This document shows, in pieces, positions 1 to 64,000 of a stretch of 64,000 nucleotides of DNA (its first letter is position 1; the number at the start of each line of letters is the position of its first letter). The notes under the pieces are model-generated. The model saw only the letters and a list, made by a program, of their open reading frames with translations. It made no database searches and had not been told where the DNA came from. Origin of the DNA: an uncultured candidate division Zixibacteria bacterium (lineage in GTDB: Bacteria; Zixibacteria; MSB-5A5; GN15; FEB-12); the NCBI GenBank assembly GCA_963735035.1, contig CAVTJJ010000003.1, forward strand, positions 640,001 through 704,000. The letters run 5' to 3'. A program made the translations under genes and the position numbers.

Positions 1-2
1 TG

Positions 3-194
3 CCTTACTCGTGGCAGATGTATGTCGGGGCGTTTGTGGCATTCCGGGCTTTCGATGTTGTCAAGATCTGGCCTGCCCGGCAATTGGAGAGCCTCCCGAG
101 TGGTTTCGGGGTGACCATGGACGATGTCGCCGCCGGAATCCAGACGGTTCTGTTCGTTCAGATTGTAATTTACGTGACCGGCCTGTTCATATAG
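3..194 (+). CDS. pgpA: Phosphatidylglycerophosphatase A, C-terminal part (5' end outside the window)
   Basis: Manual translation from position 3 gives ...AFVAFRAFDVVKIWPARQLESLPSGFGVTMDDVAAG...TAG at 192-194. This matches the PgpA FRxFDxxKxWP...GxxxDD motif, and the gene sits upstream of cinA. Confidence 0.85.
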   Translation, partial: PYSWQMYVGAFVAFRAFDVVKIWPARQLESLPSGFGVTMDDVAAGIQTVLFVQIVIYVTGLFI

Positions 195-305
195 CTTGGC
201 GCCGGAAGGGCAAAGGAAGCGTCAGGTCACACCATGCCACGTGCCTGGCAGATGTCCACATCTGCCGGCGCGCACAACAAACGGCGGACAAGATGAGAGT
301 AGTTC

Positions 306-1547
306 ATGAAAGCTGAAATCATCGCCATCGGCGACGAAGTCCTCCTCGGACACATCGTCGACACCAATTCCCCGTTTATCGCCCGGGCCTTGTCCGGTCT
401 CGGCCTGACAATACAGGGCAAGACGGTGGTCGGCGACAGTGTCGAGGCTATGGAAGAAGCTTTCCGCCTGGCCCTCAAACGCTCGCAAATAGTAATCGTC
501 ACCGGCGGCCTGGGACCGACCGACGATGATCTGACCAAGCGGGCAATAGTCAAGGTCTTCAAGCGAAATCTGATTCTCAACGATGAAGTCCTCGATACCA
601 TAACCCAACGGTTCACGGCACGCGGCCTGAACATGCCCGCCCTCAGCCAGAACCAGGCGCTTCTGCCGCAGGGGGCGGTCTTCTTTCCCAACCGCATCGG
701 ATCGGCGGTAGGAATTTGTATAGCCGAACAGGGACGGGTCTTTATCGCCCTGCCGGGTGTGCCGGTCGAAATGTGTCAGATTATGACCGACGAAGTCGTA
801 CCGTACTTGGCCAAGCTCAATATCGCACAGGCCATCAGTGTGGTCACACTTCGCACCACCGGAGCGGGTGAATCGCATTTGTCAGAGCTTATTGCGCCCG
901 ATCTGAAAGTCGAAAACGGCGTCAAGCTCGCCTACCTGCCACATTTTGGATCAGTCGATCTTCGCATCGTGGCGACCGCACCGCAGAGAGCTGAGGCCGA
1001 TGAAAAAGCAGCCCGCCTCGCGCGACATGTCGAGAAGGCGGTCGGCAATTACGTGTTCGGTCGTGGCGATGAAACCCTCGCTGGCGTGGTCGGGCAGTTG
1101 CTCAAAGACAACGACAAGTCGCTTTCAGTGGCCGAATCCTGCACCGCCGGACAACTGGGCATGGCGATTACAGACGTCCCGGGCGCGTCGGCCTATTTCC
1201 GGGGCGGCCTGGTTGCCTACGACAACGACATCAAGATCGCCCAGCTCGGAGTACCCGAGGAAGTTCTAGCACGGCAGGGAGCGGTTTCCGAAGAATGTGC
1301 GACCGTGATGGCGTCCGGCTGCCGCAAGCTGTTCAAGAGTGATTATGCTCTCTCGGTGACCGGGATTGCTGGCCCCGACGGCGGTACGGATGACAAACCG
1401 GTCGGGACGACCTATATCGGCTTTGCATCGGCCCATGCGGCGTATGCGAAGCATTTCCGATTCGGGACCGAGCGCCAGATCAACCGGACGCGTGCAGTCA
1501 ACGCCGCTCTGGAGCTGCTGCGACGAGAGATATTGGATCTCAAATAA
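306..1547 (+). CDS. cinA: Competence/damage-inducible protein A (MoCF-like domain plus PncC NMN deamidase)
   Basis: N-terminal IGDEVLLG..DTN and GGLGPTDDDLT motifs; C-terminal AESCTAG and TGIAGPDGG motifs. Confidence 0.95.
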   Translation: MKAEIIAIGDEVLLGHIVDTNSPFIARALSGLGLTIQGKTVVGDSVEAMEEAFRLALKRSQIVIVTGGLGPTDDDLTKRAIVKVFKRNLILNDEVLDTITQRFTARGLNMPALSQNQALLPQGAVFFPNRIGSAVGICIAEQGRVFIALPGVPVEMCQIMTDEVVPYLAKLNIAQAISVVTLRTTGAGESHLSELIAPDLKVENGVKLAYLPHFGSVDLRIVATAPQRAEADEKAARLARHVEKAVGNYVFGRGDETLAGVVGQLLKDNDKSLSVAESCTAGQLGMAITDVPGASAYFRGGLVAYDNDIKIAQLGVPEEVLARQGAVSEECATVMASGCRKLFKSDYALSVTGIAGPDGGTDDKPVGTTYIGFASAHAAYAKHFRFGTERQINRTRAVNAALELLRREILDLK

Positions 1548-1550
1548 TTC

Positions 1551-1805
1551 ATGAACTCCACCACTCTCCTCGGCTTGCTTGCCGGCGCGTGTACGACTTT
1601 CGGATTCTTGCCTCAACTTGTCAAGATACTGCAGACAAGATCCACGCATGACATTTCGCTCTGGATGTATTTGGTCATCTCGACCGGCATCCTTCTCTGG
1701 CTGATCTACGGCCTGATCATCGGATCAATTCCAGTGATCGCCGCCAATTCCGTCACGCTGATCATTTCCATCATGATATTGATTTTGAAGCTCAAGTATA
1801 AATAG
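1551..1805 (+). CDS. SemiSWEET / PQ-loop transporter
   Basis: 84 aa with 3 TM segments; FLPQ..K...T+ST.DIS, WLIYG and PVIAAN motifs. Confidence 0.9.
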   Translation: MNSTTLLGLLAGACTTFGFLPQLVKILQTRSTHDISLWMYLVISTGILLWLIYGLIIGSIPVIAANSVTLIISIMILILKLKYK

Positions 1806-1825
1806 GGTGTGACCGTCTTCGCCTT

Positions 1826-2113
1826 GGTGCCCCAGCGCTTGCGCTGGGATTCGGCTTTTGTAGGTCGGGTTCACGAACGTCGAGCGGAGCGCGACGCGAG
1901 CAACCCGACATTCCGCTTGCTACATCTTCTCAACGGGGTACCCCACAGCTTGCTGTGGGTTGGTCTGCTATGACAAAATGGGCGGTTGGCGTACGTCCTC
2001 GTGCGCCAACGAGGACGTGGTGGACGAGGACGGCCACCACGCACACAACAATGCCGTCAGGCAGAGACGCCTGACGGCACGTTCACTTGTCCCAGCGCAA
2101 GCGCTGGGGCACC
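1826..2113. repeat. Cluster of REP-like palindromes bracketed by an identical 23-bp inverted pair
   Basis: GGTGCCCCAGCGCTTGCGCTGGG at 1826-1848 and its exact reverse complement at 2091-2113. Inside are a GTAG-headed hairpin (1860-1910), a family-B hairpin (1937-1959) and ACGTCCTCGT-loop hairpins (about 1985-2040). Confidence 0.85.
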
Positions 2114-2143
2114 GGGGCACATTTGTATTCGAAAGCGAATCTT

Positions 2144-3455
<1,312 letters not shown>

Positions 3456-3657
3456 CTAATGCGCTTGCTCTTCCTGTTGAAACTTATCGGCACAAAATCA
3501 GCGAGACAAGAAAATAGTTGGCAGTTGTCCACAGGATGGCGGCAGGTCACAACCTCCCCGCCAAGGCGGGTCGGTCAGGACCTACCGCAACCACGCGAAG
3601 GTCATTTCGGAATGCGTAGCCGGTCTGCCTCAATGGATTCTCGTCTCCCCTTTGCAG

Positions 3658-3708
3658 GTTTCGCCAGGTCCTGACGACGCCCTGCGGCGTTGTGACCTGG
3701 CGACATAC
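3658..3708. repeat. REP-like long hairpin between divergent genes
   Basis: TCGCCAGGTC...GACCTGGCGA outer stem with an inner ACGCC/GGCGT stem. Confidence 0.5.
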
Positions 3709-3786
3709 GCAGCCGTCTTGCCGCCCACGAAAAGGGGATTCATTCTTGCGGCTACACGTCCTCTGATACTATCTTTCCCCCAGCTT

Positions 3787-5202
3787 ATGTCACTTCGTCT
3801 CAAACTCGGGGGCTTCTTTCTAGCGGCGGTGGCCGTGCGGATCGGGTTTCACTACCTCACCGGGTTCACAGCGGACGACGCTTTCATCACTTTCCGCTAC
3901 GCCGAAAATCTCGCCGCCGGACACGGATTCGTCTACAATGTCGGAGAGCGTGTGCTGGGGACGACAACTCCCCTCTTCACCTGGCTTCTGGCGGTTCTGG
4001 CGCTACTTCGAATCCCCCCTATTTCGGCCGCGCTCTTTGTATCATTGGTCTGCTCCGGCCTGACCGCCGCACTACTTTATCGTTTTGCCACCAATCTCCG
4101 CTTTGGGCGACTGGCCTGGATTCCGGCAGTCGTTTACATTCTCTGGCCTCGCTCGGTACCGGCTGACACCTGCGGCATGGAGACGGCTCTCTTCACTCTT
4201 CTGGTCACGGCCGCATTCTACTATCAGCACCGACGGCTCTATTACTACGCCATCGGACTAGTCACTCTGGCCACGTTGACCCGCCCCGAAGGCGCTCTCG
4301 CGCTGCTTCTGCTACTCGCCGCGTCCTGCCGGCGGGACATCAGGGCTTGGAGGACCTTTCTCGCAACACCCGCCCTGCTGCTCCTTCCGTGGCTGGCTTT
4401 TTCGTATTACTACTTTGGCTCGCTGATACCGAACTCGATCACGGCCAAAATCGCCCTGTACAGCCGATTTGGGGCCGACTCCTGGCTGCAGAATCTTGCC
4501 TACTTGCTCGCGCTGCACAACCCTGTCGGCTGGGTGATTCTTATTGCCGCCTGTCTCGGAGGCTGGTGGCTCTACCGAAAGCAGTATTTCGGGTTGATAG
4601 AGGCCGTCTGGTTTACCGCGACCATTCTCTTCTATACTTTCAGTAGCACGCGGCTGTTTTTCTGGTATATCGCCCCGTTATATCCTGTCCTGATTCTATT
4701 CGCATCCGCGGCAGTTGTCTGGCTCTGTGACCGTTGGAAGAGAATGCGAGATCAAATCGCCTGGGTCGAAGCCGCCGCTGCCGTCATAATCGTCGCATCG
4801 ACCGCGCCGGGACTCTATCGCCAGGTAGAACATTTCCGAACTCAGGCGACCTACGCTGAAACCGTTCTCAAACCAGTCGCTTTCTATTTGAAATCACAGG
4901 CTGATCCAAAATTTCAATTCGTGGCTGCCGAAGATATCGGCCATATCGGCTATTATTCCGATTGTCGCATTCTCGACCGCGATGGCCTCATATCGCCTCA
5001 GGCTGTTACCTACAACCGTGACGGTCGCTATCTCGACCTGATTCTCGACACCAAACCGGAATGGGTAGGGGCTGGAGTGGGCAGCCCGATCTCCGGATTT
5101 ATCGATGATCCCCGGTTCACCGAATCGTACTCTCTGGCACAATCATTCCCGCAGAATTCGGCCCCGCAGTATAACCTCTACCGACGAATCAATCGCCCAT
5201 GA
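3787..5202 (+). CDS. Polytopic GT-C-fold glycosyltransferase (arabinofuranosyl/mannosyltransferase-like)
   Basis: DDAFITFRYAENL..G.G.VYN.GERV.G.T.P, GMET and TRPEG motifs; many TM helices. ATG at 3787 preferred over the upstream start, which lies in a repeat. Confidence 0.75.
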   Translation: MSLRLKLGGFFLAAVAVRIGFHYLTGFTADDAFITFRYAENLAAGHGFVYNVGERVLGTTTPLFTWLLAVLALLRIPPISAALFVSLVCSGLTAALLYRFATNLRFGRLAWIPAVVYILWPRSVPADTCGMETALFTLLVTAAFYYQHRRLYYYAIGLVTLATLTRPEGALALLLLLAASCRRDIRAWRTFLATPALLLLPWLAFSYYYFGSLIPNSITAKIALYSRFGADSWLQNLAYLLALHNPVGWVILIAACLGGWWLYRKQYFGLIEAVWFTATILFYTFSSTRLFFWYIAPLYPVLILFASAAVVWLCDRWKRMRDQIAWVEAAAAVIIVASTAPGLYRQVEHFRTQATYAETVLKPVAFYLKSQADPKFQFVAAEDIGHIGYYSDCRILDRDGLISPQAVTYNRDGRYLDLILDTKPEWVGAGVGSPISGFIDDPRFTESYSLAQSFPQNSAPQYNLYRRINRP

Positions 5203-6686
5203 CGAGAATACGATACATATCTGCTTCAATCTTGATATTGATCGGGCTGGCCGCCCTGTTTGGGTTCGAGAGTTTCAAGCAACTCTTTCTGTTTCTCAGC
5301 CCCGACCGCGACGTGACCTCGTTCATGTGGCTGCTCCTGAGAATCTGCCTCGTATCGCTCGGGGTTTCCGGAGCTTTTCTTTTGTTTCTTCGACCGCTGC
5401 TGAGAATTCTTGGACGACTTGATCGGCGTCTTGTCACGACTGACCGACGCACTCTTCTATTTCAGATTCTCATGCTGGCCGCTGCAGTCCGTGGGCTGGT
5501 GGTCGCCCTGATGCCGTTCAACCTCTGGCAGGATTTTCAGTGTTACGATGACCTCGGTTGGCAATGGACCACCGACGGCGGCTATTTCAACGGTACCCAC
5601 CTGACCGCCTACTGGCCTCCCGGGTATCCGTTCTGGCTATCGCGCCTCTATTGGGTGTTCGGACACCATCCGCAGATGGCCGCAGTCGCCAACATCTTCC
5701 TCGGGACTGCAACCGTGCTGCTGGCGTACCTGCTGGTGCGACGTCTCTGGGGTGAGCGGATTGGGCGATGGACCCTGCTTCTCATGGCCGTCTTCCCCAG
5801 TCAGGCGTTCTTCACGAATGTGCTGGCATCGGAACTGCTCTTTACGCCCCTGTTTCTGGCGGCGTTGCTGTTTCTCACGATGGGAATTCGCAAACAAAGT
5901 TGGGTATTCATCGTCTTATCGGGCGGAATCGTGCTGGGATTGGCCACCCTGACGCGTACCATAACCGCCCTCTTTCTTGTACCGGTGGCCATCTATTGGT
6001 TTCTGGAGCTGCGAAAGTTCAGAGCCGTAGCGACGCGACTTGTGGTCGGTCTTGTCGGGTTCCTGCTGGTAGTTACGCCCTGGGTCGTGCGCAACCATTA
6101 CGCGATCGGCCGCGCCTGCTTGAGCAGCAACAGCGGGATCAACCTGTTCATAGGCAACCAGCCATCTTCAGGGATGGGGTACAATCATCGTGCCGCCCTC
6201 GAATTCGAACTCTGGGATCCGTCGAAAGAAGCATACATCGACAGCGCCGCCTCGGTCCGAGGCTGGGACTATATCAAAGAAAAGCCCCTGGCGTTTGTCC
6301 GTCGGGGAATCTTCAAATCCATGTTTCTGTACGCCACCGATGTCGATGCCCTGGACTTCCAAATGTTCCAGACTGCTGAGAACGGGGACGGCGGCAAGTG
6401 GCTGCTCATTGCCTCGGTCGTTCAGTCGTTCTATCTGGTCGTGCTGTTGCTGGCGTTTTCGGGAATTTGGATCGTCCTGAAATCGCGAGTTCACCGGGAC
6501 AGCGGCACCTGGCTGGTACTAATGACGCTAGCCTATTGGACCAGCGTGCATTTTGTCTTTTTCTCAATCGGCCGGTTCCATTACCCGGTGATTCCATTAA
6601 TAGCGGCTCTATCGGCGGTTTCTCTTGCCCGGCAGATCGATCTTAATGGGACGCCCCGGACTGGGACTTCCTCCGGAACAAAGTAA
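5199..6686 (+). CDS. ArnT/PMT (GT39/GT83-like) membrane glycosyltransferase
   Basis: TAYWPPGYP, SE.LF, PWVVRN and RFHYP motifs; 4-bp overlap with the upstream gene. Confidence 0.8.
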   Translation: MTRIRYISASILILIGLAALFGFESFKQLFLFLSPDRDVTSFMWLLLRICLVSLGVSGAFLLFLRPLLRILGRLDRRLVTTDRRTLLFQILMLAAAVRGLVVALMPFNLWQDFQCYDDLGWQWTTDGGYFNGTHLTAYWPPGYPFWLSRLYWVFGHHPQMAAVANIFLGTATVLLAYLLVRRLWGERIGRWTLLLMAVFPSQAFFTNVLASELLFTPLFLAALLFLTMGIRKQSWVFIVLSGGIVLGLATLTRTITALFLVPVAIYWFLELRKFRAVATRLVVGLVGFLLVVTPWVVRNHYAIGRACLSSNSGINLFIGNQPSSGMGYNHRAALEFELWDPSKEAYIDSAASVRGWDYIKEKPLAFVRRGIFKSMFLYATDVDALDFQMFQTAENGDGGKWLLIASVVQSFYLVVLLLAFSGIWIVLKSRVHRDSGTWLVLMTLAYWTSVHFVFFSIGRFHYPVIPLIAALSAVSLARQIDLNGTPRTGTSSGTK

Positions 6687-6807
6687 CTGGACAGACCGTT
6701 GCGACTACTATAGATAGTGCCGGGCGTTGTCTTCCTGATCGTAATAATTCTTGCCGTCTGTCCGATATGGTAAGAATAGAACGTGTTTGAACCGAAAGTA
6801 TGAACCT

Positions 6808-7752
6808 ATGAAGTATCTTGTTACCGGTGGCGCCGGATTTATCGGCTCCAATATTGTCGAAAAACTGCTACAACTGGGCCACGAAGTCCGTGTCCTAGAT
6901 GATTTCTCTTCAGGTCGTAGGGAAAATATTGCCGCTTTCGGCAAGAACATTGATCTGATCGAAGGCGATATCCGCGATTTCGAAACCGCCTGCAAATCCG
7001 TCAAAGGGATGGACTTTGTGCTCCACCAGGCGGCGTTGCCGTCGGTCCCCCGGTCGGTGGCCGATCCTATGACTTCCAACGCCGTTAACATCACCGGCAC
7101 GCTGAATATGTTGGAAGCTGCTCGTCGCGAGGGCGTAAAGAGATTCGTAATAGCTTCGTCATCGTCTGTTTACGGCGAATCCGAGGAACTTCCAAAACAT
7201 GAGAAGATGATCCCGTCGCCGCTGTCACCGTACGCGGTCAACAAGATCACCGATGAATACTACTGCCGGGTGTACTGGGGACTTTATCAGTTGCCGACCG
7301 TCTGCCTGAGATATTTCAACGTCTTCGGACCGCGTCAGGATCCGAAGAGTGAATACGCCGCCGTGATACCACGATTCATTACCGCCCTACAAACAGGGAC
7401 ACAGCCGACTGTTTACGGCGACGGTGGTCAGTCGCGTGACTTTACTTATGTCGAGAACGCGGTCAATGCCAACATCCTGGCGTCCGAGACCGATTCGATG
7501 TCCGGAGGTGTCTTCAACTGCGCATGCGGCGCTCAATACACGCTCAATCAATTGCTCGACAAACTTCGCAAGATCATCGGCTCCGAACTACAGGCGCATT
7601 ACGATCCTCCGCGTGCCGGAGATATCCGTCATTCGTTCGCCGCCGTCGACAAGATCAAGAAGCAGGGCTTCAAGGTGACGGTTGATTTTGAGGAAGGTTT
7701 GAAGCGAACCGTGGCGTTCTTCGCCGGCCAACCGGTAAGCAAAGCGCGCTGA
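6808..7752 (+). CDS. NAD-dependent epimerase/dehydratase (UDP-GlcNAc/UDP-Glc 4-epimerase, WbpP-like)
   Basis: TGGAGFIG, HQAALPSVPRS, YxxxK (YAVNK) and RYFNVFGPRQDP motifs. Confidence 0.9.
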   Translation: MKYLVTGGAGFIGSNIVEKLLQLGHEVRVLDDFSSGRRENIAAFGKNIDLIEGDIRDFETACKSVKGMDFVLHQAALPSVPRSVADPMTSNAVNITGTLNMLEAARREGVKRFVIASSSSVYGESEELPKHEKMIPSPLSPYAVNKITDEYYCRVYWGLYQLPTVCLRYFNVFGPRQDPKSEYAAVIPRFITALQTGTQPTVYGDGGQSRDFTYVENAVNANILASETDSMSGGVFNCACGAQYTLNQLLDKLRKIIGSELQAHYDPPRAGDIRHSFAAVDKIKKQGFKVTVDFEEGLKRTVAFFAGQPVSKAR

Positions 7753-7775
7753 CATTTGCAAAAAGATGTTTCATG

Positions 7776-7812
7776 AAGCCTGGTTGACACCGTTGTCAGC
7801 CGGGCTTTTTTT
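7776..7812 (+). terminator. Rho-independent terminator
   Basis: AAGCCTGGTTGACA-ccgt-TGTCAGCCGGGCTT stem followed by a T run, just after the epimerase stop. Confidence 0.75.
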
Positions 7813-7841
7813 GATTCACGGGCGGGCCTACGGATGCGTGC

Positions 7842-8020
7842 GTGGTGGACGTCCTCGTCCACCACGTTTTCTTTTGTCTCAAGGACGGTACCCCACGGCT
7901 TGCCGTGGGTTCGGTGGTAGATGGTGGGCGGCAAAGCCTGCCCCGGACTTGATCCGGGGTCCTCGTCTGCCCCTCATCGACTCTTAAAAAGTTACTGATG
8001 CCCCACGGCAGAGCTGTGGG
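7842..8020. repeat. REP-like palindrome cluster
   Basis: GTGGTGGACGTCCTCGTCCACCAC (7842-7865), GGTACCCCACGGCTTGCCGTGGG (7887-7909) and further related hairpins up to about 8020. Confidence 0.8.
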
Positions 8021-8053
8021 CTTCGCGGTGCATCAGTACTGCGGGCAACCAGC

Positions 8054-8833
8054 TTACTTCCTTAGTTCTTTTTCAGTCGCTTCTTCCGGGCCGAGCAGGT
8101 GCGCCTCGTAGAGTTCGTATTGCCTCCAATCCTCCCTGTCAGGTCGGTATTTGAATACGCACGTCCAGCCGTCGGGTGACCAACGAATATCCCTTACCCA
8201 GCGCCCGCGGCATTCACCGTCTTGAGCGTATCCGCCACCGCCATTGAAGACCAGTTCACCCGCATCGCCACGATGGGCTATGTACAAGTCGGCGAAATCG
8301 CTGTAGGCGATCAACGGGATAGTCGGCCCGTATTGTGGTGGCTGGGTCTGCACGTACGAGCGCAATACTATCTTGCTTAGACCGACAAGATCATATTGCA
8401 CCACCGAAGCACTTCCATAATCCTCGCCTATGAATTCTGTCTCCGCTGCGACGCACGAACGCTTGTCTCCGTCGAAAGAAAGGCTGGAAAATCCGTACGC
8501 ACTTGTGTCGAGCAAGACTGTGTCCCTGCCGCACAGATATATGGCTCCGGGGGCGAACCGGTCCAGGCCTCCTTCGGAATCGTAGTCCTCAAACTGCTCA
8601 CGCTGGTACTGCACCAACACCACTGAATCATTCAGGACGTAATCTGTACGCACCAGCGAATCGCCCAAATTCGTGACTTTGCCCGGTGGTGCGTTCAAGG
8701 CCGCCAGGTACCAGTCGGGCGCCTTGTCGATCTTTCTAACCTGCCAATCGGAACAGACTTGTGGTTGCCCTTGTGCGGGTAGCACACAGCACAGGAACAA
8801 GCCGACAATGACTTCCAGCTTTGCCTTACCCAT
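8054..8833 (-). CDS. Hypothetical secreted protein (possible beta-propeller fragment)
   Basis: Purine-rich SD before ATG 8833; signal-peptide-like N-terminus; a WSPDG (PD40-like) motif near the C-terminus. Confidence 0.6.
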   Translation of the reverse strand: MGKAKLEVIVGLFLCCVLPAQGQPQVCSDWQVRKIDKAPDWYLAALNAPPGKVTNLGDSLVRTDYVLNDSVVLVQYQREQFEDYDSEGGLDRFAPGAIYLCGRDTVLLDTSAYGFSSLSFDGDKRSCVAAETEFIGEDYGSASVVQYDLVGLSKIVLRSYVQTQPPQYGPTIPLIAYSDFADLYIAHRGDAGELVFNGGGGYAQDGECRGRWVRDIRWSPDGWTCVFKYRPDREDWRQYELYEAHLLGPEEATEKELRK

Positions 8834-9042
8834 GTTGATTCTCCCTCTCATTACCGTAAAGAATACATTGCCCCGCGATTTGACGTCGCATGATGCGAAC
8901 ATACTCCTCGCCCGCGTTCCTGTCAATAGTGTCCGGAAGAGAGTCCGGCAGGGCTGGGACCCTGCCGATCATTGGAAGATACCATCGCGCGAGTCAAGAA
9001 TGGCCGGTTCGAAGACCGACCTTCCCTGCAAGAGAACTCCAG

Positions 9043-9558
9043 CTATATCGAAAACCGCCAGCCGCAGTAATGCCCCTTGCCGGCTTCCGGGTCGGGCGGG
9101 CAACATATCACGGTCGTCTTGATGCGCGGATCGATCGTCCGCGCAAACTCGGTATATTCAACAACCCCGACCAACTTGCACGGGAACAACGGCAGTTGCT
9201 TCCGTTCACGCGCCGACTGCACCCGACAATCGATCATATAGAAATCAAACGATGTTTCGGTCTCGTTGCGGATTTCCTGCGTATTGATGAAGGCATAGAG
9301 ACGATACTGAAGCGCCTTCTTCAAGCCGGCCAGACCGCTTCCCGGACGGATCTTGTGCAGCGCCATGATCCGTTGGGCTTCTATTACGGTGAACTTCTCC
9401 CAGGCCTGCTTATCCAGATCGATGGCCGTATCCATGTCGGTGTGTTTCTCGACCGCCTGAAACCAGAGGCCGTCGTGTGCCAGCCAGTTCTTGGCGAAAT
9501 CGGCTATCATGGCTTCAAGCGTCTCTCTGTCCAGGTGCTTAAGTTGGTCAAACATCAA
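9043..9558 (-). CDS. DUF6125-like protein
   Basis: KNWLAHDGLWFQAVE, CRVQ.AR and CCPPD...CGWRF motifs; SD AGGAG upstream. Confidence 0.75.
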   Translation of the reverse strand: MMFDQLKHLDRETLEAMIADFAKNWLAHDGLWFQAVEKHTDMDTAIDLDKQAWEKFTVIEAQRIMALHKIRPGSGLAGLKKALQYRLYAFINTQEIRNETETSFDFYMIDCRVQSARERKQLPLFPCKLVGVVEYTEFARTIDPRIKTTVICCPPDPEAGKGHYCGWRFSI

Positions 9559-9777
9559 TTTCGTCTCCTGAAGCTTCTTGTTCGGCTCCCACTATAAACC
9601 GGACGGGGTCTTTACAAAAGAAACTTCTGGGTCTATCTTGTCTGTTACGAGTAGTAGTATGTACAACCCTCTGCGGATAGCATGCAGCCGCCCGGCACCG
9701 ACTCCTTTCGACTGTCATCACTGCCTGATAATATGTTGTGTCATAAACAGTTAGTCAGCCTTCTCGGTCATCGACTG

Positions 9778-9793
9778 CGGCATGGTTTTCGCT
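9778..9793 (+). promoter_or_regulatory. Putative sigma54 -24/-12 promoter of the S8 peptidase gene
   Basis: CGGCATGGTTTTCGCT has GG-N10-GC spacing, about 45 bp upstream of ATG 9838. Confidence 0.4.
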
Positions 9794-9837
9794 TTGCATA
9801 CCGCTACGGTAGCCTCGTCTATACTTTGGAGATCTTG

Positions 9838-12800
9838 ATGAAATCAGCCTCTTTTCAGTTCGCCCTGGTCGGCGTCATGTTCTTCTCAGCTTTTTCGGTT
9901 CAGGGCGGACAACTCGATCCTGATCTGGTGACAACTATCCAGCAGGCGTCCCCCGACAGTCTGATAAGCGTCTGGATCGAAGTTAGGCAAGCCCCAGGCA
10001 CGGCCAGCATGAAATCGGCCGCGTCCTCAGCCGCCACTCGCGCCGAAGCCCATGCTCTCGTTTGCACTGAGTTGAGACAGCAGGCGACCGCTCAGAACAA
10101 TCTGGTAGACCATCTGAACACGCTGAAAAGTGCGGGACGGGCCGACCGCGTTAAGGGACACTGGATCGTCAATATTGTTGAGGCCGATGTCACCGCCGAA
10201 CAACTGGCTGAACTCTCCAGGCGAGACGATATCGTCAACATCTACCTCAAGCCCGTCGTGTCATCACTGGATGATTCCTCGGTCGACAACGGCGGAGCTT
10301 CGGTATCGCCCGACAGCACCACAGGCAATCTTCGCAATATCAAAGCCCCCGATGTGTGGGCGCTCGGTTATACCGGAACGGGACGAATCGTATGCAGTTT
10401 TGATACCGGCGTCAACGGCCTGCATCCGGCCCTGCACAGTCGCTGGAAAGGGAACGACGGCGATTCGGCGGCCGCCTGGTTCGACCCGGTTTTTCAACAA
10501 CCGTTCCCGCACTATGTCGCCTCGAGTCTTCAGCCGGCGCACGGCACCCATACTATGGGCATCATGGCAGGGGCTGATCCAAACACTCCCGATACGGTCG
10601 GTGTAGCCCCCGGCTCCAGGTGGATATCGGCCGCCGTGATCGATATTGCCGGTGCATCAATTCTCGATGCCTTCGAATGGGCGGCGGATCCCGACGGCAA
10701 CGCGAACACTATCGCCGACGTCCCCGATGTGATCAACCACAGTTGGGGATTCCAGAGCATTTCCTGCTTGAACATATTCTACACTGCGATCGACAACACT
10801 GAAGCCCTCGGGATTGTCAATATCTTCGCGGCTGGAAACTTCGGGACGCAGGGAGCAAGCAGCATAACTTGCCCGGCCGATCGCGCGCTTGATTCGCTGG
10901 ATTGTTTTGCGGTCGGCAATCTCAACTATTCGACTGACGTTATCGTCGCTTCGTCCTCACGTGGTCCGTCGCCGTGTAATCTCACCAAGATCAAGCCGAA
11001 CGTAGTCGCCCCCGGCAATAGCATACGCTCCTGTGCCTACAACTATCCGACCGTGAGCTATATTCCGATGAGCGGCACATCTATGGCCTCCCCGCACGTC
11101 GCCGGCCTGGTGGCGTTGCTTCGCCAGAAGAATCCTAACGCCACAGTTGATCAGATCAAAACGGCCATCTTGACCAGCACTCGCAGGGCCGTTGCCTGGG
11201 GCACTATGCCTAACAACACTTACGGTTGGGGCGAAATTGACTGTCTGGCGGCGCTAGATGCTCTCTCGGCATCCAATACCACTCCGCACATTCGCCTGTA
11301 CGATTTCGAGCACGCGGCCATCGCCCCCGGCGACACGATCTACGGCTGGGTCAGACTCCAAAACCTCGGGGCCTCTACTACCGGCGTCACCGCGATAGTA
11401 ACGAGCTCCAATCCCGCTCTCACGATCTTGGACGGTACCCTTTCGTTTGGCGATCTCAACGCAGGAACCATTGTCAGATCGATCGACTCCATCCGTGTCA
11501 TCGTGTCCGACACGGTCACCGACGGATCAGCGTTGGCGACCGACCTGGTCGTTCAGCGCGGAGTGGTGAACGATACTCTGCGGCTTTTCTTCCTGGTGGG
11601 CCAGCAACCGGTCAAGTCTATCGTGACACATACCGGCAGCCGGATAAGTTTCAGCCTCAGCGACTACGGCGTTCTCGGTTTGGGGGATGGCTCGATCTAT
11701 CCTCTCAATGGAGTTGGATTCACTTTCGATGGCGGTTCGAATGATCTTTACGAAGGCGGCTTGATGATCGGAGCCTCGTATTCCCAGGTCTCCAGCGGCG
11801 TACACACCTATCTGTTTGAACCGAACATGGACTTCAAGGTGGCGCCGAGCGGCGATATCCGGATGACCGCCCCGGGTCACGATGCCCCACAGCAGACCTT
11901 TGCCATGTTCAACGACAACGGCGCCAAATACCCGATCGGCGTTCTGGTTACTCAGGAATCGTTCTCTTACGACGCCCCCAACAACGATTTCGTGGGCCTG
12001 CGCTTTGCGATCAAGAACATTTCGGGCGCGACGTTGACCGATCTCTACGTCGGCCTCTACATGGACTGGGATATCTACAGCTTCAACTACAATGCCGGTG
12101 GATACGAAACCGACGGCGCTTTTGTCTGGCAGGCGTATAACAGCGGCACAGGACTATACAATTTCAGGGGCCTGAAACTTCTCAACGGCACTCTATCCGC
12201 GGGGGGCGCGATAGATTTTGATGTCTACCGTCAGTGGCCGCGAGTCACTTCCCCTCCATCCGGCGACGGTTACACCACCGACGAAAAATACGGATCTCTT
12301 ACCAGCGGATCCCTTTACGCCGACACCAACAAAACGGCCCGCAAGGAGATGTTTTCGATCATCGGGGCCGGACCAATCACGCTGGCCCCGGACCAGATGG
12401 ATACGGTTACTTTCGCTATTCTCGCGGCCAATACTCTCGATTCACTGCGAGACGCCGGGATGCGGGCCGAATCGGTTATGAACAACTTCGAAGATCAGGA
12501 TGGGGACGGCGTGCCTGACGTAACCGACAACTGTCTAACCATTCCGAATCCAAGCCAGGAGGACGCCGACGGCGATGGCATCGGTGATAGTTGCGACACC
12601 TGTACTGACACCGATCACGATGGGTTTGGTGATCCCGGTTTTGCCATGAATACGTGTGCGATCGACAATTGTCCGACTGTTCCGAATCCAAATCAAGAGG
12701 ACTCTAACAGTGATGGACTGGGCGATGCCTGCGACACTTTACCCAAAAACTTCTATCTCTACCAAAACTACCCGAACCCATTTAGCTTGATGACCATAAT

Positions 12801-13005
12801 CAAGTTCGATCTGCCGGAGCGAAACCGCTACAAACTGGAAATTCTCAACGTGTCCGGGCAGACCTTGTACTGTGTCGAGAGTGTGGGGCAGCCTGGTCGA
12901 ATAGCGATTCCGTGGAACGGCGACGGGTACGCCTCGGGCGCCTATTTCTATCGTGTGACCGTAGGCGGCCGCTCTTTCACCCGCAAGATGATGCTGCTGA
13001 AGTGA
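9838..13005 (+). CDS. Secreted subtilisin-family (S8) peptidase with thrombospondin type-3 repeats and a T9SS-type/FlgD-like C-terminal domain
   Basis: Catalytic triad motifs FDTG, HGTHTMG and [11 protein letters not shown]; DxDGDGxxDxCD repeats; QNYPNPF...RKMMLLK terminus; GGAG SD before 9838. Confidence 0.9.
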
Positions 13006-13052
13006 GCGCGATAACTCGAAGGACAGGTCCCCCAAACGGACCGTCTATGTAG

Positions 13053-14051
13053 CTAAGTAAGTTTAAGATTGGGAATCGCGTTGGCGATCAGCTCACCGGG
13101 GCCGTACTTCTCGAAACTGTAGAATCCGGCGGCGGCGATCATCGCGGCGTTGTCTGTACATAGTGACAGCGAGGGGTAGAACAAACGGCCTCTTCGCGCT
13201 TCAATTTCTTCACGCAGTCGCTGGCGCAGACGGCTGTTGGCGGCGACACCCCCGGAGATAGTCACATGACGCACGCCGGTGGCCTCAGTGGCGCGAACGG
13301 TCTTGGTTACCAGCACGTCAACGACCGCTTCCTGAAACGAGGCGGCGATATCCGCTTTCTTCTCGGCAAATTCATTCGGATCAAGTTTGTTCAGATAGAG
13401 TGAGACCGCGGTCTTCAAACCGGAGTACGAGAACTGGAAATCGTCTTTCATGACCGCGCGTGGAAACCGAAAGTAGCGGGGATTGCCGGTCGAAGCCAGC
13501 TTGTCGAGAGCTGCCCCGCCCGGATAACCAAGCCCCATGAGTTTGGCGACTTTGTCGAAAGCCTCGCCGGCGGCATCGTCGCGCGTACGACCCATCACAA
13601 TGTATTCCCCAAAGGCTTTGACTTCAACGAGCATGGTGTGTCCGCCGGACACGATCAGGGTCAGATGATGTTTGTCCAGTTCCCGGTGTTCGAGCATGTT
13701 CGCCGCCAGATGGCCTTCCAGATGGTTGACCGGTACAAACGGGATCGAGCGGGCGTAGGCCAGTCCTTTGGCGAAACTCAATCCAATCAGGAGCGGGCCG
13801 ACGAGTCCGGGTCCCATGGTCGCAGCGACCAGGTTGATCTGTTCAAGCGTGACTCCGGCTTCTTGCAGAGCCTGCTGATAAATGGGGACGATTGCTTTGA
13901 TGTGTTCGCGGCTGGCAACTTCGGGGATGACGCCGCCGAAGCGGGTGTGTACCGCCTGTGACAGGATAACGTTGGACAGGATGTCGCGTCCATCGCGAAC
14001 CACCGCCGCCGACGTTTCATCGCATGAGGTTTCAATTCCCAGAGTTAGCAT
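13053..14051 (-). CDS. tsaD: tRNA N6-threonylcarbamoyltransferase TsaD
   Basis: LGIETSCDET, HLEGH, VSGGHT, DDAAGEAFDK and CTDNAAMIA motifs. Confidence 0.97.
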   Translation of the reverse strand: MLTLGIETSCDETSAAVVRDGRDILSNVILSQAVHTRFGGVIPEVASREHIKAIVPIYQQALQEAGVTLEQINLVAATMGPGLVGPLLIGLSFAKGLAYARSIPFVPVNHLEGHLAANMLEHRELDKHHLTLIVSGGHTMLVEVKAFGEYIVMGRTRDDAAGEAFDKVAKLMGLGYPGGAALDKLASTGNPRYFRFPRAVMKDDFQFSYSGLKTAVSLYLNKLDPNEFAEKKADIAASFQEAVVDVLVTKTVRATEATGVRHVTISGGVAANSRLRQRLREEIEARRGRLFYPSLSLCTDNAAMIAAAGFYSFEKYGPGELIANAIPNLKLT

Positions 14052-14970
14052 CGGGATTAGTTATGACGAGTACGGAATCGCTGGAGAGCGACTTGAACTT
14101 GAAACCGGGGGGACAATCGAAACGGACTTTGGCTCGTCCGCCGGCGCTGATCGTGCGATGATCCACCGAGAGGGTCAGGGCGTTGGGAGTGAGTCGGTCA
14201 ATTTCATCGGGCGGCCCGGTCAATTCAACTTTCAATTCGGTCGGGTCGGTGCGGACAGCAATTCCCCCCGGTGTATTGAACACCTGCACGGGGATATGCT
14301 CGAATACCCGCGTTTTTACCGGGAAGACCGGAATCGTCACCGACACCGATTCCGGTTCCACTCGGAATCCGTAACCTTCCGGGCAAATAGTCGGTACGGT
14401 AATAGTCACCGGATTGCGCATTGAACCGAGTTTCTTGGATGCAGTGCGGATGGTGTCAACTTCCTGTAGCCGCGAGCGCGGGCCGATAAGCGTGGCCGTC
14501 GACGGCGCAATCTGCAATTGCTGACCCACGGCAAAACCATCATCAGCTTCGGTCTCAAGCGCCGCCGTTATGGGCACTTGTTTCTTGCCCTCGACGTCTA
14601 TTTCCAGGCGAAGAACCTTGGGCGACACTATTTCCTGAAGCGTAACCTCGGTGGTGGGGTGCACCAGAGATGTATTCTGCGTGCTTAGATTGACGTTGAA
14701 TCGTCCGGCCCGGAACTGTCCGGCGTTGATTTCGACACCTTCATCCCGCCACTTTCGCCGGAGGAGTTGTTTGCCCGACGCCAGGACCGACACGCGAAGC
14801 GAGTCCGGAGGCGCCTCCGCCAACACCAGTCCATCACTCAGGATGACTTGAGTAATGGGCAATATGATTTCATGGTTGTAGATCTTCTCGGTTTCGACGT
14901 GCAGCCAGACGAGCAGGCCGAGACCGAAAGCCGTTATCTTGAGCCAGAAATTGTTGAACAGCCACTTCAT
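14032..14970 (-). CDS. YbbR/CdaR-like membrane-anchored protein
   Basis: N-terminal N..LK...F.L.LLVW TM segment followed by repeated P..V.V...G(P) YbbR-type domains. Confidence 0.8.
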   Translation of the reverse strand: MKWLFNNFWLKITAFGLGLLVWLHVETEKIYNHEIILPITQVILSDGLVLAEAPPDSLRVSVLASGKQLLRRKWRDEGVEINAGQFRAGRFNVNLSTQNTSLVHPTTEVTLQEIVSPKVLRLEIDVEGKKQVPITAALETEADDGFAVGQQLQIAPSTATLIGPRSRLQEVDTIRTASKKLGSMRNPVTITVPTICPEGYGFRVEPESVSVTIPVFPVKTRVFEHIPVQVFNTPGGIAVRTDPTELKVELTGPPDEIDRLTPNALTLSVDHRTISAGGRAKVRFDCPPGFKFKSLSSDSVLVITNPDANSGN

Positions 14971-15028
14971 TAGAATCCATCTTACACAAATACAAGGGGC
15001 CGATCAACCCTATTGTTGACCGATCAGA

Positions 15029-16504
15029 TCAATCGACCCAGCGCGAATCGTTCCACATAAACCGGGTAACCCCGTTATCCGTGCCTACCCAGAGGTAATC
15101 GCCGTCGAACCGGAGCGACAGGACATTGTCCGACGCCAGGCCATCGGCCTCAGTCACGACAACTGTACGGTCTTTCTTAGCACCGGGCGTAATCAGTACC
15201 AGACCGCGATCGTTGGCCAAAGCGACCACCCGGTCGTTGACCGCCAGGGCGCGTCGGTTATGCCGGTTGCTGGGCTCTCGAAATGATTCCGACTTGCCGG
15301 TGGCTATATCCAGCCTGACCACGCCGGCGTCCGAAGCTAACCAAACGTCGGTTCCAGAGTGCTCGATATTCAGCACCGCGCTGAACAACACCAACTCGGA
15401 ATCCTGGAATTGCTGAAGGCGGTCAGTTTCGAAAGTATAGCGAAAGGCCCCGATACTGGACGCGACCCAGACCGTCTTGTCAACCAGGTCAAGATCGTAA
15501 ATGATCTGCCGGTGAAAAGTTTCGGGACGAACCTGATAGATCGAATCAGTCCCCATCTTGAGAAGACTTAATCCGCCCCCTGTTCCTATCAAAAGCGAGT
15601 CGCCGGAACGTGCGAGCGAGACGACAAAATCGTCCTGAAGCCCACGGTTGGCGTTAAGTGGGCCGCGAGCAATATGGGTTGCTTTGTCCAACTCGTACAA
15701 GCCTCGCGGTGTGCCTATGTAGAGGGTGCCGGAATCGGCCTGGAGAGAGTAGATGTCGTCGGCCGGGAAATTGCCATCGAGACCTGATTCGATATCATCG
15801 AAAGTATTGTTCGTAACGTCGTAACCTGACAGACCGGTGCGGAAAGATTGTTGAATCCTTCCTGCGAACCAAATAATGGAATCGTCGGGGAAGATCACAT
15901 CCACCTGGTCCTGCAGGAGCCCGTAAGGCAGAAGGTCCATCAGGCCCGACCGGGAATCGGCGCGGGCGGGACCGAATCCCCAGGTTCCCATCCAGAGATC
16001 ACCCGCGGCGTCCTGCACTACATCGGTAGACTTGAAATGGCGGGCATGAGCATCGACGAATTCTCCCAGCCCGCTGTAAATAGCGTCGAATTGAGGCAGG
16101 AGTATATCCGGAGTGTGAATGTGGGTGATGTCGTTGTCGATCGACGGCAGCTCCGCGACGACGCTCCAGCTATCCATGAAACTGTCGTACTGATATATGC
16201 TCAGTTCGGTGCCGAGAAAGAGGGTCTGGTCAAAGCGGTCGACCCAGAGCTTCTGAATCGGCTCGCGCGGCGCGGCGTCGCCGCCGGTCATGGGCATGTC
16301 CCACTGCAGGTGCTGTTTGTCGTAGCGGATCAATCCACCGGTAGTGCCGTAGTAGGCATAGGCGTTCGACACGGTCACCGCCTGCACATAGTCAAAATTG
16401 CGGAATGTCACCGCCTGGCCGGGAACGTGTTGGGCAAAACTGTCCGGTGCGATGACCAGGAATGCGATGAAGAACGCACTTGTGCTTGAGATGATCCGGT
16501 TCAT
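15029..16504 (-). CDS. Secreted beta-propeller protein (two-component-regulator propeller-like)
   Basis: Signal peptide; repeated LW/Y.GT..G blades and a GLASDNV motif; ATGA overlap with the upstream amidohydrolase stop at 16501-16504. Confidence 0.7.
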   Translation of the reverse strand: MNRIISSTSAFFIAFLVIAPDSFAQHVPGQAVTFRNFDYVQAVTVSNAYAYYGTTGGLIRYDKQHLQWDMPMTGGDAAPREPIQKLWVDRFDQTLFLGTELSIYQYDSFMDSWSVVAELPSIDNDITHIHTPDILLPQFDAIYSGLGEFVDAHARHFKSTDVVQDAAGDLWMGTWGFGPARADSRSGLMDLLPYGLLQDQVDVIFPDDSIIWFAGRIQQSFRTGLSGYDVTNNTFDDIESGLDGNFPADDIYSLQADSGTLYIGTPRGLYELDKATHIARGPLNANRGLQDDFVVSLARSGDSLLIGTGGGLSLLKMGTDSIYQVRPETFHRQIIYDLDLVDKTVWVASSIGAFRYTFETDRLQQFQDSELVLFSAVLNIEHSGTDVWLASDAGVVRLDIATGKSESFREPSNRHNRRALAVNDRVVALANDRGLVLITPGAKKDRTVVVTEADGLASDNVLSLRFDGDYLWVGTDNGVTRFMWNDSRWVD

Positions 16505-17721
16505 CTGGTCTTCTCTTCTGCGTATTTGAGAACAGCACCGGTCAGTAGCGCTGAGCCGTACCAGAGCGCGTTCTCGTCGGCGACAAACTTCGACGAATGC
16601 CAGGGTTGGACGGCGCCTATCGCCGGATTGCGGATTCCGAGACGCAGCATAGCTCCCTGCACATGCTCCAAGTAGTATGCGAAGTCCTCCGAGCCGAGGC
16701 TTTGATCGGCTTTGACCACTTTGGTGCGGCCAAACAGAGTGGCAAACACATCCGAGTACAGTTTGTTGGTCGCCGTGTCGTTGACGAGTGGCGGGTACGA
16801 CGCCACAATCGTTGTCTTGCCGACCGCGCCGTGAACTCGGCATGCGGCGGCAACAGTCTGTTTGATAAGGCCGGGCAATTTTCGGGCGAGTTCCAGGTCG
16901 AGTGTCCGGGCTGTGCAGATCAATTGAGCCGAAGAAGCTATCACGTTTCGGGCGGTGCCGCCGCTGAATTGCCCAATCGACAAAACCATGGGTGAAAGCT
17001 GATCGGTTCGGCGTGAGACTATCGTCTGCAAAGCGTTTACTACCGCCGCTGCGGCGACAACGGCATCAACACCAAGATGCGGCCGCGCTGCATGACTGCC
17101 GCGACCGGTGATACTGATGTCGAAATCCAGCACTCCGGCCATCATGGGGCCATCGCATAGACCAATCTTGCCGACCGGAATCGACGGATCCACGTGCAGG
17201 CCGAAAATGGCATCGACACCTCGCAGAACCCCTTCTTTGACTAGAAGTGTCGCTCCACCCGGCGGGGCCTCCTCGGCGGGCTGAAATAGAAACCGTACCG
17301 TTCCTTTCAGTTCCTTGCGACGTTCAGCAAGCAACGCTGCCGTGCCAAGCACGATAGCCATGTGCATGTCGTGACCGCAGGCGTGCATCTTGCCGACCGT
17401 GTTGGAAGCATACGGCAGCCCGGTTTGTTCGGTGACCGGAAGAGCGTCAATATCAGAACGGATGGCGACAGTTGGGCCGGGCCGCCCCCCTTTGAGTTCC
17501 GCCACAACCCCGGTGGGGATTTTCAAAGTCCAGAGGGCAAGGCCGAGCCGGCGGAGTTCCTTTTTGAGAAAGGCCGTGGTCTTGATCTCCTGAAGGGCGG
17601 TTTCGGGATTTTGATGCAGGTGACGGCGCCATTTCACCTGGGCTGGAAAAAGCCGTCGGGCGGAGGCAATGACAGCCTTGTTTTCAGTTTCCGTGTGACG
17701 AGAGGTCTTCTGATGTGGCAA
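16501..17721 (-). CDS. M20D amidohydrolase / carboxypeptidase
   Basis: RRHLHQNPE, RSDIDALP, MHACGHD, FQPAEE and GSEDF motifs. Confidence 0.92.
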   Translation of the reverse strand: MPHQKTSRHTETENKAVIASARRLFPAQVKWRRHLHQNPETALQEIKTTAFLKKELRRLGLALWTLKIPTGVVAELKGGRPGPTVAIRSDIDALPVTEQTGLPYASNTVGKMHACGHDMHMAIVLGTAALLAERRKELKGTVRFLFQPAEEAPPGGATLLVKEGVLRGVDAIFGLHVDPSIPVGKIGLCDGPMMAGVLDFDISITGRGSHAARPHLGVDAVVAAAAVVNALQTIVSRRTDQLSPMVLSIGQFSGGTARNVIASSAQLICTARTLDLELARKLPGLIKQTVAAACRVHGAVGKTTIVASYPPLVNDTATNKLYSDVFATLFGRTKVVKADQSLGSEDFAYYLEHVQGAMLRLGIRNPAIGAVQPWHSSKFVADENALWYGSALLTGAVLKYAEEKTR

Positions 17722-17763
17722 GGTGTTGCACCTGTCCTAAATGGTTTGTTCGTGATCCAGGTT

Positions 17764-17793
17764 ACTATATGACTTATACGATATATCTGTCAA
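17764..17793 (-). promoter_or_regulatory. sigma70-type promoter for the amidohydrolase-propeller-ybbR-tsaD operon
   Basis: Minus strand reads TTGACA-N18-TATAGT. Confidence 0.55.
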
Positions 17794-17877
17794 CAAGCGT
17801 CGTCATTAGCTTGACAGGGACAATCAAGGGGCGTTTCTTAGGACAGCTTTCATAACCGCTTTGAGCGGAGGGTTACT

Positions 17878-18975
17878 ATGCGTTACGCCGCGATTATGCT
17901 GTCGCGCCAGCCGTTACGCCCGACCGGAGAGACTCCGTGGGTGAAGAAATCGGTTGAGGCGGTCCGCTGGCTCAAAGACAACGGTCTGGGATTGACTAGC
18001 TCGGTCGGCTTACAGACCTGGGAACTCCTGACAACTATCGCGCTGGAACAGGCAGTGCCTCTGCGCCTGGTGTTGCCGTGCGCGTCTTCGGAAGAGTTCT
18101 TCGAACTCAGTGATGCCGTGATGCTGGATTTCGGGCTCTCTGAAGAGCTGATCGAATTCATCCCGGTGCGGGACGAAAGTGGCGCTGACCGGATCGGTTT
18201 GTCGACCGCGCGTGATCGCCAGATAGTCGAAACCGCCGATCTTCTGATTCCGATATCCTGTCGCCCCGGAGGGAATATGACTGCGTTACTTGAAGAGGCA
18301 GGGAAACGCGGCCAGGATGTGGAGAATCGATTCGCAGTAGAAGATGGGCGACCGAATGAACCGTTGAAATATGACATAGGTGAACAACCGCTGAACCCGA
18401 CTTTGCAAACGTTGGCCGTGAGGTATCTCATACACTGGACGCGGACTACCAGTTCCGCGTGGCCGGGAGAGACACGAGCCGGGTTCTATCGAGATATTCT
18501 GGCGTCTGTTGCCTGGCCGAGATCGGCCTTTGCTACCCTGCAGCGGATTGTCCGCATGAAGAAGATCATGTCCAGCCCCCGCCACATGCCCGGCAACACA
18601 CCGACCGTGTCGTTTTCGGCCTTAGGTCCAACCGAGGCTGTGCCATTGATGCGTTGGAGAGCGCGATATCGCGAAATGTCGTTCGAGCCATACGGGATCG
18701 GTATCGAACGACCTCTGGCCACAAAGCTCGGCATTGATGAGGTGATGTATTTCGAGCGGGCCGACGAAGCCTCGGTTCCGGCTGAGGATCGATGGAAATG
18801 GCAGTCCAGCGGAAAGGTCACTCCGTGGCGGGCGGAACGGGAATTTCGCTATCGGGGTGATCTGGATCTGGGGAGAATTCCGTCCGGATCAATAGCGCTC
18901 TTCTGCAGGACGGCCGATGAAGCCCGGGTACTCAGGGAACTACATAGCGGGCCAGTCTGGTCGTTGTTTGCTTGA
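17878..18975 (+). CDS. Hypothetical protein: SLOG/DprA-like N-terminal domain fused to an ART-fold (AbiGi/DUF2971-like) C-terminal domain
   Basis: GGAGG SD. N-terminal AAIMLSR...LVLP...ARDRQIV..ADLL...GG; C-terminal LIHWTR...VSFS...EPYGIGI...W..EREFR. Confidence 0.6.
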   Translation: MRYAAIMLSRQPLRPTGETPWVKKSVEAVRWLKDNGLGLTSSVGLQTWELLTTIALEQAVPLRLVLPCASSEEFFELSDAVMLDFGLSEELIEFIPVRDESGADRIGLSTARDRQIVETADLLIPISCRPGGNMTALLEEAGKRGQDVENRFAVEDGRPNEPLKYDIGEQPLNPTLQTLAVRYLIHWTRTTSSAWPGETRAGFYRDILASVAWPRSAFATLQRIVRMKKIMSSPRHMPGNTPTVSFSALGPTEAVPLMRWRARYREMSFEPYGIGIERPLATKLGIDEVMYFERADEASVPAEDRWKWQSSGKVTPWRAEREFRYRGDLDLGRIPSGSIALFCRTADEARVLRELHSGPVWSLFA

Positions 18976-19191
18976 TGGGGATGGCCCCCCGGGGGCTGAC
19001 GACCTCTCGGTCGTGGCAATCTACATCGTGTCCTATCAGGCGTCCCTGCCTGACTGCCTTATTAGGTTTGACGCTGTTTCATCGCCGCACTATTATTTCG
19101 CCATGCGAATCGTTTGCGCGGGATACATTCACTGCCTATATGAACCAACCCAGCAGATTATTGTCACTGCGAACCGCACGAGGGACTGCAA

Positions 19192-19515
19192 ATGACGTTT
19201 CCCAAGCTGAATAAGAAATACTGGATAAGTCTTTCGGGGATAGCTGCAATTTGGTCTCTGCCGATTTGGACTTACGTCATCATTGATGCCGTAAGATTGT
19301 CGAAGGGTCTGCCAGTTGTATCTTGGGAGCGCGTTCAGATGCCGGGAATATTGCTTTCGGTGTATCTTAGTCCCCACGGTGTTTGGGCTGGAATGCACGA
19401 CTATACTTGGACGGAGGTTGGCATCTACGGTTGTCTGTTCTACTATGTAGTAGTCGCGCTTCTAGTGATGCTCTGGCGCAGAGTCAGAAGGTCAAAGTAC
19501 TCTAGAACTTTGTAG
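19192..19515 (+). CDS. Small hypothetical membrane protein
   Basis: GAGGG SD; 2-3 hydrophobic segments; its stop codon is the TAG of the adjacent GTAG repeat. Confidence 0.45.
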   Translation: MTFPKLNKKYWISLSGIAAIWSLPIWTYVIIDAVRLSKGLPVVSWERVQMPGILLSVYLSPHGVWAGMHDYTWTEVGIYGCLFYYVVVALLVMLWRRVRRSKYSRTL

Positions 19516-19711
19516 GTCGGGTTTACGGAGTCACGAGCGACGCGAGTGACGACAAACCCGACACCGAGATCGACAGACAAGGGGCAGACGAGGACGTCTG
19601 CCGCCCACATAGCCCTATCCACCCCACCCGCCCCCAATTTTCCGCATTGTAGACCAGCCCTGATCATCGTATATTTGTGCAATCCCACCCGCAAGCGGAT
19701 GGGCCACCCGG
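19512..19711. repeat. REP-like cluster
   Basis: GTAGGTCGGGTTT...AAACCCGACA (19512-19563), GGCAGACGAGGACGTCTGCC (about 19583-19602) and TGCAATCCCACCCGCAAGCGGATGGGCCACCCGG (19678-19711). Confidence 0.8.
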
Positions 19712-19754
19712 AGATTCGAAAGCGTCACGGACCCGGATTGGACAGGGACTACTT

Positions 19755-22304
19755 GTGATCTCAAAGGCCATCAAACTTCTCATTGTCGCCATCACGATCT
19801 GCATGGCGCTCTACTACGGACTCTTCTACACTCAGGAAGCGTCCAAGCTGATCGCCTATGGTCGCTCGGGGATTATTCAAAGCAGTATTACGGGACCTGA
19901 CAGCAATATAGTCATGTCTCAGTTGGACACGGCTGATTTTGCCGCACCCCCCTACCCAGCTGTTGGTGATCGCATCTTGACCATCAACGACTCGACAGCT
20001 ACAAACGCCATCTTGAATGCGCACTTCAACTCTCCTCATCCGGCGGGATACGAGACTGTCATTACTTACAAATCAGGTAAGGATACCCTGCGGACGATCG
20101 TGCGTTACCAGCCGATGACACGCCGCACGTTCGCGTTTCAAGCGGTCCTGATGTTTCTGCGGTTCCTGATCTCGGTCTGCTATCTGGCGGTCGGCCTCTG
20201 GGCCTTCGCCAAACGTCCTGATTCCGGCGCCGTCAGGGCGCTGACGCTCTTCTGCTATGCGATGGGCGGTTTCCTGATGACCGCCGTAACCATGATTAGC
20301 GACAGCTACTCCACCATCTCTTTCCCCTACATGAGCACGTTAACGGCTGGGGTAGGCTCGCTGGCAAGTTTCTTTGGAGCTTTCTGGCTCAACCTTCAGC
20401 TCCTTTTTCCGGTGCCTCGCCGCATAGTCCAGAAACACTCCCTGGCCGTTCACGTTCTATGTTACGCCGCACCGGCGGTGGTGGGCATTCTCGCATTGAT
20501 ATTCAAGTCGCAGTGGGCGGGCTTCGCTTTGCTGGGGATGGTTACAATTCAGATCGGACTGGGATTCTATCTTCTCGCCCGATTCCACAATCGAACCACT
20601 GAGCCGATTGAATCGCGACAAACCCGCTTGGTACTGTGGGGCACCGGGGCCGGCCTGGGTGGTTTCGCCTTCTTCATCTTGATGGCCATTCTGCTACCCC
20701 GGTTCTTCAGATCAATTCCCGAAATCTACCTGACAGGCTTCCTGATCGTTGTCTTCTTAGGATTGCTGCTGTCACCGCTCTCTTTTGCTTACGCGTTCGG
20801 CAAATATCGCCTGCTGGAAATCGAGGGTCGCATCCGTCGCGGCACCCGCCATTTCCTGATCGCCCTGGCGTTACTCGCCCTGTTCTATCTACTCATCTAT
20901 TTCGTAAGCGAGTTCGCCCTCGAGGTGCTGGGCATCGAGAGCCGCACCCCCGTTCTGATAATCGCGCTTTTGCTTGCTGTCGGTTTTGCACCTGCACAGC
21001 GACGCCTTCTCGCCTCGCTCGACAAATGGGTGTACCCCGAGCGGTTCCGACTCAAAGGTATGCTCAATGACTTTCTCTCCAATTCGATGGCCACCACCGA
21101 CAAAAAAGCCTTTTGGAATGAACTCGAGAACCGGCTGAAGACCGCTCTGAAAGTCGACCAGGTTTATCCCGTCCTGCGAGCCGTCAACAACGGTCATTTT
21201 GAACACTGGACCGGCGCCATGACTCCGTTCGTGAAGGACAGTGCGTTTATCAAGACGATATCGAGAGTCGGCGGACGACCGGTCATGCGCGATGAGCTCG
21301 AAGCCGGCGGAAGAACTTCGTTCCGGGAAGGCGAGCGCGACTGGTTCAGTTTACACCAGGTGGCGTTGGTTCTTCCGATGGTAACGCATTCCGAGCTGAT
21401 CGGTTTCCTGGGCATCGGCCTCAAATCAGAACGGCGCGATTTCGAACCCGCCGATATTGAAATCTTGCAGTCGCTCGGCAATCAGATCGCGGTCGCTACC
21501 GATAACATCATCCTGCTCGAAGAGAACGCCGAGAAACGCCGCATGGAGGCTGAGCTGTCTATCGCGCGCAAAGTACAGGAAGGGATGCTGCCGCACGACA
21601 TCCCCGACACCCCCGGCCTTCAGATTGCTGCACTGAGTCGCTTCTGTACTGAAGTCGCCGGCGACTACTACGATGTCATCGAAGTCGGCGACGGCCGCAC
21701 GGTGCTGGCTATCGGCGACGTTTCCGGCAAGGGGGCCGGGGCCGCGCTGCTCATGTCCAATGTGCAAGCATCGTTGCGCACTTCAGTCGGCATGGAGACT
21801 ACAGAAGAAGCTGCGGAAAACCAACTAGTACACAAGATCGATCTGGCGCGAATTGTCACCAATATCAATCGCCTCATTCACCGCAATTCTCAGCCGGAGC
21901 AATTCATAACTTTCTTTGCCGCCGTGTATGACCCGATGGAGCATACGCTCACCTTTACCAACGCTGGACACAACCCGCCACTTTCGGTGAATCGCGACGG
22001 TCAGGTTCGGGAACTGATCGACGGCGGTGTACTGCTCGGCGCGGTGCCCGACTTCCCTTATCAGCAAGGAACAATACAATTGGCGAGCGGCGATACCGTG
22101 TTTCTATATACCGACGGTTTGAGTGAATCGACTCGACCCGACGGCCAGATGTTCGGGGAAGATCGTATCAGACAGTTCCTGGCGCGAAATGTCGAACTGC
22201 CTCCCCAGCAGTTGTTGGCGAAACTCGAAGAAGAAGTAGCGACTTTCGCGGACGGCATCCACCTCGCGGATGATTTCACGCTGGTAGTGGCAAGAGTGGT
22301 CTAG
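19755..22304 (+). CDS. Membrane-bound PP2C/SpoIIE (RsbU-like) phosphatase with periplasmic PDZ-like and cytoplasmic GAF domains
   Basis: VGDRILTIN (PDZ-like), multiple TM helices, GAF-like LIGFLGIG, and PP2C motifs GDYYD, GDVSGKG, YTDG and DDFT. Start codon uncertain. Confidence 0.88.
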   Translation: MISKAIKLLIVAITICMALYYGLFYTQEASKLIAYGRSGIIQSSITGPDSNIVMSQLDTADFAAPPYPAVGDRILTINDSTATNAILNAHFNSPHPAGYETVITYKSGKDTLRTIVRYQPMTRRTFAFQAVLMFLRFLISVCYLAVGLWAFAKRPDSGAVRALTLFCYAMGGFLMTAVTMISDSYSTISFPYMSTLTAGVGSLASFFGAFWLNLQLLFPVPRRIVQKHSLAVHVLCYAAPAVVGILALIFKSQWAGFALLGMVTIQIGLGFYLLARFHNRTTEPIESRQTRLVLWGTGAGLGGFAFFILMAILLPRFFRSIPEIYLTGFLIVVFLGLLLSPLSFAYAFGKYRLLEIEGRIRRGTRHFLIALALLALFYLLIYFVSEFALEVLGIESRTPVLIIALLLAVGFAPAQRRLLASLDKWVYPERFRLKGMLNDFLSNSMATTDKKAFWNELENRLKTALKVDQVYPVLRAVNNGHFEHWTGAMTPFVKDSAFIKTISRVGGRPVMRDELEAGGRTSFREGERDWFSLHQVALVLPMVTHSELIGFLGIGLKSERRDFEPADIEILQSLGNQIAVATDNIILLEENAEKRRMEAELSIARKVQEGMLPHDIPDTPGLQIAALSRFCTEVAGDYYDVIEVGDGRTVLAIGDVSGKGAGAALLMSNVQASLRTSVGMETTEEAAENQLVHKIDLARIVTNINRLIHRNSQPEQFITFFAAVYDPMEHTLTFTNAGHNPPLSVNRDGQVRELIDGGVLLGAVPDFPYQQGTIQLASGDTVFLYTDGLSESTRPDGQMFGEDRIRQFLARNVELPPQQLLAKLEEEVATFADGIHLADDFTLVVARVV

Positions 22305-22323
22305 TCTATGATCGGGGTGTTTC

Positions 22324-22384
22324 GTGGGCGGCACACGTCGTCGTGTGCCCCATGACCTCCGGGTACCCCACAGCTTGCTGTGGG
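22324..22384. repeat. REP-like pair
   Basis: GGCACACGTCGTCGTGTGCC hairpin, plus GGTACCCCACAGCTTGCTGTGGG (22362-22384), which is identical to 1937-1959. Confidence 0.8.
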
Positions 22385-22477
22385 TTGCTCCGCATATAGA
22401 CAGGCAGGTCACGTTCAGGAGTCATTAGCGCGGCGAATAACGAATAGTCCGATATGCGACATGCTGCATCATTATGA

Positions 22478-22506
22478 TTGACACTGATGGATTGCGGAGT
22501 TAACAT
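22478..22506 (+). promoter_or_regulatory. sigma70-type promoter
   Basis: TTGACA-N17-TAACAT, followed by an AAGGAGG SD and GTG at 22552. Confidence 0.6.
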
Positions 22507-22551
22507 AACTCCATGCGGATCGTGTGCGTGGGTCAGAAGGAGGAATAGTCT

Positions 22552-23367
22552 GTGATCCACAAACAGGTGACTCATCTGGCTACCTGGGTAGTAGCAGCGG
22601 CGTCGGTCATTGCGCTATCACGCTGTTCATTATCGGCCGAAGAATTTAAACCACCCTTCTTGAATTACGGTGACGCATCATTCATATCTCTTGATCCGAA
22701 CCTCGATTCGCTGCACCTCTCACTCCCAAAGGAACTCTGGTCAGTTGCAGATTCAGTCACGAAGACTGTCTGGAATACTCAAAGCCACATGGGTACCTTT
22801 TCACAGTTCTATTCAAGTAGCGGCGATACTTGGAGGGCTCTGCAATTTCAGTTGATGCATGAGGTTTTTGTAAGCCGATGCTACGGATGGTCCGACACGA
22901 CTAGGACCCGCGTCATACAAATTCTTGACAGTCTATGGGGTATTTCAAGAGACAGTAAGGATCTATTGTCGAGTGCCCCCTTTCAACGCGATTACGCCCA
23001 GTATGTGGGTGCAGCTCGGAGCCTCGTCAACGCATTTGAACCGATTGTCACCAAATGGCATTCCGTGCGTATGATCAGCTTCGAAGCATGTTCAGACGCG
23101 TTACTGACCATTTATTCCAGCGCTGAGCAGAGGAAGACCGATTACACGATCCCTTTCGTTCTACGTGAGGAGGTCGGTCACATCTACGGAACATCCGTCG
23201 TTCCCGCTGAATGCGAGGAACAATTCAGGACCGGAAAGCATGTACTTGTACGCTATTTCAATGACACCGTACACCTGGTGTATGCATACTATCCTACCAA
23301 CGCAAATTCATACAACGTAACAATAGTACTCAGGTCTCCAGTCCCCATCCGTCTTCCTAAACACTAA
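22552..23367 (+). CDS. Hypothetical secreted protein, AT-richer than its neighbours
   Basis: Strong SD, signal-like N-terminus, 271-aa ORF, no recognisable motif. Confidence 0.6.
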   Translation: MIHKQVTHLATWVVAAASVIALSRCSLSAEEFKPPFLNYGDASFISLDPNLDSLHLSLPKELWSVADSVTKTVWNTQSHMGTFSQFYSSSGDTWRALQFQLMHEVFVSRCYGWSDTTRTRVIQILDSLWGISRDSKDLLSSAPFQRDYAQYVGAARSLVNAFEPIVTKWHSVRMISFEACSDALLTIYSSAEQRKTDYTIPFVLREEVGHIYGTSVVPAECEEQFRTGKHVLVRYFNDTVHLVYAYYPTNANSYNVTIVLRSPVPIRLPKH

Positions 23368-23378
23368 TTCAACGACGC

Positions 23379-26072
23379 CTACGCCAGTTCCTTCACCACG
23401 AACACTTCCGTCCCGTCATAGTCGATCTTGAAACCCCGCTTCTCGAACACCGATATCATCGCGCGGTTGTCCGTGGTCGTCTGCGCCACCACCCGCTTCA
23501 ATTTCCAGTGTTCGGCGATCTCGAGACAGTAATCTGTCAGAATGCTCCCCACTTCTTTCTTCTGCCAGGCGTCGGTGATCAACACCGCATACTCGACCGC
23601 CTCATGGTCCGGGTCGGCGATCAGGCGGCCGATACCGATAATCTTCCGCACCCCCTTCTGCACTATTTCCGCCACGATAGCTATTTCGCGGTCGTAGTCG
23701 ATATAGCAGAAGCGGGTCGCCACCTCGTGTGAATCCCAATGGAAGAAATACCTGAAGCGTGAGTAGACCGCTTCTTTCGAGCAACTTGCGAGCAGACCCA
23801 GCCAGAGAGGTTCGTCCTCGGGTTTGATCGGACGAAGTGTGGCGATCGTTCCGCCCTTCAGCTCCACCTGCTTGACATACTTTTCCGGATACGGCCGAAG
23901 CGCCAGATGCGAGTACGGCTCGATCTCCTGGCCGACCAGAGTCGAATCGATAATTACGCGCGCATCGAGTGCTATTACTTCGCGCGGCGTCACCAAGAGC
24001 GGATTTATGTCAAGTTCGATTATTTCCGGATAGTCCGCCGCCAGGTACGACATCCGTACCAATGTTTCAATAAGGAGTTCGACATTGGCAGCCGGGCGGC
24101 CCCGATATCCCTGCAACAGCGGCCAAATGCGGAGCGATTCGAGCATGCGACGAGCAAGACGTTCGTTGAGCGGTGGGAACCCGAGACTGCGATCTCCGAG
24201 AAGTTCCGCGCCGATCCCTCCCATACCGACCATCATGATCGTCCCAAACGTAGCGTCCTTCTTGATCCCGACAATCAACTCCACGCCGTCATGAAAGTTC
24301 ACCATCGATTGAACCGTAACCCCGTCAACCCTCGCCTTCGGCGCTTTCTCGGCTACCGACAGCATCATCCGATCAAACGCCCCGCGCAACATGGCCTCGT
24401 CTTCGAGATTGAGCGCCACGCCGCCGACATCGGTCTTGTGCGTGATATCAGGGGATAGAATCTTAATTACCACCGGATAGTGAATCTTCTTCGCAATCCT
24501 GGCAGCCTCGTCGCCGGTCTTCGCCGGATGCGGTCGCACCGTCGGAATGCCGTAAGTCTCGATCAATTCTTTCGATACCGCCTCGCTAAGCAGATTGCCG
24601 TGTCCGAAATGCTTGGCGACAAATTTGTTGCGAAGTGTCTCCCGATCGATCGCGAATTCCACCGGCAGGTCTTTCGGCGTTTCGTAGAGCGTGTCGAGAT
24701 TGCGGCCGTAGCCGACCAGAGTCATGAAAGAGCGAATCGCCTGCTCTGGGGTCTGATAAGCCGCCACACCGCTGTCGATCAGCAGCCTGATGCCCTCACG
24801 CATGGCCGCGCCGCCGAGCCAGGCCGCCAACACCGGTTTCATGGTCGACTGCGCAAGCTTGCCCACCGCCTTCGCGATGGCGTTCACATTGGTCATCGCC
24901 TGGGGGGTGAGAATCACGAGAAGCGCATCGACTCCAGGATCGTCGAGCACCAGCTGGGCAGCTTTCTCGATACGCTTGGCGTTGGCGTCTCCGAGTACGT
25001 CGACCGGGTTCCGGTGTGACCACGACGACGGCAACGACAAATTGAGTTGCTCTAGCGTCTTCTCGCTTAGTGTCGCCAGCGTTCCCTTATGTTCAATCAG
25101 CGAGTCGGTAGCGATAACACCCGGTCCGCCGGCATTGGTGACAATTCCAAGGCGCTGGCCACGCGGAATCTTGTCGCGTCCTATCAGCTCGGCGCAGTCA
25201 AAAATGTCACCGGTGTCGTAAACACGTGCCAGTCCGATACGTTGAAACGCCGCGTCGTAGATCGCATCCTCAGCCGCCAGCGCTCCGGTGTGCGACGCCG
25301 CTACCTGGGCTGACTCCGGAAATCGTCCCGACTTGAACGCCAGGATCGGCTTGGTGCGGGCGAACGCTCGGGCGGCGGTCATGAAGCGACGCGCGCGGCT
25401 GACCGATTCAATGTATAGAATGATCGATTTGGTATTGTCGTCAGCACCGAAAAAATCAATCAGATCGCCGAAATCGACATCGATAGTGTTGCCGATCGAC
25501 ACGAAATGCGAGAAACCGATCTTACCTTCAATCGCCACATCAAGCACCGACGTACACAGCGCACCCGACTGCGAGATAAACGCCACGTTGCCCGCTTTCG
25601 GCATGCCTCCGGCGAAACTGAGATTCAGATTCTTGCCGGGGATGATGATTCCCAGACAGTTCGGGCCGATAATCCGCATTCCGTCGAACCGTTTCCGATA
25701 CTCCCGAATCTGGTCTTCCAGCTTCTTCCCTTCCTCGCCTATCTCTTTGAAGCCGGCGGAGAGAATAACAATGCCCCTGATCCCGGCTTCGCCGCATTCA
25801 AGAACGGTCTGCGGAACCTTCTCCGCAGCCGTGCAGATAACGGCCAGATCGGGCACTTTCGGAAGGGATTTCAGATTCGGAAAGCAGGGTACGCCCATGA
25901 CCGCTTCACTCTCGGCGTTAATAGGATAGACCACGCCTCGGAATCCGCCTGAGATCAGGTTAGTCAGCACTTTGCCGCCGACGCTGTTCGGGTTGATCGT
26001 CACGCCGATAAGCGCAATTCGGTGGGGATCGAAAATCTTCTCAAGCTTATGTATATTCATTCTTTTGGTCAC
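23379..26072 (-). CDS. NDP-forming acyl-CoA synthetase-like protein fused to GNAT (Pat/YfiQ-type protein acetyltransferase)
   Basis: IIGPNCLG, SQSGA, AASHTGA, NAGGPG, NPVD and ATP-grasp HKTDVGGV motifs; C-terminal GNAT (IDYDRE...EYAVLI.D.WQ). Start is 26072 or 26060. Confidence 0.9.
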   Translation of the reverse strand: MTKRMNIHKLEKIFDPHRIALIGVTINPNSVGGKVLTNLISGGFRGVVYPINAESEAVMGVPCFPNLKSLPKVPDLAVICTAAEKVPQTVLECGEAGIRGIVILSAGFKEIGEEGKKLEDQIREYRKRFDGMRIIGPNCLGIIIPGKNLNLSFAGGMPKAGNVAFISQSGALCTSVLDVAIEGKIGFSHFVSIGNTIDVDFGDLIDFFGADDNTKSIILYIESVSRARRFMTAARAFARTKPILAFKSGRFPESAQVAASHTGALAAEDAIYDAAFQRIGLARVYDTGDIFDCAELIGRDKIPRGQRLGIVTNAGGPGVIATDSLIEHKGTLATLSEKTLEQLNLSLPSSWSHRNPVDVLGDANAKRIEKAAQLVLDDPGVDALLVILTPQAMTNVNAIAKAVGKLAQSTMKPVLAAWLGGAAMREGIRLLIDSGVAAYQTPEQAIRSFMTLVGYGRNLDTLYETPKDLPVEFAIDRETLRNKFVAKHFGHGNLLSEAVSKELIETYGIPTVRPHPAKTGDEAARIAKKIHYPVVIKILSPDITHKTDVGGVALNLEDEAMLRGAFDRMMLSVAEKAPKARVDGVTVQSMVNFHDGVELIVGIKKDATFGTIMMVGMGGIGAELLGDRSLGFPPLNERLARRMLESLRIWPLLQGYRGRPAANVELLIETLVRMSYLAADYPEIIELDINPLLVTPREVIALDARVIIDSTLVGQEIEPYSHLALRPYPEKYVKQVELKGGTIATLRPIKPEDEPLWLGLLASCSKEAVYSRFRYFFHWDSHEVATRFCYIDYDREIAIVAEIVQKGVRKIIGIGRLIADPDHEAVEYAVLITDAWQKKEVGSILTDYCLEIAEHWKLKRVVAQTTTDNRAMISVFEKRGFKIDYDGTEVFVVKELA

Positions 26073-26249
26073 CTCTACAATGGCCTAATAAGCTCTAGTG
26101 ATCTCCTTTAGAGAAGTGCTTTCTTGAGGATGTTAGTCGACCTCATTCCTTTTGTCGGTCAGACGGTTATGACAGAGGTGGGAGTAAGTGAGATCCGGGC
26201 TTGAATCTTACGAAAGCTTCCGGAAAGGTAGAATGATTGAACAGGCTGC

Positions 26250-27563
26250 TTATCGCAGATCGGATAGCATCGTCGGGGTGGCAATGAGGCTGTGGAAAAT
26301 ACCCCACCGCTTGGCCGGGTTCTCCAGCGTACCTCCGTGGCGGGCTTCGCAGTCGGCCACCAGCGCTTTGCCGACGGAATATGTCACGATGTAGCTGCGA
26401 TAATCATCATAGAATGACAGGGACTTGACCGCCTCGGCTTCGCTCTGCAACACATAGTAACCGAGCCAGGCGATGGACTGGGTTTTGTCGCGAAGACCAT
26501 CGAGGTAGAGTTGGGCGACATCTGCACCTGCGCCGTCAAGACTCCCCATCACATCAAGGACGAGACAGTAGGTCGGGGCCTCGGACGGGTCCAGACCTGC
26601 CAGCGGAAACAGCGTGTTCTGATAGAAGGCGACTCTATCCACCGGCGAGAGCACCATGTCGACACCGTAGTTGGCGGTTCCTTCGTCGAGCACTGACATC
26701 GGGCTGAAGAGTGGAAATACCGAGTACTCCACCCAGCCGCTGTCTCTTACCAGATGCTTCTCGCGAATGATGTTGCTGCAGTGATGTCCGGGATATCCTT
26801 CGTGGGCGGCCAGACCGATCAGATTGCCGATATGGACGGTGGTCGTGGTGTCGATCTGTATGAGGCTCTGAAGATCGCCGAGATACCAGTTGTAGGCACC
26901 CCAGGACTGGCCGCCGACCAATTCGACACGGCAATCTTCACCCTGGGGCAAGGCGAGGTAGTTCGACGTCCGAGCGCGGCATTCGGCCAGACAGACCTTC
27001 ATCAAAGTATCAACACGATTCTTCGGCACCACAAATCTCTCATGGTACTTCATGTATCGCTGTCTGATATCCCCCTTGCCGGGCAGAAGCGAATCAAGCG
27101 CAGCCAGTCTGGTTTCATAGTAGGCAGAATCATGATGCGGCGCCTGCACGCCGTATATGGCCGAAGCCTCCTGATCGAAAGTCAGCGTCTTGCCGTGTTG
27201 CCGATCGAGCACGCCTCTCAATGATGTCAGTTGAGCGAGCATGAAGTGTAAACGACGTCGAGGGGAATCGTCCGAAACGGTGGGACCGATTGCGCTTATT
27301 CGGGCAATAAGCCTGTCAGCGTCCTCGCACAACCGATCATACGGAAAACCTTTTTCGACTTCTTCCCGCGCCGCATCTTCTTTCAGTTCCGATGGGCCGA
27401 AATACGCATCGATGTAGTCCGGTATGTACTTCCCTGCGCGCAGGACCAGCTTGACATACTCCCTCGCGACACTATCGACACGCTCGTCTGCCTTAGCAGT
27501 TGAAACCAGACTTATGACGGGAAATACAACAATTGCTGCAAGAGCCAATACACGCCGGATCAT
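26250..27563 (-). CDS. Secreted DUF885-like zincin metallopeptidase
   Basis: Signal peptide; AHEGYPGHH (HExxPGHH), a downstream EG.A motif, and YIVTY.VG. Confidence 0.7.
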   Translation of the reverse strand: MIRRVLALAAIVVFPVISLVSTAKADERVDSVAREYVKLVLRAGKYIPDYIDAYFGPSELKEDAAREEVEKGFPYDRLCEDADRLIARISAIGPTVSDDSPRRRLHFMLAQLTSLRGVLDRQHGKTLTFDQEASAIYGVQAPHHDSAYYETRLAALDSLLPGKGDIRQRYMKYHERFVVPKNRVDTLMKVCLAECRARTSNYLALPQGEDCRVELVGGQSWGAYNWYLGDLQSLIQIDTTTTVHIGNLIGLAAHEGYPGHHCSNIIREKHLVRDSGWVEYSVFPLFSPMSVLDEGTANYGVDMVLSPVDRVAFYQNTLFPLAGLDPSEAPTYCLVLDVMGSLDGAGADVAQLYLDGLRDKTQSIAWLGYYVLQSEAEAVKSLSFYDDYRSYIVTYSVGKALVADCEARHGGTLENPAKRWGIFHSLIATPTMLSDLR

Positions 27564-27816
27564 AGCTGTCAATCCTTTCCGAACAGGATACAATTGTCCG
27601 ACCTGCCGTACTAGCAGCGCAGGTTAAATCTCTTGGGCCAGTAGATTTGCCAAAGGATAACATTTCATGGGAATCGTTGCAAGCGGAATAGCTGGACGAT
27701 AACTACGCTAACATTACCTGATTTGTCGTGCTCTCAATACATTGTGTACTGTTCACATCAAAGGGGTTATTCGACACTAACTCGGACAGTCACCAAGCTC
27801 TAGATTCACACCAATG

Positions 27817-27848
27817 AAAAAGACCCCTGCAGAGACTGCAGAGGTCTT
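27817..27848 (-). terminator. Rho-independent terminator of hppA
   Basis: Minus strand reads AAGACCTCTGCAG-tct-CTGCAGGGGTCTT-TTT. Confidence 0.75.
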
Positions 27849-27873
27849 ATCACTTACCGTTGGAAGAGGGCCG

Positions 27874-30363
<2,490 letters not shown>

Positions 30364-30498
30364 AGACAATTCTCCTTATCTAGGTACCACAATAGTATCA
30401 CCAACACAAAATACTTAACCCGGTGGCCGATACCGAATTACCGGTCAACACTCGCTTTTCACCGCGACCGGATTAGCCCTGCCGGTTAAGTTCCGGCA

Positions 30499-30527
30499 AG
30501 TCTACAAAAACCCTTAGACAAAAGCAA
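30499..30527 (-). promoter_or_regulatory. sigma70-type promoter of hppA
   Basis: Minus strand reads TTGCTT-N17-TAGACT. Confidence 0.55.
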
Positions 30528-30709
30528 GTTATTAGGCCCGATACGAAGAGTAACTTGGGCTTCTTTTTTGGAGTAGTCACGATGGGGAACAACGACTTAG
30601 GGAATGCACCCCGAAAGACCCTTCCCCGGGAGGAAATGAACCGGGTTGATACGACCGGACTCGAACGCTTACGAACCGAAACAGGCTATCGCCCTGCCCG
30701 CTACAGCCT

Positions 30710-32152
30710 CTATCGAAGGAGAATCATCTTTCTGGTGTCGGAGAAATCGCCAATCTTGAGACGATAGAAGTAGATTCCGGTCGCAGCCGGTTTGCCGTTT
30801 GAATCAGTACCGTCCCAGATCGCTTGATACGTTCCTGTCCGGCGAAACGCATCTACCAGCGTTACCACCTTCCGACCCAGAATGTCAAATACGGCCAGGT
30901 TCACCCGACCACTTTGGGCTAGATCGTACTTTATTTGGGTGTCGGGATTGAAAGGATTGGGGCTGTTCTGGGCCAGCCTGAACTCAACCGGCAGTGGGGA
31001 AGTGGAATCGTCTTCCACGTCGCTGGCGTTTCCCTGATTCATGTAGACCAGGAGGTCATTTGAAGTTCTGTTGGCGACCGCCAGATCATCATATGTGTCG
31101 TGGTCAAAATCGGCGGTGCACAGCGACGCCGGTGAGTCGCCGGCGGCATACTGTATCGGCTCTGCAAAAGTCGCATCCCCGATGTTGAGCAGGATCGACA
31201 GGCTATCGGTCATCCAATTGGCTACGATGATATCGATATCCCCGTCCTTGTCAAGATCACTCGTGAAGGTAGCCAGTGGATATCCGCCGGAATTATAGTA
31301 GACCGTGGGCTGGAAAGTCCCATCGCCATCGTTGAGAATAACCGAAATTACCGACTGATCATAGGCATCCGAGTTCGGCGCTATCAAATCGATATCTCCA
31401 TCCCCGTCGAGATCCGCCGCCGATATGTCCGAAGGCATATAGTGCGACGCATAGTCTACGTGCGAGGAAAACGATCCGCTCCCGTTGTTCAGCAGAACCG
31501 ACACCGTATGAGCCTCAACGTTTACCACCGCCAGGTCAAGGCTGCCGTTGCCGTCGAGATCCACCGCCACGCTCTTTTGCGGACTGTAACCAGTTCCGAA
31601 GGAAACGCGGGGTTGAAAAGTCCCGTCGCCATTGTTGAACATCACCGAAACTGAGTCATCCATGAAAGGAAGAGTTACTTGTTCATTGGTTGCCACCAGA
31701 TCGGGCCAGGTATCGCCGTCCAGGTCGGCCAGACGCACGGACGTCGGCGAAGTCCCGGCGGCAATAGTACTGGGAGCTGCGAAAGTACCGTCGCCATTGT
31801 TGAGAAACAGCGAAATACTATTATCGAGTTTGTTCGAGACTGCCAGATCGATATCGTCATCGCCGTCGACGTCGGCTCCATGCACATAGACAGGAAGGTT
31901 TCCGGTAAGATAAGTGGCGTTTAGTACGAATGTCCCACTGCCGGAGTTAAGAAGTACGGTCAGGCTATCGGTTTGATAGCTGACCGTTGCCATATCTGCA
32001 TAGCCATCGCCGTCGAAATCAGCGCAGAACACCGACCACGGACTTCCACCGATTACGTACTGAGTGGGGTCCTCCAGATGGCCACTTTGGGCCATTACCA
32101 TTCCGCAAGGAATGAAGAAGAGACCGAATATGACAAATGCGCTTCTCAGCAT
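30710..32152 (-). CDS. Secreted FG-GAP/VCBS-repeat beta-propeller with a FlgD/T9SS-type C-terminal domain
   Basis: About seven AD(L/F)DGDG..DLAV.N repeats; QNSPNPFNP...WDG.D..G...RKMILLR terminus. Confidence 0.9.
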   Translation of the reverse strand: MLRSAFVIFGLFFIPCGMVMAQSGHLEDPTQYVIGGSPWSVFCADFDGDGYADMATVSYQTDSLTVLLNSGSGTFVLNATYLTGNLPVYVHGADVDGDDDIDLAVSNKLDNSISLFLNNGDGTFAAPSTIAAGTSPTSVRLADLDGDTWPDLVATNEQVTLPFMDDSVSVMFNNGDGTFQPRVSFGTGYSPQKSVAVDLDGNGSLDLAVVNVEAHTVSVLLNNGSGSFSSHVDYASHYMPSDISAADLDGDGDIDLIAPNSDAYDQSVISVILNDGDGTFQPTVYYNSGGYPLATFTSDLDKDGDIDIIVANWMTDSLSILLNIGDATFAEPIQYAAGDSPASLCTADFDHDTYDDLAVANRTSNDLLVYMNQGNASDVEDDSTSPLPVEFRLAQNSPNPFNPDTQIKYDLAQSGRVNLAVFDILGRKVVTLVDAFRRTGTYQAIWDGTDSNGKPAATGIYFYRLKIGDFSDTRKMILLR

Positions 32153-32397
32153 ATAAACCCCCGGTTCGTCTAGTTGCCCAACATTAGTAGTGTCGGACGT
32201 AACTAACAATAACTTTGTCTATCGACGGATGGAATTTCCCTATGCCGGCATGGGAAGGTCGAAATTAGGTGCCTGGCGGGCAATTTGGGCTCGCGTACCT
32301 ATTTTTGTCGGATGGCGATGTTTACAATTGCAGTCAGGGTAGGTTCGAACTATCTGTACGACCGCCCCGAATACAATCGCGGGCAGACTGAGGTACC

Positions 32398-34056
32398 ATG
32401 GGCTCGTTTATCGATCTGCTGGCAAACAACGATCTGCTGCTGCTGTTCACGGTCATTGGACTCGGCTACCTGATCGGAAACATCAAGATCTTCGGCTTCA
32501 ATCTCGGCGTGGCCGCGGTGCTATTCGTCGGGATCGCGTTCTCGGCGATTGACGCACGCTTATCGCTGCCTGATCACATTTATGTAATTGGCTTAGTACT
32601 GTTTGTCTACGCCGTAGGTCTGCAGGCCGGACCGGGCTTCTTCGCCTCGTTCCATCGACGCGGCCTCAAGATCAGCGTGATAGCCGCCTTGATATTGTCT
32701 GGCGGCGCGATCGTCGCCGGCCTGGTGGGCGGCGCCCTCGGGCTGTCAGCGGCCAGTATCGCCGGTCTGTACTGTGGCGCCTTGACCAACACACCGGCTT
32801 TGGCGGCCGCAGTCGAAGCCACCAAGAATATGGCCGCCGCCCTGCCGCCGGATCGAGTTGATTTCTTCGTCAACAGTCCGGTCGTTACTTATGGCCTCGC
32901 TTATCCCATTGGCGTTTTCGGTATGATCCTCTGGATGTTCATCTTCACCAAGATCTTCAAGGTGGATTTCAAGAAGGAAACCGAGGATCAGCGTCGTGAA
33001 GCCGAAGCCGAGGCAGTCGTCAGCCGTACCTACCGGGTTTCCAACCCTGCCGTTTGCGGCAAGTCGGTCGATCAGTTCATGAGCTCACTTGAGAATCCAA
33101 ACTTCGTGCTTAGCCGGATCAAGAAGGGCGACCAGGTTATCGTCGTTGGACCGGACACAATTCTCGACGCCAACGATCTGGTGGTCGCCGTCGGACCTTC
33201 GAAAGCCCTTCACACGGTCTATATGCTCCTCGGCGAAGAAAGTAATGAGCACATCGCCGAGCGCCGCGATGAAACCGCCTACCGCTGGTTCTTCGTCTCG
33301 AAGCATGAACTGGTCGGCAAGACGATGGAAGAGCTGCGGCAAATGCGGGCTTATGTCGGTATCGTCACCCGTGTCCGACGCGGCGATGTCGAATTTGTCC
33401 CGACACCGCACACCTCGTTGGAAATGGGCGACCGGGTGCTGGTTGTCTCCCCCCGGGCCGAAATCGACAAAGTATCCGGATTCTTCGGCGACTCGCTCAA
33501 GGGTCTATCGGAAGCCGACTATCTGTCGCTGTCATTGGGAATTGTGTTGGGGGTGATCGTCGGCATGCTGCCGATTCCATTGCCGAATGGTACGTCGTTC
33601 AAGCTCGGCTTCGCCGGTGGGCCGCTGGTGGTGGCGCTGATACTCGGCCGCCTTGAGCGCACCGGCCCGATCCAATGGACTCTTCCCTTCAACGCCAACC
33701 TCGTGCTGCGACATCTCGGTCTGGTCTTCTTTCTGGCCGCGATAGGCACCAAAGCCGGCCACGGCCTGAGCGAGACGATGAAGACCGGAACGTTCGGCCT
33801 GATCCTGGCCGCGGTTCTGATTACATCTTTCGTAGCCGTCACGACCCTTATGGTCGCCTTTCGATATCTCAAACAACCGATGTCCTCGGCTATGGGATTG
33901 CTATCCGGCATTCAGACTCAGCCGGCTTGCCTGGCGTACGCCAATCAGCAGGCCCAGAATGAACTCCCTAACCTGATGTATGCGACCGTTCAGCCGGCGT
34001 CGATGATCGCCAAGATCATGCTGGCGCAGATTATCGTGACGACACTGCTGTTGTAA
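32398..34056 (+). CDS. Aspartate:alanine exchanger (AAE/YidE-YbjL) family transporter with TrkA-C domains
   Basis: GLVLFVYAVGLQAGPGFF, GALTNTPAL, LGFAGGPL and G.QTQPA.L motifs. Confidence 0.92.
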   Translation: MGSFIDLLANNDLLLLFTVIGLGYLIGNIKIFGFNLGVAAVLFVGIAFSAIDARLSLPDHIYVIGLVLFVYAVGLQAGPGFFASFHRRGLKISVIAALILSGGAIVAGLVGGALGLSAASIAGLYCGALTNTPALAAAVEATKNMAAALPPDRVDFFVNSPVVTYGLAYPIGVFGMILWMFIFTKIFKVDFKKETEDQRREAEAEAVVSRTYRVSNPAVCGKSVDQFMSSLENPNFVLSRIKKGDQVIVVGPDTILDANDLVVAVGPSKALHTVYMLLGEESNEHIAERRDETAYRWFFVSKHELVGKTMEELRQMRAYVGIVTRVRRGDVEFVPTPHTSLEMGDRVLVVSPRAEIDKVSGFFGDSLKGLSEADYLSLSLGIVLGVIVGMLPIPLPNGTSFKLGFAGGPLVVALILGRLERTGPIQWTLPFNANLVLRHLGLVFFLAAIGTKAGHGLSETMKTGTFGLILAAVLITSFVAVTTLMVAFRYLKQPMSSAMGLLSGIQTQPACLAYANQQAQNELPNLMYATVQPASMIAKIMLAQIIVTTLLL

Positions 34057-34134
34057 GACTCACATCCGTCATGCGCTCTAGGCCGGGCATCTATTCAGAA
34101 CCGTAGGTCAGGCGAACTTGACGACCGACATCTG

Positions 34135-34186
34135 GTAGGCCGGGTTTACGGAGTCGTGAGCGAAGCGAATGACGACAAACCCGACA
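34135..34186. repeat. GTAG-headed REP-like hairpin (family A)
   Basis: GTAGGCCGGGTTTACGGAGTCGTGAGCGAAGCGAATGACGACAAACCCGACA, close to the copy at 19512-19563. Confidence 0.85.
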
Positions 34187-34292
34187 TTCGACATCGCGAA
34201 CATGAAGCGGACGTATCACGCATAATTCTATTGACTCCCTTCCGGTTACGGTTGTATCATTGCGCTACAGCTTCGACAGCGGAGATTTCGGA

Positions 34293-35132
34293 ATGACATC
34301 CGTTCCTGACTTTGCCCGGAACATTCTAATCGGTTTTGTGATCTTTGTCGGACTTCCCCTTCTCGCTTGGGGAGTAACCGACCTTCGTGGTTTCTACAAT
34401 GACGAGATCAGGCAGGGTTACCTGGCCATGTTGGTTCTCTTGCAGGTAATTCAAATACTTCAACCTTCGAAGGTCAAGGCGGACGACGATACTTATGACA
34501 TGACCGTGAAACGACAGGAAGGGTCGGTGCGGTTGTTGCAGACCATTTCACTGTCCATTCTCCTCATCACCCCTTATTGTGACGGCCGGAATATTGCTGT
34601 GTTCGAAAGGATATATTGGGTTCAAGTGTGTGGACTATCCCTGATTGCGCTAGGCCTGTACATGATGCATAGGGCCGAAGAAACAATCGGTCGCCTGTTC
34701 AACGTGCAAAGCGCAATTCAGGAAGTGACTCGTTTTGAAACCGATGGAATCTACTGGTATATGCGCCACCCAATGGATTTGGGTGTGATCATGGTAACTC
34801 TCGGCATGTCTCTGGCCTTTCGATCCTGGGTTGGGCTAATACTTACCGCCGCCATTACTCTGGTGATGCTTCGGTGCATCCGTGACGAAGAGAGAGAGAT
34901 GAGCAAACGATTCGAGGAAGATTGGGAGTACCACTGTGGCTGTACCTGGGCACTGTTCCCGCGTCTATCTATTCGTAGGACTATGATAGGGGCTTTACTA
35001 CTGCCATCAGAACCCGATGTGGAGCCACCTGAAGATATAGAAACACCCGGCCGCGATCAGACCACTCGCCGGAATCGTCAGCAACCAGGCCCAGACGATT
35101 CTCCCGGCCACACCCCACTTGATCCCCGATAG
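34293..35132 (+). CDS. Isoprenylcysteine carboxyl methyltransferase (ICMT/PEMT) family membrane protein
   Basis: T.GIY.YMRHP..LG and I.DEE..M...F motifs; TTGACT-N18-TATCAT promoter at 34231-34260. The C-terminal tail overlapping pit is doubtful. Confidence 0.75.
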   Translation: MTSVPDFARNILIGFVIFVGLPLLAWGVTDLRGFYNDEIRQGYLAMLVLLQVIQILQPSKVKADDDTYDMTVKRQEGSVRLLQTISLSILLITPYCDGRNIAVFERIYWVQVCGLSLIALGLYMMHRAEETIGRLFNVQSAIQEVTRFETDGIYWYMRHPMDLGVIMVTLGMSLAFRSWVGLILTAAITLVMLRCIRDEEREMSKRFEEDWEYHCGCTWALFPRLSIRRTMIGALLLPSEPDVEPPEDIETPGRDQTTRRNRQQPGPDDSPGHTPLDPR

Positions 35133-36038
35133 ATTCTGAGTCGCACCGACCCCGACAATGGCGCCGGTAATTGTGTGGGTGGTCGAGACCGGAATCCCCA
35201 TGTGGGTGGCCATGAACAGTGTGGCGGCGCCGGCCGTTTCAGCGCAGAATCCGCCTACCGGCTTAAGCTTGGTGATCTTCATCCCCATCGTCTTGACGAT
35301 CCGCCACCCCCCGAATGCCGTTCCGAGTCCCATCGCCAGAAAACAACTGAGAATGATCCACGAAGTCTGAGGATTCAAGAGCGACAGCTTCTCGTCCGGT
35401 TTCATCACACCACCGGCAATGAGAAGCGCCATGATAATACCCATCGTCTTTTGAGCGTCGTTGCCGCCGTGCCCCAGTGAATACATCGCCGCTGAGACAA
35501 GTTGTCCCTTTCGGAACAGACGATCAATGTCGGTCGGCCGCCAGCGACGAAAGATCCAATATACGGCTATCATGATCCCGAAGCCGACCACCAACCCGAT
35601 AAGCGGCGCGAGCGGAATGAAACGGGCCGTCATCCAGATGGTACTCCATTGGATAACTTCAGTGCCCTTGTAAGCCAACCCTGCCCCGGCGACACCGCCG
35701 ATAAGCGCGTGTGACGAGCTGGTCGGCAAACCCACCCACCAGGTGATCAGGTCCCAGACTACGGCTCCAAGCAGGCCGGCCAGCACCACGTAAACATAGA
35801 CCGTATCAGTGCCATCAATCTTGACGATCTTGGCGATCGTGTCGGCCACCCGCGGCGCAAAAATGAACATCGCAACAAAATTGAAAAACGCCGCCCACCA
35901 GACTGCAACCCTCGGACTGAGTACTCGAGTGGAAACGACAGTGGCGATAGAATTGGCGGAATCGTGAAAACCGTTGATTACGTCAAAGATCAACGCTATC
36001 ACGACCGTGACGATGACGACGATCATAACCGGAGTCAT
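35007..36038 (-). CDS. pit: Inorganic phosphate transporter (PiT family)
   Basis: NGFHDSANSIAT, GLPTSSSHALIG, HGGNDAQK and GIPVSTTH motifs. Confidence 0.95.
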   Translation of the reverse strand: MTPVMIVVIVTVVIALIFDVINGFHDSANSIATVVSTRVLSPRVAVWWAAFFNFVAMFIFAPRVADTIAKIVKIDGTDTVYVYVVLAGLLGAVVWDLITWWVGLPTSSSHALIGGVAGAGLAYKGTEVIQWSTIWMTARFIPLAPLIGLVVGFGIMIAVYWIFRRWRPTDIDRLFRKGQLVSAAMYSLGHGGNDAQKTMGIIMALLIAGGVMKPDEKLSLLNPQTSWIILSCFLAMGLGTAFGGWRIVKTMGMKITKLKPVGGFCAETAGAATLFMATHMGIPVSTTHTITGAIVGVGATQNLSGIKWGVAGRIVWAWLLTIPASGLIAAGCFYIFRWLHIGF

Positions 36039-36040
36039 GC

Positions 36041-36671
36041 TCAGGACGCCTCGATCACTATACCCTGGACGATATTGGCGACTTCCTCACACCGGTCGGT
36101 GGCCTTCTCCAGCCTCTCGAACAACTCTTTCCATTTGATCAGTGTCACCGCCTCCCGCTCTTCCTTGAAGAGACGCGCCAGCGCCGCTCGAAGCACCTGG
36201 TCGCCTTCTTTTTCCGCGTCGTAAACCGCCTGGCAGCAACGCTCGATCTCATCGCCATTCTTGCTCAAGTGCTTCAGTTCGCCAATCGCACGTGAAAGAT
36301 GAACGGAGGCTCGCACCAGAACAGTTGTAAGCTGCTTGACTTCGGTGCGCATCGTGGTCATCTCGTAGAGCATCATGCGCGACGCCGATGGCATCGACCG
36401 AATCGATAATGTCATCGAGCCGGGTGATAAGCTTGTGAATATCGGAGCGGTCAATCGGCGTCACGAAGGTTCGGTGAAGGGCGTCGATGCAGCCGTGGGT
36501 TATCCGATCGGCTTCATGCTCGATAGCCTTGATTCGGCTGGCTCGCTCGTATAGCTTGGACGGGTCGGCGCAAATCGCATCCAATTCGGCGCAGGCCTCG
36601 CACGTCAGCTTGGCATGATCCTCGAAATACTTGAAGAAGTTGGTTGTTTGGGGAAGAAGTCGCTTGAACAT
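36041..36671 (-). CDS. DUF47 (PhoU-like Pit accessory protein), split by a single-base frameshift near 36385
   Basis: 5' part IEHEAD...TFVTPIDRSDI..L...LDDIID; 3' part EKEGD...IKWKELFERLE.ATDRCE. Removing one base gives 209 aa. Confidence 0.9.
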
Positions 36672-36996
36672 TTCCGCGCTCCGATTAGGGCCACACCGCA
36701 CGCCGAATAAGTTGTCAAATCCGGGCTACCACACCGCTATCTCGCCCAAGCGTAACACATGACGGGGCATAGGTCAACGGCATTTTCTACAATTGCTCGG
36801 CGGCGCACGTCCCCGCCCCGCTCCCGCAAGTCGCTGTCGTACGGAATGTTGCGCCACACGCGTCAGTTCGCATGATCGACCTTACCGGCAGAATTAGTTG
36901 CGTAAGGGCTTTGTTCAAGTCTATATTTCGTTATCAGCTTTCTGGACGAAGTGGGTATCGAACAGCAATCGATACTTTGGGCGGCACACCAGCCAA

Positions 36997-37352
36997 GTCA
37001 TTGGGAGTGGAGATGCCCCGCCGCGAGGCGGGACATCGTAGCGCGGCAATCTCGATTCGTCGGCATCTATGCGAGCCGGCAGATGTGGATCAGCCGCGGC
37101 GGACCGGGCACTAGTAGGGGGGCTTGCTACAAGCCCCCACTCCTGACAGGACTACGTGGGTCCTGCTACAAGTCAAGCTACGAATCTACAGTCAGGCTAA
37201 GTTCCGCCTGCCATGAGCTTGTCGAAGGGTCGAAGCCTGAGTTACCCAATGATCACATGTCATCTCACCAAGCCACCCTTCGTCAGGCTCAGGGTGACTT
37301 TTGGGTTGGCTACTATCTTCTGTTGGCGGGTTTGAAGCACCCCCCCCCTACG
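36997..37352. repeat. Composite repeat (36997-37112) followed by a REP-like cluster
   Basis: 36997-37112 aligns with the reverse complement of 62841-62948. It is followed by GTAGGGGGGCTTG..CAAGCCCCC, CACCCTTCGTCAGGCTCAGGGTG and an inverted ...CCCCTAC unit. Confidence 0.8.
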
Positions 37353-37542
37353 AATCCCATTCCATCGTCGGCAGGTGAATACCCGCTGCGGCGGCCTCGC
37401 GATCACCAGCTCGGGGGGGTTGTTTTTCGCCCCATTCTCCCTTATGTTCCACCCCACATCTTTGGGAAGCCGCCACCGGGCGCACCAGCTAGGACCTGTC
37501 CGATAGAAACGCCGAATGACCGCTCTAGTAAGGAACGCCACC

Positions 37543-40500
37543 ATGCTAAAGACCTGTTGCCACCGGCTCTCGACCCTGGCCGTCGCGATCATCTTCGCCG
37601 CCCCGATTGTCACCGCCGAAGCCCCCCCCTTGAAGACTGCCGACTCAACCAAGCCAAAGTGGGATGTCACCGTCCCGAATGTCCCGAGTGACACCGTTGA
37701 ATTCAAGACTTCCGAAGGTACCTGGATCACTCTGGACGTCTCCCCAGACGGTCGCGAGATCGTGTTCGATCTGCTGGGCGATATCTACAAGATGCCCGTA
37801 ACCGGCGGCGAAGCTGTTCTTCTGGCCGGCGGCCTGGCGTATGAAGTCCAGCCCCGGTTCAGCCCCGACGGCAAGAAGATCATATTCACTTCTGACCGGG
37901 GCGGCGGCGACAACATCTGGATGATGAACGCCGACGGCACCGAACCCGTCCAAATCACCAAAGAAGATTACCGTCTGCTCTGCAATCCGGCCTGGCATCC
38001 CAGCGGCAAGTACATCGTGGCGAAGAAACACTTCACCAGCGAGCGAAGCATGGGTGCGGGCGAAATGTGGATGTACCGCGTACCCGAAGGCGGTGATGGC
38101 GTCCAATTGACCAAGCGCAAGAATGACCAGCAGGACGCCAACGAGCCGGTGTTCTCGCCCGATGGAAAGTATTTGTATTGGGCCGAGGATATGTCTGGGG
38201 GCGATTCATTCGAATACAACAAGGACCCCAACGGCACTATCTATGTCATCCGCCGCCTCGACTTGCAGACCAATGAAATCCAGAACATAATTAGCATAAA
38301 CGGCGGTGCCTGCCGACCGCAAGTTAGTCCCGACGGCAAAACTCTGGCTTTTGTGCGCCGTGTGCGCGAACGATCGGTGCTAAGCCTGTTCAATTTCGAC
38401 AACAATCAGGTGCGTCACCTGTGGGACGGCCTCAGTGAAGACCAGCAGGAAACCTGGGCGCTGTTCGGCGTCTATCCGGGCTTCTCCTGGACTCCCGACG
38501 GCAAGAATATAGTTATCTGGGCACAGGGGAAGATCTGGCGTGTGGATGTTGCTTCCGGCAAACCTACCGAGATCCCGTTCCATGTCACTTCAAAGCAGAT
38601 TGTCGCGAAAGCACTGCGGTTTCCGGTAACGGTCGGCGAGGCAACGTTCCCGGTGAAAGTGATCCGTTGGCCGCAAGTGACTCCAGCCGGCAACGAGACG
38701 GTTTTTCAGGCGCTGGGATACCTATACAAGAAGACACTACCCACCGGCACCGCAACGCGAATCACTCGTCAAACAGATCATTTCGAATTCGCCCCGGCCC
38801 TTTCTCCCAACGGCCGCGAAATCGTTTTCACGACCTGGAACGACACTCTCGGAGGCACGATACGCATTGTCGGCCTCGATGGAACAAAAGAGCGCGTTCT
38901 GGTCGCGCGACCGGGCCATTATGTGTCCGCACAGTTCTCGCCCGACGGCAACTGGGTGGTCTATCAGCGCGGCGACGGTGACGGCTACCGCGGCCGCCTC
39001 TGGCAGAATGATCCGGGCATTTACCTGATCGACGCCGCAGGAAAGACCGAACCCCGGTTCATCTCACGCGATGGCGCCGCTCCTCGTTTCTCGAAAGACG
39101 GCCAGCGCATCTACCTGATTTCCAACGAAGGCGAATCGGCCTGTCTGGCCAGTCTGGACCTGCTCGGATCGGATCGCCGGGTTCTGGCCACCTCAAAACG
39201 CGCCACCGATTTTGTTCTCTCTCCCGATGAACAATGGCTGGCTTTCGAAGAACTCTGGCAGACTTATGTCGTCCCGTTCCCGCACGTCAGCTCTCCAGTC
39301 GAAATTGCCCCTGAGATGAAGAATCTTCCCGTGCGCCAGCTCTCCACCGACGGCGGTACTTATCTGAGCTGGTCGACCGACAGCAAGACCGTGCGCTGGA
39401 GTCTAGGACCGGAGCTCTTCAGTAACGTTCCGACTGCACTCTACTCCAAAGACACGTCGAATATCCCCAAGGCGACGGTGGCCAATCTCGGTTGGAACGA
39501 GAAGGCTGACATCCCCGGCACCGATCTGTATTTCGTCGGCGCCCGTATCCTGCCCATGAACGATTTGTCGGTGATTGAAAACGGCGTCGTTCATGTAAAG
39601 GGAAATCTGATCACCGAAGTCGGCACTCGCGAACAGGTGAAGATTCCGAGCGGCGCTAAGACAATTGATGTCTCCGGCAAGACCCTCATGCCCGGCCTGA
39701 TCGACATCCACGCCCATCCCGGTTCGTCGCGGCAATCCATGTACGCGCAACAGACGTGGGGCTTTCTCGCCAATCTCGCCTTCGGCGTGACGACCATGCA
39801 CGATCCGAGCAACAACAGCGAGATGATTTTCGCCACGGCGGAGCTCGAAAACCAGGGCGTTATGCTCGCGCCGCGCATTTTCAGCACCGGGACGATTCTC
39901 TACGGTGCGGAAGGAAATTTCAAGACCACGATCAACAAGTACGAAGACGCCGTCAACGCGGTCAAACGGACCATCGCCTGGGGAGCAATCTCGGTCAAGA
40001 GCTACAATCAGCCCCGACGCGAACAACGGCAGATGATTATCAAAGCCGCCCGAGAACTGAATACGATGGTTGTCCCCGAGGGTGGTTCGACGCTTAACAA
40101 CATGATGACGATGCTGCTCGACGGCCATACGACGCTCGAGCATCCCGTCCCGGTGACGCCGGTGTACGACCCCGAACTAAGCCTGATGAGCCGATTCGGT
40201 ACCGGCTACACTCCGACTCTGATCGTCGGCTACGGTGGGCTCTGGGGTGAAAACTATTGGTATCAGCACTCTAATGTATGGGAAGACAAACGGCTCGCCC
40301 GTTTCACCCCGCGCTGGGCGCTCGATCCACGGTCTATCCGCCGCACCATGGCGCCGGACTCGGAATACCATCATTTCGCCCTCGCCAGAGTCGCTACGGA
40401 CATTCTTCATCGGGGCGGTAACGTCGAACTTGGCGCGCACGGGCAGCGTCAGGGCCTCGGCGCTCATTGGGAGCTCTGGATGCTGCAGCAGGGCGGCATG

Positions 40501-40794
40501 ACCAACCACGAGGCGCTCCGGTGCGCCACTTGGATGGGCGCGCGCAGTATCGGTCTCGATCACCGGCTTGGCAGTATTCAACCGGGGTTGCTGGCGGATC
40601 TGATTGTCATCGACGGCGATCCGTTGGTGGACATTCGGCAGTCCGAAAACGTCCTATATACGATGATAAACGGCCGTCTGTACGACGCTCAAACGCTGGA
40701 TCAGATCGAGCCGGAGAAGCGCCCCCTGCCCAAGGGACCGAATCTCGAGGGCGTCCTCGGCACCGACGTGAACCACTCGTGTGTGGACCACTGA
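37543..40794 (+). CDS. Secreted PD40/TolB-propeller protein with a metal-dependent amidohydrolase domain
   Basis: Signal peptide; many SPDG repeats; MPGLIDIHAH and GSIQPGLLADLIVIDGDPL motifs. Confidence 0.9.
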   Translation: MLKTCCHRLSTLAVAIIFAAPIVTAEAPPLKTADSTKPKWDVTVPNVPSDTVEFKTSEGTWITLDVSPDGREIVFDLLGDIYKMPVTGGEAVLLAGGLAYEVQPRFSPDGKKIIFTSDRGGGDNIWMMNADGTEPVQITKEDYRLLCNPAWHPSGKYIVAKKHFTSERSMGAGEMWMYRVPEGGDGVQLTKRKNDQQDANEPVFSPDGKYLYWAEDMSGGDSFEYNKDPNGTIYVIRRLDLQTNEIQNIISINGGACRPQVSPDGKTLAFVRRVRERSVLSLFNFDNNQVRHLWDGLSEDQQETWALFGVYPGFSWTPDGKNIVIWAQGKIWRVDVASGKPTEIPFHVTSKQIVAKALRFPVTVGEATFPVKVIRWPQVTPAGNETVFQALGYLYKKTLPTGTATRITRQTDHFEFAPALSPNGREIVFTTWNDTLGGTIRIVGLDGTKERVLVARPGHYVSAQFSPDGNWVVYQRGDGDGYRGRLWQNDPGIYLIDAAGKTEPRFISRDGAAPRFSKDGQRIYLISNEGESACLASLDLLGSDRRVLATSKRATDFVLSPDEQWLAFEELWQTYVVPFPHVSSPVEIAPEMKNLPVRQLSTDGGTYLSWSTDSKTVRWSLGPELFSNVPTALYSKDTSNIPKATVANLGWNEKADIPGTDLYFVGARILPMNDLSVIENGVVHVKGNLITEVGTREQVKIPSGAKTIDVSGKTLMPGLIDIHAHPGSSRQSMYAQQTWGFLANLAFGVTTMHDPSNNSEMIFATAELENQGVMLAPRIFSTGTILYGAEGNFKTTINKYEDAVNAVKRTIAWGAISVKSYNQPRREQRQMIIKAARELNTMVVPEGGSTLNNMMTMLLDGHTTLEHPVPVTPVYDPELSLMSRFGTGYTPTLIVGYGGLWGENYWYQHSNVWEDKRLARFTPRWALDPRSIRRTMAPDSEYHHFALARVATDILHRGGNVELGAHGQRQGLGAHWELWMLQQGGMTNHEALRCATWMGARSIGLDHRLGSIQPGLLADLIVIDGDPLVDIRQSENVLYTMINGRLYDAQTLDQIEPEKRPLPKGPNLEGVLGTDVNHSCVDH

Positions 40795-40834
40795 GAATTG
40801 ACTATTAGCAACTCTAATATTGGAGACCACCGCC

Positions 40835-42181
40835 ATGGCATTGTCTGAAGCAACCGTTGACCTGAAAAGGCAGCAAGATCCGGACTACAATAAGCACCCG
40901 CGCGGCTTCTGGTTCATCTTCTGGGGTGAACTGGCCGAGCGCGCCAGTTTCTACGGCATGAGAACGCTTCTGCTTCTCTACATGATCAACAAGCTCGGCT
41001 ACTCTGATGCCAACAGCGGCACGGTGACCCAGCTCTTTACCGCCTTCTGCTATATTCTGCCGATTGTCGGTGGCTACATTGCCGATCAGTACCTGGGCAA
41101 GTTTAAGACGATTATCTATTTTGCCATCCCGTATCTACTTGGCCATGTCATTCTGGGGACGTTCACCAATGAAGTCGGCTTCTACGTGGCCCTCATGCTT
41201 CTGGCCGGCGGATCGGGCACTATCAAGCCGAATATCAGCACCCTTATGGGTCTGATGTATCAGAAGGCCGGCAAGTCACACTTGATGACCCAGGCGTTCT
41301 CCTGGTTCTACATGGCAATCAACATCGGCGCCGCCGCCACAACTTTCACGCTTCCGTTCATCCGCGACAACTACGGCTATAGCGCCGCTTTCATGGCCCC
41401 GACCATTCTGATGGCTGTATCGCTCGGAATCTTCTTCCTCGGCAAGAAACACTACCCGGTCGAGGAGATCAAACGGGGCGTAGATAAGATTATCAAAACT
41501 TCCGAACAGAAACATGAAGACCGCCAGACACTCCTGCGCCTTTCAGGCCTCTTCCTGATGATTGTCTTCTTCTGGTCGATCTTCGATCAGGCCGAGTCTA
41601 CCTGGACGCTCTTTGCTCGCGATTACATGAACCGTGACATCAGCCTGTTCGGGTGGAACCGGAACATTCCGCCCGACGCTATTCAGAGCTTCAACCCGGT
41701 GCTGATTGTTCTGATGACCCCGCTGTTCGCCTGGATTTGGATGAAATCTGATCGCAGCAAGAAGTTCCGTCTCTCGTCACCCAAGAAGATGCTCCTCGGT
41801 TTCTTCCTGGTCATGCTCTGCATGGGTGTAATGACCGTGGCCGGATACCTTGCAGCAGAGGGCAAAGTCCCGATACTATGGGAGCTGGGAGCCTATGTTT
41901 TGATTACGATGGCGGAATTGTGCATTTCAGTAATCGGTCTCCAATTGGCCTTCGAGGAAGCGCCGGAGAGAATGAAATCGGTCATCACCGGCGTCTGGCT
42001 CTTCACGGTGTTTCTTGGCAACATCTTGGCGGCCTGGTTTGCGCGCATTTATACGTCGATGTCGCCCGGCAATTACTTCGGGATCATGACAATCATGATT
42101 GCAGTCGTTACGGTTCTGTTCTATTTCATTGGCCGTCGTTTCGAACACGGCTCCGGGAACAACTCAACCGCAAGCGCTTAA
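40835..42181 (+). CDS. Proton-dependent oligopeptide transporter (POT/PTR, MFS)
   Basis: ELAERASFYG (ExxERxxYYG-like), GGYIAD.YLG, KPNIS and FYMAINIG motifs. Confidence 0.93.
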   Translation: MALSEATVDLKRQQDPDYNKHPRGFWFIFWGELAERASFYGMRTLLLLYMINKLGYSDANSGTVTQLFTAFCYILPIVGGYIADQYLGKFKTIIYFAIPYLLGHVILGTFTNEVGFYVALMLLAGGSGTIKPNISTLMGLMYQKAGKSHLMTQAFSWFYMAINIGAAATTFTLPFIRDNYGYSAAFMAPTILMAVSLGIFFLGKKHYPVEEIKRGVDKIIKTSEQKHEDRQTLLRLSGLFLMIVFFWSIFDQAESTWTLFARDYMNRDISLFGWNRNIPPDAIQSFNPVLIVLMTPLFAWIWMKSDRSKKFRLSSPKKMLLGFFLVMLCMGVMTVAGYLAAEGKVPILWELGAYVLITMAELCISVIGLQLAFEEAPERMKSVITGVWLFTVFLGNILAAWFARIYTSMSPGNYFGIMTIMIAVVTVLFYFIGRRFEHGSGNNSTASA

Positions 42182-42216
42182 CAGCACCGGGGCAAACCCG
42201 CCTATGGTGAATTCTG

Positions 42217-42246
42217 GAACCGACCCTGCCCGGGGTCGGTTCTTTC
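42217..42246 (+). terminator. Probable terminator
   Basis: GAACCGACCC-loop-GGGTCGGTTC followed by TTT. Confidence 0.6.
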
Positions 42247-42259
42247 CTGAGAGGTTGAA

Positions 42260-43441
42260 GTGAGTTTCTTCGTAATCGTCATTGCGGTCCTGACTTTGAT
42301 GTACGGCTACGTCGGCTGGCGTTTGATCGTGCCGGCCGCCTTCAGCCTGCCCGTGAATATCCTTCTTTGGATAACACTCGGCGTTTTGCTCATACTCCCC
42401 TTTCTCCCGGTTGCCACCCGACTGCACAGCTCCAACAGTGGCTGGGCGAATCTGATCGCCTGGGTGGCCTACCTGACGTTCGGCTTCATTACCGTGCTCT
42501 TCGCCTTCTTGGTCGTTCGGGACATTCTCCTGCTTCTGGTGTTTCTCGCCCAAAGAACAGTTCATCTATTTGGTTCCGGCGAAGTCGGCGAGAATATTGT
42601 CGACCCCGAGCGCCGTCGCCTGCTTATCAACACGACCAACCTCGGATTACTAGGTATAACGGGCGCCCTGACCAGTTATGGACTTTACGAGGCCACACGT
42701 ACTCCGAGGATCGTACGCGTCGACGTGCCCATCCCCAATCTGCCACCGAGTCTGCAGAACTATACCATAGCTCAGATTACCGATGTGCATGTCAGCCACA
42801 CAATCAGGAGAAAGTTCGTTCAGGCGGTCGTTGACGAAGTGAACATCGCCAAACCGGACTTGATTGCGGTGACGGGTGATCTGGTTGACGGTTCAGTCGA
42901 AATGCTGCGAGATGACGTTGCCCCTCTGGGTGACCTCGTTGCGCCCGACGGTCTCTTCTTCATCACCGGCAATCATGAATACTACTCGGGAGTACAGTCC
43001 TGGATAGACGAGACCCGCCGCCTCGGGTTCACGGTCCTGTTGAATGAACATCGGATGATCGATCGCAGCGGCGCCCGACTCTTGCTTGGCGGCGTCACCG
43101 ATTACTCCGGCGGACAATTTCGAGCCGATCACATATCCGACCCGCATCGAGCCGTCGCCGGCGCCCCTGACAGTCACGTGACAATCCTCTTGGCCCATCA
43201 GCCGGTGAGTATCTACGAGGCCGAAAAAGCCGGATTCGACTATGTCATTTCTGGACATACTCACGGCGGTCAATATTTCCCCTATCATTACCTGGTAGGA
43301 CTTTTTCAACCTTACCTGGCGGGAATGCATCAGCATGGCAAGACACGCATTTATGTCAGCCGAGGTACCGGCTACTGGGGCCCGGAGATACGCATCGGCG
43401 CTCCCTCCGAGATCACGCTGCATCGCTTGATACGGGTCTAG
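42260..43441 (+). CDS. Membrane-anchored metallophosphoesterase (YkuE/YaeI-like)
   Basis: DVH, TGDLVDG, GNHE, LAHQP and SGHTHGGQ motifs; three N-terminal TM helices. Confidence 0.92.
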   Translation: MSFFVIVIAVLTLMYGYVGWRLIVPAAFSLPVNILLWITLGVLLILPFLPVATRLHSSNSGWANLIAWVAYLTFGFITVLFAFLVVRDILLLLVFLAQRTVHLFGSGEVGENIVDPERRRLLINTTNLGLLGITGALTSYGLYEATRTPRIVRVDVPIPNLPPSLQNYTIAQITDVHVSHTIRRKFVQAVVDEVNIAKPDLIAVTGDLVDGSVEMLRDDVAPLGDLVAPDGLFFITGNHEYYSGVQSWIDETRRLGFTVLLNEHRMIDRSGARLLLGGVTDYSGGQFRADHISDPHRAVAGAPDSHVTILLAHQPVSIYEAEKAGFDYVISGHTHGGQYFPYHYLVGLFQPYLAGMHQHGKTRIYVSRGTGYWGPEIRIGAPSEITLHRLIRV

Positions 43442-43481
43442 CTTGAGCGTTGGTGCCCCAGGGCTTGCCCTGGGATTATCC

Positions 43482-43760
43482 TTACTTTGCTTCCTCGTCT
43501 GTCATCCGCTCGAGGCGCCAGGTGTTCACCGGGTCGGCTTCGGGACAGCAGAACACCATCTCGTACGAATCGTCCAACCGGGTGGACTCGGCCCCAGACC
43601 GAAGCACCTCAATATGTGGCAAGAGCCGCCTCAGCGCCGCCGAACACATCTCTTCCGGAATCATTCGTCCCACCACGAATTGGTCGCCGACCTGGTGCCT
43701 CGAAGGACATCGTTTCTGCTGAGCGATCAGTGTGATTCGTACGTCGTATTGTACGCCCAT
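43482..43760 (-). CDS. Small Cys-containing protein (TIGR04076-like)
   Basis: C...H.VGD.F, MC..A and CCPE..P pattern. Confidence 0.7.
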   Translation of the reverse strand: MGVQYDVRITLIAQQKRCPSRHQVGDQFVVGRMIPEEMCSAALRRLLPHIEVLRSGAESTRLDDSYEMVFCCPEADPVNTWRLERMTDEEAK

Positions 43761-43842
43761 TCTAGCCTCAAGATATCATAGCCCACCGTCTACCGGCGGG
43801 CAGGCCGGGTGGCCCATCCGCCTCGCACTACATTCCCGGACT

Positions 43843-44190
43843 TCACCCAAACACCTGTCGCGCCAGAAAATACGGTATAATGATGTATAGCACTGTATCT
43901 CTTATGAAATAGTAAATCACTACCGCCGCGACTAGTTTCCAGCCATGTCGTTTCAAAATGAAACCCACCCGAGCTGTAAAGCGAGCGAAACGCGATCTCC
44001 GGTCCTGGCCGGGAAGGGGGACTCGCATATCGGCCTTGAAGTCGGCAAGGCTGTCCCTCAAACGACGAAAGACGCCTTTTCTGGCCGGGTGGCCCACCGG
44101 CTTGCGGGTAGGGGTTGCATCGCAAGTGGCGGAGTCGGGCTGCTGAAGCTCGTAATCGGTAAGAGCCGGTTCATTCGGCGAAAACTTCAT
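43843..44190 (-). CDS. Small membrane protein (start uncertain, 44190 or 44028)
   Basis: C-terminal GWKLVAAVVIYYFIRDTVLYIIIPY segment; the 5' part contains a REP-like unit at 44085-44119. Confidence 0.5.
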   Translation of the reverse strand: MKFSPNEPALTDYELQQPDSATCDATPTRKPVGHPARKGVFRRLRDSLADFKADMRVPLPGQDRRSRFARFTARVGFILKRHGWKLVAAVVIYYFIRDTVLYIIIPYFLARQVFG

Positions 44191-44476
44191 ACTTCTCCAC
44201 TTTTGAATTCAGATCGACCCGTCCGTCGGCTCCCTTGAACTCGCCGACCCGCTTATGACCTTCCCGGTACTCGTCGCTGCCGACCCAGCCCTCGAAAGCA
44301 CTCTCCGACTCCCAATGCGTCATGATAATGTATTCGTCCCCTTCTTTGGGACGTAGAACTTCTGCCTTGAGAAAGCCGGGTCGACGGTCCACCGCCCTGG
44401 CCCGAGTTGAAAACATCTGTTCGAACCGCTCTCGCTGTTCCGCGGGTACTTTCATTCTATTCATCATTACAAACAT
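44171..44476 (-). CDS. Antibiotic biosynthesis monooxygenase family protein (IsdG/HmoA-like)
   Basis: MFVMMNR...FEQMF..R...PGF...LRP...W.S...F..W..S..Y...H pattern; AGGAG SD. Confidence 0.8.
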   Translation of the reverse strand: MFVMMNRMKVPAEQRERFEQMFSTRARAVDRRPGFLKAEVLRPKEGDEYIIMTHWESESAFEGWVGSDEYREGHKRVGEFKGADGRVDLNSKVEKYEVFAE

Positions 44477-44615
44477 TCGGACACTCCTATGATTTGGTTT
44501 GAGGAGCATAACAAACTCGCCGCGTTCTGGTTCACTCAAAGATCATGAGAATCACCATTCCCGTCTTTACCGGATCATTGATACAAAACGCGGAGGCAGA
44601 GCCGCCCGACAACTC

Positions 44616-44642
44616 TAAAGCGGACTACAAAGGTGCCGATAA
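44616..44642 (+). promoter_or_regulatory. sigma28 (FliA/SigD) promoter
   Basis: TAAA-N15-GCCGATAA exact consensus, 48 bp upstream of the MCP start. Confidence 0.85.
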
Positions 44643-44690
44643 GGTCCATAAGCACGGAATCTGAATCCTAAGCCCCCGGAGACGGAGTCT

Positions 44691-46406
44691 ATGAAGAGTT
44701 TTTCGGTAAAAGCCAAAATAATAATGCTGGTTTGCATCTGCGTGGTCGGTGTTTTCGGCCTCGTTGCCATATTCAACGGCCGCCAGCAGACCAACACTTT
44801 GGAGGGTCTTTATACCTCCAGTTCTCACGAGCTGAGTTGGGCCCTTTCGAAACAACTCGAAGAGTGCATGATCTACGGCGACAATGAGAAACTCCAACCG
44901 ATGACGGAAGAAATTGTATCCACGGGGTTACTGCTGGAAGCTACAGTCATCAACGCTGAAAAGGTGGTCAGAAGGTCTTCGGACAAATCTCTTCTGAACA
45001 AACCGTCCGATGCGGTATGGTCGTCCCTCTTCGCCTCCAAGCGTGACACTCTGTTCGACACTTCCGAAAAAGGGAAACCGGTACAGGTGGCCTACCATCT
45101 GCTAACCAACCAGACTGCCTGTGCGAGTTGTCACGATGGCGCTGCCGGGTCGGTTCTGGGCGGTCTCAAGATGGTGCGCTCAACCGAAGTCCTTGCCGAG
45201 GCCACGCGCGCCAATTTGTTCCTGATTCTGATGTGCTCGATCGCCGGGGTCCTTGTTCTCGTCGTGGCTATCATGTTGGCCCTGAACAAACTCGTCTTCC
45301 GGCCTATTCAAATAGTCAAGGCTCGACTATATATGGCCGCCCAGGGAGAAATCGGTCAGGATCTGTCAGCCCGCTCGAACGATGAGATTGGTCAACTTCT
45401 GATGGCTATCCAGAGCCTGATGGAATACATCCGCGGCCTTTGCAACGTCGCCAGCCGGGCCGCCAGCGGCGATCTATCCGCCGAGGTTGTACCCCGCTCC
45501 GAACGTGACGTTCTCGGCACCGCTTTTCACACGATGATTCAGTATCTTCGAAACATGATTCACGAGTTGAGCGACCATTCCCGTCAATTGGCCAGCGCCG
45601 CCACGGAGATCGCTTCTGCCTCTGACGAAATGTCTCGCGGAACAAAAGAGCAGTCGCAGCAGATTACTCAGATTTCCAGCGCCGTTGAGGGCATGGTCAA
45701 CACCATAGTCGAATCTACCAAGAACGCCGGCGACGCCCGCGACCTGGCCCAGAACGCCGCCGGTACCGCCGCTTCCGGCGGACGGATTGTCGGCGACACA
45801 ATTCAGGGTATGCAGCGAATCGCCGACGTTGTCCGCGAATCAGCCGTGCTGGTCGGCCGTCTCTCGCAAGCCGCGGAACAGATCGGCGAAATCGTCCAGG
45901 TCATCGATGACATCGCCGACCAAACCAACATGCTCGCCCTCAACGCCGCTATCGAGGCCGCCCGCGCCGGTGAACAGGGACGCGGCTTTGCCGTGGTAGC
46001 CGACGAAGTACGGAAATTGGCGGAGAGAACCGGCAAGGCGACCGGTGAAGTCAACCAGATGATCCGGGACATTCAAACGCGCACTTCCGAAGCCGTTGAA
46101 AGCATGGAAACAGGCATAAGTGAAGTAGGTCAGGGACGCGAACTGGCCGACCGCGCCGGCGGCAGCTTGGACGAAATCTGCACGCTCGCCCAGCAAGTCG
46201 AGACGGTCATCTCTCAGATAGCCGGAACATCCGAACAGCAGAGCGAAGTGGCTCAACAAATAGCCGCCAATGTCGAACAGATTGCGTCAGTCACCAAGGA
46301 GACGGCTTCCGGTGCTGAACAATCAGCCGCCGCTGCGGAGCAGCTCTCCCGTCAGGCCGAGGGTTTGAGACAGATTGTAGGCCGATTCAAAATCGAAGCC
46401 CAGTGA
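44691..46406 (+). CDS. Methyl-accepting chemotaxis protein with a periplasmic c-type heme site
   Basis: TM - sensor domain with CASCH - TM - HAMP - [38 protein letters not shown]. Confidence 0.95.
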
Positions 46407-46420
46407 GTCGCGTAGATATT

Positions 46421-46469
46421 GCGGCAGGTCGTATACCCCTTTGGAAGGGACGTGTGACCTGCCGCTTTT
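46421..46469 (+). terminator. Terminator between the convergent MCP and RND genes
   Basis: GCGGCAGGTC...GACCTGCCGC followed by TTTT. Confidence 0.65.
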
Positions 46470-46496
46470 CATTTGCTTAGCAATATTCCCCGAGTC

Positions 46497-49400
46497 TCAA
46501 TTCTGCACTATCGATTCCACTGACCGATTCATATTCACTCTATAATATAGAATCGGCACCGCCACCCGGCTGATCAGAAGCGAAGCCACTTCACCGGCCA
46601 TCAACGCAATCGCCAGACCCTGAAAGATCGGATCGAACAAGATCACAGTTGCACCCACAATCACAGCGCCCGCCGTCAACAGCATCGGCCGGAACCTCAC
46701 CGCACCGGCATCGATAACAGCGTCCGCCAACGGCATTCCTTCGCGCAGACGTAGTTCGATGAAATCAACCAATATGATCGAGTTGCGGATAACAATCCCG
46801 GCGCCGGCCATGAAACCTATCATAGACGTTGCCGTGAAGAACGCCCCGAAAGCCCCATGGGCCGGCATGATACCGATCAACGAGAACGGAATTGCGGCCA
46901 TGACTACGATCGGCGTCACCATCGAGCGGAACCAGCCCACCATCAGAATGTAGATTAGAATCAGCACGGCCATGAAAGCCACACCCAGATCGCGGAAGAC
47001 TTCGAGCGTAATGTGCCACTCGCCGTCCCACTTGAGCGACGGTTCGAGCGTGGTTGTCGGGAGCGAAGCATTTAGGATGTTCAGTTTAGCATCGCTGCCA
47101 CCGAAATCCCGCATGTCGAGCTGTTTGAGCTTCTCGTTCATACTCTGGATGGCATACACCGGACTCTCGATTTCACCCGCGACATCGCCAATGACATACG
47201 TTACCGGCATCAGGTTCTTGCGGTAGATCGTCTTGTCGGCCACCCGCTCTTCGACCCGCACCAGTTCCGAGAGCGGCACCAGCGGCGGGGCGTATTCCTT
47301 GCCGGCCGACCGGGCATCGGCCGCGCGAACTTGCAGGCCGAGGAGATCATTGGATGACGTCTTTAGCGAACGCGGGAGCTCCAGCACCAGAGCAACATCC
47401 TCGCGTTCATTCGAGCGATGGGCGATGTCGACCTGAATGCCCGTTACAGCCAGACGTAGTGTCTGTGCGATCGTCTCAGCGCTGATACCATGCAGCGCCG
47501 CCTTTTCATGATCGATTACAAACGTAAATTCCCGTTGATCCGCTTCGAGATAAGTATCCACGTCGACCACACCCGGGGTCGATTTGAAGATCTCGCGTAT
47601 TTTCGACGCCAGAGCCGTGCGCGATTCGGTCGTGGGGCCATAGACTTCGGCGACAAGAGTCTGCAGTACCGGCGGGCCGGGGGGTACTTCGGCCACCGCC
47701 ACACGAGCCCCGAACCGTTTGGCCACTTCCTGCACTTCAGGCCGCACCCGCTTCGCAATATCGTGGCTCTGCGCCGAGCGTTCCCCCTTGGATAGCAGGT
47801 TCACCTGGATGTCGGCGACATTCGCCCCCCGCCGCATGAAATAGTGCCGCACCAGGCCGTTGAAATTGTACGGCGCCGACGTACCGGCGTAAATCTGATA
47901 ATCGGTGACTTCCGGTTCTCTGGCAATCGATCCGGATATCTCACGCGCCGCCTCGACCGTCTGCTCGAGCGACGACCCCTCGGGCATATTTATGATCACT
48001 TGAAATTCGTTCTTGTTGTCGAACGGCAACATCTTCACCTGCACCCAGCCGATCCACACGAGACCGAGCGCCACCGCCAGTGCTGCCGTAATTGAGATCA
48101 AGAACGTTCGCCGCTTTCTGGCGTCTCGAATGAGGCCGTTCATCAGACGACGATAGAGGCGGGTTGAGTATCCTTCTTTCGTCTCGCCATGTGCGGCCAG
48201 GTTTGACCCACCTTTCCAAGCGAGCACGCGTACCGCCGCCCACGGGGTTACCATGAAGGCTACTACGAGCGAGAAGAGCATCGCCGCGGTGGCTCCAATC
48301 GGAATCGGCCGCATGTACGGCCCCATCAGGCCGCCTACGAATGCCATCGGAAGAACCGCCGCTATCACTGCCCAGGTGGCAAGAATAGTCGGGTTGCCCA
48401 CTTCAGAAACCGCCTCAATCGCCACCTCGCTCCAGGGCCGTCCACTATTGCGCGCAAGATGCAGATGGCGAGTGATGTTCTCGATCACGACGATGGCGTC
48501 ATCCACGAGGATGCCGATTGAAAAGATCAGCGCAAAGAGGGTGATCCGATTGAGCGTGAAACCGGTCAGATAGAACACCAACAGAGTCAGAGCCAGGGTG
48601 GACGGAATAGCCAGCGCCACAATTATCGATTCCCGCCAGCCGAGACTGATCATGATCAGCAGCGACACGCTAACCACCGCAAGCAACATGTGCAGTAGCA
48701 GTTCATTCGACTTCTCAGCGGCCGTCTCCCCATAATTGCGAGTGATAGTAATATCGACATCTGACGGAATCAGTTTCCCTCTGAGTTTGGTCACACGGTC
48801 GATAACTTCGTCGGCCACATCGATAGCATTCGTGCCCGGACGCTTGGCGATAGAGAGCGTCACGGCTGCTTCGTCTTCATGCTTCTTTCCCGATGCTGCC
48901 CCAGAGCCATAAACCACCACCTGATTCAACTCTTCAGGGCCATCAACTACCTTGGCAACGTCGCGGAGATATACGGGAGCGCCGTCGTAGACTCCGAGCA
49001 CGACCCGCTCGACATCGCTAACGTCGCGCAGGAATCCCCCGGTCTCGACAATTATCTCCTGATTGTTGCGGATCAGGTTACCAGCCTTCGACTGTCGATT
49101 CGCCTGTTGCAGGATTGGAATAAGCGTGACCGGATCAAGATGCCGCGCAGATAGTGCCACCGGATCGAGCTGAATGCGATACTGCCGCCGGAGCCCCCCG
49201 ATCATGTTCGTTTCAGAGACGTCCTTGACCTGCTTGATGTGCTCTTCGACTTCAGCCACCACGCGTCTTAGAAAGTAGTGATCCTCCGTCTTACTGTGGA
49301 AAGTCAGCGCGAGGATCGGAACGTCGTCGATGGAACGCGATTTCAATAGCGGAAACGACACCTGCGGTGGAATGCGATCGAAATTGGATTGCAGTTTCTG

Positions 49401-49766
49401 GTTGAGTTTGACAAGGCTGCGCTCGACATCCTCACCTACCTTGAAACGAACTATGACCAGAGCTTCTTCCGGTCGTGAGATAGAATAGACATACTCCACG
49501 CCGGGAACTTCCCACACCAGCTTCTCCATCGGAGCCGCCACCCGATGTTCCACTTCCTCGGCATTGAAACCGGGCACGGACACCATCACGTCCACCATCG
49601 GGACCTTGATCTGCGGCTCTTCTTCCCGAGGCAGAAGCGTCACAGCCAAAGCGCCAAGCAGCACCGAAGCCATAATGAATAGCGGAGTGAGCTTCGAATT
49701 GACAAATGATCTTGCCAGCAATCCGGCCAGACCTTGCGATTTCGGGTCGGTATCGGAATTCATCAT
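46497..49766 (-). CDS. RND efflux permease subunit (AcrB/CusA superfamily)
   Basis: [33 protein letters not shown] and RFRPMLLT motifs. Confidence 0.93.
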
Positions 49767-50788
49767 AGCGCCACCCTGACCGAATCACCGTCCGAGAGAT
49801 CGCGCTGTCCTTCAACAACGACACGTTCGTTCTCCCTAAGCCCGGCGAGGATTTCCAGCCGGTCCGGAAACTGCCGCCCGATTCTGACCAGTCGCAACGC
49901 CGCCCTCTGGTTGTCGCCAACGACATATACCAAGTCCAACTGACCGCGCTGGACAAGAGCGTTACGCGGAATGAAAATCGTCTGATCTCCCGCGGCCACG
50001 AGTTGCAGCCTACCGAACTGCCCCGGTCGGATTGCAGCCATAGCCGGGATGGCGACCTTGGCGGTAAACGTCCGGCTGACCGGATCAGCGCTGGGGGAAA
50101 GTTCGATCACCTGCCCCTTGACGACGGTGTCAATTGAAGTCAGGGCCACGATGGCGCTGTCGCCGACCGAGACCTGACCCATCTTTGACTCTGGAAGCGC
50201 CGCCTCGAATCTCAGATGTCCCGACTCTTCCAATGTAAATAAGGGACGACCCGGCACTGCCAGATCACCGACATCAATCAATTTCTCGGTCACGCTGCCG
50301 TCAAACGGAGCCTCGATCCGGGCGTAGCTCAGATATGTCCGGGCTTCGCTCAGTGACGCCTCAGCCACCGCTTTGCGCGCCTTGACCGCATCGAACTCCT
50401 GTTGCGTAGCAGCCCGCTCCGCCAATAACGCTTCAAACCGGGTCAGATCGCTGGCCGTCTGCTGATAGACAGCCTCAGCTTGCTCTACTCTGGCCTGGTA
50501 CTCGCGGACATCCAACTCGGCCAGCAGATCACCGGCTTTCACGACACTGCCGAGCGTGACAGGGATTCGTTCGACCCGCGCCTGAATCTTGGATTCGATA
50601 CCAGCTCGATTGCGCGCGACTACCGTCCCCATGAATTCTTCGCGTGACGATTCGGCCACTCTCTGAGCGGTCGCCACCGTAACTTCCTTGGGAGTCTCCC
50701 CGGATCGGTCGGCTTGATGTGCGCGATCACCACACGAGGTCAGGACAAGCGAGCTCAGTGCAGACAACATGAACGATTTTTGCAACAT
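49763..50788 (-). CDS. RND periplasmic adaptor (MFP), lipoprotein
   Basis: Lipobox LTSC; G..VKAGDLL, I.APFDG.V and RPGQFG motifs. Confidence 0.92.
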
Positions 50789-50857
50789 CTGTATCTCTCC
50801 AATTATTGGCGGCAAGGTGCCTCTGCCCGGCTCGTTACCGGACAGGGCGACTTCTAA

Positions 50858-51052
50858 TTAGACGCTTTCTTTATGGCACATCCGCTTGATGAATATTTCG
50901 GCCGGGCAGAAACCGGTAAAGGCGGATTGGAACAGATTGAGCCCCACGAACGCGGTTAGAAACAGCCAATAATGATTTACCCACACTGCCAGGGCCAGAC
51001 TGATCAGGATGATTGTGCCGGCGATGGCGCGGACCTTGTGTTCAACGGTCAT
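50858..51052 (-). CDS. DUF2892 (YgaP-like) small membrane protein
   Basis: R.IAG...L....FVGLNLFQSAFTGFCP pattern; AAGGAG SD. Confidence 0.9.
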   Translation of the reverse strand: MTVEHKVRAIAGTIILISLALAVWVNHYWLFLTAFVGLNLFQSAFTGFCPAEIFIKRMCHKESV

Positions 51053-51111
51053 ATCGTATCGCTCCTTGTATAAGTGTCGCTCGTCAAAACGTCTCGGACG
51101 TCAATTTGTTC

Positions 51112-51143
51112 TTGACAACCACATAAATATATTGTTATATATT
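51112..51143. promoter_or_regulatory. Promoter with an overlapping 7-4-7 palindrome (putative ArsR operator)
   Basis: TTGACA at 51112-51117; AATATAT-tgtt-ATATATT at 51126-51143. Confidence 0.65.
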
Positions 51144-51147
51144 AACT

Positions 51148-51492
51148 ATGACAAGAGAAAAAACAAGCGATTTTTCCGAAATAACCGCGCCGATGCTCGA
51201 TCTGGTCGCCGGCTGCTTCCATGCCCTCAGCGACCCTACCCGACTTAACCTGTTGCGGGAGTTGAAGAACGGCCCTAAGACAGTCCAGGAGCTGGTCGCC
51301 CGGTTCGACTGGACTCAGCCCAACATTTCGCGCCACCTTTCGATCCTGGCCGCCGCCGGTCTCGTGAAGAAGTCCAAAACTGGGGCGCATGTCGTCTACC
51401 GCATCGCCAACCCGAGGGTTTTCCGCCTTTGTGACATGATCTGTACCCATGTCCGCTCTACCATCGCGGACTATTCCTCGCCCGGCCATTGA
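51148..51492 (+). CDS. ArsR/SmtB family transcriptional regulator
   Basis: FHALSDPTRL.LL, TQPNISRHL..L...GLV and a C-terminal CxxxC. Confidence 0.92.
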   Translation: MTREKTSDFSEITAPMLDLVAGCFHALSDPTRLNLLRELKNGPKTVQELVARFDWTQPNISRHLSILAAAGLVKKSKTGAHVVYRIANPRVFRLCDMICTHVRSTIADYSSPGH

Positions 51493-51597
51493 GCCGCTTC
51501 ATCGCCTCCAAACATAAACCTTGATTCGCCGGTGTGGATGATTTATGCCTGTCTCAGCATTACGGTAGAATGACAACTCCCCAAGGAGAACAGGCTC

Positions 51598-53088
51598 ATG
51601 ACCCCACCCTCGACTGCGCCCCATGCGACCGGCGGCGAGTTTCAGCGAAAGCTCCGGCTGCTCGATACCAGCATGCTCGTGATCGGATCCATGATCGGCT
51701 CCGGCATCTTTATCGTCAGCGCCGATATCGCCCGCACTGTCGGCTCCCCCGGATACCTTCTCCTGGTCTGGCTCATCGCCGGCATCATGACTGTCATCTG
51801 CGCTCTCAGCTACGGTGAGTTGGCGGGAATGATGCCACACGCCGGAGGGCAATACGTCTATCTGCGCGAGGCCTATAATCCCCTCATCGGATTTCTCTAC
51901 GGATGGACTTTATTCCTGGTAATACAAACCGGCACTATAGCCGCGGTCGCGGTCGCTTTCGCCAAGTTCACGGCGGTGTTGTTTCCGTCAGTCGCCGACA
52001 CCAACGTACTGATGACTCTTGCGGGGATAAAAATCACTGCCGCCCGTCTCCTCGCGGTGGGTACGGTTTTCCTGCTCACCTACTTCAGCACCCGCGGCAT
52101 CCAGGGCGGCAAGATTCTTCAGGACATTTTCACGAGCGCCAAGACACTGGCCCTGATCGGTCTGATTCTCCTCGGTTTCGTGATTTCGCGGAGCGCGGCT
52201 ACCTGGAATACCAACTTCGCCGACTTCTGGAACCCCACCTGGACGCATTTCGTCGACGGCAAAGTTGTGAGTGTCGAACCCTTGTCCGGCCTCACACTTC
52301 TCGCGGCTATATGTGTCGCAATGGTCGGATCGTTGTTTGCCGCCGATGCCTGGAATAACGTCACCTTCACGGCCGGTGAGGTTGTCAAACCGACACGCAA
52401 CATTCCGCTCGGCCTGGTTATCGGCGCCGGATCGGTCATCCTGCTCTACCTGGCCGCCAATGTCTCGTACCTGATGGTTCTTCCGCTGCGTGGCACACCC
52501 GACGCGGCTGATGTGTTAGGGCGGGGCATTCAGTTCGCCTCCTTCGATCGGGTCGGCACCGCCGCTACCACTGTGATGTTCGGTGATATCGCTACGACCA
52601 TAATGGCCGTGCTCATCATGGTCTCGACGTTTGGCTGCAATAACGGTCTCATTCTGGCCGGAGCGCGAGTCACCTACGCAATGGCACGTGACAACCTCTT
52701 CTTCGCACCGGTCGGCCGCCTCAACAAGTCCGGTGTCCCGGCCGTGGCTCTTTGGGTGCAGGCGCTCTGGACATCCATCCTGTGCCTGAGCGGTACTTAC
52801 GGTGATCTGCTTGACTACGTCGTGTTCGCCGTCCTCGTATTCTATATCCTGACCATGATTGGAATCTTCATCCTGCGACGCACCCGACCCGACGCCGAGC
52901 GACCCTACCGCGCCTTCGGCTATCCAGTGCTGCCTGCTCTGTACATTGCCGCCGCGGCCATAATATGTTCGGTGCTACTCATTTACAAGCCGACCTACAC
53001 CTGGCCGGGGGTATTCATCGTACTCCTCGGCATCCCGGTGTATTTTGTTTGGAAACGGTTCGCAGGATCGGCCGCGCGAACAGAATAG
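51598..53088 (+). CDS. APC-family amino acid permease
   Basis: GSMIGSGIF, YGELA.M.P.AGGQYVYL and RPYRAFGYP motifs. Confidence 0.93.
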   Translation: MTPPSTAPHATGGEFQRKLRLLDTSMLVIGSMIGSGIFIVSADIARTVGSPGYLLLVWLIAGIMTVICALSYGELAGMMPHAGGQYVYLREAYNPLIGFLYGWTLFLVIQTGTIAAVAVAFAKFTAVLFPSVADTNVLMTLAGIKITAARLLAVGTVFLLTYFSTRGIQGGKILQDIFTSAKTLALIGLILLGFVISRSAATWNTNFADFWNPTWTHFVDGKVVSVEPLSGLTLLAAICVAMVGSLFAADAWNNVTFTAGEVVKPTRNIPLGLVIGAGSVILLYLAANVSYLMVLPLRGTPDAADVLGRGIQFASFDRVGTAATTVMFGDIATTIMAVLIMVSTFGCNNGLILAGARVTYAMARDNLFFAPVGRLNKSGVPAVALWVQALWTSILCLSGTYGDLLDYVVFAVLVFYILTMIGIFILRRTRPDAERPYRAFGYPVLPALYIAAAAIICSVLLIYKPTYTWPGVFIVLLGIPVYFVWKRFAGSAARTE

Positions 53089-53109
53089 CTGTCTGAAGTA
53101 TCGGCCCTG

Positions 53110-54841
53110 TCAGAATCGTCGGGTCAACATGAGACGACCGGCCGCCTCGTTGAATTGTGAGGCCTTGGCCCCGCCGCGATTGTGGGTCGATTCCATTTCC
53201 GCGGAAAGTGTCAAGTCGCGGCCGAGAGGATAAGCGAACCTGAGGCTCGGACGAATGGTAGTATTTACGTTGCCGACCGCCACCGCTACCGTTGCTGACG
53301 ACGTCAGCTTCCCGTTGAGCCCGAGATGTCTCGCCGACGCCGAGTAGTTCTGCGTAAATGTTCGCTTACCGGTGCCAATCTGGGTGCTCATCAACCCGGC
53401 CGTAGCCACGGTTTCGAGATTTCGACTTATCGCAATTGTCCCACTCGAAGTGGCCGAGTGCGACTCAAGATCGGAGCTTTGACGAAGCGGGTTCTGATCT
53501 CCCGAAGTCTGAAAGGTGTAGTCGAACGAAAGACTTCTCAATCCGAAACTGCGGTTGAACGAGAAATAGTGGCCTGTGCGCAGCACCCAGCTCGAGAAAT
53601 CGACTCGTCGCACATTCTCCGAAGCATCATTGCTTACTCCGGTGAATATGATTCCCAGCGTGGCGTTCCAGCGAGGACGCAGACGGTGGCTGACCATCGC
53701 GCTCAACCGGGTGCGGTCGGTCGTACTTGATTTCTGGTCAATCAGATTGTCGCTCTGAAGGGCACCGTCGATCTTTACCATGCCTCCCCGATGTCTCGCC
53801 ATGACACCGACCGTGACCTCGCGTTTGTCGGCAATCATCGAGGCGAGTCCAAGCGAAATATATCCGGGGCCGATATAGTGATATCCCGCGCTCACGGTTA
53901 CTTTAGAAATGTCCATACTAATGTCAGTGGTATAAGCATAATCCGCCCGAGTACTCACCCGGGGCGTAAAGATCTTCTTCAGCGATTCCGGGATGTCGGA
54001 GCTTTCCGGTTCAGCGGAACGGCGGTCCCGCGTCAGCGCGCTCACCCCGGCTTCATTGCGCCACCGAAACTTCCTCTTGAACAGCGCCAGATTCGTGACT
54101 GCCGAAACAACCAGATTCTCCTGTGGTGTGACCGACACCGGGTTCTGCTCGGCATCCGAAAACAACGTGTCAGTCACCGACACCGTATCGTGCACATCGG
54201 CAATCGATGACAGCTTGTCCTTGGCGCTGACGAAGTACAGATCGAACCCGGTCCCCCCCTCGCGACCCACGCCGAGCCGCCCTCCGGTGATCTGACGTTC
54301 GTAGGTTCGATTATTGTCCGTGCTGGATACCGACCGTCGCGTCAAACCGGTAATGAACGTTACTTTCATCGCACCCGGCGTCAACAACACCCCGCCCCCT
54401 CGTACCTGCACGCCCCCCATCGTCAGCGGCGTCAAGGCTCTCGCTAAAGTCGCCCAGGTGCGCCTGTCCCCAACGCCACTTGGGATTGAAATCGAGTTGA
54501 TTTATCTGCTGACGCGCCGAATTTCCTTCGGTGGATAACATCACATTGAAATTGGCCGACATGCTGTTCCAGGCGGTCAGGGTCGAGCGAAGATACAGCC
54601 GTCCGGTGCTCTTGGGGCGACGAGCCTCGATACCGGACATGCTGTACAGCTCGCCGAATGTACCAAGCTCACCCTTCAATACGAAAGCCCTGCTCGATCC
54701 GGTCGAACTCGACGACTCCGATTGTGCATTGTCAGACGTCTGAGCCTGAGCGCCCGCCAGGACAGGCATAAAACAAGGCAGGACGATCAGGGCGAGTAGT
54801 ATGAAACGAATATATCGCTTGTGGCAAGCCATGCAGAGCAT
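53110..54841 (-). CDS. Predicted outer-membrane beta-barrel protein, split by a single-base frameshift near 54434-54437
   Basis: Signal peptide in the 5' ORF; the junction reads GDFSESL|TPLTMGG after removing one base (576 aa); amphipathic strands and a terminal Phe. Confidence 0.7.
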
Positions 54842-54847
54842 CCTCGG

Positions 54848-56935
54848 TTAGTCGTACAAGAATGAGACCTCAGCACTCCGGTCGCTTTCAGCGCCGGACT
54901 GATCGACACACGAAACCGAATAGTAATACCGCTCGCCCGCCTTGGCGGAGGCATCGCGATATTCCGTCACGCCCATTGGGACAATCGTCGGTGTAACCGA
55001 CGCGGCGGCATCCTGCTCACCGTGGCGATAGACCCGGTACCCGGCAACCGAAGACTGGTACGTCTTATCCCAATATATTTTGAGCGCCGTTCCCTCGCGG
55101 GTGACTCGTACTCCCCCGGGTGGAAGGGGCACAGCCTCAAAGGCAAAGATGCGAACATTGTGTGACCAGGCCCCAGCGACCTGAGACGTGTTAATCGACT
55201 GGATTCGATACTGATAGGCCGTGCCTTTGCGTACTGTGCTGTCGGTGAACTCACCAGCTTCCCGTCCCAGCGGAACGGTCGTGATCTTTTCCCATTTGAG
55301 ACTGTCACCGTCGAGGGCGCGATAGACATTGTACCCTGAAATCATATTGTCATCAAGGCGCGCCCAAAACAGCCTGGCGCCTGAAACATCGTAGTAACCA
55401 AAGAACGAAGCTGGTGCGCCGGTGGCTTCCTGCTTTTCCGGAGCGGTCGCGGCCGGAAGCGAATATTGACTCGTAATACCCGTGTAGTTGATCGCTTGCG
55501 CCAGATACCAGTATTGACCCCGGGACGACAGATATGCGCTCGTATCGAGATATTCGGTTGTGTCCCTGCCGATCAGCGGCGAGACCTGACTCAACTCGCC
55601 GTTATAGCTGTCGGCGCGAAAGACATAGTATCCTTGGACGTCTACCTCATCGGACTTCACCCACTGTACCCGGATGCCGTTCGTGCGGGACTCCACTTTC
55701 ACGCCCTGCGGCGGAACAGGCGGGAGATAGTTCCCAAACAGCGACACCGAGCGGGGCGATTTCTCCGATTCATTTCCCGCCCGGTCAATCGCGGTCACCC
55801 GATAGAAGTACCGGTCGCTCAGGGTCGTGGACTTATCCTCGTAGTATCCGGTGTCGGCTGGGAGTATCACCGCATTCAAACGCACATAATTGCTGTCGGC
55901 GTCCAGACTTCGATACAGGTTATAACCCGCTACATCGGCGGCTGCAACTTTGTCCCAGGTTACTGTGATTCCGAGATCCGACGGATTCGCAAAGACATTC
56001 TGAGGAATAGGCGGGGCGACTATGTCGGCGCGATTCCAAATCAACTGCGGCGTGCGCGGGCTTTCGTTTCCGGCGAAGTCGACTGAAACCACTGAATAGT
56101 AATAGGTGCGACCCACCTGAGCCGTCGTGTCGATGAACGTCCCGTGCTCCGTCGATCCGCTCTCGTCCGGAAGATATGCCAGTGGCGAACGGTTCAGGCA
56201 TAGATATGCGCCGTTCGAATCGGGGCAACGATACACGGAATAGGTCAGAGCTCCAGAGTCGGCCGGATTTGCGTCCCAAGTAATTTCTATTCCGTTGTCT
56301 TTCGACTTGCCGCCGACCTCGATCGGGCCCACCAGCGGCAGCGACGGGACACCGAAAGTCGCCTGCTGCGGTTCGCTCGGCGCTGATTCCCTTCCGTTCG
56401 CATCCACCATGGTCGCCCGGTATTGATACGTCTTGCCGCGTTCTAGTTTGTTGTCCCAGACGAGCAGCCCAATCGCCTTGCGGAAGTTCTTGCTCAGCAG
56501 AGTCAGCGCCAGGACACTTGAATCGTTATGTTCGATACGTTGCCACAATTCCAGTTTCGAATTGAGCCCGGCGAACTTCTCGAATCCGTCGATAGATCCG
56601 CCCATGGCTTGTTCCAACTCAGCCAACGTGCCAGGACGTGAAATCGGCGCGGAGGTAACTCGAACAAATCCAGTGTCGCCCTGAACCCGACGATAGATAT
56701 GATACCCCACCCAACCGCCGTTATCGGCGGCGCTGTTCGGATGAAGCGTCGGTCCGCCTATGACCAGCAGCATCCCGTTCGGTCCGGACAGGGGAACGAC
56801 CACGAACGACGCCTCAACTTGCGCCAGGCACGGTGCAGCAAGACAGAGCGACGCCAGCACGAGAATCAGCAGCAGTCCAACCGTGGGCCGCGAGAGTGTG
56901 ATCTGATATTGGTAACTCATCTCAATCATCCTCAT
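54848..56935 (-). CDS. Secreted fibronectin type III repeat protein
   Basis: Signal peptide; about six W...GY.(I/V)YR...Y.Y.V.A.D..G.ES repeats. Confidence 0.88.
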   Translation of the reverse strand: MRMIEMSYQYQITLSRPTVGLLLILVLASLCLAAPCLAQVEASFVVVPLSGPNGMLLVIGGPTLHPNSAADNGGWVGYHIYRRVQGDTGFVRVTSAPISRPGTLAELEQAMGGSIDGFEKFAGLNSKLELWQRIEHNDSSVLALTLLSKNFRKAIGLLVWDNKLERGKTYQYRATMVDANGRESAPSEPQQATFGVPSLPLVGPIEVGGKSKDNGIEITWDANPADSGALTYSVYRCPDSNGAYLCLNRSPLAYLPDESGSTEHGTFIDTTAQVGRTYYYSVVSVDFAGNESPRTPQLIWNRADIVAPPIPQNVFANPSDLGITVTWDKVAAADVAGYNLYRSLDADSNYVRLNAVILPADTGYYEDKSTTLSDRYFYRVTAIDRAGNESEKSPRSVSLFGNYLPPVPPQGVKVESRTNGIRVQWVKSDEVDVQGYYVFRADSYNGELSQVSPLIGRDTTEYLDTSAYLSSRGQYWYLAQAINYTGITSQYSLPAATAPEKQEATGAPASFFGYYDVSGARLFWARLDDNMISGYNVYRALDGDSLKWEKITTVPLGREAGEFTDSTVRKGTAYQYRIQSINTSQVAGAWSHNVRIFAFEAVPLPPGGVRVTREGTALKIYWDKTYQSSVAGYRVYRHGEQDAAASVTPTIVPMGVTEYRDASAKAGERYYYSVSCVDQSGAESDRSAEVSFLYD

Positions 56936-56947
56936 TTCCGATTCCCG

Positions 56948-59900
56948 TTAGAAACTGACATCGACGTTCAAGCCGCGCTTGTTGCTGTACTCGACCGCTG
57001 CGTTCATACCGATACATCCCTTGGCGCCGGTCGGTAGCGCAAACACACAGGCGCCGAATATGCGGCAGTAGCATTTCCAGCAGATCGACCAGCAGCCCGC
57101 GTTGGGACATGAGCCGATCGTGCCTTCGAGACTGAAGCTGCCGTTCGCCCCGGCTGCGACTTCGTCATCGCGAACTGTCACGTTCGCCCCGAGAGCAAAC
57201 CGACCGCGCGCCTCGATCAGGTCGAGCGAGAATAGGCCGAGATCGAAGCCGATCCAGGCATAGGCGCTACCCGACATTTGGATCGACCCTGTCACCCCGT
57301 GGTTCCAGTCGATATCGAGTTTCGCGCGCTGCTCCAGATTCAGACCGAACTTGATGACATACCAGTTGGCGTTGTAACCAAACGAACTGCCCACTTCGAT
57401 ATAGATGCCGGTCATTAAACGGGTCTGGCCGTTGTATTGCCATTCCCAGTTGTTGGCGATGACGATTATGCCATCGGCCTTGATAATCTCAATTACGTTG
57501 AGATTGGCCCGGCCGTAGATGTACCAGTAGCGGCCGAACTGAACGCCCAGATCAAGCTGTGCCGATGCCTTCGCCGCCTTGAAGTCCATGGCGAAGACGA
57601 TCGAGCCGGTGACTCTCTCTTCCGGTATGTTGATTTCGAATGTGGCGCGACCGACATTCATGTCGCCGCCCACCTGGACGTTGGCATTGCCCAGGATGAT
57701 GACACCTTTGGGCGTCTTCTGGACTTCAACCAGGATGTCGAGCTTGATCCCCTTGTCCGCCTTGGCCGGCGCTACAATGCCACCGAGGCTGAACTTCCAC
57801 GTATCATCCTTGCGCCCGATGCCACCCGAGGCCTGGACAATTTCAGCCGGACCGATCGGGATTCTCGTGCCCGAGATGATCCGCACCCACCAGTCGGTCG
57901 AGCCACCATAGCGGAACTCCGCTCCAGCGCTGAAGACCGGCCTTACCGCCAACAGCCCCTTCCCCTCGAATACACCGTCGGCGTACGAAACGCGAATGTC
58001 CACACTGGCGGGACCCGCCACGAAACCGAGTGCTATCTCGCGGAACGTTACCGCTCCGTCGAAATAGAATCTTAGGTCGCTCGCCTGCACGTTCAGACCG
58101 TTGATGGCGCCGAACTTCACCCCGCCTGTCAAGCCGATAAACTGTTCCGTCCGGGACGAATCGTAACCGAGCTCAATTGACTCAAGTGTGAGGGTGACTA
58201 CATTCTTGAATGATACCGACTGATTGAACTCCAGCTTGCCGGTGAACCTGCCCTTTTCGGAGTAGCGAAGCTTCATCCCCACCGGCTTGTCGAGAGCGGT
58301 AACTGTGAGCTTGCCCGCGAAGGCGAAATACTTGGTGTGCTCGAGCGTCGTCGACTCGAAGTTCTCAGTGCCAAACTCGAGCGACTCGATCTGGAATTTC
58401 TGGCCGTGGACGTTAATCGTGCCGTTCTTTTCGTCGGCTGTGAGCGTCAGACTGAGGAACTCGCCCTCGGGAGAGATACGCAGATCCTTGAAACCGTACT
58501 CCCGGTTGTCCAGCGCGTTGAGCACGATTGCACCGCTCGCCCGGAACCCGGTCGCCTCCCAGCTCATCGAGCTGTCGACAACAGTAAAGACGCCGAATGG
58601 GATCTTGATCGCGGGCTCAGTCTTGAGGGTGACCGACTTAAGCGTGATCTCGCCGTCGGTGTCGCGACCGATCAGCATCTCCTCAAAACCAACCTTGAAC
58701 TTGGAGCCGAACTCGATTGATCCGAACAGATGCAGGCCGGCCGTATCAACACAACTCTTCGTGTAATCCAGGCCGAGCTTCACCGACTTGATCTGGACCT
58801 GGACTTCCTTGTTGGTCACCGTGATGCCGTACTTGCTCAGGCCACGGTTGACACCACCCGCCCAGAACGACGGCGCATACGACTTCGGAATCTTGAAATC
58901 TATGAACTTCGTCTCGGGAAGGATCTTCGAGATCGGGTCTTTGATCGTCACATCACCGCAGATGCGCCCGGCCTTGACCGAATCCACCCATTCCAGTCGC
59001 AGACCGCCGTCGAACGACATGGAGCCTTCGACCCCAAAGATGTTGATATCAACGGAGGACGTTGTCAGCTTGACCGTATCCGACACCGGACGATAATTTG
59101 ACCCCACTTCCAGGGCGGCGAAATTGAGCGACGTGCCCGGATTCTTCAGTTGGACGCCAAATGTGGCCGGAACATCGATCAGCGCTCCCCAGGCTTTGTT
59201 CTTTCCGTCCGATCCCGCTTGTATCGAATCGAGTGCCACTGCGAAACCGAAGAGCGAATCCATCGGCGACGGTTCCATTTCGATCGCCAGCCCGGTGACC
59301 TTCGCCCCCGCTTCGATACGCTTATCGTGTTTGAGTCGCGCCGTCTTAAACCCGGCTTTACGTGCTATCAGAGTGACCGACTCGCCGGTCGGGACGTTGC
59401 GAAGTTTGAAGACACCATTCAGATCGGTGGTCGCGGTTACTTTATCGTTGCCTTCAATCGTAATCGCTACTTTTTCAATCGGGAGGCCGCCCTCCTTCGC
59501 CTTGACCGTTCCCTCGATCCGCGCCGCCGGCGCCAACTCCACAATCACCGGCGCAGCGTTCAATCCCGGGTAAACGGTCACCTGGGACTCGACCGCCTCA
59601 TAGTCCTGAGCGTAGCTGTCATCCGACGGAGGCATCACCTTGAGCTTTTGCTGCCCGGTCGGAGCCTCGTCAAAATAGGCCACGCCGTCCGCATCGGTGG
59701 TAACCGGGACCGTGTCACCCAGTGTGACCTTCATGTCCTTCAGCCGCTTATCCGCGCTGCCCTTCTCTACGACCCGCACGAACACCTGCCCGATACTTCG
59801 AGCAATGGTCACGGATACCTTCAGCGTATCATTGGCGGTAACTACGACCGTCGTGTCGAGATCGGCGTAACCCAATTTGCGCAACTGCAGATGCACGCTG

Positions 59901-62647
59901 TCGGCAATCGCATCCGAGATCTGCAGCAAGCCATCTTTATTGGTGAAGCCGATAAGCGACGGTATCTCCGGCGATTTGACGCAAACGTCGCTGACACCCT
60001 TCTTATCCTTGTTCGTAACATTCAGCGAGATGAATCCCTTGGCGGCGCTGAGTTCCTCGTCGCGCTGGAACCGGTCACCGTAGTTGACGGCGAACTCCCC
60101 AGTGATTAGAGTAGCGCATCCGGTCTTGGAGAACTTAATGCGATAGACACCGGGCATGAGATTCGCGAAACTGTAGGCGCCGTCGCCCCCCGATTCCATC
60201 CATCCCGCACTGAGATTCCAGGCGGTCCGTCCGTCCGGAAGGGAGTCGATGCGATTCAACTGAACCCGCACACCGCTGAGCTGAGTGCCGGCGGAACTGG
60301 TTACGCGTCCAAAGATAATACCGCCTACCCGGGTCAGTCCGAAATTGACCGTATCAACTTCGTTCTCGGCGTCGATCCGATCCCCCTTTGTAGCCGAGCC
60401 GTAACCCTGGGCCTCGACCCAGACCAAATATCGCTCGGTTACTTGTTCGGGATCATTGATCGGAACATTCGCCAGAGCATAGTTGCCGGTCTGATCGGTC
60501 TGATACATATCGAGCGGCTCGCCGGCCGGCTTCTGATTGGCGGTATTACCCCAGGTCGTATCGACTACCGGAGCCGATCCTCCGCCCGCCGATTCACCCT
60601 CGCCGGAACCGAGCGAGCTCTTCGAATTGCCGGAGCCTCCACCGGACCCCTGATTGCCACTCCGCTGCCGTCGCGTGGCCGGATAGAGATAAACGCTCGC
60701 CCCCTCGACCGGCAGACTGTCGCACAACACACGGCCTACTATACTCCCCGCCTTCGGCTGCAGTAGATGCTCACCCGTATCAGTGGTCTCTCCCGCCGCG
60801 AGCGTAATCGACTCGGGTGACGTATACGGTCTGTAGCGAGCGTCGTTTACAACAATCTTATAGGAATAGCTGAGCGGCGCGGAAGTTGTTACCAGCATCG
60901 GGAGTCTGGCGTTCCCCACATTCATGTACTGGACTTTTACAGTTGCCGCTTTTTCCTGGCTGATCCCCAGAAGGCGGAAGAGTCCACCTCCGTCAGTGTA
61001 CGCGGTCTGTTGGCAGTCGACCGTGATCTCCTGTTGGACCGATCCAACGGTTGCACCCCATAGCTTGGTGGTGATCTGAACCGTTGCGGTGCGCGACAAC
61101 TGCACCAGCGCCCGAGGCACCGGCTTGTAGGTTCCCGCCACGATCGACTTGACCACACCGGTGATAACGCCGGCATTTGGCTTGATCAGGAAGATGTACT
61201 GGTCGATATCTCCCTGTTGGCGCTGATCCGGTCCGATGTCCACCGCCGGGAGATACGACGGCGATTTCTCGGCGCGCAGACTGAAATACGACGAATCCGC
61301 CGCCTGCAGGAATTCGAAACGACCCTCCGCGTCGGTTGTGGCAACCAGCACCTTGCGAGCGACCTCGACATATTGGAACTGGGCGCCGCCGGATGAATCC
61401 GACGTGCGCACTACGTCGACCGCATGGTAAGTCACCGGCGCGTTGGCTACCGGCTCATTACTGAAGAAATCTTTCAACACACCCGCGAGGCGACGGGTCC
61501 CCGGCGAAGCATAGGCAAGACGAACGGTCTTGTTTCTGACATCGCCGTCTTGATACTGCTCCCGCCCGCTCAGAAGCAGGGTGGTGTAATCCTTCCGGCT
61601 GATTTCGAGCGTGTAGAAGCTCTTGTTATAGGCGGAGTCGATTCGGAATGCCCCGGTCGGCCCGGTATAACAAACCGTTGAATCTTCGCCCGCCGTCCAG
61701 GTCGTATCTCCGGCGCTGATGCTTCGAGAGATAGGACGATACACCAGTCGTGCGGAATCCAGCGGGCGGCCGTTTTCGGCGTCAAGCACCTGTCCGGCCA
61801 GCGTGCGAAGTTCCACCGGTGTTGTTGTATCGGCGTCAAACCGGAATGACCAGATCTCACTGCGACCGTCATTGGTCGACGGCGGGTACCCCTTAGAATC
61901 CAATACCTGCACCTGCCAGGCGTACGTGCGATCCTTTACGAATGCCTGAGCATAAATCGGATACTGCAGGCTGGGGTTGCCAATATTCTTGTCTTCAAAT
62001 TGTGGCACATCGGCGGCCAGCGCCTGTGCGGCCGTCTGTCCGGGCAAGACCTCGGCCATCCGAAGATTGTAGTGCACTCCGAAACCTGCTGGAACTTGCA
62101 CCGGCGTCCACTGAAACACCGGAAACTTGCTTAGGACCGCCTCGCCATCGGTGGGATATACCAGATAGGGCGGATCGGGATAGACAATCGTGAATTCAGC
62201 ACACTTGTTGTCGGCCAGGATCGTTCCGTTCTCATCCTCGATCCGAAGACAAGCTTGATAGGTTCCTTCGGGCAGACGTCCCGTGCGAATTGCTATATCT
62301 TCAATGTCGTTGTTGTACTCAATCGAGGGGTCATCGATGATATCGCGGGTCGTGATATTGGACGACGGTCCCGGCGGAAAGTCGAGCATTTTGCTGTTGG
62401 CGCTGGCAATCTGCTGACTTCCTCGGCTGACTGTAAGGTATATGCGCACATGGACCGTATCAGCCAACGGGTTCACAATTAGGGCCTGACCAATACCGGC
62501 GTTGTTCTCCCAATCCGTGAGATATGGCGACGGGTAAGGATCGAATATGAGCGTGGCTTCCCAGCCCCCTTGGGCCAACGTGGAAGACGCTATAAGAAAT
62601 ATGAGCAGGCACAGAAAGAGTGCGCGCAACCTGCCAGCATTACTCAT
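56948..62647 (-). CDS. Giant secreted protein: TANFOR-like/Ig N-terminus, carboxypeptidase-regulatory-like repeats, long beta-rich C-terminus
   Basis: Signal peptide; PYPSPYL.DW, LPEG.Y..C and PP.LVYP.DG..P.FQWTP motifs; repeated G.V......(V/I)..A.V....TD..G.F units; AGGAG SD. Confidence 0.8.
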   Translation of the reverse strand: MSNAGRLRALFLCLLIFLIASSTLAQGGWEATLIFDPYPSPYLTDWENNAGIGQALIVNPLADTVHVRIYLTVSRGSQQIASANSKMLDFPPGPSSNITTRDIIDDPSIEYNNDIEDIAIRTGRLPEGTYQACLRIEDENGTILADNKCAEFTIVYPDPPYLVYPTDGEAVLSKFPVFQWTPVQVPAGFGVHYNLRMAEVLPGQTAAQALAADVPQFEDKNIGNPSLQYPIYAQAFVKDRTYAWQVQVLDSKGYPPSTNDGRSEIWSFRFDADTTTPVELRTLAGQVLDAENGRPLDSARLVYRPISRSISAGDTTWTAGEDSTVCYTGPTGAFRIDSAYNKSFYTLEISRKDYTTLLLSGREQYQDGDVRNKTVRLAYASPGTRRLAGVLKDFFSNEPVANAPVTYHAVDVVRTSDSSGGAQFQYVEVARKVLVATTDAEGRFEFLQAADSSYFSLRAEKSPSYLPAVDIGPDQRQQGDIDQYIFLIKPNAGVITGVVKSIVAGTYKPVPRALVQLSRTATVQITTKLWGATVGSVQQEITVDCQQTAYTDGGGLFRLLGISQEKAATVKVQYMNVGNARLPMLVTTSAPLSYSYKIVVNDARYRPYTSPESITLAAGETTDTGEHLLQPKAGSIVGRVLCDSLPVEGASVYLYPATRRQRSGNQGSGGGSGNSKSSLGSGEGESAGGGSAPVVDTTWGNTANQKPAGEPLDMYQTDQTGNYALANVPINDPEQVTERYLVWVEAQGYGSATKGDRIDAENEVDTVNFGLTRVGGIIFGRVTSSAGTQLSGVRVQLNRIDSLPDGRTAWNLSAGWMESGGDGAYSFANLMPGVYRIKFSKTGCATLITGEFAVNYGDRFQRDEELSAAKGFISLNVTNKDKKGVSDVCVKSPEIPSLIGFTNKDGLLQISDAIADSVHLQLRKLGYADLDTTVVVTANDTLKVSVTIARSIGQVFVRVVEKGSADKRLKDMKVTLGDTVPVTTDADGVAYFDEAPTGQQKLKVMPPSDDSYAQDYEAVESQVTVYPGLNAAPVIVELAPAARIEGTVKAKEGGLPIEKVAITIEGNDKVTATTDLNGVFKLRNVPTGESVTLIARKAGFKTARLKHDKRIEAGAKVTGLAIEMEPSPMDSLFGFAVALDSIQAGSDGKNKAWGALIDVPATFGVQLKNPGTSLNFAALEVGSNYRPVSDTVKLTTSSVDINIFGVEGSMSFDGGLRLEWVDSVKAGRICGDVTIKDPISKILPETKFIDFKIPKSYAPSFWAGGVNRGLSKYGITVTNKEVQVQIKSVKLGLDYTKSCVDTAGLHLFGSIEFGSKFKVGFEEMLIGRDTDGEITLKSVTLKTEPAIKIPFGVFTVVDSSMSWEATGFRASGAIVLNALDNREYGFKDLRISPEGEFLSLTLTADEKNGTINVHGQKFQIESLEFGTENFESTTLEHTKYFAFAGKLTVTALDKPVGMKLRYSEKGRFTGKLEFNQSVSFKNVVTLTLESIELGYDSSRTEQFIGLTGGVKFGAINGLNVQASDLRFYFDGAVTFREIALGFVAGPASVDIRVSYADGVFEGKGLLAVRPVFSAGAEFRYGGSTDWWVRIISGTRIPIGPAEIVQASGGIGRKDDTWKFSLGGIVAPAKADKGIKLDILVEVQKTPKGVIILGNANVQVGGDMNVGRATFEINIPEERVTGSIVFAMDFKAAKASAQLDLGVQFGRYWYIYGRANLNVIEIIKADGIIVIANNWEWQYNGQTRLMTGIYIEVGSSFGYNANWYVIKFGLNLEQRAKLDIDWNHGVTGSIQMSGSAYAWIGFDLGLFSLDLIEARGRFALGANVTVRDDEVAAGANGSFSLEGTIGSCPNAGCWSICWKCYCRIFGACVFALPTGAKGCIGMNAAVEYSNKRGLNVDVSF

Positions 62648-62791
62648 GACCGGTACTCCTTTCGCAGGGCCGATCAGTCTGATTTCAGAAAGCTTGGCGG
62701 AGATCGGGCCTGGGAAGCAGAATCTGTTATGTCATGGATAATATTGGCAACTAACTCAATGCAGTCAATAATAATACAGTGGATGATACTA

Positions 62792-62807
62792 TGCGAAGGT
62801 TGTGCCA
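62792..62807 (-). promoter_or_regulatory. Putative sigma54 -24/-12 promoter
   Basis: Minus strand reads TGGCACAACCTTCGCA (GG-N10-GC), 145 bp upstream of the giant gene. Confidence 0.65.
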
Positions 62808-62840
62808 ATTATGGGAAGACCGGGGTAAAGGACTCTCTCA

Positions 62841-62948
62841 AGTGCCCGGCAGATGCCCACATCTGCCGGCTCGTATTGATGCCGTCGAATTGAGATTTCC
62901 ACGCTACGCTGTCCCGCCTGTTGGTGGGCCATCTCCGCTCGCGATGAC
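62841..62948 (-). repeat. Second copy of the composite repeat at 36997-37112
   Basis: Reverse complement reads GTCATCGCGAGCGGAGATGGCCCACCAACAGGCGGGACAGCGTAGCGTGGAAATCTCAATTCGACGGCATCAATACGAGCCGGCAGATGTGG. Confidence 0.85.
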
Positions 62949-62977
62949 GATTGGACAGGCTTTTAGCAGACACACAA

Positions 62978-63017
62978 CAAAAGAGGCCAGGGAAGCGGTG
63001 ACTTACCCTGGCCTTTG
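62978..63017 (-). terminator. Terminator downstream of the Sel1 gene
   Basis: AGGCCAGGG...CCCTGGCCT stem with an adjacent A run on the plus strand (T run on minus). Confidence 0.6.
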
Positions 63018-63042
63018 CCTCTCGACTATGATAGCCGAACTA

Positions 63043-63876
63043 CTATTTCTTCGCTTTGGCTTGCCATTCCGCAATCAACGGCTCGGCCTGTTTGAGTTGT
63101 TCCTTGGTCAGTTTCTTGCCCAGTTCTACGCATCTCTCCGAATAGGCCTGTTTCTGCTCCAGATTCCAGAAACGGTCTAGCGATGCCGAGTAGAGAGCAT
63201 ATGCCAGAACACTGTCCAGCGGCACGCCCCTGCCGTCGAGATAGCAGTGGCCAAGTCCCCAGATACAATCGGCATCGCCCAGTTCGGCCCCTTTGCGGAA
63301 CCACTTTATCGCCTCTGAATTATCCTGCTCAATTCCCATACCCAAGGAATTCATCATAGCCAGGTGTTGGACGGCCTCCGTATGATTTTGTTCGGCCGCC
63401 AGCCGATACCATTTCATTGCTTCGACCGGATCGGCCTTCACACCGCCCGGGATTCTTTCGCCGGCCTCATATACTAGCCCCACGCTAAACTGACAGTCAG
63501 CGTTTCCCTTTTCCGCGCCGGTTTTCCAATAGTCTATGGCTCGTGGTAAATCCTCCTTGACGCCAGCGGTGTTTGCATAAATGAACCCCAGGTCATACCA
63601 AGCCTGAGTCTTGCCGGCATCTGCGGCCTTTTGCAGCCAATGCAATGCTTCCGTCGCGCCAGAATCAGTGCCCTGTTCGGGAATCAGTTTTTCCCCGAGT
63701 TGAAGCATGGCGTCGGCATTGCCGCCGTTCGCCAGCGTCTTCACTTGCTCCATCGACATGGCCGAGTCGATAACCGGTGAATCATCTGCGGCGGTCGCGA
63801 CTGCCACCAGACTCAACACCAGCGATACGGCCAGTGCGGTTCTCCTGATTCGCGATCCTGTCCGTTTCATAATCAT
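63043..63876 (-). CDS. Secreted Sel1-repeat protein
   Basis: Signal peptide; repeated A...LG..Y..G.GV..D...A..W...AA..G units. Confidence 0.92.
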   Translation of the reverse strand: MIMKRTGSRIRRTALAVSLVLSLVAVATAADDSPVIDSAMSMEQVKTLANGGNADAMLQLGEKLIPEQGTDSGATEALHWLQKAADAGKTQAWYDLGFIYANTAGVKEDLPRAIDYWKTGAEKGNADCQFSVGLVYEAGERIPGGVKADPVEAMKWYRLAAEQNHTEAVQHLAMMNSLGMGIEQDNSEAIKWFRKGAELGDADCIWGLGHCYLDGRGVPLDSVLAYALYSASLDRFWNLEQKQAYSERCVELGKKLTKEQLKQAEPLIAEWQAKAKK

Positions 63877-64000
63877 CGCTCCTTCCTATGAGTAGATATG
63901 TATTCCGAGTAATCTCACGCGGTCTTCTCCGGTTTCACATCATGTTCACTTTGGTCACCGATAAAGAGGCAGATACCTGCAAGTATCAGCGGTACTCCTA

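Follow-up and report, generated by a model that had tools for sequence, protein, structure and literature searches.

An uncultured Zixibacteria bacterium carries, on the minus strand of one of its contigs, three tightly packed genes for a giant protein, an FN3-repeat protein and an outer-membrane barrel, and the question raised by this locus is what such a trio does in the cell envelope. The whole stretch of DNA that we analysed, 64,000 nucleotides long, is called the window below. A sequence-only reading had taken the trio for a dedicated envelope system without the hallmarks of T5SS/TPS or of T9SS cargo, and this core idea was upheld in our analysis, but some of the roles assigned to the three proteins need changing. 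Judging from sequence comparisons and structural models, we consider it probable that the cassette serves to export giant proteins, or to display them, with a barrel as their anchor, and that it represents in Zixibacteria a module of three genes distributed across the FCB group.

The layout of the cassette is summarized in Table 1. The intergenic gaps of 12 bp and 6 bp follow from the ORF coordinates, the giant (1899 aa) and FN3 (695 aa) ORFs are intact, and the N-termini of all three products look Sec-like by eye, all as previously described. The repeats of the second gene are recognized by Pfam (fn3, E 7.9e-14), and the barrel ends in Phe (...RRF). None of the three proteins matched a T9SS sorting domain in Pfam or NCBIfam, again as claimed; Por_Secre_tail matches number 48 in the genome, of which none falls in 53110-62647 and two lie elsewhere in the window. 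A POTRA or TPS domain was likewise not found in the trio with Pfam, and the TPS (haemagglutination activity) domain had no Pfam match in the giant or 18 of its relatives.

Table 1. Features of the three-gene cassette and its upstream region (positions in the window).
Feature	Position	Strand	Basis or remark
Giant protein gene, 1899 aa	56948..62647	-	Uninterrupted ORF; orthologues 1874-1950 aa
Giant signal peptide, aa 1-25, cleavage at about ...TLA/QGG	62573..62647	-	Judged by eye
Head, aa 26-275: TANFOR-like beta-sandwich and Ig/FN3-like domain	61823..62572	-	Sequence and complex prediction with L014 orthologues
Stalk, about 8 CarboxypepD_reg/transthyretin-like repeats, aa 281-1122	59282..61807	-	Pfam and iterative profile
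Gly/Ser-rich insert within one stalk repeat, aa 661-697	60557..60667	-	Sequence
C-terminal all-beta domain, aa 1125-1899: predicted long hairpin meander, no Pfam family	56951..59275	-	AF2 model
Cys-rich stretch of giant, 7 Cys, aa 1847-1878	57008..57115	-	Alignments: most of these Cys invariant
FN3-repeat protein gene, 695 aa, with signal peptide	54848..56935	-	ORF, Pfam
Barrel gene 5' piece, 176 aa: signal peptide and first strands	54311..54841	-	Homologous part stops near 54436
Barrel gene one-base insertion (frameshift) relative to all homologues	54433..54437	-	Alignment
Barrel gene 3' piece, 441 aa, C-terminus ...LTRRF	53110..54435	-	Alignment to whole homologues
Two overlapping promoter-like sites 5' of giant gene	62740..62797	-	Consensus match only

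The barrel gene is not the single ORF of 576 aa that had been reported. The span 53110-54841 has a length of 1732 nt, not divisible by 3, and it is read in two frames, whose pieces of 176 aa and 441 aa jointly cover the full length of intact homologues in the alignment. The frame breaks between DFSESL and TPLTMGG; since the homologues read DFTENYTPLTLNG at this place, one surplus base must lie within 54433-54437. Programmed frameshifting was rejected as an explanation because the split is confined to the copy in the window, 26 of 27 homologues being unsplit. Either the module has been inactivated in this genome or the assembly is wrong at one base, and the module is thus possibly inactive here. 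It is quite conceivable, if somewhat doubtful in our view, that the cassette is a decaying relic in this bacterium, with a real frameshift, no barrel made and no present function for the trio. The insertion breaks the sole barrel copy that a search of the genome detected, no barrel match was found in two genomes of the same genus (one of them 77% complete), and other carriers are also disrupted, by an in-frame TAG in the giant gene of genome G006 and by a split in the second barrel copy of genome G138. On the other hand, the giant and FN3 genes are wholly open, whereas prolonged decay would be expected to have interrupted them, and a single-base consensus error is conceivable in this assembly of 6 contigs.

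The fold of the barrel was predicted from a model of the closest intact orthologue (P0023), and this orthologue of the third gene does fold as a barrel, as the sequence-only reading had expected: the model has 26 strands and neither a plug nor a POTRA domain (pLDDT 83.7, pTM 0.71). VIA-align placed MtrB (6r2q_B) first with Z 21.6, an rmsd of 4.3 A and 440 aligned residues, the runner-up reaching Z 16.4, and LptD was absent from the best 50 matches. The 28 members of the barrel family belong to no Pfam family, and POTRA, ShlB and Bac_surface_Ag gave no Pfam match in them; a PDB sequence search with the giant, the barrel profile and the profile of the giant's C-terminal domain returned 0 matches. 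Because the barrel has no Pfam or NCBIfam model, it is invisible to domain-enrichment surveys.

The three genes are co-conserved. The order giant-FN3-barrel is kept in six Zixibacteria loci (L009, L011, L012, L013, L014, and L015, the last cut by a contig end). Flanking genes vary from locus to locus. RND efflux genes near the cassette, seen in the window and in G006, were discarded as a coincidence, since they differ in side and strand. The linkage extends to a second phylum, from which a sample of 301 genomes yielded 70 strong barrel matches and 78 strong head matches, the head being the N-terminal module of the giant. A head match was found within 3 kb of 53 of the 70 barrel matches and within 15 kb of 61, and conversely 61 of the 78 head matches had a barrel match within 15 kb; 52 genomes had a strong barrel and 52 a strong head, 49 of them both. 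Among 18 second-phylum loci chosen on the barrel alone, an ORF bearing the head adjoined it in 17 and a homologue of the FN3 protein was present in 12, the remaining 6 showing none within the locus DNA examined. No one segment of the FN3 protein stands out in conservation among 16 sequences. The cassette is patchily distributed, with the barrel in 4 of 40 relatives.

The complex of head and barrel was predicted for the L014 orthologues (barrel aa 30-567, head aa 26-272), which are 45-58% identical to the proteins of the window and stand in for its broken barrel. Three runs gave ipSAE values of 0.89, 0.89, and 0.88, compared with 0.00 for the best of 3 controls, with 238-269 contacts and a partner pLDDT of at least 84 in every run; the interface thus passed its controls. 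The ipSAE mark used is attained in 116 of 157 solved complexes and in 2 of 215 mismatched pairs; because custom alignments were used here, both figures apply approximately. Of the 92 confident interface residues of the barrel, the long loops supply 45, the upper strand halves another 45, the lower halves 2, and the short turns none, which places the head, as predicted, within the vestibule at the end of the long loops. The best-conserved loop motif of the barrel, DNLIxQKxxTT, takes part in this, its QK being predicted to contact the invariant PEG of the head; Q, K, and three neighbouring residues are invariant in a 28-row alignment (A4), though not in a 37-row one (A7). In outer-membrane proteins, the termini and short turns are periplasmic. 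Because of this usual topology, a general rule and not data from this barrel family, we infer that the long-loop side is extracellular.

Taken together, our favoured reading of a barrel-anchored module would work as follows. The wide, plug-less barrel of 26 strands would be the dedicated outer-membrane partner of the giant, which is presumed to be exported by Sec. With its help the giant would arrive at the surface, where the barrel would retain it by the head, the first ~250 mature residues of the giant filling the barrel vestibule from the long-loop side, while the stalk of ~8 transthyretin-like domains and the beta domain of 775 aa would extend away from the cell, possibly forming a tip for adhesion or contact-dependent action. 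The FN3 protein, proposed earlier as a scaffold and here read as a putative ~700-aa rod of FN3 domains, would be the conserved third partner and probably acts from the periplasmic side. The earlier assignment of the barrel as pore and the giant as substrate needs changing: the two are indeed predicted to bind each other, but the contact looks more like an anchor or cork than a plain pore and its substrate.

The head is common to 35 large proteins and alignable across two phyla. Ignavibacterium album has a protein of 2048 aa that bears it (P0064). The description of the giant as TANFOR-like held to a limited degree, as the head matches TIGR02542 at E 0.022 with 14.6 bits, the curated cut-off being 67, and the whole giant has no NCBIfam match at E <= 0.1. 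An intermediate sequence, the TANFOR-labelled P0070, links the two, the head matching it at E 8e-17 and P0070 matching TIGR02542 at E 3.6e-8 with 33.4 bits, itself below the cut-off. Canonical TANFOR matches above the cut-off were found in 0 of 5 and 0 of 301 genomes, and 4 of the 8 sub-threshold matches in the 301 genomes lie within ~12 kb of a barrel match on the same contig. In Supplemental Data 1 of PMC7073777 (Jana, Salomon and Bosis 2020), 12 of 15 rows examined show a protein of roughly 750-800 aa with no recognized domain directly 3' of a canonical TANFOR gene, and these proteins are candidates for barrel homologues. The similarities of the head suggest that it is distantly related to the TANFOR domain found in polymorphic toxins of Bacteroidetes, and with such a link to known toxins the trio would not be entirely without precedent.

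This presumed kinship bears on an unlikely alternative, in which the barrel is a transient translocon that recognizes the head, as TpsB does the TPS domain, and the giant does not stay behind as a surface anchor but is set free or passed on to adjacent cells, like the TANFOR polymorphic toxins. The head is the constant part of proteins that otherwise differ, 18 of 42 giants with a head having no match to the C-terminal domain of the giant in the window, and TANFOR proteins are described as bearing variable C-terminal toxins in the accessible part of PMC7073777. However, the predicted interface is large, fills the vestibule, and resembles a stable complex. Moreover, the giant in the window has no recognizable toxin domain, no toxin family being found in it with Pfam or NCBIfam, and is followed on its 3' side by the FN3 gene and then the barrel gene, with no immunity-like gene.

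The remainder of the giant agrees broadly with what had been described. The CarboxypepD-reg-like repeats, counted before as roughly 8, are supported by Pfam (CarboxypepD_reg, E 6.2e-31), and an iterative profile finds 7 of them, the eighth being split by the Gly/Ser stretch. This stretch, taken earlier for a linker preceding ~750 aa of beta structure, actually lies inside the repeat region, while the beta structure itself is present in the model, as ~775 aa that are all beta (pLDDT 75.7, pTM 0.43). The C-terminal domain has 72 representative clusters among 1.84 billion proteins, and Pfam assigned its 18 members to no family. Structural searches with Foldseek and VIA returned outer-membrane barrels and Rhs/DDB1-type beta proteins only, at TM-scores of 0.03-0.18; the barrels found by VIA are at an rmsd of 12-31 A and one non-barrel match, an OspA variant, at 8.1 A. 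The giant may have a membrane domain of its own. With matches of this quality (TM 0.03-0.18, rmsd 8.1-31 A), we give no fold name to the domain.

It is very unlikely, in our judgment, that the giant forms an envelope bridge or transport device of the LptD/TamB/AsmA kind, its C-terminus conducting lipid or polymer along a groove or through a barrel and the third gene product being its outer-membrane partner. LptD chains rank first in the Foldseek list of the C-terminal model (E 1.4e-7, probability 1.0), a TamAB hybrid-barrel entry is found among the VIA matches (Z 9.8), and the giant ends in a beta-signal-like motif (...VDVSF). However, the TM-scores to LptD are 0.10-0.17 with an rmsd above 20 A, and it is the N-terminal head, not the C-terminal domain, that co-varies with the barrel. 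The Pfam check proposed earlier for AsmA/TamB and DUF6603 was negative, as AsmA, DUF490 (TamB), and DUF6603 had no match at E <= 1 in the 18 members, nor did OstA match in them; DUF6603 was seen only as an ESM-Atlas lead at 0.88, in a cluster of which 23% carry it.

A gate for nutrient capture, in which the head covers a diffusion barrel in the way that SusD covers SusC while substrate is bound by the repeats, is more improbable still. The prediction does have the head capping the barrel at its outer mouth, and CarboxypepD_reg domains are also found at the N-termini of SusC-type transporters, but no match to a TonB-dependent receptor or plug was found in the barrel family, and no conserved genes for glycan or peptide utilization surround the cassette. 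Finally, a porin-cytochrome electron conduit like MtrCAB has a negligible chance of being correct and membership of that class is refuted, because the module lacks a haem-binding partner. In structure, MtrB matches the barrel best and both systems have three parts, but CxxCH occurs 0 times in the giant and the FN3 protein, the barrel has 0 such motifs in its mature part and a lone CMACH within its signal peptide, and there is no MtrB/PioB match in Pfam.

The barrel-anchored module that we favour may have a bearing on the export of giant proteins more generally. To our knowledge, type V two-partner secretion of giant surface proteins is not known in Bacteroidota and their sister phyla. For TANFOR-type giants, the accessible part of PMC7073777, apparently the only study of this domain in the literature that we searched, names no export route known in print and speculates on the T9SS. 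A barrel that in our data is nearly always encoded beside the constant head of the giants, and that is predicted to hold this head, is a concrete candidate for such a route, and the module is now extended to Zixibacteria. We also put forward, tentatively and with considerable doubt, that barrel, head, and FN3 protein constitute an unrecognised export-and-anchoring pathway of the FCB group, the missing route of TANFOR giants or toxins, with an MtrCAB-like build and partners meeting inside the barrel. In such a build, the head would cork the outer half of the 26-strand sheath, the FN3 rod would enter from below, and their meeting in the barrel could carry signals or force across the outer membrane. 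The literature that we searched yielded no paper describing the barrel or its pairing with the head. The barrel-head-FN3 module, recognized here in the window, the six Zixibacteria loci, and the second-phylum loci, has no published name.

Among known systems, the TANFOR polymorphic toxins are giant and exported by Sec like the protein in the window, have a constant module at the N-terminus with an FN3-like domain next to it, and have neighbouring genes enriched for FN3 domains (PMC7073777, Table 1). They differ in that the head in the window falls far from the TIGR02542 cut-off (14.6 bits vs 67), that this giant lacks a C-terminal toxin domain or immunity gene, and that no barrel partner is named for them in the accessible part of PMC7073777. 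Two-partner secretion (type Vb; TpsB/TpsA, CdiB/CdiA) offers the same arrangement of an outer-membrane barrel encoded beside a giant exoprotein, whose conserved N-terminal domain of ~250 aa is recognized while the remainder varies. However, the barrel type of the window has 26 strands and no POTRA, whereas that of two-partner secretion has the 16-strand Omp85 fold, and the head consists of a beta-sandwich and Ig-like domains, in contrast to the beta-helix of TPS; the module also adds the FN3 protein as a third partner, and no sequence relationship was found. In LptD-LptE, a 26-strand barrel likewise contains a separate protein, but the module of the window has no matches to the OstA/LptD or LptE families, and its cargo and context differ. 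MtrCAB (MtrB, PDB 6r2q) has a 26-strand sheath that is the best fold match of our barrel, three genes, and a partner protein in or on the barrel; our module differs in having no multihaem cytochromes and no sequence match to MtrB/PioB, and in its predicted occupant, an Ig-like head that enters from the long-loop side. The head would be a third kind of occupant of 26-strand barrels, after LptE and MtrA.

The three-gene cassette proposed by the sequence-only reading was confirmed in part, because the third gene is frameshifted (table below). The giant and FN3-repeat genes are intact and 12 bp apart, and 6 bp separate the FN3 gene from the barrel region, but the supposed 576-aa barrel ORF is actually two overlapping ORFs in different frames. 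Alignment with intact homologues showed that the two pieces jointly span the whole protein, and the homologues read DFTENYTPLTLNG across the frame switch between DFSESL and TPLTMGG, indicating one extra base, which is either a mutation or an assembly error. A search of 5.8 billion clusters gave 27 barrel homologues, 26 of them single proteins of 545–700 aa; the remaining one, 333 aa long, is a fragment from a 1-kb contig. Neither a second barrel copy nor a second head-bearing gene was found in the window's genome. The damaged barrel gene leaves a sizeable minority chance that the cassette is a dead relic in this genome, which would be compatible with the other readings.

Positions of the cassette and of the T9SS sorting domains in the window
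Feature	Position	Strand	Remark
Giant gene	56948-62647	minus	1899 aa, intact ORF
FN3-repeat protein gene	54848-56935	minus	695 aa, intact ORF
Third coding region (barrel)	53110-54841	minus	span 1732 nt, start at 54841
Barrel 5' frame	54311-54841	minus	176 aa, with signal peptide
Barrel 3' frame	53110-54435	minus	441 aa
One-base insertion	within 54433-54437	minus	comparison with intact homologues
T9SS C-terminal sorting domain	12769-12993		1107-aa subtilase
T9SS C-terminal sorting domain	30722-30961		499-aa FG-GAP protein

Other interrupted genes were also seen. A second barrel copy in a highly contiguous Zixibacteria genome (G138:C6:228268-229852) likewise reads in two frames, but is broken elsewhere (profile positions 277-280). 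The giant orthologue of genome G006 has an in-frame TAG (L012:6125-6127) where the window protein has Ser (GLHFFG*VTF vs GLHLFGSIEF), and this gene is accordingly given as separate ORFs of 1306 aa and 560 aa. Upstream of the window giant, on the same strand after a 395-bp gap, lies a gene for a 277-aa Sel1-repeat protein (63043-63876), which was not seen adjoining the cassette at the other loci.

The barrel is sparsely distributed: it was detected in 4 of the 40 relatives and went undetected in both same-genus genomes, of which one is 77% complete. In the phylum sample it turned up in 19 of 151 genomes (G000 counted) and in 9 of 88 genera. The three genes are linked. A genome-collection scan gave 10 loci with varying neighboring genes, of which six have the order giant-FN3-barrel (one cut by a contig end), one opens partway through the barrel, another is a variant, and two, from MAGs labelled Bacteroidetes, read barrel, head-bearing giant, FN3. 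Among 301 genomes of a second phylum, that of locus L017, the barrel profile matched in 107 and the head profile in 88. Strong barrel matches had a strong head match within 3 kb in 53 of 70 cases and within 15 kb in 61, while 61 of 78 strong head matches had a barrel match within 15 kb; each strong match occurred in 52 genomes, 49 of them shared. At 18 loci chosen by barrel match alone, a head-bearing ORF adjoins the barrel in 17 (all but L027) and an FN3-protein homologue comes next in 12, none being seen in the retrieved DNA of the other six. The order in this phylum is mostly barrel-giant-FN3, and sometimes window-like giant-FN3-barrel. The trio is thus co-conserved.

A few neighbors deserve mention. 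In genome G025, a second head-bearing protein of 1514 aa (L006:13756-18300), whose gene lies directly upstream of the cassette in divergent orientation, shows 41% identity over giant residues 12-277 and no Pfam match. A distant paralogous pair is frequent in second-phylum genomes (e.g., L037:403-5137), comprising a ~400-aa protein whose similarity to the head is confined to the Ig-like second half, and an adjoining ~910-930-aa protein with partial matches to the barrel profile (E 1e-7 to 1e-11); both lack a Pfam family. Two genomes have a pair of RND efflux genes (AcrB-like and HlyD-like) close to the cassette, on different sides (window 46497-50815; L008:14379-18524), probably by coincidence.

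The giant consists of a signal peptide, a ~250-aa head (residues 26-275), repeats, and a 775-aa C-terminal domain. The predicted "roughly 8" CarboxypepD-reg-like repeats proved by our own iterative profile to be seven CarboxypepD_reg/transthyretin-like repeats plus one interrupted repeat; the Gly/Ser linker exists (residues 661-697), but inside that repeat. The head is common to 35 large proteins (1289-3157 aa) and present in 34 of 38 newly found C-terminal-domain proteins of at least 1500 aa. Because 18 of 42 giants checked had no match to the window-type C-terminal domain, the head is the giants' constant part. For the C-terminal domain, sequence searches of Pfam, NCBIfam and PDB found nothing, and its profile recovers only 72 representative clusters among 1.84 billion proteins. 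In 19 full-length close members the last residue is F (12), W (3), I (3) or L (1) after an alternating motif, which reminds us of the BAM beta-signal. The FN3 protein has fn3 matches (E 7.9e-14) and no standout region in a 16-sequence alignment.

Neither Pfam nor NCBIfam offers a model for the barrel family. P0023, the closest intact orthologue (65% and 71% identity to the two pieces), was modelled with 28 sequences as a 26-stranded barrel (pLDDT 83.7, pTM 0.71), bearing out the predicted fold. For the cognate pair of the Zixibacteria locus L014 (barrel residues 30-567, 37 rows; head residues 26-272, 19 rows), predicted complexes gave ipSAE 0.89, 0.89, and 0.88, with 238-269 contacts and partner pLDDT of at least 84 in every run; the best of three controls scored 0.00. 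Of 157 solved complexes, 116 reached this ipSAE mark, as did 2 of 215 mismatched pairs; these rates are approximate here because our own alignments were used. The prediction supports binding of the head to the barrel. Mapped onto the P0023 model, 92 confident interface residues fall on long loops (45), upper strand halves (45) and lower halves (2), and none on short turns; the predicted contacts take in alternate residues of almost all strands as well as each of the 13 long loops. The best-conserved loop motif is DNLIxQKxxTT, whose Q, K and three neighbors show no variation in the 28-row alignment (A4), unlike in the 37-row one (A7); its QK contacts the invariant PEG of the head in the predicted complex. 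Long loops of outer-membrane proteins usually face outward, and the head is thus predicted to cork the outer vestibule, while the lumen's inner half stays open.

We favor, with moderate confidence, an export or display module anchored by its barrel, which would be the dedicated outer-membrane partner gripping the giant by its head. The stalk and beta domain would project from the cell, and the FN3 protein would join as a third component, probably from the periplasm. The earlier idea of dedicated export or display is partly supported: gene linkage, the barrel fold and an interface prediction with controls are shown, while we infer the orientation, how the giant would pass through the barrel, what the FN3 protein does and what the tip is for.

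A two-partner-like secretion in which the giant is released would also employ a dedicated barrel but with no lasting grip on the head, and we consider it unlikely. An LptD/TamB-like transport bridge is very improbable: fold searches with the C-terminal model, an all-beta hairpin meander (AlphaFold2: pLDDT 75.7, pTM 0.43), placed the outer-membrane barrels LptD and MtrB first, at TM 0.10-0.17 and rmsd >12 Å, so that we call this domain a barrel-like beta architecture of unassigned topology. The P0023 model contains no plug or periplasmic domain, and a nutrient gate seems more improbable still. MtrB was the best Foldseek match of the P0023 model (6r2q_B; E 2.2e-9, TM 0.54) and again first by VIA-align (Z 21.6, rmsd 4.3 Å, 440 residues; runner-up Z 16.4), but a cytochrome conduit can be dismissed, as no CxxCH occurs in the giant, FN3 protein or mature barrel.

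Among T9SS sorting-domain matches, 48 occur in the genome, including two in the window on other proteins (presumably the "NxPNPF" domain noted earlier), and none in the trio. The defining features of TPS and T9SS cargo were not found in the module, consistent with the earlier statement that hallmarks of T5SS/TPS and T9SS cargo are lacking. Nor were those of AsmA/TamB or the haem-binding partners of MtrCAB, and Pfam gave no LptDE match. As to the "TANFOR-like" label, a head-bearing relative, P0070, carries the name TANFOR-domain protein at its source (TIGR02542 E 3.6e-8, below cut-off); the window head reaches only E 0.022, and the module is not formally TANFOR. In the TANFOR study of Jana, Salomon and Bosis (PMC7073777), TANFOR proteins are Bacteroidetes polymorphic toxins with Sec signals, Fn3 domains are enriched around their genes, and the export route is left open, with T9SS speculated; a barrel lacking a domain model could not surface in that enrichment analysis. 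Among 15 rows of its Supplemental Data 1, a ~450-aa PKD-repeat lipoprotein lies upstream of canonical TANFOR genes in 13, and in 12 of those 13 a 745-801-aa protein without a conserved-domain match lies downstream; one further row has a 754-aa protein there with only a provisional PRK03918 match. These downstream proteins may be barrel equivalents. Our literature searches turned up no account of either the barrel or its pairing with the head. In its predicted working, the module most resembles a plug-and-barrel complex joined to the logic of two-partner secretion.
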